From Heptranchias perlo (taxonomy: Eukaryota), in the NCBI RefSeq assembly GCF_035084215.1, contig NC_090354.1, positions 15,624,001-15,688,000 on the forward strand: 64,000 bases of DNA, in the 5' to 3' direction. The position numbers were made by a program, and so were the translations under genes. Under the pieces are notes generated by a model that saw only the letters and a list, made by a program, of their open reading frames with translations, was not told the DNA's origin and did no database searches. Of the stretch, positions 1-64,000 are shown one piece after another. How positions within the stretch are numbered: position 1 is the first letter of the stretch; each line of letters begins with the position of its first letter.

Positions 1-1110
1 CTAGAAAACCAATGCCATAAACAGTCAGAAGTTTTCAAAAGATGATTTTGTGTGCAATGCAAAGATTAGCAAGCGGAAAACATCATTCCTATTCTGAATG
101 TAGGGCATCCACAAGAATCCAACTTGCAAAAAAATTAGGAAGCATAAGCACACGTTTCGGTACTTAAAATTCTGTTGAAACTTCAACTCCTCATGGAAAG
201 GTCCTTCTCCAAATTATAAAAAGGAACTAGACCTTTACAAAGAACTAACCATACTGTATTACAGCATCCTCTAATTTTTAGCAAACTTTACTCAAAATGA
301 CTGGATTGTGAACGATGACATTTGTATTAGCTGCTTAATGTATTAAATTCATATTTAAATCAATGAAATGAGCACTGTTGTACCACTCAGTAGACAATGT
401 TTTGATTTTAACTAATGCCAAAAGGTCATTTTGGGAGCAGGAAGTGAGGTGATGGAAAAAATTGTACACAGAGTACCTGATTTTGAAGTATAGAATAAAA
501 ATTACAGAATTGCTAACTGTACAAATATTGCAAGTTCATTCTTCTACTCAATACCAAGCTTAGCTCAGCATAGTATGTAATTTGAATCTATCAGCACTTT
601 CAGATTTGAGCTGCGATGGTTTTAAAATTTGAGTAACAAAGGACACATGAGCAATACCTTTCAAATAACTGAGAAAGGTTGAAGGTTGGGTGAGGACAGG
701 GTCACTGATTTTGCAAGAGCATTACATGTACAATTTTGTCAATTTCCATCCGGTGCTAAATTTCACACTTAATATTTGTTTGTCTCAAGATGTTTTGAAC
801 ATTACCATTATGCCATAGAAAATTGTTTTTTTTTTAAAAAAGCCACCCTTTTTGTTAAAACAATCTCATGAAGGGAAAATGAAAAATAGAAAATAAAGAA
901 CACTGGTTACAAATTTCTTCTTACTCTCTTTAATTTCATTTTTTCAATCAAAATAAGACAATAACAGACTCAGCTTTAAAATGTTTTTTAAATTCCTCCA
1001 ATTTATATTATAGTGTTGTGCTGACAGGGACTGCGAATAAAAATATACATTATCATAGATTCTTCACCAGCCTATAAAAAGGACTTTTTAAATGACTGTT
1101 ACTGTCTAAT

Positions 1111-1116
1111 TTTATT
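1111..1116 (-). terminator. Candidate LSM12 polyadenylation signal
   Basis: AATAAA on the minus strand about 770 nt downstream of the stop in an AU-rich UTR. Motif only; the UTR may extend further. Confidence 0.35.
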
Positions 1117-1882
1117 ATGCAAAGACCAGGCGACAACCTTTTTCTTCCAATTTAATGAAGTGTACAGTACATGACACATGCAAAACTGCATGAACAGTTA
1201 TATCCTTTAAAACGGCCACACTCTTCGTAAGCACTGTCTTAGCAAGACAAACCGATTCTGTACACAGTCAGAGGATATAAGCTAATGAGCCAAATCTTCC
1301 ATCATCAGATACTTAATTCTTCACTGGAAGACTTTTCTGTGATGTTTTAAAAAACTGGACTTATTCCTTCTGGGAATAAGTTTCTGGAAAAAAAAGGACT
1401 CAAAAGGAAATCTCTCCTAAATGGGACAACCACTTAACATGTAAAATTACCTTCTTGCTTTGCTTTTTTTCCTCCTTTGAACACTATTACTACAATCTGC
1501 TGGTTTGTTACTCTAACTTACAAATGTTTGGAAAGTTGTGTGTGTTGTGCAGGTCACAGACAGCAGTTTAGGATCTACCTAAAAAGAGTGTAATGGACAA
1601 AATGAAAAAGCAAATGAACATGTAAAAAATAAAATTAACAAAATATCGGACCTTTTCTTTTTAAAAAGCAAACAAAGGAAAAAGGTAATTTATAGTTAGT
1701 CAAGTTACAATAAGTGTTGTCTTTTATGTTTTTTTTTGTAAAGTCTATTCTCTTCTGGAAGTGGAAATGTCAGCTCACTGTAGATTCTCCCTGGAAAACA
1801 TGTGGACTACCCCCTCCCCATCCCCATCCCAGGAAAAAAAATTCCCCCCCATCAAGCTCTGCAAAGGACCTATCCAAGCCAC

Positions 1883-1978
1883 TCAGGACGACAAGGCAGT
1901 TTCCTTCTGTGTTTGCTGTGCTTGTGAACGTTGTTGCATTAACTTCTGATTTTCCAAATCTCTAAAATGTTTCTCGAC
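1883..1978 (-). CDS. LSM12: LSM12 coding exon 5 (terminal)
   Basis: Encodes VEKHFRDLENQKLMQQRSQAQQTQKETALSS*. Pyrimidine tract cctttcttttag|GTC; TGA stop at 1885-1883. Confidence 0.95.
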   Translation of the reverse strand, partial: VEKHFRDLENQKLMQQRSQAQQTQKETALSS

Positions 1979-3659
1979 CTAAAAGAAAGGAAGAGAGATG
2001 AATAAAACCAAAAAAACAAGCAAAATACAACTGTAATTTTTTACCATTCAATAGTTAAGTCCAGCAACAGACCGATAAAGGCATTTTGCAGGGCAAGTTT
2101 TTTTTTAAAGTTCATAGTAATGTTGAGTCAAACATGGCTCCAAGAATTATTACAAGCCTATCTGTGCAATTTGTCTTGAACAAAAATACTCAGGTAAACC
2201 CTATTATAAATGAGAAAATTGCATGCTCCCTAATGAGTATATCAATAAACACATAATGCGATACAGTACTGAGCCCTTCACAGCAGATGGATCCAGGTTT
2301 AATTTTGGTGGACGCACGAAAGACCTCAACATCCTAGCCAACAGGAGAGGGCAGTGGAGTTCAATGTTTTTGCTCCCAATTGTGTCACTACAAATGCAGA
2401 GAGGAATGGGCTCAGCTGCAATGAGCCCTAGAATCAAATAGCTTACCAACCCTCAAGAGGACTGACAAATGTGTGAAACTGTATCCCAGCAAAAATCTCT
2501 GGCTTCAGAAAAGGGTAAGTAGTGGACAGCTGTTCACTTCACTGACTAGTTATCTGGATTAAGCAGATTTGATTGTACAGAATTGACGTTTACAATATAC
2601 TGTCCATGGTTTGGCCTCATGTTGCTAGTTGAAGTCTGCAGTCCTTTTTTCTGCACACTTGTCCAAACTACTCATATATCCAGGTGGAGAATTCTGTGTC
2701 ATAGGGAATCACGTTGATGAGCATTCTCTCCAGCCGTGGATCCTGATTAGAATCCAGGAGAATTGAGTACATTCTGGTACTTAATCTTTCTGACTTGGAT
2801 ACCTACTGATCTCATTGAGTATACCAATGTGCAGGATTCCCTAAAGAGCTGCTTGCTGGTATCAGCTGGACTGCTCACTGAAAAGAGGTAGGGTGAAGAA
2901 AAAGATTAAAAACTACAAATAATTCCTACAGGGCAGAATGTTTGACTATTTAGCTTTACCTTTTTTTATTTGGCAGAGGGGAGGGGGAGAAAAAGAGAAG
3001 AGAAAAAAATACTTCATATTAATCCTCCTAAATTATGAGTCATCAGGATTACTTAAAAGTACACATAGGTAAAGTCTTGATCTCTAAGCCATACAAATCA
3101 AGAACTTAACTGACCTCAACCAGGGAAGCAATAAGATGCTACAATTGGCTTCACTCCCCCTGGGTTAGGATGGGAACAAATTGACCAAGAGAAAAAAACC
3201 TAGCCGGTGTTCCTTATCGCACTACATGAACCTCTACTAAAAGTTATAAGTATGTCAATGCCAGGTGAGAGGACAGGATTGAGCTTGGCTGTGATGTCCT
3301 TTACAAATTGAATAGCTTGCTAGGATTCACAGTCAAGGATAATGTGAATAATAGCCACTTGGGCAAGGAACCAACTGTGAAACTATACCCTAATTGAGGG
3401 GGAGGGGGGAAAAAAAAGAGTAAAAATTGGCTGAGAAAGACTGGAGGAAAAAACGTGGTATTAAAAAACTAGATATTTAAACATCAACAGTTTTATCTAA
3501 AAAAGTCAATACTTATAGTCTCAATTTTACTTTTTGATAATCATTGCAGTTATATGGAATTGAGTAGAAGACTAAAGTCTTAAACCCCTATCCTAATCTG
3601 GCACCAGGTAGAAAGACTGTTTTATGGTCCCACATTTAGATGTCAACTCAATATCTCAG

Positions 3660-3765
3660 GCTTTTCCAGGGATATGGAACAACAGCGGGTAAATGGAGTT
3701 GAGGTACAGATCAGCCACGATCTAATTAAATGGTGGCACAGGATAAAGGGGCTGAAAGGAATGTT
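3660..3765 (+). mobile_element. CR1 LINE 3' end fragment
   Basis: gggatatgg...gttgaggtacagatcagccacgatc matches the tail of the longer CR1 copies near 41780-41860 and 60780-60890. Confidence 0.65.
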
Positions 3766-5053
3766 ACTATACAAACCACAATCACAAGATTGTTCAGGAC
3801 TGAAAATCCAAGGTTTGTGTAGCTGCCAAGTTCTGCAATTCTGAAAGGCCCTTTTATTTTACACAAGCATAATGTGCATTAATAGTTACCCAGAATAAAG
3901 CAATACCTCAATTTGAAATTTATTCTTCAGATTCAGTGTCTATAAAATTACAGCAAGCATTTTTATTTAAATTACATCTTGTATATTTACTGCAAAGTGA
4001 AAATATGGAGATCGTGCTCTGACTTTAAACTGGAATTTGAAGCAAGTTTTATTCAATAACACAAAATTGAAATAAAATGCAGGCAACAAGATTATATCAC
4101 TTGAATAATTTTTCAAATATATTGTACTAACAAAGCCACGCCCAAGTGTACAAGCAGAGTTACACCAAGACTACTCTTGTACAAAATCAAAGTAAATAGG
4201 CACCGTACACAGTAGAGAAGGGACCCGCAGAGATTGAACTGGCATGCTCCTAAATCAACACTTGTGTGACAGTGAGCCAGAGAGTGCCTTGAATGCATTT
4301 GAAATATATTAAATGTATAACATTTGTTAAATGTATTGTTTCCCAAACACAGAAGAACCATGATACAAAGTCATGCTTCTGAAGTCAGATAAGGAAGAAA
4401 TTTTTCTTCTCCCTCCACCCCTCTCCCCCCTCATAAAATACATCCAACTGTAGGAGAGATTAAGCTCGCCTTCAATGCCTCCTGGAAAGAAAATTCCAAT
4501 AACCAGCAGACAAACTTCAGGCAACCATTTCCTTTTGGAGCTTTAAGTCAGTTTTGTACAAAAACAAACTGATCTGACATAAATCATGGGCTTTTCAGTT
4601 TTATTCTGGAATTTGGATAGTGTTTCAGCCAAAATGAATATTAAGCTTTTACCTTAAAAAGAAAACACCCGGTTTCAAACAACTTAATGCAGGCAGCACT
4701 GTGTCAGTATTACAAGCAACATTCTTATTGTTTTATTTGTCTACATATTAAAAACCTAGTCTCAAACTAAATGCTTTGTAGAAAATTAGTTTTGCATTAC
4801 CAGATGTTTTACTATTGATTACGCCAAATGGAGTAACTGGATATGTCAACATAAAAGACCTTTTCTCATAAGACAGACAGGTTTTGGTAGTGATTAAATA
4901 GAACAGTATTCATTACGTAAATCATTCTACATTTCCCAAAAGAAAAAAAATTGTACAAAGAAGCCATCAAATTTTTCACAAATTTCAGCCAATGACAAAT
5001 CACAAAAAGTTGCCAACAATCTCTCTAATGCAGCTAACAGCTGCTGCTATCAC

Positions 5054-5402
5054 AGGAACAGAAGTTCAGCCCCGTGAACATATTCGGCCAGTCAGATCAT
5101 GGCTGATTTGTACCTCAACTCAATATACCCGTCTTTGCGTCATATCCCTTGATACCCTTATCCAACAAAAATCTATCGATCTGTCTTGAAAATTTCAATT
5201 GATCCAGTATCTACAGTCTCTTGGGGGAAGAGATCCACTACCCTCTGTGTGAAAAAGTGCTTCCTGATCACTCCTAAACAGCCTAACACATATTGCCCCC
5301 TTGTTCTGGATTCCCCCACCTGAAGAAATTTGTTTCTCTGCATCTACTCCATCAAATCCCTTCATAATTTTAAACACCTCAAATAGATCACCCTCAATCT
5401 TC
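5054..5402 (-). mobile_element. CR1 LINE 3' fragment
   Basis: Minus-strand ORF2 C-terminus (FKIMKGFDGVDAEK...) followed by CR1 3'UTR. Confidence 0.85.
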
Positions 5403-5479
5403 CAGTATCCTAAAAACAGTTCATTATTTCATCTATAGGAAAAAATGAATTTCAAAGTGAATACTTTCCACTTGATTAC

Positions 5480-6770
5480 AGTAGTTGAAAGAAAGGATTT
5501 CAATGAGAGTGATCAGGCAGTGGAAACACTATGGGTACAACTAAGCAACAACAATGGAATCAAGACTCTGGTGAAACCTGCCTACAGACCACCTGACAGT
5601 AGTGATGTAATGGGAGGATATATAAATATGGAGATCAGGGAAGCATATAGCAGGAACAATGGTTATAATGGAAGATTTTAATTTTCACAGACTGGGAGAA
5701 GCAGAACAGCTCAGGTAGTAAAGACAACAAATTTCTAGAATGTGTTCGGATCAGTTTTCTGGAACAATATGTTTTAGATCCAACAAGTGAACAGGTCGTA
5801 GTAAATTTAGTGATGAGTGACGAACCAGAATTAGTTAACATCTTGCGAATAGTGACCATGATATGATTGAATTTGTTTTTAGCTTTGAGAGGAAGAAGGC
5901 AGAGCCATAAACCAAGGTTTTAAATTTAACTAAGGCAAACTTCAAAGGGATGAGAAATAAATTGACCACAGTAAATTGGGCTTAACTGTTAATGGATAAA
6001 CCGACAAACTGAGAATTATTCAGTAGTGTTTAGTACAATATAAAACCAATACAAGCCCCTACAAGGCAAAAGTCCCATTTGCACAGTTAAGTAACTATGG
6101 TGCAGAAATGAGGTAAGGGACAGTATCAATCTAAAAGAAAAGGTTTACACAAATGCAAGGAAAAGTGGAAATCCAGTGGATGGAGAACTATAAAAAGAAT
6201 AAAGGGATACAAAGAAAGTAATGAGAGGTGAAAAGAGGGAATATAGAAAATAATTGCAAGGAATATCAAAGCTAACGGTAAAAATTTTTATAAATATATT
6301 GAGAAAGAAAGTAGTAAAGGGGAATGTGGGCCCATTAAGGACAGATGCAGGTGATGCTATAATAGACAATCAGGAAATGGCAGACTTATTAAGTGAAATA
6401 CTTCGTATCTGTTTTCAGTGCAGCAAGAGGACACAATACCAGTGGTACAAGGGAACCTAAAAATAAGTCAAAGGGAGTAACTAATTGGATTTAATATAAC
6501 TTTTCTAAAAAATCATAATGGCGAAAATAATGGGACTTGAGATAGACAAATCTCCAGGACATGATTTCTTTTGGGGTGGAAACAAAGAAATAGAGGAGGA
6601 AATTGCAGCTGCGCTAGTCATAATCTTTCAAAACTCTCTAGATTTGGAATTGTGCCTTTTGGATTGGATAATTGCAAATATATTATTTAAGAAGGGAGGG
6701 AGGGAGGGAGAAATCAGGAAATTACAGACCTAACAGTTTAACATCAGTTGTGGGGAAGTTACTGGAAAAT
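5480..6770 (+). mobile_element. Decayed CR1 ORF2 (endonuclease/linker/RT start)
   Basis: Fragments VETLWVQL...YRPPDS, NVGPLRTDAG...NQEMADLL and DKSPG...IFQNSLD, with many stops and frameshifts. Confidence 0.88.
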
Positions 6771-9700
6771 TGTTCTTTGTTGCCAGAAAAATAACCAAGC
6801 CAATGGAGGACAGTTCTGATTGGCAACTTACTTTATCACAAATGGGATTCTTGCATATTTGTACAAGTTATGTTTAATTTATCTGGTACATTTGAAAACA
6901 GCACATTATTGTTAAACAAAGGTTCATTTAGAACACAAAAACAGCATATTTTCTGGTATTTAGTCAAATATTACAGTAATATCACTTTGGTCCAAGCCCT
7001 TGAGCATGTCAATTTGTTTAGCTGTGTGGTATGTACAAAATTCAGATTAGTTTCTGCACAACTCCTTTTCCTTCTGCACTTACTTCGTATGTTTTAAATA
7101 ATTTGAATATACAGGCATATGATTTAAGGTAACAACTCTGGGTTCAGAGGATATCCATAAAATAGCTTTAACATCACTCACTTGGTTTAGGAAATCAAAC
7201 CAGAACTGCTTACTGTGTTATTATCCTATAGCACACATTAGCATCTACTATTCCAAGTACGAATGGTAATTTTTATTTAGTTTCAAGCTTATTTTGCACT
7301 AGTTCTTTGCTTCAGAAACAGTTACACAATTATTTCTGGTAAAGTTATACCAGCTTATTAGAATCAGAGTTTTGCAGCACAGGATGTGGCCGTTCGGCCC
7401 GTGTGCCTGTGCCAGCTCTACTCTGCAACTGATTATACTAGCTTCATCCAAGCACAGGCCAAGATACACATAAAAAGGAAAATTGTCTTCATGAAAAGTG
7501 ACTGATTCACAAAAGTGTTTGGAATCACAAAAAACAATGCCAAAATCATCAACTCATGACACCACTGGAATGGAAGTAATACATGACTTCCCCCCACCCC
7601 CAAAAAAAATGTTAACACCTTTTCCCAAGAAAACAGTGACTCTTAAGCATCAGCATAAAGGGGTAGGGGAAAGAGAAGAGAAGCTAACTACACTGAATGG
7701 ATGAATAGCATCCAGTGGTCAATATCAAATGGTTTTAAAACTTGTATAATTTGTTGCTAAATTGATTTAGATAGGATGTGTGCCTCTTACAATAAGACAA
7801 ACACATGTAGCTATACTGAAGAAAACTTTCAGGCTAACATTTAACACTGCAATATCTAGCTTTTAGTACTAGTTATTTCATCTACATGGGAAAAACATGT
7901 AGATAGTTCTTTTATAGCAGCCATTACTTGCTTGGAGAGACAAGCAGCCTCATCATCAGCAGATGATCCTATGAGGCTGAAATGCAAAACTAGTAGCTCA
8001 GTGCTTTAAATATATTTCTTTATTTTAATTTTTTTTTTACAGCAACAAAGTGTATGGTGCTCATTGCACAAAAAAACTTTAATCACAAATTTAAAAAACA
8101 GCAGCCCCATTTCTCCCCAATGTACTTTAATCAACAGCAGGTAGCCTACTGACATTACCTGACAAAAGGCTGTTAACGGTCTCTCCTAAGCAGTTAATGG
8201 CTGCTATCAGGCAAGTGGAAACCTCCACTTTGAAACTTGTTTTTACTGTATAGCTGAAATGATAGAAAATAATTAGTGCTTGGAATAGATATGAAGTGTT
8301 CTGTTTATACCACGTTTTATGTCTGTGACCGCAAAAATATTTACACATGCATGCTGACTTTTGAAATGTTTACATTTTAACAATGGATGATAGAAACTGA
8401 ATGCCTTGAGGCTAGAAATATGTCCACTAGAATTTAGTCAACTGTCATTTACAGATTATTTAAAGTTATCCTATCAGTTCCATTTGTGGAGACATTAATA
8501 TCTCAATTATTGGTTGCAGTAAAAAAAAATGAAGTTGGTTAGAACTTGGGAGGTTTCCTTTCATAAAGTCTCAAGAAACTAATAAACCCAATTTAGTAAT
8601 TTGCTGAGTTTTATAGTGATAATCGATCGTCATCTACCAAATGTGTTCTTTGGTAGACAGAGTGCTGAATGGACAGCGTCAAATCATCAAATGTACAACA
8701 GGGAAAGGTTAGTAAAAATCACCATGAAAATTCCATTCCTTCACAAGGGACGTGATGGCCTTAAAATTGTCACTCATTTGTTTGAAAAATATTTCTTGAC
8801 CCCCTTCTGCTCTGAGCAGGCTATCCATAACCCAAACAAATCCAAAGAGGTGGGTGGAGATTGACTGTTTTTGGATTTTAATGAAATTGCATCTGTATGA
8901 ACAGTATATGTGATTACATTTCAGTATGAAGCTCATATTAGATGACAACCAATTAAAACATATTAAGTATGCACCAGACTTAATTACCTGACAAAATTGC
9001 CAGTCCAAATATTGAGTGGGATTTTGAATGCGTTACTTGTATTCCACAACACTATCAGCCATGGCAATATCAAGTGTTAATGGCTAGATTTTATTCAAAC
9101 TAAGTATTTTGTTTGTCCATACTTATAACAGTATGGAGGCCAAGATTTACTTACAAAAGGCAGCTTATCTCAAAAGTAACAGAACCTTCTTATTTGTCAG
9201 ACTTAACAGTACTTCATCATTTAAGATTCAAATCATTATAGTGTACCTACTGACTGTCATGTACATATTGCTTCCAAATTTAGAATTTACATCTTGGGAT
9301 TCTATAAAATACAATCCAAAAATACCTACACTAATGAATAGATCTTGGGGGGAAAATTAAACCAATTTTCTAATATCAAAATTAGGGAAATATTCATGGA
9401 GATTACATAAAATACTAGTTGTACCTGGTAATGGTTCTATAGAATGGATATTGCATTGCAAAAGGTGCAAGCAACATCAAAGCCCAGCTTGGGAAACAAA
9501 GGTACTTACAGTCTTAAATACAATTAAATTGCAGGATATATAAAATCAAAATGCAAAGTAACATTTATTCTTGTGTGATTTTTGTTGAATGTTTAATCTG
9601 TATTTTGTATAATGATGGGGCCATCAACATAAAGGAACAACTTGCTAAATACAGGTCTAGCAGCGACCACTACGTGACAAATTGGAAATTCTACTAGTTT

Positions 9701-10988
9701 TTTTTTCCTAAATCGGTAATTTCAATAGCTAATCAATTTTAGCAGGTTGCCCTCTAACAATATTCATAGGTCATTTTATTAGCCATCCACCACATGCAAC
9801 ACAATTCAGATCTTTACAAGTATACAATAAATGTTAAAATGCATGCACCTTTACAAATTCCAGATCATATTTAAAATGTTTTGGTATATCTCCAAAATAT
9901 ACATTTACAAAATTAAATTAAAAGGTATTTATGGAATTCACCTGCACATTAAAGTAGTCATACATATGGAGAACTGGATTGAGGGATAAAGCAAATTCTG
10001 AATTCCTTTCTGTAGGATCTTTGTGAAAAGCATTTTCTTTCCTTTCTCTAACTGTCTCCCTGAACCATGCACCAATGCTGATTCAGGACAAGGAGCTGGG
10101 TCACCTGATTCCCTCATGGCTCCACAAATGCCATTCAAGCTACAAGTTACACAAACAAACACTGTCTACTGCAAAGATGAGGTGCTGAGCCATCAGGAGC
10201 TCAGCAGGTTTGGAAGACATGGATGAATTATGAGAAATGCTACGATCCACCGCTCAGCGGTGCAGTTGCTTGAAGCTCTAGCCTACAGCCTCCTTGGGCC
10301 AGATATAAATTAAGCCACAAGAGCTGAAGACCATGCCATCATGTGAGGACACACAATGTCAGAATAACCCACATTAAAAATGAATCTGTAACAACCAAAT
10401 ATATTCAGGCATATATCTTACATTTAAGGGAAGGTTAATAGTTTCCAACATAAAGTGAACATATGTACTTACGTACACAGCAATTTGAGAAAAAAAACTT
10501 CTCTTAAAAGATGCAATTCTACACAATGGCTCAAAAGAGAACTTTAATGTAGAGGTGAAATATAAAGAATGATGCACACTCACCCAAACAGAAGGTTTCT
10601 TCAACCATCTTTTTGGAAGAGTAAGCATGCTAAAGTTACAAAAGGATTCCCATACAGTTCACCCACTCTATTGACAATGCAACAGACTTATGAATCTTCA
10701 CTTGAGAATTTGTAAAGATTGGAAAGAGATACAGGCATATAACTATAATTTTCCACACCACAGGTTCCTGACCTCAAGCAGGCCATTGAGGGTGGTGGGG
10801 GTGGGGGAAGGAGGAGGGAGGGAGAAGCAGGCTGTAGTGAGGCACTTCTCCACAAAAAGGGGAGAAATGGGCAAGTCAAGCTGGGGCATTCCATTTGTTC
10901 AGCCCAAAAACAGGTCAGCTGCCTATCCTCTCTGCCAAGGAATGTATTGTGGGGGAAAGCCCTAAATAGGGAGAGAGGAAATGTTCTA

Positions 10989-11192
<204 letters not shown>

Positions 11193-11759
11193 CTAATTAC
11201 AAATTTCCAATCCATTAAGCCATACTAAAATTATTGAAACTTTAGTTTATCATAATCCTTGTGTTGGAACTTAAGCGTTTAGTACTGAAAACTCTGTTGT
11301 AATGTCAGGAAAAGCATATTAGCATTTACACTCATGTTTGTCCACATATCAAGTTAACAAGCTTGGTCATGGTACAGAGGCACTGACTGGGAGGGCAGAC
11401 ATTTCCCCAAAGGGGAAGGAAAGTTGCCAGAGCCTCAGACACTGATGCAGAGACCGTAAAAGAATTTTTTTTAAAAAAAAAGTTTGGGGAAAGAAACCAG
11501 CAACTGTGATAGATTAGTCAACAGTTTTATTAGAGTGACTTTGCTCTCGTCCATTCTTCCCTACTCTCTTCAAAGCAGTCACTAACTATATGGTTATGAT
11601 TCTACATGTACCAATCGCCCTGTACTATCTTTCCCAAGTGGCCATTATCCATGCGAGATCCTAGACAGGTGGTCGTCGGTTATTAGTTGCTTTTTTTTAA
11701 AAACGCGGTATTGATTTTTTTCCAAACCAAGTCTAAACTAATGCCCATGTAGGAAGGAG

Positions 11760-12090
11760 GGAGTGACTTTGCAGCCAGTGAATTACTTTTGAAGTGTAGT
11801 TGCTGTTGTGTTGGCAAACGCAGCAGGCAATTTGCACACTGCAAGCTCCACAAACAATGACAAGAGTCATGGAATTGACCAGTTAATCTGCTCTGGCAGT
11901 GTTCGTTGAGGGAGGAACGTTGGCCAGGACACTGGGAGAGTTCCACTGGTTTACTTTGAATAGTTAACACCTATTAACATCCACCTGAACAGGCAGACAG
12001 GTCCGAAAGAGGGCAACTTTGACGATGAAGCATTCCCTCAGTGCTGCACTGAAGTGGCAACCTAGATTGTGTTCAAATCCTGGAGTGTGT
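11760..12090 (-). mobile_element. Deu-domain tRNA-derived SINE, decayed
   Basis: Reverse complement of the element at 17306 (cattccctcagtgctgcactg; cagccagtgaattacttttgaagtgtag). Confidence 0.75.
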
Positions 12091-14257
12091 GATAGCAACC
12101 TAGGATGATTTCTGCATTGATCCTTTTCATTCTCAGCCCTCCCTCCTCCCCATTTTACCTCTGGGTGGAATGATGAGTGTGGGCTAAAAAGCAACTCAGA
12201 GCCTGGTTCAATCATCACATACATGCAGCGGTTATTGGACAGTGATAAAGAGTCGGACCCCTGGCTAATTCTCTCTCCCCTTCCCCCAGGAAAAATTAGG
12301 CTAACCATGCCTACTGAATCAGCTAACAACACAAACCTGTGTTCAAATCTGAAAGCTTCCTGGTCTATATGGTTCAATATCACACCATGTGATCTTTTTC
12401 AGCTTTTTTTTTTAAATTGAGGTACAATGGCACACTTGAAGTAACAATGTGTATCACTACAAGATTCAAGACCACAGTTCGATTCCCCAGGCAAATTTGA
12501 TTATGAAGAGCTGAGTAGCAGCTGGTCGGTGTGGTGGTGGGTGGGGGGGAAGGGGAGGGGGGGGAAGGAAATCAATGCAGCAGTCGTTACAAACTACTAT
12601 CACATTTTTGTGCAGGACAGATCTAAAACATTGGAATTCATCTAGGGTTGAAGGAGAAAATAAGAAGCTTTAAAAAAATTGTTGGCTGGGTGCAGACAGA
12701 AACGTAGGTCATCAAGCTTCTCTTTCACCTTAACCACTGAATTAAATGGTAGTGTTCAACAAGTGAAGAGCATTTTCAACTTTAAAATGTGGAAAAGTGC
12801 TTAAGTAATTCCAAGTTTTTTTTCCCCCTAGAACATTTGTTTCAAATAGAATTTTAGAAATCCACAGAGTTCCTTTAAAATGCAATGACCCCAAATTATT
12901 TTCATGGGGAAAAAAAATGAAATTTTGCTGCAGTAGTTGTTGTCAGTTTTACACAGGATTATATAGTCGGGAGGGGGGACAAAAACAACTATGATTAGAT
13001 GGATAGGGGATAAAGAGTATTGGAATGGCACATTTCAGTATTTAGCTCCAAAACAGTAAAATTATGCCAATTCTAATCACAGCAATCACTGCGCAAGAGA
13101 TTAAACTTAATTTGCTTTTTAACAGTTTTAAATTGCATTTTGAGTGCAAGGTTCTCTCCACTTAAGTTTATCCAGCAAGTAGCTCAGCCATACAGACCAG
13201 GAATAATTGCCACTTTAGAGCTACAATTAGCATCAGTATCCCACGGTTCTGATGGAGGGGTGAAAAAAGGAAATGGCCAAAATTCTGATCCCAATTGCTA
13301 TCCAGCAACCCCTGCCTGGCATACACATGTAGACGTCACCCAAGGGCAGCATCAGGATTAGGTTCGAGCTGGGCTGCTATGAACCCGACTGTCAAGTCTC
13401 TCGCATGAATACTCACTTGGGCAAGGTACCCAGAGGGAAACTGTGGACCTGTACCCCAAAGACTCTACATCTTCAAAAAGGTAATTGGGGTTGGGGGGAA
13501 AAAAGTGAAAGGGAAAAAAAAAAAAGACAACAAAATGACTAGATATTCCTTAAAAAAATATTGAGATTCATTCTGGATAAAAGCACATTCTTGCATCCTA
13601 CTGGGGAGAAGAAAGCTGGTATTACTGCAGCATCAGCGGATGACACTTTTTTTTTTACCAGTGCCAATCATGCATCCTGATTACTTTTCACCCAAATCAC
13701 AACCCCTCATGTTAGCAGGGTTTAAAAAAAACTATTTTATGAATGTTTGCAACAAATGGCAGATATCTAGCAATATAATTTAATTCAGATTCTACTGATA
13801 TCCATAAAATCCAGGTGCTTTTTTTTATTATTTAAGACTTCAGAATCACACAAAGGAACTACTTCCTCGACTCTTATTAAAATTATGCACATACTTATAC
13901 AAACTATATAACAGCAGTTAACAAGCAATTCAACAGGCTATTGATGGCTACACTTTCACATCTTCTCCATGTAAATATTAAACAACTGATTTAGAGAATC
14001 AATGGTAACCATAATTTTACACCACAGTGCATGGAAATGGTTTTATATCCATACTGGTCTTCACAGGACAATCACAAAACAATATTGCTGGAGTTGTTAA
14101 GCAGACTCTGAAGTCCCCATGTTTTTAAATTAAATCAACTGTCATCTCAGATATTACTACCTCATCTATTCCCTGTTTTAACAGAAGTAGCCATCTACTT
14201 TTGAAGAAGTTGTCTGATGAAGGAAGGCGTTGAGAAGAAAAAAAAATACTGAACTTA

Positions 14258-14410
<153 letters not shown>

Positions 14411-15865
14411 TCACAACCAAAAGCTGCTTTTATAACGCAAGTGACTGGAACAGTCCAACTGTTGCAACGCTCACCTAAAATGTTACCACCAAGCTTCTTT
14501 TATAATTTAATGCTGGTAAACAGTACAGATCTTAAGCAGATGTGTTATCAAGAATAACAATTAACCATTCCTCTGATCAATATTTAAGTATTCGGCTCAT
14601 TAATAAAAATGGTCTTGGATGGCTTTTGACTCAGGTCTTCTCTTTTGCAATTTTACTGAGTCTGAGAAACAAAAATGGCACCAAGTTTGAGGCATTATCA
14701 CATTCTTAATATTGAATACTGGGAAGACTCTTGCTTGAGATTTATATACATCATATAAATAGCATCTCATATTCAATACAAGCAAACCTGAATAAAAAAG
14801 CAGGTTAACATAAAACTTGAGTGTGTGAATTTAAGGGCCCACAATTACTCAATTAGAAGTTCAGATTTGGTGCTGTTAGCTCGAGTGGCAGTAGAAGTGC
14901 CACAATTAGCCCTAGCACTCCTGGACTTGAAGAGCATCAGGGGGCGGGTGGAAGAAAGAGAAGGGGGAGGAGCCATGGTTCACCTACTGCACGTATAGTT
15001 GCCAGGTGAGCACAGGACTAGGTTTGGCTGCAATGTCTTCCATGGTTGAAAAGCATGCCGATCTCATTATTTAGACTCAAACATGAATAACCACTTAGGT
15101 GAAGTATTAGAGAGCAAATGGTACCTGTGAAACCATACCCCATCAACTTCATGAGAGGGGTGAAGTTATTTTTAAGTTTAAATAATGCCACCTTCAAAGC
15201 TGTACAGAAATAGAAACCCAAGAATGAGCTTTTAGATGGCAATACTTGACAACTCTCAACCTACATTTCCTGAAGTCATAGCATATTGACAAAATTTGAC
15301 AAAGACATGCCTGAGGGATTCCATTCCAAGATTAACATTAGTCTTTACAATTAGAATTTCCAATTGTAAATTAGCTTAGAAGAAAGGTAACTAGATAAGG
15401 ACAGACATAGATGCAGTTATCAGTTACTAGTTTTGGTATGATCTGATAAGTACTGGGAGCATGAGAAAGATCTGTGGGTGTGTTTGTTAGACTTCAAGTA
15501 GGTGCAAGACTCCGTATGGGATTTGTTGGACCTCTAAGTAACTAGATGGAGCACCAGACTGTTGAGATGCACAAGAGAAAAAAAGCATTGCATAGGGACA
15601 AGGCGGCTCAAAATTAAAATAGGACTTCATCGAGGCCATATCTGATCATCTATCTTGTTCAACACTGAAAGGGACCATATCACAAGCTAGGCAATGGGAG
15701 CTAGACACTGAAGATTGATAAGCCTAAAAAAGGTGTATGAATAGGTCAGAACCCAACTAAGGGACATGAAGTAGGTGGCTGGTGTTTACTAAGAGTTAAG
15801 TGTTGAAGGAAAGAAATAGGGTCCAACATAATCTTTCCAAATACCATGATTATGCCCATGGTAAT

Positions 15866-16047
15866 TTTTTTTTTTTTTTAAATTCGTTCATGGGATGTGG
15901 GCATCGCTGGTGAGGCTGGCATTTATTGCCCATCCCTAATTGCCCTTGAGAAGGTGGTGGTGAGCCGCCTTCTTGAACCGCTGCAGTCTGTGTGGTGAAG
16001 GTTCTCCCACAGTGCTGTTAGGAAAGGAGTTCTAGGATTTTGACCTG
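15866..16047 (-). mobile_element. Young, 5'-truncated LINE 3' end with A-rich tail
   Basis: A T-run followed by ttcgttcatgggatgtgggcatcgctgg...cccttgagaaggtggtggtgagcc; reverse complement of the element ending near 42475. Confidence 0.85.
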
Positions 16048-16609
16048 GAGCAGTATAGAAGATTGAAAAAATTGGGCACTAATGTGGAGGAAATGAAAAA
16101 GGTAAATGAGTTTATATACCAGAAGAGTTATATGCCCAGCGAAGGGAATCGTTAAGAATCACATGGGTCTAGCTGGAAGCATTTTGAATGAGTATGGAAA
16201 CCATTCTGGATGAGGAGGGAGATGCATCATGGAATGTGAAAAGAGCATGTACGGCTAGTGCCCAGTCAACACTTCTGTAGGGTGCAGAAACAGAAGATGC
16301 ATGCTTTTCCGACATACTGTTAAAAAATTACGTTGGGTATCAGCTAGAAGAAGAGTGAATAACACTGAAGAAATGAATAACAGCAGCCTTGTGTGCACGC
16401 CATGTAGCCTCAGAAAATTATGGAATTGGGTCCCAACTAGGAAAAGACCATGTAGAAAGCCAAAATCAAAGGACCCTGTGCAAATGAAAGAACAACAGGT
16501 AGACAGCAGAAGCTGGCAGGACAGTGCACAAAGGGATGGTCTTATCGAATTTATGACAAGCCTAGTTATCGTAACGAAATGAATAAGATGCCTCCTCCAA
16601 GAGGAAAAA

Positions 16610-16935
16610 AGTACACAGGCAATATAGACAAGCAAGGTCCCAGGTTCAATTCTAAATGAGTGTTGAGTAAGCTGATTTCAGCTGGGACAGCAATGGGAGA
16701 CTACAGATGGCTCAGTGTCTCTGTAATATGGAAGAAAAAAAGCTAGGATTCCGTTTCCCATCACAAGACTCCTGCTGGAAATTGTATGCATGTGGACATC
16801 AAGATCAGGCTCAACCAATTCCTACTATAGTCAAATAAGCCTGTTGACACATCTAATTTAGGCTAAGACATGAAGAATAATCACCATGGTGATGTACCAG
16901 AGAGAGCTACCCATGGAACTGTATTCCTTGAAGGA
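16610..16935 (+). mobile_element. Second, unassigned SINE-like family (representative copy)
   Basis: Recurrent pattern catacagaccagg..ggtcccaggttc..tgagttagctgatctcagc..ctacaattggcctcag..ggtgaggacaggat. Other copies near 3095-3400, 12120-12390(-), 13165-13460, 14870-15160, 19095-19340(-), 20925-21100, 32535-32830, 37665-37870, 38080-38240(-), 47680-47930(-) and 55685-55820. Confidence 0.7.
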
Positions 16936-17305
16936 AAAGTGGAGAAACACTAAGTTTTTTTGCAGATAACTGTACATAAAGTTGTCTTTATTTGGAAGCC
17001 AACAGTTTTAACATTTTCAACTTGAAAATATGTAGCCCAGGACTATACTACAAAAACATCAGGTGCAGGTTATACCCACTGTCCCTCATTTGGTTTGTTG
17101 TGGAGCTTGGCAGGCTGTGGGAACTGCTGAAAGAAGTCCTTTCAAACAAACAGAGAAAAAAAATCAATGACTATTTTCTCACATTGCCTAGCAGCCGAAT
17201 TTGCTATAGTTAAGAGGTCGGGAACAGGTTAAGTGCCATTCAGCAACAGAACGGCATATGTCAACCTAAAGACAGAAGCTAAAAAATGGGTGTTTTTTTT
17301 TTAGT

Positions 17306-17660
17306 GTCAGCTTTGGCTCAGTGGGAGCACTCTTGTCTGAGTCAGAAGGTTGTTGATTCAAGATCTACTAGGACTTGAGCACATGATCTAGGCTGACAGT
17401 TCAGTGCAATACTGAGGGAGTGCTGCATTGTCAGAGGTGCTGACTTTCAGGAGAGGCATTAAAGCGAGGTTCTGTCTGCTCTCTCAGGTGTCTTGGCCAT
17501 CATTTCTCTCTCAACCAACACTACCAAAAACAAATTAATCATTAATCGCGTTGACATTTGTGAGACCTTACTATAAGCAAATTGGCTACCGTGTTTGCAT
17601 ACAAGACTACACCTTCAAAAAGTAATTCATTGGCTACACAGTACATTGGGACGTCCCAAG
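17306..17660 (+). mobile_element. Deu-domain tRNA-derived SINE (SacSINE1/AmnSINE1-like)
   Basis: A-box-like tggctcagtgg, B-box-like gattcaag, central tgagggagtgctgcattgtcagaggtgc, and an L2-like tail. Related copies near 33100, 39040-39340, 59760-60135 and 60520-61070. Confidence 0.8.
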
Positions 17661-20600
17661 GGTGTGTTTTGTTCCAGCCAGTCTAAAGTTCTGTTTTCCT
17701 CATATGTGCTTGTTTCAGATTCTATGAATCTTGCTAGTTTTAGAATGATTGTACCACATTTCATTTCAATACTGCCAATGTGGGATTGTTTTGTAATTGC
17801 AGTTGTTATCACCATTTCACAATTGTTACTCTAGTTTGTATGCAATAAATTTTAACTGTTCGGAAGCTTATACATGTAGTTTGTGAGAAGATTTATTGTA
17901 AACCACATTACACTGTAGTTCATCCATTTGTGTGTTTAGAACTTGGATGATTCAGTGGAAATGGAAACTTAATCATAAAAAAAGTTAAAAAAAGTTGTTT
18001 TGTTGGGGAGGCAGAGAAGGGGAGAGATTTAACCAACCCAGCTTTTTAAAATGGGCTTTGTTTACTTCGAATTAGCTAAATGCAAGAGAATCAGACAATA
18101 TGAATTCTGACATCATCCCTCTCCCCTTTGCTGCCCTCACACTGAACCATCTTAAAAGGATGACTACTCCCATGGTTTTTTTTTTGGGGGGGGGGGGGGG
18201 CAGTACAGCTGGGGGAATTTTTAAAAATTGTATGCTTTCACTATGCCCACAGAAGCAACATATAAAACAGGCCCTAATCAACCCATTGAAGGATGCTGGA
18301 GGCAGTCAGTCAATGTTATTTCACCTTTGCTACATTTTTCACACATTCCTGCTGTACAAACGAGGAACTGTGAATGCAGCTCTGAACACAAGTGAGTTAT
18401 TAAGGCCACCACTCAGGTCCACACAAAACCAAAACCATGGGATGTTCATTATGCTGACAATCCAATTATACAACCTCAACCAAGGAAAATCTGGATTTTT
18501 AAACATTGAATACATAACAACACTTGCCAGATTCATACTCAGTAAAGATAAAATAGTTAATTTAAGGGAATTCAACTATATTTCTTACACTGCCCACTCA
18601 ATAGGAACTGGGGGATGATACAATGAGAAATGCTCATGACAACATACTCTGTTTTACACCTACAATGGTCAGCACACAAACAGAAAAGACATTCAAGCCA
18701 CAACAAGGGCCAATTAACCATACAAAGAACATTGTTTATTCACAGGAAACAACACTATAGCTTACTTTAATTACACAAAGGAAGTGTTTATAGAACCTCC
18801 GCAAGCTTATTCGACCAATGGTTACACCACCATACAAGTGAAACAATCTCAAGAATTCTTATACCACAATTTTCATTCTTATAAAAATATTTTTTCAAGT
18901 GAATTCAATATTTGAGTCAGCACCTGTTGAGCCATGTATCTAATATTATGTACTTGAAGAAATAACACGAATGCAAAATAAAAGCTATACCATTCCTTTT
19001 CAGTTTTTATTTTAAAATGGTCACAAATCAAATGATGCCTCATCTGCCACATTAAATAACGAAGAGCTGGTGAGAATTCCAAAGCTGTCTTTCCCCCTGC
19101 CCCTTTGCTACAATGTTCACCCGCCTCAATACATGACTCCTGGTGGTGTAGTTTCACTGGTACCTTCCACTTCCTCCCCCAAGTGGATGTTCTTTATATA
19201 TGTGAGCTTAGACAGCAATATTAGCCAATTCAGCTATGGGGAGCATCACACCCAAGCCCAATCTTGTATTCCACACACTTTCCATCGTGGTCACTGGAAC
19301 CTTAACATCAGGCTGTTGAGACCAATTGTAGCATCCCTGCGCCCACTCTGGCTGGAAGAGTTGCAAGGCTGTCTGAAGATATAATAAACTTCAATGACAA
19401 ATGCTCAGCCTCTGAAGTTGAACTCTACACTTAAACTCACTTATTGTTCATTAAAACCCTTCATGTACACTGAACACAGTACTGTGTAATGTAAGTGAAA
19501 GGATGAAGCAAGTGGTGCAAGTGATTTGACACATACTATAAGTAAATTTTTCCTCTCTCTTTTCCTCCCCTCAAAGTAGACTATGGAACATGAATTTACT
19601 CAATACAATTTTCATTTTTCTTTGCACAAAGCCTCATACTAAATACAGAATATTACTTTGAGGTTTCAAGCAATTCCAACCACTGTAAGACTAAGGCCTA
19701 TTTCTATTCCCTACGGAATAAATTGCTTTTAAACAATACTTTAAGATTAGTCCCTAATCTTAGCCATAGCAGTTGTGCAATACAACTGACTGGCTAGGAG
19801 AGTGGCAGTGAGTGAACCCAATGTTCTTAATCTTGCACTAGTGATCTTTGCTGAGGTATGCATGTAGGTGCAAGCTGAGAAAGGGCAAAATGAATATGGA
19901 GAACACAGGAAATAAAAAAGGTAGGAGAATGGGCAAATTACACAGCAAATGCAGTTTAACGTACACAATAGGAAAATAGAACATTTTGGGAAAATGAGAA
20001 TGGAAATATACCATAAACCGTAAAATTAGCAATGGAGTTGAGGAACAGAGGCCTTGAAATTACACAGAATAGGTAGAAATTCTACTATTTCAGTGGAGGT
20101 GTTAACATATTCAAAATTAAGAGAGGGGTTCAGAGGTTAAAAGTGAAGAATTACTTCTAATGGCCAAAAATTTCCATGCAAAGAATTATTCGAATATGGA
20201 ATCCTAGTCACTTAACACTTAAGGAAATAAATAGGAAAGAGCAGGGAAGTGGGATTTCAGTAGAGAGCCGAGATGTGGAGCTGGTACTGACAAAATGGGC
20301 TAGATGAACTCCTGTGCTGAAATTTCCACAAGACCTTCATGGCCTGTATAGCTCAGTGCCACAATACATAATAAATTTATCTAGAGCCATCTGCAGAAGG
20401 ACGGGATCTCCAAATTCACCTACTTCCATAGGGTATGGGTAAGCAAAATAATTTGTTGATTTCGGCACAGGAAGTGGGGCTACATTACTGGAATTTAAAG
20501 ACTGAATTGTCCCTGGAGTCGATAATAGAACGTCATAGGAAACATACTATAAATTTTTTGCTGTGTTAGGATCCACAAAGATTACCTCCTTCCTCCCCTT

Positions 20601-21094
20601 GAAGGAAATTATGAACAAATAGCATACATCACAGCAGAAAACAGAGTTAAATGTCAAACTCACCACTACTATGTGGGGTGTAAACCATTCCATAAATAAT
20701 TAAGCAACCATTTGAAACCAAAATAATTTTGCTAAACAGGTGCCCGTTTTTAGTATCCATCCAGCAGCCAACTTATGCATATGACATTCTATGAAAGTTT
20801 TCATGCACATGAAACTATATTTCAAAATACTTTTCAGTATTTACAATACGACCTGCATAAAGTGCAGCAGAAACTAAAGAAGTCCAATTTTTGAAAATGA
20901 TTTTAGCTTCCCCAATAGTTCAATTTATCTAGTGAGTAGGTGAACCATACAGACCAAAATGGTCCCTAGTTCAATTCCAGATCTGTGCTGAATTAGCAGT
21001 TCTCAACCAAAGTGGCAGTCAGGGCACTACAGTGGATGAAAGAAAAACAGCTAGGGCTTCATACTCTTGATCGCTAGCGAACAGATATCACCAC

Positions 21095-21146
21095 TGAAAG
21101 TACACACACGTTCCTGAAATTACACACACGTTCCTGAAATGTACAC
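21095..21146. repeat. 20-bp tandem repeat, about 2.5 copies
   Basis: tacacacacgttcctgaaat twice, plus partial flanks. Confidence 0.85.
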
Positions 21147-21611
21147 CAAATATTTGAATTATCTTTATAAATGGAACCAGGATGAAAATTTAACTGTCAC
21201 AGGTAGGCTTTAAGGAAATCTGCCATTTAAGTAATACTACAGCTCTAAACGAGATTAAAATATAGGTTTTATAAAATACATAGCAACAAAGGCAGATAAA
21301 TTAATGGAAATAATCAAGGAAAAATATCATAGCCACAGCTCAAATATGTTCCATAACTTAACGCATAGACGATTTTAAATAACTTGCAGATCACCCAACA
21401 AAAATCATGCAGAATTCACTACCAACATTGAAGAGAACTGCTAAATCAAAATGGAGCCATCCACTGAGAAACATATTCAAACTAGAGGATTTAAATTTTA
21501 TTTTTTAAAAAATGCACAGCATGACAAAATCCTTATTCTTCCCTTCAGCCCCCCATCCACACTTTCCCAAAGAAATGTTTTTATTTTTTTTCAAAAATTT
21601 CATTTTTCTCA

Positions 21612-21923
<312 letters not shown>

Positions 21924-22869
21924 TCAAACCCATTCACTAATCTTTCAACTGTAATTCACATGTGTCTCAACAACTACTTAAATTTGGTTACAGTCCAAAA
22001 TTCAACATACAACACTAATGATTCACCAGTTAGAGAACTTACTTTCATATAGCAAACACTTGAGACACTATAAATCTTGATTTAGTTTTGCAGCATAACC
22101 TCTTAAGTATTAGTTACTTAAGTTAAGCCAAAAGATAGCCAACTTATTCTGCACAGATACATCATGCACAACTGCTGGTAAAACTTCAAAAAGATGTAAA
22201 ATGATTTTGAAGAATTATTTAGTGTTTCTGAATTAATTTTTTAAATATTTAATGTGACTTTTTTAGTACATTACTGACACTGGAATCCTCCGTCAATATG
22301 ATCTGAACATGTTGCTACTTGACATTTCTATGCGTCAGCACCGTTATGCATCATAAATTGATGTCAGGAGTCAAAAGTTTATTTCTCTCATTTAAAACTT
22401 TCAAAAATTTATAGTGAGTCACCCACAGAATACAGAAATCAGTGTACTATTGACTGGCCAGTATCACTAGCTCAGACCAAGTTGTACTCCAATTTTCATT
22501 ACTGTCAAGAAATTCCTGGACTCTGCTTAATACCTTCCCATGACTAGAGTAAATGGTGGGACACAGCATATCCTGTAACTTTGTATACTTGCCATCTGTA
22601 ATGTGATTTATTGCAGAAGTACTGCAATTTTGTAAAATTGTAGTGCGCAACCTCCTGTAAATAGGCTTCCTGCCATGCTTCCAGCGAAGTTACAATAGCA
22701 GAGCAGGAGTAGCACCAAGGAAATTCCCGACCTATGTCATTAATTCTGGGCAATTAGGACAATGTATTTCTTGGCCTAATATTTCAGGATTCAACTGAAC
22801 ATCGACATGGCCAACAGGTGCCATTAGCTATAAAAAGCTGCTAGCATTGAAAATCCTTTCTATTTATCT

Positions 22870-24480
22870 ATACAGGACAGTCAACGTGGATTTGTTAAGG
22901 GGAGGTTGTGTCTGACACACTTGATTGAATTTTTTGAGGAAGCAACAAGGAGGGTCGATGAGGGTAGCACATCTGATATAGTCTACATGGATTTTAGCAA
23001 GGCTTTTGACAAGGTCCCACATGGCAGACTGGTCAGAAAAGTAAAAGCCCACAGGATCCAAGTGAAAGCGGCAAGTTGGATCCAAAATTGGCTCAGTGGC
23101 AGAAAGCAAAGGGTAATGGTCAATGGGTGTTTTTATGACCAGAAGGCCGTTTCCAATGGGGTTCCGCAGGGCTCAGTACTGGGTCCCTTGCTTTTTGTGG
23201 TATATAGAATCATAGAAGTTACAACATGGAAACAGGCCCTTCGGCCCAACATGTCCATGTCGCCCAGTTTATACCACTAAGCTAGTCCCAATTGCCTGCA
23301 CTTGGCCCATATCCCTCGATACCCATCTTCCCCATGTAACTGTCCAAATGCTTTTTAAAAGACAAAATTGTACCCGCCTCTACTACTGCCTCTGGCAGCT
23401 CGTTCCAGACACTCACCACCCTTTGAGTGAAAAAATTGCCCCTCTGGACCCTTTTGTATCTCTCCCCTCTCACCTTAAATCTATGCCCCCTCGTTATAGA
23501 CTCCCCTACCTTTGGGAAAAGATATATATCGATGATTTAGACTTAAATATAGGGGGCATGATTAAGAAGTTTGCAGATGATACAGAAATTGACCATGTGG
23601 TTGATAATGAGGAAGAAAGCTGTAGACTGCAGGAAGATATCAATGGACTGGTCAGGTGAGCAGAAAAGTGGCAAATGGGATTCAATCCAGAGAAGTGTGA
23701 GGTAATGCATTTGGGGAGGGCAAACATGGCAAGGGAATACACAATATGTGGGAGGATGCTGAGAGGTGTAGATGAACAGAGGGACCTTGGAGTACATGTC
23801 CACAGATCCCTGAAGGTAGGAGGACAGATAGATAAGATGGTTAAGAAGGCATATGGGATACTTTCCTTTATTAGCCAAGGCACAGAATATAAGAGCAGGG
23901 ATGATATGCTAGAACTATGTAAAACACTAGTTTGGCCACATCTAGAGTACTGCGTACAGTTCCGGGCACCGCATTACAGGGAAGATGTGATTGTACTAGA
24001 GAGGGTGCAATGGAGATTTACGAGGATGTTGCCAGGGCTGGAGCTTTTTAGCTATGAGGAAAGATCGGATAAGCTGGGATTGTTTTCTTTGGAACAGGAG
24101 GAGGCTGAAGGGAGATTTAATTAAGGTGTACAAAATTATGAGGGACCTAGATGGAGTGGATAGGAAGGACTATTTCCTTTAGCAGAGAGGTCAATAACCA
24201 GGGGGCATAGATTTAAAGTAATTGGTAGAAGGACTGGAGGGGAGTTGAGGAGAAGTTTTTTCACCCAGAGGGTGGTGGAACTCACTGCCTGAAAAGGATG
24301 GTAGAGGCAGAAACCCTCATCACATTTAACAAGTACTTGGACATGCACTTATGTGCCGTAACCTACAAGGCTATGAACTAAGAGCTGGAAAGTGGAATTA
24401 GGCTGGATAGCTCTTTCTCGGCCGGTACAGATATGATGGGCCGAATGGCCTCCATTTGTGCCGTAAATTTCTATGATTCT
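22870..24480 (+). mobile_element. CR1 LINE (RT domain to 3' tail), interrupted by a nested insertion
   Basis: Motifs YMDFSKAFDKVPH, GVPQGSVLGPLLF, KFADDT and FNPEKCEVMHLG; terminal ttctatgattct. Confidence 0.95.
23207..23522 (-). mobile_element. Nested antisense CR1 3' end with TATATA target-site duplication
   Basis: Minus-strand RGNFFTQRVVSVWNELP. tatata at 23201-23206 and 23523-23528; removing the insert restores the host frame VVYIDDLD. Confidence 0.92.
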
Positions 24481-26058
24481 GTACACACAGATAGCTGTCC
24501 AAAACCATATCTCAGCCAACATGTAATTTTCAAATGGAAAAATGCTGAAAGACACGAGCCCACTTACATCAATATTACTCTTACAAGTTCACTTTGCATG
24601 CTGTATAATTAGCTCACTCTCTGTCCCAGCTTTCTTTTTACTTAGTCCAACCTCTTTTCCCAGGCAAAATTATATTGACACTCTGGGACATGGTATTTAC
24701 AGAGCAGTTTCTCTTTAATGAAGCCGTTAGGCAAGATCCATCTCCTATAACACCAATCCAGCCCTGCGTCAGCTGAATAAATTGACTACTGCTAGCCAGC
24801 TGAAGGCTTGGAACAGAGAGGCAATAATCTACTGGACATAAAATAGAGTCATAGAGTTAAAATGTGCAATAAAATCCTTTACAGACCAGACCACAGATCC
24901 AGCAATACCATCAACAGACTATTAACCAAACACAGGGCCAGGGAGGAGATTTTCATTTTTTTTTTTAAGTATGCTAAAACTATAGTCACTTCAAATTATA
25001 CACAACTTCAAAAAATTAAGTTGCACTGACCAATGGCAAGATGGATGGTAGTGTGACATTTATTAGTCATACTAGGTCTGCCCAGTTGCCATTTGGAATT
25101 TACCCAAGTATTTCAGACAGCATTGGTCATATATTCCCCATGTTATTTGTAAAAAAAAGGCTCCAAGAAACCCTTTTCAACACTCATTATTCTGTGCCCT
25201 AACATAGCCTGTACAGTACACAGTTGTAAGAGTTCAGCCTTTGAGTAGGTAAACCACATTCTTATAAGATAAACTACACTCTTATATCAACCAGCTTGGA
25301 AGCAGACGTAGATAGCATTCACCAGACCTACCCATTCAAGGGCAGCTAAAACACATCTTGTTTGGAAGCTCAAAGTCAATCAAGAGTGGCATTCAAACTC
25401 AACTCTCTTGTCAAGTGTACAGAACTCCAGTAATGTAGCTAGCCCTCTGTTCATTTTTTTGTAACTAACTGGTTTCTTACCTGAAAATTAGTATTGTATT
25501 AAAAGGTTTACAGTCTTAAAGTCAGATGTAACCTTGTAAGGTAATCATACTACACTGAGAATCGATAAGAGGTCAATTCTCATCTGTGGAATAAGCCTGA
25601 CCTACTAATCACAAAGTGTTGTTTTTTCCATTCCCTTCAAATTAAAAAACGTTATAATTCTATTGCAGTGTCAATACCTTTATAACTATAATTCATTACA
25701 GCAGTTGAATTGGAGTTGATACTGGACCAATATTGTAGAAAACATAAGCACTCAATTCACAATAGGTAATCTTAGCATATTTAATTTCTGAATTCTTTAT
25801 TATCCAATTTTCTTTGAGTCAGTTCGGAAAAGTTATCCATCCCACCAACGTGCAACATGTTGCTTTAAAGCGATAACTATTCCAACATGTATATACATTT
25901 TTTGAACAAACTTAATTTCTACTACATCATGTACCATATTAGAACATATGCTCAGAGCCCAATTAATGCCGAAATTATATTCAAAATATGTATTCAAGAA
26001 AAAAAAATCAATTTTGTAAATGCATTCAAGGGAATACAATAAAAATGGCTATCCAGGT

Positions 26059-26370
26059 AATAGGAACAGTAGCAGGCCCTCAAGTCTGTTCTGCCATTCT
26101 ATTAATCTATGGTTGATCTGTACCTCAACTCCATTTACCTGCCTTGGCTCCACATTCCTTGATACCCTTACCTTATATAAAAAAAAGTCAAAGTCTTGAA
26201 AATTTTGTGAAAATGAAGTACTTTTAAAGTGTAATTAATCCTAAACCCTGTTATAATTTTGGTGAATCTGCACCGCCTCCTACTCCCCACCCTCCTCATA
26301 TACCAATATATCCTTCTTGAGGTGCGGTGCACAAAACTGAATGCAGTATTTGAGATGGGGTCAGAGGTCT
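26059..26370 (-). mobile_element. CR1 fragments
   Basis: CR1 3'UTR (ggttgatctgtacctcaactcc) and ORF2 piece gaggtgcggtgcacaaaactgaatgcagtat. Confidence 0.75.
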
Positions 26371-26564
26371 TAGTCTCGCCCTTTCTAAAAGAATACAAAT
26401 CAAAGACCCATTTGAAAACCCAAGTGCTAAGTAAACACATAATCCTTAGGACAGCTCCAATCAGCTTCACCTTACTAACAATTACAGAAAGAAATAGCAT
26501 AGAAAATATCAAATTAATTGGCAAGCTGAGTAAACTGAATATGGTCACTTTCTTCAATATGCTA

Positions 26565-27340
26565 TGAAAGCCTGCCACAAACTCCGTTCCCTTGCCACCG
26601 ATTCCATCCCTCTGCCCGGCCACTGTCACAAGCTGAACCAGACTGTTCGCAACGTCGACATCGTTTTTGATCCCGAGCTGCGCTTCCAACCCCATATCCT
26701 CTCCATCACAACAACCACCTACTTCCACCTCCATCATATCGCCCATGTCTGACCCTGCCTCAGCCCATATGAAACCCTCATCCATGCTTTTGTTACCTCC
26801 TGATTCGACTATTCCAATACTCTCCCAGCGGGCCTTCCATCTTCCATAAAGCCCATCCAAAGCTCTGCTGCCCGTATCCTAACTCATACCAAATCCTGTT
26901 CATCCATCACCCCTGTGCTCACTGACGTACACTGGCTCCCAGTCCACCAATGCCTCAATTTTAAAAATCTCATCCTCGTGTTCAGATCCCTCCATGGCCT
27001 CACCCCTCCCTATCTCTGTAATGTCCTCCAGCCCAACAAACCTTCTTTAATTCTGCGTTCCTTCAACTCTACTTGTGGATCCCTCACTTCCTTCACCCTA
27101 CCAATTGCAGCTGTGCCTTCAGCCGTCTAGGCCCCAAGCTCTGGAATTCCCTCCCTAAGCTTCTCCGCATCTCTCTCCTCCTTGAGGACGCTCCTTAAAA
27201 CGTATCTCTGACCAACTTTTTGGTCACCTGTCTTAATGACTCCTTCTTTGACTCGGTCAATTTTTGTCTGCATACGCTCCTGTGAAGTGCCTTGAGACAT
27301 TTTACATTAGAAGCATATAAATGCAAGTTGTTGTTGTTGA
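26565..27340 (+). mobile_element. L2-clade LINE 3' portion
   Basis: Fragments TVRNVDIVFDPEL and LTDVHWLPVHQCLNFK; ctctggaattccctccct; tail aaatgcaagttgttgttgttg. Confidence 0.85.
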
Positions 27341-28199
27341 CTCCTTATATCTAGATCTAAAATATTTGAATATGCAAATTCATAACACCAATACTTGGAT
27401 ACCAACAATCATAGCATGTTAATACCCACAGTATAATAGACTAATGAAGCGTAGCAAAATATCAAATTTGATGAAACCTTAAGAATATTGTTTAAATCTG
27501 CATTTTAAAGCACAAATTATACTGAAGCATGCTTATTAACAGAAAGCAGTTTCGCCGAACTGAAACTACAGGTTTACTAGCGGGAAGAGCAAGGAAAACT
27601 TCCACTGATGTAAAATATGCTGATAACATCCCCGCCGAAAGTAAATTAACTACGCGTCAATCCATCTTTAACTAGTTTCAATTTCCTTCAGGAATATAAA
27701 GATCGCCGGTTTATTCTGCGGCATCTACTTTATTAGGTGGGTTATTTATTTGGCGGAACTAAATAACAAACAGAAACCAAGACGGCGGAACCAAGCTTTG
27801 CCCTACCCATGGTAACCACATAAGCAGCCAGCCACACTTACTCGGATACAGCCTCACCATTCCAAGGTACCTCAATTACCAGAATTTTTATAATTTAAGG
27901 ATTACTATCGATTCAGCCCTAACATCAATAAACGGTTGTTAGAATTCAGTGCCACATAAAGGATTTTTCATACAATGAGCATCCAGCAAGGCCATGATGT
28001 AACCAGCGAACTGCCAAATAATGTTCATTCAGCCTCACCTTATGCCAAATAGTGTACCAACAACTATAAAATGAAAGCCTATACACAGATTCAAATACTG
28101 ATCAATCATAACATTTAATTGCAAGGTTATACTTATCAGGTAAAATATAACAATGCGCGTACTAGCAATTATTCTAGTTTCTACAGTTAGCCACTTTTT

Positions 28200-28641
<442 letters not shown>

Positions 28642-28930
28642 TCAGAAAGAAAAAAAAAGTAGCTTGGTCACATACTAAGCAGTCGTGATATTTCAACTCA
28701 CGTCCTAACATGCGATAGATTTAGTTATATTAAGCCTTTTTAAACCTCACAAAAGTTACTATAGAATGATACAGGACAGGAGGCCCATCGTGCCTGTGTA
28801 AGTACCAAGGTTTGAAACCGCCTTACTCGAGAGAAAAAAAAGAAATACTTGCACTTCTATAGCCTTTCACGACCTCAGGACATCCCAAAGCTCTTCACTA
28901 CCTACTGAAGCAGAGATGACAATTGCCCCT

Positions 28931-29367
28931 CCCTCCAACTTTCATTGTGTTAATGTTTAATCCAAACTCTTGGACAATGTATAGTTTAGGTAACATAAAC
29001 AACTAAAACTGAACTATTTCTTTATCATATGTATTTGTTATTTTATCTCCTTGGTTGAATTTCCTGCTGTTTGCAAACCTTTACAATTATACTATACATA
29101 ATGCACATGGGAAATCTTTCTTGAGAGACATACCACTTGACACAGATTTGTCAAACAAGCATTATATATGAATTGTACATTCATAGTCTTGTACATTCTA
29201 GAACAGTTTTGGATAAATAAGGTTTGCAAACAGCGGGAAATTCAACCAAGGAGATAAAATAACAAACATATATGACAAAGAAATAGTTCAGTTTTAGTTG
29301 TACAATGTATAATTAGGTAATATAATCAAGAGTTTGGATTAAAATGAACACAAGGAAAGTTGGAGGG
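28931..29367. repeat. Long inverted repeat (arms 28931-29081 and 29219-29367), MITE/foldback-like
   Basis: Arms are near-complementary, e.g. ttttatctccttggttgaatttcctgctgtttgcaaacctt versus aaggtttgcaaacagcgggaaattcaaccaaggagataaaa. Confidence 0.9.
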
Positions 29368-29725
29368 GGAAATGCAAGTTTTAAAGAGTTTCTCGATTTG
29401 TGAATTCAAGAACTAACAGACCCTACAACATCCTCTTGTGATGTAATCACGCAGCCCCCTTTACAACTATTATAAAAAGTTACTTTAGATGGAGGCTCAC
29501 TACATCAGAATACATTTTTTATTCACTAACAAGCACAAAAAGGCCTTCTATTTCCTTGAAACAGCAGAGGGAATTAAACCAAAGAAATGCCTGTTAATCT
29601 TGTTTATATCATGTGGTACGCTAAGCTCTTTCAAAGCTATTGGATCAGAAATAGTATTAATCATTCTCTAACATGTTGCATTTTTTTAACTGACCAATTC
29701 TCTTCGTAGGTTTAACAAATTTGAT

Positions 29726-29911
29726 TAAGATGTGGAGATGCCGGTGATGGACTGGGGTGGACAAATGTAAGGAATCTTACAACACCAGGTTATAGTCCAA
29801 CAATTTTATTTTAAAATCACAAGCTTTCGGAGATTATCCCCTTCGTCACCTGATGATTGTGATTTTAAAATAAAATTGTTGGACTATAACCTGGTGTTGT
29901 AAGATTCCTTA
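29726..29911. mobile_element. Penelope-like element terminal remnant: perfect 55-bp inverted repeat with hammerhead-ribozyme fragments
   Basis: Arms 29768-29822 and 29857-29911 have no mismatch. The spacer carries cacCTGATGA (plus) and TGACGA-AGGGGATAATCTCC-GAAAGCTTGTG (minus). Candidate TSD aaatttgat at 29717-29725 and 29911-29919. The family call is from recall. Confidence 0.8.
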
Positions 29912-30415
29912 AATTTGATAAACGCACATTGCAATCCTTTACTGCATGAAACAACGAAGAAAGTGTATGCTTACTCCCCAGTGCCTCAGGAGATAAATAC
30001 ACCATCAAGAAAGATTTCCTATGTACGTTATGTATAGCATAGTAAAAGCACTTGTGCCCAGAGACACACACAATCAGGGAGCAAATCAAATACACAGTCT
30101 AAAAGAATTTTGGCCTTAAATGAGTTATGCGCGTTAGTACAGTATGCACAAATCTCCATCTTTTAGGTCCATCTATCGACTCCTCCACCCAAATGCATCT
30201 CCACCCATAAATTGGGACACGCCCCCAAGTTTCAAATGCGAATTTCTTGCAATTGCGTTTGTTTGGAGAGTCTTTTCAAATTAGACCAGATTTTCAGGCG
30301 GACAGGTACCCGTAGTCACCTAAAGTAGGTGCAAATCAGCTGGTCCAGGAAGCATTGAAGCCACTCATCTTTTGTTACTGCAGAAAGCCATTTTACACTC
30401 AATTTTAGAAATAAA

Positions 30416-31570
30416 ATGGCTCTTTTACTGGCTCTACCCCTGATTTCAATTATAATGGAGGAGGAGGAACAGGAGGAAAGAACCAGAGACAGGAAGCCCG
30501 AAGAGTGAAGCATCACAAGCGGAGACAGCACCCTATATGCAAATACCCAGCCCAGAGAGTATCTAGGCCTTGACCGACTTTCCAGGAGATGTCCAAGGAG
30601 CCGACTGTGGGACAGCTGCGCTTTACAAAGGAGACCATTGGTCGACAGTGTGACTTGCTCCGAGATGACTTAAAGCTTCAAATGCAGCAGAAATGAAGGT
30701 GACCACGACCCTCAACTTTTATAGACTGGATCCTTCCCAACATCTCCAGTGGCCCTGTACAGGATTAGTCAAGGGGCAATAAGGGCCTGCATTCGACAGG
30801 TAACTGACATCCTGTTCCATAGGGCTAGGGAGTTCATTAAATTTAGAATATCTGCAGTGGAGCAAAGGCAGAGGGCATTGAGTTTCTACTGAATTGCTGG
30901 CTTCCCCAGAATGCTGAGTGTGATCGACATAAAGGCTCTCCTTCAGAATCCACAAAGCTACATGAGCAGAAAGGGCTATCACTCTCAACGTCCAGGTGAT
31001 TTACGATGCCTGGTTGCACATCTTGCATGTGAACGAGCAGCACGGGGTACTTGTCACAATGCGTTTATTGTGCGCAACTCAGAAATCACATGCATGCTTG
31101 GAATGGCACCCCAGTGGGAGAATATATAAATCGGCGACAAGGCTTACTTCCTGCTGCCATGGCTGATGTCACCTTTTTGCATCCCACAAACCGAATTGGA
31201 GGAGATGTACAATCAAGTACGTGCGCCTACCAGGTAGATCATTAAGAAGACCATCAGGGTGATGAAGAGCCACTTCAGATGCTTGAACAAATCTTGGGCT
31301 GTCCTCCAATACTCCCCACAGAGAGTAGCGAGGATTGTCATTATGTGCTACGCCCTGCACAACTAATTCATGACGGAAGGTCTGGTTCTTGACATACCGA
31401 GAGAGGAGCCAATCGACGCAGAAGATCCTATGTGGCGGGAGCCGGAACTAAGTGATGTAGCACATCCACAGAGATATTGCTTCGAGAGGGCAGGGTTGTG
31501 GTGCAGGCCTTTACCCAATGAACACCCCGCAGAGTTCACACCCAGAAGAGTCAGACACAGCACTCTTTAA
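30416..31570 (+). mobile_element. Decayed PIF/Harbinger (HARBI1-like DDE) transposase pseudogene
   Basis: Ordered motif remnants across frames: LRFTKETI..CDLL, KVTTTLNFY/TGSF, IAGFPRMLSVID, YMSRKGYHS/LNVQVI, GTCHNAFIVRNS, IGDKAYFLLPWLMSP, TIRVMKSHFRCLNKS..LQYSPQRVARIVIMCYALHN. Confidence 0.88.
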
Positions 31571-31694
31571 CTTCAAAGAATGTTTTATTACAAAAATGTT
31601 TCAGATAAGTGCAAATTGTTACTAATAAATACAAATTTTGACAGAAAAAGTTAAACTATACTTAGGAATTGTTTTCTGCATGAGTAATATTACA

Positions 31695-31965
31695 GTGGTG
31701 AAATTAAGTGGTCTTGGTGATGGATAGGATTTGAATCTCAGTTCAGGATCAAACTGCACACCAAGTTGCAAGCTGACCAGCCACCTGAGGAGGGGAATGG
31801 AATTGAGGTTAGAGTGTCTGGTGGGAGTGGAAGAGGGTGGCTTCAGACCTGCCAGAGGAAGCTCATTTACAACTTTATAGTTGGACAGGCAGTCAGATTG
31901 CATAGTAACAATCATGAAGTTGAGAGTGTGGGGGAAGAGACTAAGCTGGGTGTCATCAACATAAG
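31695..31965 (-). mobile_element. L2-clade LINE fragment
   Basis: Minus-strand LGVQFDPELRF, homologous to the region near 26650-26700. Confidence 0.7.
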
Positions 31966-33339
31966 TACCCTTTCATGGGTCTATGATTCTAGCCTTGATA
32001 TGGGAGATGGATATCTCAATGTGAAAAAAGATAGCTGGTGCACAGACAGATTAAACAAGTGCCTTATGTCACATAGTAATGATGAGTGAATATCTATATC
32101 AAAGTAAGCAAATGGTGGGTCACATTTTTTTCCCCCAAGACTTTCATAGGTTCAATAGTATCTGCTGCATGTGCCTTTGATTGGCTTAATTCTACACTTT
32201 TTATTTACTTCCCAACTTTCATCTATCTGGCACAATGGCAGAGACAAAAATCTGAGGGATGTACAAAATGCAGTTGGATGCTACAATGGGAGTGCTGGTG
32301 CACGAGTGGAATGAACTTCAATAGGCCAAATGGCCTTTTCTTCTCTCTGACTTTTCTTGTGAAATATTATGAATTACCGTGAAAATTTTAAGTGTTGTAC
32401 AGACTATAATATTTTAAGAGACTCATTCTTAGATGCCAATCTGGCATTATTGCAAGTAGAACAGCTGTGGACTACCAAGGCTCACTTGGGTCAATTACCA
32501 GAAAAAGAGGATGGGGGAAAATATGATCCCCAATCCGTGCTGTTAGCTGATCTCAGCCAGTATGGTAGTGGTGCTACAATTGGCCACAGCATCCTTGAGT
32601 TAGGGAGAGTGGGGGGAAAATTAAATCAGGCAGGTTTCCCACTCCTGATCACAATCCAGCAACCCCAGGTCAGGTGAGGACAGGATTAGGCTCAGTTTTA
32701 ATGCTCGCTGCGATCAAAGCCTGCTGAGTCATTGTCAAGGCTCACATGTGGATAATGGCTATTAGGGTGAGGTACAGAAGTACCTTCAGTGCCTATGGAA
32801 CCATACCCCAGCACCTTTAGGAGGAGAAAATTGGCAGGAAAAGAGAAAGGTGGAAGGATGTAGCATTCAATGAAGCTTCAAACCAAGTATGTGGCTATCA
32901 TTAAGCGCTATACCTTTCCCTTTTAAAGTAGCAGATTTTCAACATAACTGTTTAAGAACTAGAATTTCAACCGAGCCACTAAAATTAATGAGAATTCCAA
33001 ATGTTTAATTAGGTCAGAAAATGATAAATTTGGAATACTAATAGTATACTATTCATAAAAAAAGCCAACTTTCGTATAAAGCAGATTTCCATTTGTACTT
33101 TTCAAATAACAGGGAGTTCCGCTGGTATGCTGACCAGCATTCCTCCTTCAACCAACACTACTCAAAACAGTCTAATTTGCCATTCATCTCATTCCTATTC
33201 TTGAAATTTAAGTGTGTGCAAAATGGCATCCACATTTACCTACAGTCACTGCACTTCAAAGCATTTAATTGTATATGAAATGTATAGAGATTATAATAAG
33301 ATGCTATGGAAATGCAAGTCTCCTCCCTTTTAGCTGGAA

Positions 33340-33575
33340 ACACACAACAGGTCAGTTTGCATCTGCTATGTGTTTCCAGCCTTTTCTGTTTAATTTCAGA
33401 AATACCAGAACTTGCAATGTTTTGCTCTCTTCCTCGCTGTTGCAGGAATTGAGTCAATCCAAAAGCATTCCCCTGAAATAAAAACTAAAAATGCTGGAAA
33501 TACACAACAAGTTAGTCAACATCTGTAAAGAGAAAAGACAGGTTATGACGTTGAGTGCATACCCTTCATAGAACA
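33340..33575. mobile_element. Old Penelope-like terminal repeat remnants in inverted arrangement
   Basis: gtgtttccagccttttctgtt (plus) versus aaaactaaaaatgctggaaatacac...catctgtaaagagaaaagacagg (minus copy). Degenerate; family from recall. Confidence 0.45.
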
Positions 33576-33999
33576 TACCCCTAATGTTAACACAACATTC
33601 TTCAAAGTGGAAGTACTCCCTTGTGAGAACAGAGATAACTGCTCTAATGTGTTGAAGAGTTAAATGATAGTGTGGTTTTCAGTGTCACTGGTGATGAACT
33701 CAAAATGTTGTTAATGGCTGCTTGATTAATCTGCTAGCAACCAAAGTTAGTGTTGTGTCTGGAGAATTGCTTTGGATAAGTACACCATCATTTATATTGT
33801 GGAATATCGGCTCAGGCCTCAGTTGCTATAGAAAATGCCCCATCTATATTAAGATGTGGTCTTCACAGCAATTGCAGCATAAAAATAATTGTGCTCCTAA
33901 CCTGATTTTAGCTCTTTCTATATTGCTGTACCACCAGCTCCCTAGGCACAGATCTTTTACAACCAGTGACAATACTAAAATAAACTTTCTGTCTCTAGT

Positions 34000-34415
34000 T
34001 CTTACCTCTTGCGCACTCCGATTTTCATTGCTCCACCATTGGCGGCCATGCCTTCAGCTGCCTAGGCCCTAAGCTCTGGAATTCCCTCCCTAAACCTCTC
34101 TTTCTCTCCTCCTTTAAGACGCTCCTTAAAACCTACCTCTTTGACCAACCTGTCCTAATATCTCCTTATGTGGTTTGGTGTCAAATTTTGTTTGATAACG
34201 CTCCTGTGAAGTGCCTTGGCATGTTAAAGGCACTATATAAATACAATGTTGTTGATGTTGTTGTTGTATGGAAGACCAGTTTCTTTTTTGTATTTGAAAG
34301 GAAAAAATTTGCAGGGCTATGGGGAAAGGGCAGGGGAGTGGGTCTAGCTGGATTGCTGTTGCATAGAGCCAGCACAGACTGTAACCTTCCTTCAGTGCTG
34401 TAACCTTTCAATGAT
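34000..34415 (+). mobile_element. L2 3' end followed by a CR1 3' end
   Basis: Matches 27100-27340 (taggccctaagctctggaattccctccct...gttgttg), then gcagggctatggggaaagggcagggg. Confidence 0.8.
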
Positions 34416-34999
34416 TTGGCCTTTCTGGCAACAAGCGTTAGTGAATCCAGCAAGTTTTCTCTTGGGTTACTTCTGGTTAAATGAGAGCTGCGCATTGAGA
34501 ACTGGTGCTATTTTTATGCCACTTAACCAAATATAAATGCAGCTATTAATTCAGCACTTTTAAAATAAAAGTTGTTAGTTGATATAGAATTATCTGCTTT
34601 TGCTGGGGAGCAATTCAATGCATCCAATACTCTGTGGAAAACAAAACAGTTCCATTTAATCTCAGTCTTGCTTGAGGCTTGTTCATTTAGTATTCACATC
34701 TTTCAGTTCTAGGTTCACAGTCCATGTTCAATATACTGGTTACATCTGTAATATATGCTCCCCTCAGCATTTTACAAACCTGGATCATGACTTCACCAAG
34801 GCTTGTATTGTCCAATGAAGAGAAGTTAATTTAATTTTTCTTCCCCCCCCCCCCCCTCTCCCCAACCAAAAAAAAAAATGAGCTAGGATCCAATACCTGT
34901 AATGAATTTTTAAATGGAGCTGTTTTGCTTAGATTGGCATCTAGATTTTTAAAAGTTCTAGAGGGGAAGGGAGGGAAAGGAATCTCTTCCATCACTTTC

Positions 35000-37460
35000 T
35001 ACACATACTGCCACCACCCAAAAGCCCCCGACTTCCCCAGCTCCCTCCTACTACGTTTTGCCACCTCCTCCCCCACTGAGGGCCTGTGTTCCCCACCCAT
35101 TTCTTCTTACAGTCTTTCGGCACCAACACCCAAGTGCCCCAACCTCCTCCTAATGTCATGCCAATGCCTTATCCCTCCTTGCCACCCTGAGTGACTGTGC
35201 CTTTTCTCACTCTCACCTACTGCCTCTTGCCACCAATCCCACTGAGCAGCCATGCCACTCCCACCATCACCTCTTGCCTCTGCCATCCATGCCTCCCAGT
35301 CCTTCACTCCTTCCTACTGCCTCACCACCGCAAGTGCCCATGCCTTTCTCAGCTCACTTGTGCCACCTGTCAGGACTCCCGCCCCGAGTGCCCATCTGTT
35401 TTCCCCCCTCACTGCTCCATACTCTGCAGTGGGGGAGGAGCTTGCTGCTCCCACCCCCAATGCCTTTCCTCCACTCCCTCCTGCTGTTCCTGCCAACCCC
35501 AGCTCACATTGAGCCCCCATACCTTTTCTCCCAATGCTCAGACATCACTATCCAAAAATGCTGATCACAATGCCTTCCTCCCTCCCCCCACACCCTAAGA
35601 CCCCTCCCCTCCCCTGTGCTGCCATACCCCAACATATTTTCAGTCCTACCGGATACCCTCTTCCCACGTTCAGCCAGATCTGCAACATCCGCCCCCCCTT
35701 ACCAGACCCTCAAAGGCCACCAATGTTCCTACACTCCAATGACCCTTGCTCCTAGACCCAAACCTCCTCGTACTACCACACTCCAAGACCCTCTCCCCAA
35801 TATTTCCAGATCTTCCAGCACTGTCACAACTTAGAGAACTCAATCCACCACTGCCGCACTCCATCACACTATTCCTAGACTTTGGAACCCCTTCTCACCA
35901 TTCCCATACCCCACCAATTTCTACCTCAGTGCCTCACACCCCTGTTCTAGCACCCTGATACCTCAACAATCCCCCATTCATAACAGCGTCAGAAATAGGA
36001 GCAGGAGTAGGCCATACAGCCTCTCAAGTCTGCAACGCCATTCAGTAAGATCATGACTGATCTTCGACCTCAACTCCACTTTCCCGCCCGATCCCCCTAT
36101 CCCTTGATTCCCTTAGAGTCCAAAAATCTATTGATCTCAGCCTTGAATATACTCAACAGCTGAGCATCCACCCTCTGGGAGAGAGAATTCCAAAGATTCA
36201 CAACCCTCTGTGTGAAGAAATTTCTCCTCATCTCAGTCCTAAATGGCCGACCCCTTATCCTGAGACTGTGTTCCTTACTTCTAGACTCTCCAGCTAGGGG
36301 AAACAGCCTCTCAGCATCTACCCTGTCCAGCCCTCTCAGAATCTTATATGTTTCAATGAGATCACCTTTCATTCTTCTAAACTCCAGAGAGTATAGGCCC
36401 ATTGTATTCACTCTCTCCTCCTGGGTCAACCCTCTCAACCCAGAATCAATCTAGTGAACCTTCATTGCACTGCCTCTAAGGCAAGTATATCCTTCCTTGG
36501 GTAAGGAGATCAAAATTGTACACAGTGCTCCAGGTCTGGTCTCACCAAAGCCCTGTATAATTGCAGCAGGACTTCCTTACTCTTGTACTCCAACCCCCTT
36601 GCAATAAAGGCCAATGTACCATTTGCCTTCCTAACTGCTTGCTGTACCTGCATGTTAACTTTCTATGTTGTGTACAAGGACACCTAAATCCCTCTGAACA
36701 CCAACATTTAATAGTTTCTCACCATTTAAAAAATAGTCAGTTTGTTCATTTTTCCTACCAAAGTGAATAACCTCACATTATACTGCCACTTTCCAAATCC
36801 TGGTGCCTCCACACTTTCATATTCCAATACCCTCTACCCAGTGCTCCCAAATGCCAGAACCCCCTCTCCAGCTATTTCAACATCCCATGTTTGCCCTGCT
36901 CCTTCTCCTATAACCTCGGACCTTCTAATACTCATGGAGCCCATACACCCTCCCCCCACCATAGGCCCTTAGTGCTATCACAATCTACTCCCCAGTGCTT
37001 CCTCCAACCCTATCCCCACTTCTTTCACATTCCAGCACTACCCATGCCACACCTTGTAACTCTCCCCCTGCATCCCTTCACATTACTCCAAGACTTTGAG
37101 TTGCCCCATCTATCCCATGACCCCCACCCAATCCTCCCATAAACCATAAACACCCTCGCCTCTTTTCCCAAATTCTCACACAATACTTCCAAACCCTAAG
37201 ACTCCCCAGTGAATAGATACATGCAGATATATATTTTTACTTTCCTCCATATTTGTTCCTTCATCTTTCTTTCCTTCAGTACTAACCCAAGTTGCTCCTT
37301 CCATCTTGCACTTCACTTATACCAATCTCTTTCATACTCACCACCAAACTCTGCAACCTTTATCTTTCCTCCTGTTTCATCTCTACTTTTCACTGCTCCC
37401 CCATCGATCAACCCAAATCCCCAGTAGCATGCCACCACCAACCTCTTTCCCACTCACCAT
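35000..37460 (+). repeat. C/pyrimidine-rich, strand-asymmetric low-complexity tract (split by a CR1)
   Basis: The plus strand is C-rich and nearly G-free over about 1.7 kb outside the CR1 insert; it produces spurious Pro-rich ORFs. Confidence 0.7.
35990..36780 (-). mobile_element. CR1 LINE 3' portion
   Basis: Minus-strand GLYSLEFRRMKGDLIETYKILRGLDRVD...NFFTQRVVNLWNSL plus 3'UTR. Confidence 0.93.
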
Positions 37461-38289
37461 CTGCAAATTGCCAAACTAAAAACTAAAGCTAAAACCAGTA
37501 ATTAACCACAGAGTGACATGGGAGTGTTGGACACTGAGGTTCCAGTTCAATATTGATGAGTAATGGAATTAAAATATTAATCACTGCCCTCACAATGGAC
37601 AATTCTTTTATACTTTTCATCTCATTTAGAATTATAAGTATTCCTGTAAGGATGAAAGTAGTACAGTACCAGTGTAGAACTAAACCATATAGACCAGGAG
37701 GCTCTCAAGTTTGATCACTGGTCTGTGTGGTGTTGGTTGATCTCAACCAGAATGGCAGTAGGGGAGCTATTGTTGGCCTCAACAATGCTGGACTAGGAAA
37801 AGACAGAATACCGGAGGGTTCCTGTTGATAATTGCTATGTAGTCCTGCTATGTAATCCTGCTGGCAGTGTTTGCAAACTTATCCTACCATAAATCACTTT
37901 CAGAAGTGGAGGGGAGAAAATTGGAAGGTTGAGAAGAATAACTTTTAAAAGCAGCTGGAAGTGTTGCCACAATAATATAACCAAGAATATGATTTTATGA
38001 TATAGGATCATATATAGATATATACATACACAAATATATATTTATAATTTATTTTTGTTCCAAATTTTCTACATCAATTTTCTCCCCTTTTCTTCGCTAG
38101 GATATGGATCCACAAGCACTGGCTATCCTTTATACTTTGCTCAATTGACCATTATTCATGTGAACCTTGATGGCAGGACATTTTATCAGACAGATCCCCG
38201 CAACTGAGCCAGATCCTGTCCTCACCCAACATCCATTTTGGCAGCAGTTTTCATAGAAAACAAATATGTATGTGAGAGTTTGCAAAGGA

Positions 38290-38532
38290 CCGAATTAGCA
38301 TGAGGATCGGTATCAACGGCGACTTCGGCGTTAATGGGTTTGAAGCTCCCAAAGTGGTCGAGAGGATTTTGCTTTCACCGTGATCGCCGTACGGAGGACG
38401 AGGTTTGTCCCTGCCGCTTTGCTGTCGGGCACCGAAAGCCTGGGCAGTGAGCCGGGTAGCGGCTGCAGTGTAACGCGGGGAGGTGTGAGCAGCTTCTCGA
38501 TCTCTGCCTTGGGTTACTCTTGGATTCAGTAA
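38290..38532 (+). promoter_or_regulatory. G6PC3 CpG-rich promoter / 5'UTR
   Basis: Dense CpG cluster immediately upstream of the ATG in an otherwise CpG-depleted window. Confidence 0.7.
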
Positions 38533-38753
38533 ATGATGGAGCCGCTTTACAGGCACGGTATCCGGGTCGCTGAAGTCTTGCAGCAAACGCTCGGCGGCTT
38601 TGAGAAGAGTTTGCTGTTGCTGAGTTCGATCGGTGACCCCAAAGCCTCCCTTTTTATTTATTTCCCGGTCACGTACTTCCTCAACAAAAAGATCGGGATT
38701 TCAGTTTTGTGGATTACTGTACTTACCGAATGGTTAAATTTAACTTTTAAATG
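38533..38753 (+). CDS. G6PC3: G6PC3 exon 1
   Basis: Encodes MMEPLYRHGIRVAEVLQ...IGDPKASLFIYFP...LTEWLNLTFK(W). Donor TG|gtaagt. The start could be either of two tandem ATGs. Confidence 0.94.
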
Positions 38754-39860
38754 GTAAGTTCCTCTCCTTTTTGGCCCAATTTGTCCCCCCCCCCCCTCCC
38801 CTCTCATCGACATATTCCCCTCTCCTCAGCCTTGAACCTTCCTGCTCTCGTTTCCCAAACCTCCATCTCTGCTATTTCCCACCGTCCAGACATAATCACA
38901 TGGGCTAATGAATCATCCAAGTGGCTTCATAGATAACCAGAAAAATATTTGGTATTGTGACCTATTTGCTATCTTATGTATTTATTAATAATAATAATAA
39001 TGGATTTGAGCATGTAGTACTAAACGGTGCCGGTGTAGGCTGAGAGTTTGCTGCAACTTTGGAAGTGCTGTCTTCAGACCAGATGTTAAATCAGTGACCT
39101 TCCTGCTCGCTCCATTGGTTTGGGTGGATGTTAAAGATGCTATAGCAGTATTAGAAGATCACCGGGGAGTTCTGGCGTCTCCTTCAACCAACGCTACCTA
39201 AAAGCAGATTGATGGATGATTCATCTCATGGCTGTTTATGGGACATTGCTGATGCAAAATGGCTGCCACATTTGCACGTCACTTCACTTAAAAAATGTTT
39301 AAAGCACTTCCTATTTCAATATGCAAGATACAGTGTAAATACAAATATAATGATCAAACATAAATGAGAGAAACTTTTTAAAAATTGTGCTGCCTAGCTG
39401 AAGGGTCAAGGTTGTAAGAAATGGAAGAGATGAGGTAGAACGAGAAATAATGGTTGTGTTCTGCAAATTGCCAAACTAAAAGCTAAAGCCTACCTGTGTT
39501 TGTAATTATACTTTTTCTTGTGCAAGATGTTATTGCAGATATCCAGGTCTTTGTGACATTACAATTTTCCCACTCTCATTTATGGAACACTGCATTGCTT
39601 GAAAATAAACCCACCGAATGACATGGGAGCGTTGGACACTGAGGTTCCAATTCAACATTGATCTAGATGATTAATGGAATTAAAATATTATACATTGCTC
39701 TCCCAATGGACTGTTCTTTTACACTTTTCATCTTATCTAGAGTTACAAGTATTCCTGTAAGGATGAAAGTAGTACAGTATCAGTGTGGAAATAAATTATA
39801 TAGACGAGGAGGCTCTCAAGTTCGTTCACTGGTCTGTGCAGTGTTGGCTGATCTCAACAG

Positions 39861-41899
39861 GAAAGACTCCACAAAAAGGGTGAACCAACCATGGCTGACT
39901 AAGGCAGTCAAGGATGGTATCAGGTTAAAAAAAAAAGCATACACTGTGGCAAAGATTACTGGTAAGCTTGAAGATTGGGAAAACTTTAAAAACCAGCAAA
40001 GGATGACGAAAAGAATAATAAAGAGGGAGAAAATAAATTGAGAGTAAACTATCAAGAAATATAAAAACTGACAGTAAAAACGTCTACAAGTATATAAAAA
40101 GAGAGGGTAGCTAAAGTAAATATTGGTTCCTTCGAGGATGATACTGGGGAAATAATAATGGAAAACAAGGAAATGGCAGAGGAATTGAACAGATATTTTG
40201 TATCTGTCTTCACAGTAGAAGACACTAATAACATACCAATAATAGTAGAAAATCAAGGGGCAAAGGGGAGGGAGGGAGGAACTAAAAACAATCACCGGAG
40301 AAAAAGTACGAGGTAAACTAATGGGTCTAAAGGCTGACCAGACCCCCTGGACCTGATGGTTTGCATTTTAGGGTCTTAAAGGAAGTGGCTACAGAGATAG
40401 TGGATGCATTGGTTGTAATCTTCCGGAATTCACTAGATTCTGGAAAGGTCCCAGCGGATTGGAAAACCGCAAACGTAACGCCCCTATTCAAGAAGGGAGT
40501 GAGACAGAAAGCAGGTAACTATAGACCAGTTAGCCTAACAGCTGTCACTGGGAAAATGCTAGAATCCATTATTAAGGAAGTAGTAGCAGGACATTTGGAG
40601 ACTTATAATACAAGTAAAGAGAGTCAACATGGTTTTACAAAGGGGAAATCATGTCTGACAAATTTATTAGAGTTCTTTGAGGAAGTAACGGGCAGGGTAG
40701 ATAAAGGGGAACCAATGGATGCTGTATATTTGGATTCGATAAGGTGCCACATAAAAGATTACTGCACAAGAGCTCATGGTGTTGGGGGTAATATACTGGC
40801 ATGGATAGAGGATTGGTTAACTAACAGAAAACAAAGAATCGGGATAAAAGGGTCATTTTCAAAATGGCAATCTGTAACTAGTGGGATGCCGCAGGGCTCG
40901 GTGCTGGAGCCTCAACTATTTACGATATATATCAATGACTTGGATGAAGGAACAGAGTGTCTTTTGGCCAAATTTGCTGCTGATACAAAGATATGTGGAA
41001 AAGTAAATTGCGAGGAGGACACGAAGTGTCTGCAAAGGGATATTGACAGGTTATGCGAAAATTTGGCAGATGGAATATAATGTGGGAAAATGTGAAGTCA
41101 TACACTTTGGGAGGAAAAATAAAAAAGCAAAATATTATTTGAATCAAGATATACTACAAAATGCTGCGGTACAGATGGATCTGGATGCCCTCGTACATGC
41201 AACACAAAAAGTCAACATACAGGTGCAGCAGGTAATCTGAAAGGCAAATGGAATATTGGCCTTTCTTTCTAGGGGGATGGAGTATAAAAGCAGGGAAATC
41301 ATGCTACAACTGTACAGGGTGCTGGTGAAACCACAACTGGAGTACTACGTACAGTTCTGGTGCCCTTATTTAAGGAAGGATATACTTGCATTGTAGGCAG
41401 TTCAGAGAAGGTTCACTAGGTTGATTCCAGGTATGGAAGGGTTGTCTTATGAGGAAAGATTGAACAGGTTGGGTCTATACTCATTGGAGTTTAGAAGAAT
41501 GAGGGGAGATCTTATTGAAATATACAAGATTCTGAGGGGACTCGATAGGGTAGATGCTGAGAGGATGTTACCCCTCATGAGGGAATCTAAAACTAGGGAG
41601 CATAGTCTCAGAATAAGGAGTTGCCCATTTAAGACAGAAATTAGGAGGAATTTCTTCTCCCAGAGGGTCGTGAATCTTTGGAATTCTTTACCCCAAAAAG
41701 CTGTGGAGGCTGAGTCATTGAATACATTCAAGGCTGAGTTAGACAAATTTTTGATCAGCAAGGGAGTGAAAGGATATGGGGAAAAGGTGGGAAAGTGGAA
41801 GTTGAGGTAAAAATCAGATCAGCCATGATCTCATTAAATGGCAGAGCAGGCTTAAAGGGCCAAATGGACTACTCTTGCTCCAATCTCTTATGGTCTTAT
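39861..41899 (+). mobile_element. CR1 LINE, about 2 kb, 5'-truncated, frameshifted RT
   Basis: Motifs PADWKTANVTPLFKKG, NYRPVSLT, QHGFTKGKSCLTNLLEFFE, GMPQGSVL; C-terminal RRMRGDLIE; 3'UTR. It splits a SINE that is intact in duplication copy A. Confidence 0.96.
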
Positions 41900-42045
41900 A
41901 ACCAGAATGGCAGTAGGGGGGGCTATTGTGGCCTCAACAATGCTGGACTACAAAAAGACAGAATACTGGCAAGGGTTCCTGTTGATAATTGCTATGTAGC
42001 GAATCCTGCTGGCTTGGTGTTTGCAAACTTATCCCACCATAAATC

Positions 42046-42478
42046 AGTCAGCTTCATTGGTACCCCATCCACCAGTCTAAACATTCACTCCCTTCACCAC
42101 CGGCACACTGTGGCTGTAGTGTATACCATCAACAGAATGCACAGCAGCAACTCAAGGCTTCTTCGACAGCACCTCCCAAACCCACGACCTCTACCACCTA
42201 GAAGGACAAGGGCAGCAGGCACATGGGAACACCACCTGCACGTTCCCCTCCAAGTCACACACCATCCCAACTTGGAAATATATCACCGTTCCTTCATCGT
42301 CGCTAGGTCAAAATCATGGAACTCCCCACCTAACAGCATTGTGGGAGAACCTTCACCACACAGACTGCAGCAGTTCAAGAAGGTGGCTCACCACCACCTT
42401 CTCAAGGGCAATTAGGGATAGGCAATAAATGCTGGCCTTGCCAGCTACACCCACATCCCATGAATGAATAATTTTAAA
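42046..42478 (+). mobile_element. LINE 3' end (same family as 15866-16047)
   Basis: SLNIHSLHHRHTVA...SFIVARSKSWNSPP...FKKVAHHHLLKGN*, then ccacatcccatgaatgaat. Confidence 0.85.
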
Positions 42479-42489
42479 AAATCAGTGCA

Positions 42490-42930
42490 AGTACCCCTGT
42501 AACGACATGATAATTATTAATGACAGCCAATCAACCTCTTGCCTAGAAAGTAAACAATTATAATTGTGGAGTCTCATTCTTTTAGGTTGTGAATGGTTTT
42601 AGGAGATTTTAAAAATGTCAAATTTTAAATTTTCACTCTTCTTATTTTCCCTTTGTCTCTTTTTTCTCTCTCTTAATCTAATCTCTCTTTATTTCTCTTT
42701 CTCTACATGATTTGACATGGAATTCACCCAATCTAATTCATCCTCCTTCTCAATCCTTCTGTTTTTTCCCCAATCCTTTAATCTTATTGAAAAAGGACTT
42801 ACACTGTTTCTCTTGCTGTTGCGTTGGTACCAGCGTGCACTTCCAGCAACTTTGTAGGCAAAAAATTTAAAAACCTAAACCTGCAATTGTAAGTCTAATT
42901 AACGGGGCATGCTAGCAAAATCTGGCCCAA
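42490..42930. mobile_element. Probable non-autonomous DNA transposon remnant
   Basis: Ends in gcaaaatctggccc, has a pyrimidine-rich interior, and a related inverse-oriented copy lies near 51190-51500. Family uncertain. Confidence 0.4.
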
Positions 42931-43543
42931 AATTCCTTGCTGTGTCCTTTGGCCATGGAAGTCCCCAAGCGTTCTGGTGGACCCACAAGTCTGACATGCT
43001 CCCTCTTCAGGGCCACTCGGACCCAGGCAAGAAAGAGAGAAAGGCAGCCAGAGTGACCCTCCCCATGGGCCGTGCTAATCCTGAACTTGTGAATGCTCTT
43101 AGCCAGGTCCTATGAGCAGACCCACAAGATCATCCTCTGACTTGTCTGCTCCCCCGGGTGGCCAAATATCAGTAGGGCTAAAATTTTACTCAAATAATTA
43201 AGAAGGGGCTTCAACCTCTCACACTGTACATAAATATGAGAAACTGTTAACAATTATTATGAGAATTGATAACAACGACTACAGTATTAATGGCTTGAAG
43301 TTTGAAAAGTGCTGTAGGATCCTTTGCTTTGACTAATCGTCGATTGGAGGACGGGGTTTGTCCCCGTTGGTTTGCTGTCGGACACAAGAAACCCGGGAAG
43401 TGAGCCGAAGTGTTAGAATCATCGAGCTGGGTTAATGGCTGCAGTGTAGCCCGGGGCGCTGTGAACAGCCGCTCACCCTCTGCTTGGGTTACACTGACGG
43501 GCATTTGAGTTTACATTTAAATTCACTTTGTTACCACCAGTAA

Positions 43544-43756
43544 ATGATGGAGCCGCTTTACATGCACGGTTTCCGGGTTGCTGAAGTTTTGCAGCAAATG
43601 CTCGGCGGCTTTGAGAAGAGTTTGCTGTTGATAAGTTTGATTGGCGACGAATACATTTTATTTGTTTCCCTGTCACGTATTTTCTCAGCAGAAGATCGGG
43701 ATATCGGTTTTGTGGATTACTGTACTTACCATTTAAAAGTTAAATTTAACCATTCG
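43544..43756 (+). pseudogene. G6PC3: Degenerate duplicate of G6PC3 exon 1, inside intron 1
   Basis: Reads MMEPLYMHGFRVAEVLQQMLGGFEKSLLLISLIGD, then shifts frame relative to exon 1. Nucleotide similarity continues through the retained donor CG|gtaagttcctctccttt. Length is 213 nt versus 221 nt. Confidence 0.93.
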
Positions 43757-43854
43757 GTAAGTTCCTCTCCTTTTCGGCTCAGTTTGCTCCCACTGCTCTC
43801 ATCGACATCTTTCCCTTTCCTCAGGCTTGCACCTCCCTTCCCTCGTTTCACCGC

Positions 43855-44890
43855 AATAAGAACAGGAGTAGGACATTCAGCCCCTGGAGTCTCCTCTGCC
43901 ATTCAGTTAGATCATGGCTGATCTGTACCTCTAATCCATCTACCCTCCTTTGTTCCATAATCCTTGATGCCCATACCCAACAAAAATCTATCTGAGTCTT
44001 GAAAGCTCCAACTGTCCTATGATCCCTTTTGGGTGAGTGTTCCAGGTTTCTACTACCCCTTGTGTGAAAAAGTGCTTGCTGATTTCCCTCCTAAATGGTC
44101 TAATTGAAATTTTAAGATTATGTACTCTCCTTGATTTCCCCCAGCAAGGGAAATAGTTTCTCTATCTACCCCATGGAATCCTTTTAACATTTTAAACACC
44201 TCGATCGGATCACCCCTCAAATCTTCCATACTCGAGGGAATACAAGCCAAGTTTATTCAACCTATCCTCATAATTTAACCCTATAAGCCCTAGTATTATT
44301 CTGGTGAATCTGTGCTGCACCCCCTTCAAGGCTAATATTTCCTTCCTGAGGTGTGGTGCCCAAAACTGAACACAGTACTCCAGATGGTGTTTGACCAAGG
44401 TTCCCCTTTTTAATCCAGCACCCCCCGAGCTAAAGGCCAACATTGCATTAGCCTTTTTGATTGATTTTTATACCTGTCTACTAGCTTTAAATTATGTGTA
44501 CTTGGACTCCCAAATCTCTGCTTCTCTACAGTTCTAGTTTCTCACCATTTAGAAAATACTCCAATTTATCTTTCTTTGGTCCAAAGTAGATGGCCTCACA
44601 CTTGCCCACATTAAACTCCATCTGCCATAATTTTGTCCACTCACTTAGTCTGTATGTCCCTCTGCAACTTCCTGCTCCCATCTGCACTACTTACTGTTCC
44701 TCCTAATTTAGTGTCACCTGCAATCTTGGATATACAACACTCTATTCCTTAATCCAAGTCATTAATAAATATGGGGAAAAATTGCGGCCCCAGAGCAGAT
44801 CCCTGGGGAGCATCACTTTTGACATGCTGCCAATCTGAGTACATACCCTTTATCCCCACTCTCTGTCTCCTACCTCCCAAACAATTACCA
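43855..44890 (-). mobile_element. CR1 LINE 3' portion
   Basis: Minus-strand APQGSALGPQFFPIFINDLD, HLEYCVQFWAPHLRK and RGDPIEVFKMLKGF, plus 3'UTR. Confidence 0.92.
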
Positions 44891-45157
44891 AGCTGGCAGA
44901 ATTGGAGTGGCGGTACCCCAAAAATGGTGTGAAATGGCTTATCTCCCTGTTCCAGCTGTAGCTGTGGCCGTGGCAGTTTTCCTCCAAGCCTACTGCTAGG
45001 TCGCCAGAGTGCCCTCCACTCCGTGTCAGACAGTAGACCCATTTAAAATGCAAATCAGGGTGCTGTGAAGTATGTTGGACCTGATTACTGTTTTAGGAGT
45101 GAACACCAGGCTCCTGTATGGCCTCACAAAAATACTGCAGGCAGCTGCCGGCTCGGG

Positions 45158-45196
45158 CTTACCCCCCTCCTCGGCCTTACCCCCCTCCTCGGCCTT
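45158..45196. repeat. 18-bp tandem duplication within a GC-rich probable transposon relic (about 44895-45480)
   Basis: cttacccccctcctcggc twice. Confidence 0.75.
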
Positions 45197-45895
45197 GCTT
45201 CTCCTCCTCCCAGGACCTACCTGCAGCTGCCGCCAGCATCCCAGCTGGCCAACATTCCTGTGGCCCAAAACCAGCACGTTGCTTCAGGTCTGCTTTGGCA
45301 TCTGCAACTTGCTGATTGGATTAAAGGCCTCAAAATTACAGGGTCCTCTTCACCACTGGCAGGCAGGCTCCATTGGTCGGCTACGCAAAGGTTAAATTGT
45401 ACCCCATCGATTGTTATTTGTAGCTGGTGGCAATGGTGGATGCCAAATTCAGGCTGGATTCAATCCTTTGGGACCATACAGAAAAGGGCGAAAGACGCTT
45501 CAATCTTTTTTCAATAACAGTTCCAGTGAAGGTTAAGCATAAAGTTCATGGTTCAGAAATCCTGGGCATGCAATGGAAGGACTTCTGCTGGTTCATGTGC
45601 AAGAGCCAGGAGTTGTAGCAAAAAGTGAAAGTGGCTGCAGGGAAGGAGCTCCAGCCTACACTGACCTGTTACTGAGTAACTAGGAAAGTAAGTCAGTGAG
45701 GTGTGTCCCTAAGGTGATAGTGTGTGTACATTGTATCAGGCAAACGAATCCTACATACACAGATTTTTCAGTAGCTTGGTTTAGATACTTTTAAAAACAT
45801 CTGGATGACCAGAAAAAGTAACATTTTGACTCAAGATCTTATCAGAAATCACACTTTTGCAGATTAAATTTGAGTGTCTCTTACATTTCCAATAG

Positions 45896-46005
45896 GTTGC
45901 TGATGGGCGAGCGTCCGTTTTGGTGGATTCATGAATCGGGGGTCTACAGTGAGCAGCCGATGCCCAAGTTAAAGCAGTTTTTCTCCTCCTGTGAAACTGG
46001 CCCAG
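45896..46005 (+). CDS. G6PC3: G6PC3 exon 2
   Basis: Encodes (W)[36 protein letters not shown](G). Acceptor ccaatag|G, donor CAG|gtttgt. Confidence 0.95.
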
Positions 46006-47516
46006 GTTTGTTCAATTTAAGTGCTAAGTGAATTCTAGACTATACACAGGCTGGCTATTTTTATCTGTGTTTTCTGTCAAATCAATCACTTAGATTGACA
46101 TGCAAATTTCTAAATTTTATTTCTTAGATTTAAGTTTCAGCTTTTTTTTAAAAAAAGATTTTCCTTCAATTTCTCAATACACTTTTCTCTCCTGTTAAGG
46201 AAGTTTTATGTTTTGTACATTGGTCTGAATGGAAATTAGTTGCTGTAAATTCATCAATTCAAGAATCCATTTTGTTGACTTTAACAGAGCTGAACTAACT
46301 TGAACCTGCCAATTTCAAATCAAATTTTTATTGATAATTAGCAATTCAAAATTGCAAATTAGCCATCCTCTTATAGAGCTGGTTATTTTCAGTGGCCCAC
46401 TATTCAGTTGGACACTTTTCCTGCTCTCAATTAGAAGAATATTCCAGATCATTACACAGTCAAATACCCAGGTACCTAAGAGCTATTTGTTTGTATATCC
46501 AATAGTATATCCAACTATGAGTTGTATTATGTAGAAGAATAATGAGAAGGTGGGTGCACTCAAGGAAAATAATCTTATTGAAAGGATTCAGATGTTCGTG
46601 AGAGCAAACGTTTGCGCGGGTTGGTATCTGAACCCAGTGAGAGATTATTTTCATAGTGGTCACCCCCACCTATTCTGTTTAAATGCAACACTCATTTTAT
46701 CATTAAACATTGTCTGATCCATTGTTATATGGGTGGTGTATCCTATCCATCAGTACTGACTTTGGCCAGGAAATTCTATTCACTTAATCAGTAAGAACAT
46801 TCTCACTGAAGGACTTAATCTGTCAGACAATCATTGCAAATGTATGGAATTTAATCTGCAGTTGATTATTGGGAAATTATATAGGTGTTATTGGTTACCC
46901 ATTGACTAGAGGAAAATTGCAGGAATGTACGCAGTCCAAGTTGAATTTTCAGTCAGGTCTCTACTGATGTCCATATAAGCCCAGAACTAACAAGTGACAC
47001 AGAAATTTTTCTGTAATTCTTTCCCTGACTCTTTCATTTGTTGTGTTTCCTTTTCATCATTCATGAAAAACGACAGTGGGTGAATTGATTTAAGAGCCGT
47101 TAGTCACAGGGGGCACAGAGTCAAAGCTACAATATCACAATGATTCACACTATACTCTCATGTACGTAAACATTTTAACGATTAAGACTGAGATGCTATG
47201 AACTTCTCTGGTGTGTATGGCTTAGTACCATAGTGTGCACCTACCCACTGTGCCATTAGGGCAGCTCAGATTCAGCTCCTTCAATCATTCTTCGAAGTTA
47301 TTGATTCTAATATCCAATGCCAGTGTAGTGCAGTTGATGTTCACGGGGGGTGATAAAGGTGTTCATCATGCCACCAGCAGTGGCTTACAAAGAAATGGTT
47401 TGCAGTTGATTAATAGGTAACTTTTCCCACAATTTTTATTGGTTCACTTACATTAAACTTTTGTGTGATTTGGGAAATAAAGTACTAGTTTTCTTGCTGT
47501 GTTTGTGTTATTTTAG

Positions 47517-47607
47517 GCAGTCCTTCGGGTCACGCCATGATCACAGGTGCAACCTGGTGGGTTATGATGACCAGTCTTTCCACGTTCATTTACAATCGCA
47601 CTAGAAG
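47517..47607 (+). CDS. G6PC3: G6PC3 exon 3
   Basis: Encodes (G)SPSGHAMITGATWWVMMTSLSTFIYNRTR(S). Acceptor attttag|GC, donor AG|gtttgt. Confidence 0.95.
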
Positions 47608-48205
47608 GTTTGTGCTGCTTGAACTGTTTAAATGTCAAAATGATCAAATAATTATTCACTATTTAAATACAGGAATCATAAATGTAGATCTACTCCCCCT
47701 GTCTCACCGACAATTTTCTTCTCCATTTCTGAAGGAGCTGACTGACTCTTGCTTGGAAATGGTTCCATGCGCACCAGTTGCCTTCCATTATCTCACCCTA
47801 TTGGGCGCTTTTTATGTGGAAACCTGACAATGAGCATCGACGGGCTAGTTGATCACAGAGGGCATGATAGGCAAACTGATTCTGTCCTGAGGATCAAAAC
47901 GTGCATACTTTTGACAGGTGTCACCAGTTCGCAGCTGTAAATCGACACTGCAGCTAATGATCTGATTAGAATAGGCAGTGCTCTTCTGAGATTGGGTTAA
48001 GACATATTTTTGGGACGAATAGCTATAATTTTGCTGTGCATCTGCCAAAACTGTATTTAACTTTGATGTGCTTGATGTTGACACTGGATGCTAAAAGTGA
48101 GTGCGCCCCATTCTCCAAAACATCTCAGAATTCACTAAAGCTATAACTTTTTTATGTGTTAACAGTTATAGTATGTTATTAACCATTTTTTCCATGTATT
48201 TTAAG

Positions 48206-48324
48206 CTCACTGGCAAAGAACATTCCTGTAGTATTGTACATCATTATGCTGCTGGGAGTCGGCATCTCCAGAATATTCATTTTGGCTCATTTTCCTCATC
48301 AAGTACTTGCTGGAATAGTTACAG
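48206..48324 (+). CDS. G6PC3: G6PC3 exon 4
   Basis: Encodes [39 protein letters not shown](G), including the catalytic His motif. Acceptor ttttaag|C, donor AG|gttaga. Confidence 0.94.
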
Positions 48325-50130
48325 GTTAGAGCTTTAATCACAATGTGTTCAATGGCCTAATGGGTGACTGGGAGAGATTCTGTAACTCTGTGCTGACACT
48401 CCTGATATTTGAATTTAGTTTTAATTTGAAATTCCCTCCTCCTTGTTCTCCTTTGGGTACTCTTCCATGCCACTGATATGGTGGCAAACCAACCTATCCC
48501 TAGCAGCTGCCAATGTCTACCAGAACCAGCTGTATGACAGCAATTAATATCAGCACCTCTGCCAGTGCCATAGCCAAGATAAGAAGTTAACATAAATTCA
48601 TGGCCAGTCACTCCCAGGTTATTAGCCATGATTCCATCTTTAACAACTCAGCTAAAGCCAACGGTATTTTATGATTTTTCTTCTAAATTCAAATAGATAT
48701 TGAACTTTCCATCCTCTTCATGGCATAGTTTTTAAGGAGGAAATGGTTAGTGCAGCTGTATGGAATGTCCCAAACGTTGCAGTAGATGTTTAGTGTCGAT
48801 GTAACAACGACAGACAGAAGTGCTTAATACCTGAAATGAAGAACCTAGGAATACTTTCTTTGGCAAGATGTAGACCCTCTGGAGGATTGTACACAATTTG
48901 TCAAATGAGACCTGCGCCCCTCCCACTCAAGCTAGAGAAGTATTAATAAATCTTTCATTGCAAAGTAGAAACAACTACACTCAAAACTGGAGGAACACCT
49001 TGTACAACAAACATGCATAATATACAAAAGACCAACTAGGTATGAAACTTAGTAGTGAGGAATGTTGCCTCCCTGTGTTTTTAATAATGAATCTAAAATC
49101 TCAGCAAGGGATTCAGACAGTGAAATTCTCAAAATCTTTTAAAAATTTAAAATTTAAAATTTATTTCAACAAAATATTTAGTGCCTCCCCTTTGTGTATC
49201 CAAAAAGGCAGCAGAGTGAAGCAGTTTTGGAAGGATGGGCAGGATGTAGGTTTGTGGCTACAATTTGCCATGTGGCAAGTTGCCAGAGGATCGTTCTCAG
49301 TCAAGAGTGGTGGGAAACAAGGGACTAAGTAGTGGTTCTGTCCTTTCACCCCTGGGATCTGGGTTTAAATCCACCATGGGATGGGATGAAAGTTTCCACA
49401 TGTTTGCTGTCTGCGGGCATACATATAAAAGCAGAATTCAGTGCGCCTATAAAGAAGGATGTTGTTTTCTTGAACTAAGATGCAGTGCCAAGCACAAATA
49501 TAAAAGTGCTTTTTATCCTTTAAATTTGTTCACACCTGTTTTGCTACCTCTGTACGACCCTGATCCTGCCTCCTTGTTTTTACGTCCTGAGATTTTTCTT
49601 TCTATTTTGAGTTTGGTTTCATTTTCTTTAAGTTAACTCAGCATAGAGCAGGAATTGAATGTAGGACCTTACTGATATGTATATCTCTGTCCTACACCAT
49701 GTGTCATTTAACCACTGAGCTATTACGGGAAGGAGAGATTGGACTCCCATTTTTCTCACATCCCCTCCTGTGCCACTGACAAACCGCAGCGGAGGCGACG
49801 TGGATAACATGCTTCAGTATCCATCCGAAACTGGACGCTAGTGAGAGTGATCCAGGGTTGGCTTTGCTGTCAATTGTTCCCTACAAGTGGCAAAACACTT
49901 GGGTCTTGCTTGTAATCTCTCCATGGCAATGTAGTGGTTATTGGGAAATTGTGAGAACCCACATCCCACCACTCTGGTGGAGTGCAGTGGCATTTTAACA
50001 TGCCATGCCACCTTCACTACATGACCCAACCATTTAAAGATTACCTGGAAAACCTTAAGGACAGTGTACAAGTTCCTAATCTGTGAGCATCAAAGTAAAT
50101 AGCCATTAATAAACCTCTTTTGAATTTCAG

Positions 50131-50272
50131 GTGCTATACTTGGCTTTCTGCTAGGCAGGCATGTACCTGAGAACATCAAACTCATCCATTGTGTTGCTAC
50201 CTCAATCGGGCTGCTGCTCAGTGCTGTCTGCTTGTACTGGGGATTGCATTACCTTGGTGTCAATCTTTCTTG
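50131..50272 (+). CDS. G6PC3: G6PC3 exon 5
   Basis: Encodes (G)AILGFLLGRHVPENIKLIHCVATSIGLLLSAVCLYWGLHYLGVNLS(W). Acceptor tttcag|GT, donor TG|gtaagt. Confidence 0.93.
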
Positions 50273-52840
50273 GTAAGTCTTGCAATTTTCACACTTTCCC
50301 TTTCCAACAGCTAGTACCTGTTGTATGAGGTCCATATGTCCTTGGTTTGCAAGATTCCTATGTGTTTTATGATCAAATTTCTTAGAGAGAAACAGATAGG
50401 AATACACATGGCAGACTTCAAAACATTTAAGTTAGGAAGGAGAAACATACAATCTGGGGAGAGGAATAAATCAACCAGGGTCCCTGTGCTCAACTCCTAC
50501 TCAGTGATTCCTGTTGGAAAGTGTGCATATGTCAGATGTAGAGGAAATAAAATGCATAACATCTTCATTTTTTAAAAAAGAAAACATTCTTCCAAATTAC
50601 TGGACGATAAATGATGAAACAGTGGTACAGTAGGGATCTTTTCTCCCCAAATACTGGGAGATCGCATGTGGAGTTGCTCAGGGTAAGCTAGAGAATATGC
50701 TGTTTATAAGGACAGGAGTGTTATACTATATAACACGTAATGGATTTTTCGCTGTTGAGGTACAGGTTTGTTATCCTGGCCACAGGTCTAATTGCTGTAA
50801 ATAAGCTCATCCTGAGATCATTTAGAAGGCAGTCGTTTCTCTGGAGATTGGTAGCAACAGGAAATGACTGATTTCTGTTTTCTTTTTAATGCTTCTTTAA
50901 GATTGTTTGCATCAGTAACAAAGTGAGACCTCTGAAGTATGGTGGACTTAGACGTTTTCTACAGATAGTCCTTACTTGCTGACTGCAAAGCATTTTTAGT
51001 GTTTTCCACCTTGTAATCGGGTTTTCCAGTTCTGCAGTGATTCCTTTTTTAACACGTGAATCCAGATCTTGACAGGAAAACAACAAACCTAAATAATATA
51101 CAGGGATTTCAGTTACTGTTTTTTTTTCCCTGCATGTTTTCAAAAAATACTGTTCTTCACATAGCACTGTAGACTGAATAAACAGCAAATGTGTTGACAT
51201 TGTGATTGGTCAGAAATTGCATCCTTAATTTAGGAACACAGAAAGCGTAAAGGGCAAAAAAAGATTGGGAGAGCAGACAGTCAAAAATAGAGAGGGATGA
51301 TAAAATGAATGGATCAAGAGTGAAACAAAAATATACAATGATATGAAAGATAAGCAAAATCTATGAATAAAGTTTTTCTTTACACCAAATCTGTCCAAGC
51401 TGGTTATTTTCATGGGCCTTGTGTGTACCAGTCAGCCTCATGGGCCACATATAAAGTTTAAAATCAATGTTCCCATTAATTTGCATATATCTCAAGCTGT
51501 GGATTCTAGCTGATCCTGGTGTTTTGATTTAGGATGTATCCACCAATGAGGCAAAAGCACTTAAGAAGAAATCACTAGGCCCATGACATTCAAACAGGAC
51601 AAACCAGCGAGTAAGAAATATAAGCATGAGTAGAGAAGAACTTGCCTGCCTTTGTGGGCTAGATTGCCAGGGCTCACCATTGCATGATTGAATGTAGTTG
51701 GCACATCCCTGACATATGTATTCATGTGACTTCCCACTATACACACACCTTAGATCAAGATAGCTCAACAGTTTAAATATTTCTATGTATTTTCACCTAA
51801 TTAGAATAATTAAAATTTCTAACTGACCAAAAAAGGTGAAATAACTAGAAGCTGTCTGCTTGCTTCAAAATTCAATACTATTTTGAAAAATAAATGAAAA
51901 CTCTGTATCTCCATCTCAGTTTAATACACTTTGAAGTTTATGGAACACAAAATGAAAGGTATGTGCACTGTCATTTTCTCTCTGACATGCACATATCCTT
52001 TCTGTTTAAGAAGAACACTGAAAATAAACTTTACCTGAATAAAGCTTCTGAAATTTGGTTTCTAGCTTTTCTTGAAATAATTTAGAAAACAACTATCTTT
52101 TGTTAAAATGTTTCACTCTGTCTCCATTGTTTGGCTAGCTTAACTGCTACTGATGCATCCTGGGAAATTGCACACCGTACATGCTCAAACCGCAAGACCT
52201 GCCTTCAGCTGACAGCGTCACAGCTCTGGGCAGAAGTACCAAGTTAAAGGCCAGGCTTTTGGAGAGGTTGAGGCTTTCAAATCTTTCATGAAGGCATTAA
52301 ATGACACAAAATAAAGTTCAATGGCTAAATTTAATCATGTTACTGTGAAATATGTATTTTTTAAAAAATGTTATTTAAACCTTTATTTTGGACAAATTAG
52401 AAATCTCAGTTACTGAGGGAAAAAAATGGCAAATAAAAAAAAATCAGAAAGCATTTTGAGCAATTCATGGGGAACAGTACCATCTAGTGGCTATGGCCTG
52501 AACGTGAGAGATGACAGGGCACAGTTGACATAGGGGTTTTCCATTTTAAATGTAGACATCGAAATTTGTAATGGAAAAAGTTGACACAAAAGTGTGACAA
52601 CAAACATAAGAAGAAAGGTTTTGTAGCCAGAAAATAGCATTGCACAGTGAGTCAAGACCTATACTGATTTAAAATGTATCATCTTGATGCTACTTCATAA
52701 TATAATGACATCAATGTTTAAATCAGTAGCATCGGCTGGTCTCAATGAATTATTTTCATGCCACTCACCTGGCCAGCTGCTCATTAGTTATACATATAAC
52801 ATTTCAGAAAGAATCTGAAACAGACCTTGCAGCCACCAGG

Positions 52841-53200
52841 TGAATTGAACCTGGAAGACTTAATGAATTGATTTATACCTGCAACATAACTGTTTGTTTA
52901 TTTAATTTTCAGAAAGTGGGTTGAGCAGGCTCACTGAAATATTTATTTTCATTTATTGCACACAGACTGTGTTGAAAAGCAAAGGGATAAAACCTATAGA
53001 TTTGATGAACTACTGTATACACCCAACAGCTATTTTGTTTCTTTAATTTTTGGGCAGCAGGTCAAGCAGCCTCACTCAATTCTTTATTTTCATGCGGCCA
53101 AAAAATGAATTGAACCCAGACAATTTTAATTGATTAAGTTGTACCTGCAACATAACTATTTAATTTTCAAACAGCAGGTCAGAAGCTTTCACTGACTTTT
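52841..53200. repeat. Degenerate tandem repeat, unit about 130 bp, roughly 3 copies
   Basis: tgaattgaacc...tacctgcaacataact...tttaattttc...cactga recurs at 52841 and 53106, with a more diverged middle copy. Confidence 0.65.
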
Positions 53201-54348
53201 CTACTCCCAGAAATTTTTAGCCACTATGTTGGTTTAAGGAAATCCATTTGATCCAAAAAAGAAAGAAATGGAGTAGGAGATGATAAGTGACAGCCCACTC
53301 ATGTTAATTCAAAGTTGTTCAATTTTTGCTCAAAAAAAACTTCAGCTTATCAGATAATTCAAATAAAGCAATTTCAAATTGAGAGAAGCAATTGTAATTT
53401 CAAAAGTACCTCATACTTTTGTCATTTCCTAAGTTGGTCAGCATTGAAGTTTTGTGAAGAAAAACAAATCTGAAAGACAGTTTAGAGGACCAGCCTGTGA
53501 GTAAATCACATGGTAGTAATTATCCAGTCACGGTTAAGTATAATGAATGGAATAGAGCCACCTAGCTTGTAGGCACATTGACTGTCATTTACCAATTATT
53601 GTGGATTATCCCTCAAATTTACAATGAACACATCATCATTTGTTTATTAGGCTTATGCCTACAATTCCACACACAGAGTTCCTTATTTTACTCGGGATAG
53701 ATGCCAGGTACTTTCCCTGCAGTGAGGGAGCAACATAACACAACTTTAAGGAACTGGCTACAGAAAAGCACTAGCAGGCCTGGCAGCAGCTACCTTCTTG
53801 CCCTTTCAGCCAGGGGCAGGAAAAATTATTTCATTTAGGAGTGAAAATGTATAATACTTCATTAAATCAAAAAAAAATTACTTTACAACATAAGTTTCCA
53901 AACCAGAGTCAGTGGAGGGTCTATCCCAGGAGGTTTGTGAGGTTATTTGATTCTTTTCGATCTATCTGGGGCTGGGCTTATCACATCTCACAAGCACAGT
54001 GCCCAAGAATTTTGATTTCTCTCTTTTTCTGTAGTTGCTAACTTACCAGCACATTATTTCCTTTGCTGTGTGCTAATCAAAAAACATTTTCTGCAGTGAT
54101 AGAAATGGTTTCCTTTGGATAGTTGTCACAGTAATATAGAAGTTAAGAAAATACTCCTTGGGAGTGTGCGGGGTATCCCACACAGAAAAGTTTGAAAAGC
54201 ACTGTTTTGTAAAATAATTAGAAATTCTTCTTATATCGTTTAATGCCAATCTAATCAGACCTTCCAGGCAGGGAGAAGTGATGGTGAGTCTGATGTTCTT
54301 TTTGACAAATACACAGAATTGCACTGTTGCAGAGCTATCTATTATAGT

Positions 54349-54628
54349 TAGGGTTGCCAACCCTCCAGGATTGTCCTGGAGGCTCCAGGAATTAAAGATT
54401 AATCTGCTGGACATTGCTGTAAGCAACCCGGAAGAAAAACAGTCGGGGGCATTAAAAAAAGTGCGCTTTTTTTCCCCATTTGCTTTGAACACTTTTGTTT
54501 ATTAGTTATAAAAATATCGGAGATGGGGGGGGGGGGGAAATGGCTATTTGACTGGGCGAGGCTGTTGGAGGCAGGCAGCTCTGTGATGAAACTTCCAAGA
54601 ATGCGTCTAACCATAGTTGGCAATCTTA
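54349..54628. mobile_element. hAT-superfamily MITE (280 bp)
   Basis: Terminal inverted repeats TAGGGTTGCCAAC...GTTGGCAATCTTA, flanked by a perfect 8-bp TSD ATTATAGT (54341-54348 and 54629-54636). Confidence 0.92.
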
Positions 54629-54694
54629 ATTATAGTACATGTGCATTTAAAGGCACAGGCACTCTTAGAACTAATTCACTATTGCATGTTCTAG

Positions 54695-55058
54695 GACGAT
54701 TTTCCTTGCTACAAAGTGGTGTGCCAAGCCTGAATGGATTCGACTGGATACAGCACCATTTTCTTCACTAAGCAGGGATGCAGGGGCAATCCTAGGGCTT
54801 GGCCTCGGTCTCTCCTCACCAATGTATGCCAGCACACAGGGATGGAAAATGACATGGAAGCTGAAGACTACCTGCATAGTGCTCTCTGTGCTCATAATTG
54901 AGATAATGAATCAAGTCCCACTACCAAAATACTCCAATATCCTGTTTTATGTTCTGTTTTACCTGAAGAATGCATTTGTTCCCATTTTGGTGATTGCTAT
55001 TATCCCCTGGCTGGTGCATTCCATATTTGTAATTCAGCAGTCTCGGAAACAACAGTAG
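54695..55058 (+). CDS. G6PC3: G6PC3 exon 6 (terminal)
   Basis: Encodes (W)TIFLATKWCAKPEWIRLDTAPFSSLSRDAGAILGLGLGL...IIPWLVHSIFVIQQSRKQQ*. Acceptor gttctag|G. Confidence 0.94.
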
Positions 55059-55302
55059 CACCAATGATAGAACTTATATTTAAAAATGGCTTCATCATAT
55101 CCTGCTACACTATTCAGAAATACAACATGCTGCTACAGTTCACCTCCTCCCCAGTTTAAGTGGTAAACTGAATCAAGGCTGATCAAACCGATGTGAGTTC
55201 AAATGGAAATTGTTGCACTGATATTTCCAGAGCCATACACAAAGACATTAAAAAGTGGCAGCTGCCCATCCCATAGCTCTAAATCTCCATTTAATCCTTC
55301 AA

Positions 55303-55308
55303 AATAAA
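55303..55308 (+). terminator. Candidate G6PC3 polyadenylation signal (further AATAAA at 55602 and near 56140-56165)
   Basis: First AATAAA downstream of the stop codon; motif only. Confidence 0.35.
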
Positions 55309-55388
55309 AGACATTTTTCCTCCTTTAAAATATGCCGAAATCACTTTCTATGCCCCAAGGTGTCATGTTTACAATCCATATAACTGGA

Positions 55389-55415
55389 ACACACACACAC
55401 ACACACACACACACA
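55389..55415. repeat. (AC)n microsatellite
   Basis: About 13 AC units downstream of the G6PC3 stop. Confidence 0.95.
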
Positions 55416-58400
55416 GGGACAAACCTGCTCTACAAACTCCGTGACATAGCAACATAGGAATTGCTAGACAAAAAAAGACCAAGGTCCATCTCGTTCGCCT
55501 TCCACTATCCTGGTAGTTGCATGAGTCGTGACTGTGCTATCATGTTGAAAGCTGTAGCTTGTTTATGTTGTGGGTCACACTTTTTCTGTTACTGTGCTGT
55601 GAATAAAGTGCAATTTGTTTTTGAATCACTGAAATATTACTGATTTTACTGCAGCCATAGCCCTTTAATGAAGTGGTTGTGGCTGGGTAGTATAGTCAGA
55701 TGGTATCCTAACCTGCTGTGCTGCAAAGTGGTAGGAGGCAGGATTGTATTCACAGTTGAACACTGAGTTCCTGATCTCAATTAGATAATCATAGAGGTGC
55801 CTACCTCAGCACTTTCCCATGGAGTTAAATGCACCTGAGTATGGGGCGTAATCGGAGATTTTGCCAACAAAGGTCACTGTTGAGGTGCTGATGCGCACCC
55901 TCCCCCCTTAACACCTTCCTACTTCCTTCTCTGCTTTTAAAAACCTCTTCAAAACTGAACATTCTGACGATGCCACTGGCCAACTCTCCTAGACCCTCTA
56001 CTGCTCAGTCTTCCCTGGGTGAAGCACCTTGGGATGTTTTATTACATTAGAGGTACTATATAAATGCATGTTGCTGTTCCCATTGCCTACTTAGTCTGGT
56101 CAGCATGCTGCAAAGAGGCAATTGGAAGTTTATATTTAAAATAAAAGTGTTATTGTTAATAAAAACATGCTATCTGTTTTTTGTTACACCTTTGTCACTT
56201 TATACCAGACATACAGATTAATTTGCTGAGTACAGCAGCTTTTGTACTAGGACTGTAACATAAAACTAAATGTTCACTCTCAGGCTTATAATGTCCACAT
56301 GGCGATGTTCGTCAGGTAGAGTTTTACCTCGTCACTAATATGTAATGTTTTATTTATTTCAGCCACTGGCCCTGGACTTCATAGAGTCATTTAATTATTT
56401 CCCTGCCATTGTATTCCATAAAGTCTGTAGTTTACTTTAATTCTACTTGCAAAAAATATTGATGCAAGAGTACAGATCTCGCTACTTTGCCTCTGACTTA
56501 CTTATGGGAAATTTTTTAATTTGGGAGGAAAAGAATTGCTTTCACTATAACATGGTAAGCTCGCTTTTTAATGCAGTCAAAACAATCCATCCTCCCTGTG
56601 GCAAAATTTTAAAAAAGCACAGTTAAGTTCTATAAACTTGTTGCGTTAGTAAAACTGGACAGATTTACAGTAGAACGTTCAACATGTAATTGCTACACGT
56701 AAAATGCTGGGGCATGCTGACCGCAGGCCAGATATGAATCAAGTACAGAATAGTGCTACACAAGGTCACAGCACAAGTGTAACATTTGGCTGTGCATAAT
56801 AAATAAAAGGATTTCATGAACATCGGCTGTACTTGACTTTGAAAGATGTTCTCATAATCCAATTAACATTGATTGTTAGTGGTTATTGTTTTAATCTTCA
56901 GGTCACAAGGAGCACAGATGTATTCAAATTATGAGATAAGTGAATATTCCTGCAATCTATAAGAGATAAACTGGTAGCAGTACAGGTCCTGTCATGTGAT
57001 CCTGTTGCACTGAATGTTTTGTGCTTCTGTGAAGCAAAAATCGCTTTACATTGCTGTAGGTTTTGTGTAATTCAGAATTCTGGCAAGCATTAAAAAAAAA
57101 ACATTGCCAGCTAGTTAGTCTATTTTTAGCCCTTTTAATATTGGCATAGAGCTGGCTGTTCTGTTGGTACTTCATTAAGATGACAAAAAAAATCTGGTTT
57201 TGTAACCAGTTACCTCCCCCGCTCTCAAAGCTGTGGACTCTTGCTGAGATTTGATTCTATGGAAAATGAAAATTGTGAAATTGGAACAACTGATACCATG
57301 TTGGACGGTGATGGCCACTATAGCCCAGGTGGCTGATCTGTGATGATATCCACATTAAAGTGTTAATGGTTATTTCGTAATCACGGTTGACCACCAGAAA
57401 ATGAGAACCAGTGCAGATTAATAGGTTGGAGTGAGTCACAAGGCAGTAACATATTGAGGACTTCATGATACCAATCAGAACATTTTTAAAATCTATATCA
57501 TCTGAACCTTGAGATGTGTTAGTCTCACATTAGAAACACTTTCCAGCATGCTTTATATTGTAGAATGTATACTGGTGGAGTTTGTGGATACAGTTTTATA
57601 CCATTTTGAAATATTCGGTTGCCAGCAGAGGGACATCATGGCAAATAGGAACAATAAGCCCCTGTAGCCAAATCATGTGACTTTAACAGCAATTTGGTAA
57701 CACCATGTGACTGGAACTGCAAAGGATTTCACATTGCAGGAGAATTGCATACCTTGTACATGTTACATACTGCATAATATAAAGTAGTGAAAAAACTGTC
57801 ACATTATTTTCCAACATTATAATCGTAGAAGGCTCCCTCTTTCTGTCATGCCATGCAAAACCACATTGTAAAATGCACACTTATAATAGAGATGGTCAAT
57901 GATGGTGGTGACCACCACCAATGCAAGATGAACTTAATCAGCAAACTCAAATGAGAAAAGGTCACTAACCCAGAAAGATGCTCTCTATATAATAAAATGT
58001 TTCTGTCTCTAGTGCCTGTAATTTTCTTCTTCTGATTGGCTAAATATCTATTTTACCGACTTCTGTTCATTATGTCGCCAATTGTGTTCTATGAAAAAGT
58101 TTGTTCCTTGTGAACCACTGTAACAGCTTCCTGCCCAAATAAACCTTGGCCTCAGCCTCCCCTTCAAAGACAAGACAGCCACAGAAGATGGACTATAACT
58201 GAATCTTGGGTATTACAGGTTGGAGTGGTGATGCCAGGTGAGGTTTTTTTTGCATTTTCTCTTGGGTTTAATGCCCTGAGTGAACAGTCCACCAACTCAG
58301 CTATGGCAACGACACCAAACCACCGCCCCCCAACCCCCTCATCCCACCCAAAAACAAAACTCCACACTCCAGCCACAGGGGGAATGGCGAGTAAAAGGCA

Positions 58401-58896
58401 CCCAACTTCAACAGCATGTAAATACTTAATAATTTATCAATAAACAGTGCTTAAACTGCCTCATTCTGAGGGCCTATATTTTCCTGACTTGTGGCAATTC
58501 ATCAGAGTCTATTGTCCACTAAAGCTACCCTGACATTGAACAGCTTGATTCCTATAATATTGGTTTATTTTAACCTCAACAGTATGTGGGCTGAAAACTG
58601 CAGCTAACCACAGGCCCAGGAAGACCAGAGATGCCCTGTAATCCAAGGGTAATTTATAATATATTTGAAATATTTTAAAGATTGATTTTGGATTACAATT
58701 TCTATTCAGAAACATAACAACAGCCCTCAAGTGTTAATCATACCAATAATTAATTATATCCTCTCCGTTCCAGACAACCTATCGAAGCTGCTAACTGCAA
58801 TTGGAGTGAATGAACAACAACTGCTAGGGAAATAATTCAGTTTGTACAATCTATAGTATATAGATAGGGTAGAATCTATAGGATAGTAACAAACCT

Positions 58897-59750
58897 CAGG
58901 AGGACATAGACAGACTGGTGAAATGGGCAGACACATGGCAGATGAAATTTAATGCAAAGAAATGTGAAGAGATACATTTTGGTAGGAAGAATGAGGAGAG
59001 GCAATATAAACTAAATGGTACAATTTTAAAGGGGGTGCAGGAACAGAGAGACCTGGGGTGTATGAAACAAATTTTTGAGGGTGGCAGGACAAGTTGAGAA
59101 GGCTGTTAAAAAAAGCATATGGGATCCTTGGCTTTATAAATAGAGGCATAGAGTACAAAAGCAAGGAAGTTATGCTAAACCTTTATACAACACTGGTTAG
59201 GTCTCAGCTAGAGTACTGCATTCAATTCTGGGCACCATACTTTAGGAAAGACATCAAGGCCTTAGAGAGGGTGCAGAAGAGATTTACTAGAATGGTACCA
59301 GGGATGAGGGACTTCCATTATGTTGAGATATCGGAGAAGCTGGGGTTGTTCTCCTTAGAATAAAGGTGAAGGGGAGATTTGATAGAAGCGTTCAAAATCA
59401 TGAACGGTTTTGATAGGATAAATAAGGAGAAACTGTTTGCAGTGGCAAAAGGGTCAGTAACCAGAGGCCACAGATTTAAGGTGATTGGTAAAAGAACCAG
59501 AGGCAACATGAGGAAAAGAAAATTATGCAGCGAGTTGTTATGATCTGGAATGCACTGCCTGAAAGGGTGGTGGAAGCAGATTCAATAGTAACTTTCAAAA
59601 GGGAATTGGATAAATACTTGAAGGGAAAAAATTTGCAGAGCTATAGGGAAAGAGCAGGCGAGTGGAACTAATTGGATAGCTCTACCAAGGAGCTAGCACT
59701 GATATGATGGGCCGAATGGCCTCTTTCTGTGCTGTATGTTTCTATGATTC
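58897..59750 (+). mobile_element. CR1 LINE 3' portion
   Basis: KAYGILGFINRGIEYKSKEVML...LEYCIQFWAPYFRKD; tail ttctatgattc. Confidence 0.93.
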
Positions 59751-60610
59751 AATATCAACACTCAGTTCAGAATAGGAGAGCACAGCTGACACTCTGTCCT
59801 TTCATCTGTGAGTCAATGTTGTGGATTGAAACCCTACTCCAGGATTTGAAGACAAACGTGGCTGATACTCCAATGCAGTAATGAGGGAGTACACGATCAG
59901 AAGTGCTGTTGAATTTCTGTCCTTCAAATAAAAAAAAAGACTTGCATTTATATACCGCCTTTCATGACCTCAAGATGTCTAAAAACGCTTTACAGCCAAT
60001 GAAGTACTTTTGAAGTGTGAATATTGTAATGTAGGAAACATGGCAGCCAATTTGTGCACAGCAAGGTCCCACAAACAGAAATGTGATAATGACCAGATAT
60101 TCTGTTTTAGTGATGTTGGTTGAGGGATAAATATTAAAGGATTATTTAAACTCAAACCAATAAAAGGTGTGTAGTTCTTCCTTGCAGGGCTTATGGAGGG
60201 AATGTCAACAATACACACATTTCTGTGGCAACAACATTTTCAAGCAAGACCTCAGACGGTCTGACCAACCAACCTCGAGTCTTGAATTTTGCTTGGACCA
60301 AAGTTGATTGGACAAAATAATGTTAGTCTACATTTGAACCAGTTAAAACTTTTCACCCAGCCTACATGAACACAGCATTTTTTTTATTTGTTCTTGGGAT
60401 GTGGGCGACACTGGCAAGGCAATACCCACTGCTCATCCCGAGTTTGTAGTTGGTTAAATGTAACAATACATTAATTTAATGTAATTTGGTTTAATGTAAT
60501 TAAACCAATACCATCAGCCTAATCCATTGGTTAGGATGAACATTAAAGATCCCAATGGCACTATTTGAAGAACAGGCAGTTCTGGTGTTCTGATCAACAT
60601 TCCTCGCTCA

Positions 60611-60896
60611 CAGTCTCATGATACAGGTAGGACATTTAGTACTGAGATGAGGAGACATTTCTTCATTCAGAGGGTGGTGAACCTGTGGAATTCTCTACCA
60701 CAGAAGGCTGTGGAGGCCACGTCACTGAGTATATTTAAGAAGGAGCTAGATAGATTTCTAGACACAAAAGGCATCAAGGGGCATGGGGAGAGGGCAGGAA
60801 TATGGTATTGAGATAGAGGATCAGCCATGATCATATTGAATGGCGGAGCAGGCTCGAAGGGCCGTATGGCCTACTCCCACTCCTATTTTCTATGTT
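60611..60896 (+). mobile_element. CR1 3' end inserted into a Deu-domain SINE
   Basis: cagagggtggtgaacctgtggaattctctacc...tcctattttctatgtt; the flanks rejoin as the SINE motif acattcctcgctca/accaacaccacc. Confidence 0.8.
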
Positions 60897-61127
60897 AACC
60901 AACACCACCAAAAAATGAACAGATTGACTGGCCTTTTGCTGTTTGTTGGGATCTTGCTGTGCACAAAATGGCTGTAATATTTGCCTACGTTATAGCAGTC
61001 ACTGTACTCCAAGGTAGTCCATTGTATAAGAGGGCTTTGAGAAGTGATATAAAGGCTATATATATATGCAAACCTTCACCTTTCAGATTAGGACCTTCTG
61101 GTTCCCAGATGTGGCTTATCTCCTGAG

Positions 61128-61146
61128 TGGACGCTAGGGGGCGCAG
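61128..61146 (+). promoter_or_regulatory. CTCF-like motif upstream of the twist gene
   Basis: TGGACGCTAGGGGGCGCAG versus the consensus TGGCCACCAGGGGGCGCTA; motif match by eye only. Confidence 0.6.
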
Positions 61147-62437
61147 TTATCTACACAGACAAAATTAATAGATAAACATCAGAAAATGTGTTAGGTAAAC
61201 TTTCCTTTGTATAATCCCAGACTGTGTCCAGTGACTGAAAAATCATACCTTCCTCTAGATTTTACATAAACATCGTTTCCAATAATCAAAGATTTGATCC
61301 AGTAAAACAAAATTGGGGGGTGGGGCGGATAACTTGAAGTTGATATTTCCCTTTTTCAAGTAGTTTTGTCCAGTCCCGGGCTCTTCCACTAACTTCATAC
61401 GTGGGCTGATTCCCCGATGCGAAGTAAAGGCAGCGCAGAAAAAAATACAGGCCGTTTAGAAATCTAAATCTCCAGCATTGCAAACAGAATTGGTTACAGT
61501 TATATCGTTAAATCCACTTTAATAATTGGAGTATGCAAATATTCCGTGACTACAAATCACGGTATGAGTGTTAATTTGCATTTTCCATTCAGACTGCGTC
61601 TGCTGCCCATGGAGTTTAGCAAGGAACAAAACATGAAATATATTGAATCACAGTTTGCAATAGGGAGCCAGTCGATAGTACAGAACTTTCGTGGGAGCGT
61701 CTTTCGGTCAAGTAAAGTGTAAGATTCAGTCAGGAATAATGCACATTAACGCTATGAATATAACTCATACAGATATTTAGAGACACCAGAATATTATAAA
61801 TAAAATATTTCATTATGGTGGAAGTCTTCTAACGCGACACCTTCGGATTTCTGCCCTAAAATCATTTAGAATTTAAAATTCTTAATGCAACTAACCAATT
61901 AAAACAGTTAAGGTTTAAACACTTCACCATCCTAATTTATGAATTCTGATATAGTAACATTTCCCTTTTTTTGTTACCAAAGCGCGTTTCTTCCCGATTT
62001 AGCCAGCACCGGCATAGTTAATTTGCAAGTCTCGTTACATGAAACGTTTTGTATCCGTCTGGATTCCACTAGATATCCTTTAAGATCAACTTTTTTCTTA
62101 GGAAAAAAATGGGAGTTGATCCGCAGGCTGATTTTATACAGATGTTAGTGGGTGTTTTCTGCACCGTTTGCCAACAGAATACTCCCACTCATTAGAGGGA
62201 ATGTGGCCCAATCAGTTCTGAGCTTCCCCAGGATGTGGGCCCTCTCTTGGATCTTGAAAGCTAAAACCCCCACGAAAACAGTGAAAGATAGAAAGAAGAA
62301 TTAGGGACCACTGGGAGTAAAGTTGCTAAGGCACATCTGTAAGTTTGTTTATTTTTACAAATTCATAATTTCTGTTTACAGAGACCTTTTTTTCCCTCTT
62401 TGCTGACGACAGCCCTTAAAGTTTGGTTGAACACAAC

Positions 62438-62911
62438 ATGCAGGAGGATTCCAATTCCCCGTTTTCTCCTGTGGACAGTTCGAGCAACAGCGAGGAAGAA
62501 CAGGACTCACAGCAGAAGAGAAATGGCAGAAAGAGACGTTCAGGCCAAAGGTCTCAAAGGCCCAGCACCGGGAAGAAAGGGATGAAGATTTCTCCCCTTG
62601 CCCAAAGTTTGGAAGATATTCAGACCCAGAGAGTCGTGGCCAACGTGAGGGAGCGTCAGAGGACACAGTCCCTGAATGATGCTTTTGCAACTCTTCGGAA
62701 AATCATCCCCACTCTGCCTTCAGATAAACTCAGTAAAATCCAGATCCTTAAACTGGCCACCAGGTACATCGACTTCCTCTACCAGGTGCTGCAGAACGAT
62801 GAGATGGATAGTAAGGTGACAAGCTGCAGTTATCTGTCACACGAAAGACTCAGTTATGCATTTTCTGTCTGGAGGATGGAAGAATCCTGGCCCTTGTCTG
62901 CTGGACCTTAG
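62438..62911 (+). CDS. twist3: Twist-family bHLH transcription factor, probably twist3 (single coding exon, 157 aa)
   Basis: [22 protein letters not shown]-terminus, RKRR NLS, b[54 protein letters not shown], and WR/Twist box [13 protein letters not shown]. The first true ATG is 62438 (the ORF track starts at an upstream TTG). Family is certain; the paralogue call rests on KIQILKLA and synteny. Confidence 0.9.
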
Positions 62912-62928
62912 CATCTGCTACTAATCAG

Positions 62929-63912
62929 GTAAATGCGAGGGGCTTATTGTCATCGAGATGTTTTCAAAATAGTCCGTTGTTGCTAATAATATATAAACTG
63001 AAATAGGCAGCTATACGGAGAGACAGACAGCGATACGTATAAATCGTGCAATGTAGAAGGGCTTAAACAAACACCGTGCAATAATGAGCGCCTTTCATCT
63101 CAACTTCAAGCGTTACCAGATGATACTTTTTCAGCTGCATTGCTGTTTCTTTACTCTTTCACTTTCCACCTATCCTATTCGAACGTGTATATTTTCCTTC
63201 ACTCCCCTGGAATGTTTCCTTTTCCTTTCTGTGTAACATTTCTCTCTTTTGTATGTATTTCTTTCTTTCTTCTGTTCTCCCACTGTCTGTATGAAACAGG
63301 CTTTGAATGATAAATTGTTTGATCAGTCAACACTTTCAAGTTGTGAAAGTCAACAAGCGGCCACCATCTCGGCTGTAACCCCTTTCCCTTGTCCGGAGTA
63401 TTTATTGGCTGTGGCCCCGTAGCGTGAAAGAAAGTTTAAGCAAACACTGAGCAGTAAGGCAACTATTTCTTACTGGCACCTCGAACCCAAACGTTACCAA
63501 ATGTTAACTTTACAGCCACTGCGTATCCAAAGCAATCTACCAGCCGTCGTCACACACACTCCAAAACTCAAACTTCTGGATTCTAATAAACATGTTGACT
63601 CACTTACAAAATCCTTAAACTTCCAGTTCAAGTCAATAAAACGTCAATAACTGTTTCTAACAATACTTGTGTTTAACTGTTTTACTTTAACCAAAAGGAC
63701 TGGCTCTAAATAATGGCTGGTTGTTGGTTTCAGGCTAGTTTTTTTGTTTACGTGGAACTTGTAAAAACAAAACTTCCGCATTCGGTTTTATTGCTGAAAA
63801 GGTCTGGAACTCTTCAAAGGCGCCTAGTCACAGGCTAGGAAGTTGGAATTTACTTGAGGTATTTTTTTCCCCATATCCAAATGATTCAAAACATTCTCCC
63901 TTTGACTTGCAG
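62929..63912 (+). other. Probable 3'UTR intron of the twist gene
   Basis: Donor CAG|gtaaat 17 nt after the stop, where vertebrate Twist genes have their intron. Best acceptor seen is ctccctttgacttgcag| at 63912, which is less certain than the donor. Confidence 0.6.
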
Positions 63913-64000
63913 GCACATTAATATGCTACGTGGGATCTCTACACAAGTGCAACGAGAACATTTTAAAGATGAACTAGCGTAATCAAAAGTCAAGAGCACT

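What the first reader, a model, noticed from the sequence alone, without database searches (positions are those of the whole stretch)
37461..43850. G6PC3 promoter and first exon tandemly duplicated; possible promoter turnover
Seen: a unit containing upstream DNA, the CpG-rich promoter, exon 1 and its donor occurs twice, starting at 37461 and 39461. Only the upstream exon is in frame with exon 2. The downstream copy is frameshifted and has taken up a 2-kb CR1 and another LINE, yet retains many CpGs, both ATGs and the donor. It also contains segments absent from the functional copy (about 39500-39605 and about 35 nt just before the ATG). Inference: the dead copy nearer exon 2 may be the ancestral first exon, replaced by a new upstream duplicate. 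CpG retention hints that it is still unmethylated and may act as an alternative promoter or enhancer.
Basis: partly seen in the sequence, partly recalled or inferred. Interest (0 to 1): 0.7.

Follow-up and report, generated by a model that had tools for sequence, protein, structure and literature searches.

The report
Shark G6PC3's decaying duplicate first exon
In a sevengill shark's G6PC3 gene the promoter and first exon sit twice in a row; the upstream copy is intact and present in RNA-type data, the downstream copy is a broken, transposon-riddled twin rather than a replaced ancestor, and it likely cuts some transcripts short by lending them an early poly(A) signal.

Summary
The duplication is real: promoter + exon 1 of G6PC3 occur twice (units start 37460 and 39460). 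The window's exons match Heptranchias perlo G6PC3. Copy A is in frame. Copy B has -7 and -1 deletions, a 25-nt microinversion and four repeat insertions.

'Turnover' is not supported. Both copies descend from one ancestor. Outgroup peptides side with A more often (promoter substitutions 7:4, CDS 10:2). A keeps the ancestral intron continuation, while B keeps a 107-nt ancestral piece, so each copy lost something.

B's CpGs decayed about 1.8x the background against 7-8x in three neighbouring retroposons. That suggests past germline protection, not present activity.

New leads: in one sample's RNA-type contigs, A transcripts run through the donor and stop 19 nt after an ATTAAA in B's upstream flank. 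Contig break points also fit a splice into B's 107-nt piece. A RefSeq isoform uses an exon inside the CR1 just behind B.

Verdict: an ordinary decaying duplicate first exon with a probable poly(A)-trap side effect. This scan noted the same layout (upstream copy kept) at other shark genes.

The parts
37460..39459 (+). Copy A: whole 2000-nt unit (upstream flank, promoter, exon 1, start of intron 1)
37460..37896 (+). Upstream flank shared with B; holds an old dispersed short repeat (about 37661-37834) and ATTAAA 37568; lacks the 107-nt piece
37897..38292 (+). A-only middle piece; its start is also in an outgroup contig (X11 record 1 reaches 37935), so likely lost from B
38293..38532 (+). CpG-rich promoter / 5' UTR of copy A; 38294-38402 corresponds to the alternative 5' exon of Heterodontus isoform X2
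38533..38753 (+). Intact exon 1 CDS (MMEPL...FKW), 100% identical to H. perlo G6PC3 X1; covered by contigs of X5 and X6 with no differing letter
38721..38759 (.). 7-bp inverted repeat (38721-38727 and 38753-38759) whose second arm is the splice donor; predicted RNA hairpin
38855..39459 (+). A-only intron tail, ancestral intron 1 (Pristiophorus in-frame insert aligns to 38830-38928); contains an old repeat at about 39040-39295
39460..43849 (+). Copy B: interrupted second unit
39490..39610 (+). B-only ancestral segment; candidate splice acceptor AG 39525-39526 and AATAAA 39604-39609
39679..39718 (+). Candidate intronic poly(A) site: ATTAAA 39679-39684, X5 contig stops at 39703, X6 end estimated near 39718, U/GU-rich stretch behind
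   Evidence: inferred; tail letters not seen
39860..41899 (+). 5'-truncated CR1-type LINE inserted into B after the duplication (splits the shared repeat); 3.8% non-CpG divergence from its family
42041..42481 (+). 3' end of a second LINE family (relatives share upstream ORF-bearing sequence), A-rich end
42482..43250 (.). Further dispersed repeat(s), unnamed, where B lacks A's middle piece
   Evidence: depth table
43252..43543 (+). Promoter / 5' UTR copy B with B-only pieces of 23 nt (43407-43429) and about 36 nt net (about 43497-43538)
43544..43756 (+). Pseudo-exon 1B: -7 and -1 deletions, phase 0 at an intact donor
43731..43755 (-). Exact 25-nt microinversion between the 7-bp inverted repeats
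43855..44870 (-). Older antisense CR1 that begins where A/B homology ends; 7.8% non-CpG divergence from its family
44019..44032 (+). Coding start and donor of the exon used by RefSeq H. perlo isoform X2 (MIPFG + exon 2); 5' end of that exon unknown
45896..46005 (+). G6PC3 exon 2, spliced to exon 3 in X5 and X6 contigs
47517..55058 (+). G6PC3 exons 3-6 (span)

Best explanation
The G6PC3 promoter and first exon are present twice in tandem, the upstream copy A is intact and in frame while the downstream copy B is frameshifted, inverted at its 3' end and split by retroposons, and B is most likely a non-coding relic of one old tandem duplication whose main present effect is likely to end some A transcripts early at a poly(A) signal in its upstream flank. 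Steps: (1) inferred: one event of about 2 kb produced two equal twins; neither is 'the ancestor'. (2) Shown by outgroup peptides and contigs: each twin later lost ancestral pieces, B lost more and changed faster. (3) Inferred: A survived because it kept all sequence upstream of the unit, while B lay inside A's transcript; insertions then removed about 400 nt in front of B's promoter and about 600 nt of its intron. (4) Inferred from CpG decay: B's island stayed largely unmethylated in the germline for much of its history and has since begun to erode. (5) Inferred from contig ends and break points in one sample: DNA that used to lie upstream of the promoter now lies in intron 1 and offers an acceptor (39526) and a poly(A) signal (39679), giving unspliced and minor spliced short RNAs that would encode only 73-74 residues without the active site.
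For: Frames and coordinates. Polarisation by single-event swaps: promoter, against the Heterodontus X2 peptide, 7 B-derived, 4 A-derived, 17 unresolved of 28 substitutions; 3 B-derived, 2 A-derived, 1 unresolved of 6 indels. CDS, against 6 outgroup proteins: 10 B-derived, 2 A-derived, 11 unresolved of 23 substitutions, 2 of 2 indels B-derived; the inversion is also B-derived. The whole peptide needs at least 12 changes to fit A and 22 to fit B. The Pristiophorus 34-aa insert aligns to A 38830-38928 across the end of A/B homology; the part beyond it scores 38, with 0 of 400 random windows reaching that; tblastn aligns P0013 residues 1-106 to 38536-38928. Outgroup contigs cover both the B-only piece and the start of the A-only middle. 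CpG decay ratio: island 1.8 (bootstrap 0.8-3.7) against 7.0 and 8.4 for the two CR1s; the LINE between them lost 10 of 19 CpGs at 9 of 204 non-CpG transitions. RNA-type contigs (spliced joint 46003-47515, GT..AG): 38091-38755 without differences, and 38726-39703 with 21 letters left over at the 39703 end. 39703 lies 19 nt behind ATTAAA and is not followed by an A-rich stretch (5 A in 20). X6 alone breaks at both 38753 and 39526/39555, as a 38753-39527 splice predicts; that AG ranks 5th of 58 by pyrimidine tract.
Against: The poly(A) reading rests on contigs from one sample and one study; the 21 extra letters and the 38753-39527 joint were not displayed, and X6's end (about 39718) is back-calculated from a bin mean. 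RefSeq isoforms X2 (exon ending 44032) and X3 (starts at Met77) could be driven by promoter B; their 5' ends were not visible to me. Raw CpG retention in B (15 of 30 kept) differs from the adjacent old CR1 (1 of 11, P=0.028) but decay does not differ from the young CR1 (11 of 26 vs 12 of 26, P=1.0); the A/B asymmetry (11 vs 5) is not significant (P=0.21). With the inversion turned back, A and B are identical over 68 nt around the donor (permutation P=0.0005), which a purely neutral relic does not explain. The 23- and 36-nt B-only pieces are unpolarised. The two peptides used for polarising are predicted isoforms, one species each.
Confidence: 0.72

Rival explanations
1. Promoter turnover: B is the original first exon in its original place; A is a later copy placed upstream that took over.
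For: B keeps a 107-nt segment that outgroup contigs also hold and A lacks. B has two more segments absent from A. B shows the outgroup state at 6 of 23 polarised substitutions and 2 of 7 polarised indels.
Against: A shows the outgroup state at 17 of 23 polarised substitutions and 5 of 7 polarised indels. A is joined to ancestral intron sequence that B lacks and to an ancestral middle piece. In a tandem duplication both units are the same age, so retained segments show only which twin lost them.
Confidence: 0.07
2. B is a retained non-coding regulatory element: a still unmethylated weak alternative promoter or enhancer that starts the CR1-exon isoform and is kept similar to A near the donor by selection or gene conversion.
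For: CpG o/e 0.88 against 0.29 window-wide. Low CpG decay ratio. An annotated exon ends about 275 nt behind B's donor. 68-nt identical run at the donor.
Against: B's promoter changed faster than A's, GC fell from 0.516 to 0.453, and about 400 nt in front of it were replaced by repeats. The X2 exon can equally be a cassette spliced from A: candidate acceptors at 43907 and 43911, both giving stops.
Confidence: 0.17
3. B is wholly inert; the read-through contig is ordinary intron retention or nascent RNA that ends near 39703 by coverage or graph break.
For: Contigs cannot prove an RNA end; one sample; the donor is predicted to fold into a hairpin (z -2.4), and Pristiophorus isoforms also include 5' intron sequence, so leakiness at this donor predates B.
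Against: Two runs end within about 15 nt of each other, at canonical distance behind a hexamer, with unaligned letters at that end in X5. This rival differs from the best explanation only in step 5; its share is counted inside that uncertainty.
Confidence: 0.3
4. Assembly artefact: two haplotypes or a mis-join placed in tandem.
For: None found; the DNA runs that hold the stretch (X1-X4) are one sample and may be the assembly's source.
Against: 4-18% non-CpG divergence, copy-specific insertions that are themselves 4-8% diverged, and contigs with non-assembly alleles that bridge the junction by 734 and 244 nt (X5).
Confidence: 0.01

Closest known systems
Variable-first-exon arrays with pseudo/relic exons (UGT1A, GCNT2; PMC1885805, passages read)
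   Same: Tandemly duplicated promoter + first coding exon in front of shared downstream exons; duplicates often die by frameshift (e.g. baboon Ugt1a2b, human UGT1A2).
   Different: Only two units, in a single-copy housekeeping enzyme; the second unit cannot splice in frame, so no protein diversity results.
Inverted-repeat-flanked microinversions (PMC8755829, abstract read; template switching PMC5453318, search listing)
   Same: 25 nt, exact reverse complement, flanked by a perfect inverted repeat.
   Different: Seen between paralogous copies in one genome; one arm is a splice donor, which the inversion leaves intact.
Intronic polyadenylation in the first intron (PMC5499120, PMC12548281; search listings and start of abstracts only)
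   Same: Transcript reads through the first donor and appears to end behind a hexamer about 930 nt downstream; would encode a short peptide.
   Different: Here the signal is supplied by a duplicated piece of the gene's own upstream flank; the tail was not seen.
Intronic CpG island from a dead duplicate acting as weak promoter (RB1 intron 2; PMC2791201, abstract read)
   Same: CpG-rich dead sequence inside an intron, with an alternative exon next to it.
   Different: RB1's island comes from a retrocopy of another gene and has shown allele-specific methylation and promoter activity; none of that is shown for B.

Membership tests
Variable-first-exon array (UGT1A/GCNT2 type) | Tandem homologous units of promoter + first coding exon | tested here: met
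Variable-first-exon array (UGT1A/GCNT2 type) | One shared set of downstream exons | tested here: met
Variable-first-exon array (UGT1A/GCNT2 type) | At least two units splice in frame to the shared exons | tested here: not met
   B is phase 0, exon 2 needs phase 2; B corresponds to the pseudo/relic class only
Variable-first-exon array (UGT1A/GCNT2 type) | Each unit has its own active promoter | not testable with these tools
   no CAGE, ATAC or raw RNA reads available
Promoter turnover | The promoter in use is younger than, or not orthologous to, the ancestral one | tested here: not met
   A aligns with outgroup 5' region and ancestral intron better than B
Promoter turnover | The dead copy carries the outgroup state at polarisable differences | tested here: not met
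   B carries it at 6 of 23 substitutions and 2 of 7 indels, plus the 107-nt piece; A at the rest
Promoter turnover | Outgroup single-copy locus has B's flanks in B's order | tested here: inconclusive
   no outgroup contig displayed that spans the unit; the Pristiophorus peptide points to A's order
IR-flanked microinversion | Short segment (17-33 nt in PMC8755829) that is the exact reverse complement of its homologue | tested here: met
   25 nt inside a 39-nt 100% minus-strand match
IR-flanked microinversion | Perfect or near-perfect flanking inverted repeat | tested here: met
   7-bp arms in both copies
Intronic polyadenylation site | Hexamer 15-35 nt before the RNA end | tested here: met
   ATTAAA 39679-39684; ends 39703 and about 39718
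Intronic polyadenylation site | No genomic A-rich stretch behind the end (internal priming) | tested here: met
   5 A in the next 20 nt
Intronic polyadenylation site | Non-templated poly(A) tail | tested here: inconclusive
   21 unaligned letters at that end in X5, letters not displayed
Intronic polyadenylation site | Seen in independent samples | not testable with these tools
   all four own-species RNA-type runs are one sample, one study
Intronic CpG-island alternative promoter (RB1 type) | CpG o/e above 0.6 and GC above 50% (usual criteria, recalled) | tested here: inconclusive
   o/e 0.88 met, GC 0.453 not met
Intronic CpG-island alternative promoter (RB1 type) | Unmethylated state and transcription starts at the island | not testable with these tools
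   only historical CpG decay could be measured

The most novel reading that the evidence does not exclude
Copy B is a kept, non-coding control module built from the gene's own front end: its upstream flank works as a poly(A) trap that throttles G6PC3 and shields B's island from read-through methylation, the island starts the CR1-exon isoform in some tissue, and the donor region is held identical to A by conversion or selection.
Probability: 0.15. Interest if true: 0.55.

Novelty: new member of a known kind. Interest (0 to 1): 0.3.

Why it matters
As a relic it is a tidy, dated record of how a duplicated gene start decays in a slow-evolving genome: which twin dies, how fast an orphaned CpG island erodes beside methylated controls a few hundred bases away, and how a microinversion leaves a donor intact. 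If the poly(A) trap is real, it shows that duplicating a gene's front end can lower its output by moving upstream DNA into intron 1. Other shark genes in this scan also seem to keep the upstream twin, which makes 'the upstream copy wins' a testable rule. Nothing here changes what is known of G6PC3's enzymology.

Tried and rejected
No RNA holder is listed on record for the stretch; X5-X8 are RNA by guess; I take X5 and X6 as RNA because of a GT..AG joint. Bin 43248-43591 (B promoter and start of exon 1B) has no contig in X5 or X6, nor have three intron bins; contigs drop rare forms, so this is not used as evidence. Only the best-supported rows of the joint, loose-end and piece tables were shown (1889 joints and 324165 pieces not shown), so an A-exon 2, B-exon 2 or A-39527 joint could not be read directly. 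Whether organisms C and E have one or two units is unresolved: X11's piece on the B-only segment ends at 39611, just where shared homology starts, which hints at one unit but proves nothing. Relaxed or retained coding constraint on B: 6-10 non-synonymous changes on 150 sites against about 5 synonymous on 45, P=0.13-0.34, inconclusive. Absolute dating: the epaulette shark rate (7e-10 per generation, PMC10587355, passages) gives implausibly many generations for 4-9% per branch, so only relative dating is given. N-termini of short isoforms from Chiloscyllium, Cetorhinus and Rhinoraja (3 tried) did not map convincingly to A, B or the intron. No local source for the B-only pieces (longest shared words 12, 8, 8 nt). 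No clear terminal inverted repeat for 42482-43250. In some searches the random windows were drawn without excluding the true site; one window equalled the observed score in each (63 of 300 windows' maximum; 68 of 150), probably the site itself, not checked. Literature: searches listed no paper on this locus or duplication; the library lacks most subscription papers; no supplements were opened. No earlier finding near this place.
Full report
What is there. The window holds the six coding exons of G6PC3; they match RefSeq Heptranchias perlo isoform X1 (74 of 74 residues in exon 1; PAP2 domain), with LSM12 head-to-head 10 kb upstream. The front end of the gene is present twice. Homology starts at 37460 and 39460 and continues in three blocks. 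Exon 1A (38533-38753) is in frame with exon 2; exon 1B (43544-43756) is 8 nt shorter and reaches a stop early in exon 2. The promoter-exon was found nowhere else in the genome among the candidates scored.

Only 983 of A's 2000 nt have a partner in B. B lacks A's middle (37897-38292) and A's intron tail (38855-39459), and both gaps coincide with insertions: a LINE 3' end at 42041-42481 plus a further repeat, and an antisense CR1 at 43855-44870. The cluster of differences before B's donor is a single exact inversion of 25 nt between 7-bp inverted repeats, one arm being the donor. It fits the described class of 17-33-nt microinversions flanked by inverted repeats (PMC8755829, abstract). A has the ancestral orientation, since it encodes the motif shared with the homologues.

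Not an artefact. Non-CpG divergence between the copies is 25/234, 5/138, 35/190, 15/157 and 14/88 in five segments (heterogeneous, P=0.0006). An X5 contig with two other letters and a 3-nt gap against the assembly bridges the A/B junction, and an X6 contig does too. Outgroup contigs differ from the window by 10-13% in the five pieces counted (biased low by the 80% filter), about as much as A differs from B, so the event is old. The three retroposons in and behind B are 3.8%, 4.0% and 7.8% from their families.

Turnover test. In a tandem duplication both units are the same age, so the claim needs the outgroup to look like B, in B's order. Whole outgroup loci were not available, but predicted isoforms expose outgroup DNA as peptides. 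The Heterodontus X2 N-terminus corresponds to 38294-38402 and needs at least 12 base changes to fit A and 22 to fit B. Swapping one difference at a time: in the promoter 7 substitutions are B-derived, 4 A-derived, 17 unresolved; indels 3, 2 and 1. In the CDS, against six proteins, 10, 2 and 11; both indels are B-derived. A 34-residue insert in Pristiophorus isoforms aligns to A's intron at 38830-38928, across the point (38854) where B's homology ends; the part beyond that point scores 38, reached by 0 of 400 random windows. So the A tail is ancestral intron 1 and B lost it. Against this, contigs of X11 cover 39561-39580 and of X18 cover 39561, inside the 107-nt piece that A lacks, so that piece is ancestral and A lost it; another X11 contig runs to 37935, into the middle piece that B lacks. 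The outgroup state is a mosaic with A ahead. The 23- and 36-nt pieces remain unpolarised.

CpG test. B's island has 27 CpG in 598 nt (o/e 0.88; A 34 in 562, 0.91; window 0.29), but GC has dropped to 0.453 from 0.516. Of 30 aligned A CpGs, B keeps 15 and has TpG/CpA at 11; the reverse count is 5 of 23 (asymmetry P=0.21). Relative to non-CpG C/G transitions the decay ratio is 1.8 (0.8-3.7), against 7.0 (3.3-13.3) and 8.4 (3.2-21) in the two CR1s; the LINE between them lost 10 of 19 at 9 of 204, about 8 by hand. If half of the island's non-CpG transitions belong to A's branch, the ratio rises to about 3-4 (hand calculation). Raw decay does not differ from the young CR1 (P=1.0), although that element is younger than B. 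Reading: B's island was protected in the germline for a good part of its history and is eroding. This says nothing direct about today's methylation.

RNA-type data. X5 and X6 (one sample, RNA by guess, with an exon 2-exon 3 GT..AG joint) cover A from 38091 to the donor without a differing letter. Both also have a contig that starts at 38726 and runs through the donor: in X5 to 39703, with 21 letters left over at that end; in X6 to 39555, continued by a contig that starts at 39526 and ends near 39718 by bin arithmetic. 39703 is 19 nt behind ATTAAA, followed by a U/GU-rich and not an A-rich stretch. X6, and not X5, breaks at 38753 and at 39526/39555. One splice from A's donor to 39527 would produce both breaks, and the AG at 39525-39526 ranks 5th of 58 in the region by pyrimidine tract. 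That acceptor lies in the piece A has lost. Both forms stop at once after exon 1 (74 and 73 residues), before the catalytic arginine and histidines (positions recalled). These are inferences from contig geometry in one study; I put the poly(A) site at about even odds or a little better.

Evidence that keeps B's activity open. RefSeq isoform X2 begins MIPFG, which maps to one place only, 44019-44032, ahead of a GTGAGT donor inside the CR1 behind B; 1 of 21 family copies compared has GT at that donor position. Its 5' end could be B, A (cassette with stops) or the CR1. Isoform X3 starts at Met77 and so has a non-coding 5' part of unknown origin. A and B are identical over 68 nt around the donor once the inversion is turned back (41 events in 309 columns, P=0.0005): a conversion tract, perhaps tied to the repair event that made the inversion, or selection on B's donor.

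Mechanism, with status. Shown: two units, A intact, B broken, mosaic of ancestral pieces, faster change in B. Inferred: one tandem duplication; loss of B because A kept the upstream context and transcribes across B (transcriptional interference and gene-body methylation are recalled mechanisms, not tested); insertion-linked deletions; a poly(A) trap from B's flank, possibly helped by a hairpin predicted over A's donor (z -2.4, 4 of 200 shuffles), in line with U1 protection of proximal sites (PMC5499120, start of abstract).

Comparison and verdict. The layout is that of variable-first-exon arrays with a pseudo-exon (PMC1885805, passages), but it fails the defining test of two in-frame units. 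It works like a relic member, not like RB1's shown intronic promoter (PMC2791201, abstract). This scan's notes describe the same layout at shark interferon, CD1-like and KLHDC1 genes (unchecked). I found no paper on this locus. Observation confirmed, turnover rejected, regulatory role open. Interest 0.3.

Noticed in passing
window 38091: Contigs of both X5 and X6 stop aligning at exactly 38091 with 43 and 30 letters left over; no AG or donor fits there and an antisense repeat starts at about 38092. Allele difference, adapter or unknown upstream exon; unexplained.
   Followed up: partly
window 28366-28485 (-): LSM12 exon 1 (Pfam LSM12_LSM), head-to-head with G6PC3 10 kb away; the same neighbours as in human (recalled).
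   Followed up: partly
window 38402: Second, upstream donor in A's 5' region, matching the end of the Heterodontus X2 exon; a 1-nt insertion in A removes the in-frame ATG, so this could be the source of isoform X3.
   Followed up: partly
window 38721-38727: The inverted-repeat arm inside exon 1 reads like the 5' end of U1 snRNA (recalled) and is predicted to pair with the exon's own donor (paired probability near 1 in a 111-nt fold).
   Followed up: partly
window 43515-43540 and 38505-38529: Both copies have a pyrimidine-rich AG just before the ATG; use of B's as an acceptor would make a 216-nt exon with an immediate stop.
   Followed up: no
window 62420-62911 (+): Intronless-looking bHLH ORF (Pfam HLH) with a C-terminal motif recalled as Twist-type.
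   Followed up: no
window about 30500-31450: CpG-richer stretch that looks by eye like a decayed PIF/Harbinger-type transposase (recalled resemblance; not tested).
   Followed up: no
L075-L078 (G000:C1:49.23-49.24 Mb): Four identical-scoring CR1 matches spaced 2277 nt apart: a young tandem array that contains a CR1 fragment.
   Followed up: no
window 35000-36000 and 36780-37460: C-rich, G-poor low-complexity tracts flanking an antisense CR1 (35980-36779) directly upstream of the duplication start; may mark the 5' breakpoint context.
   Followed up: no
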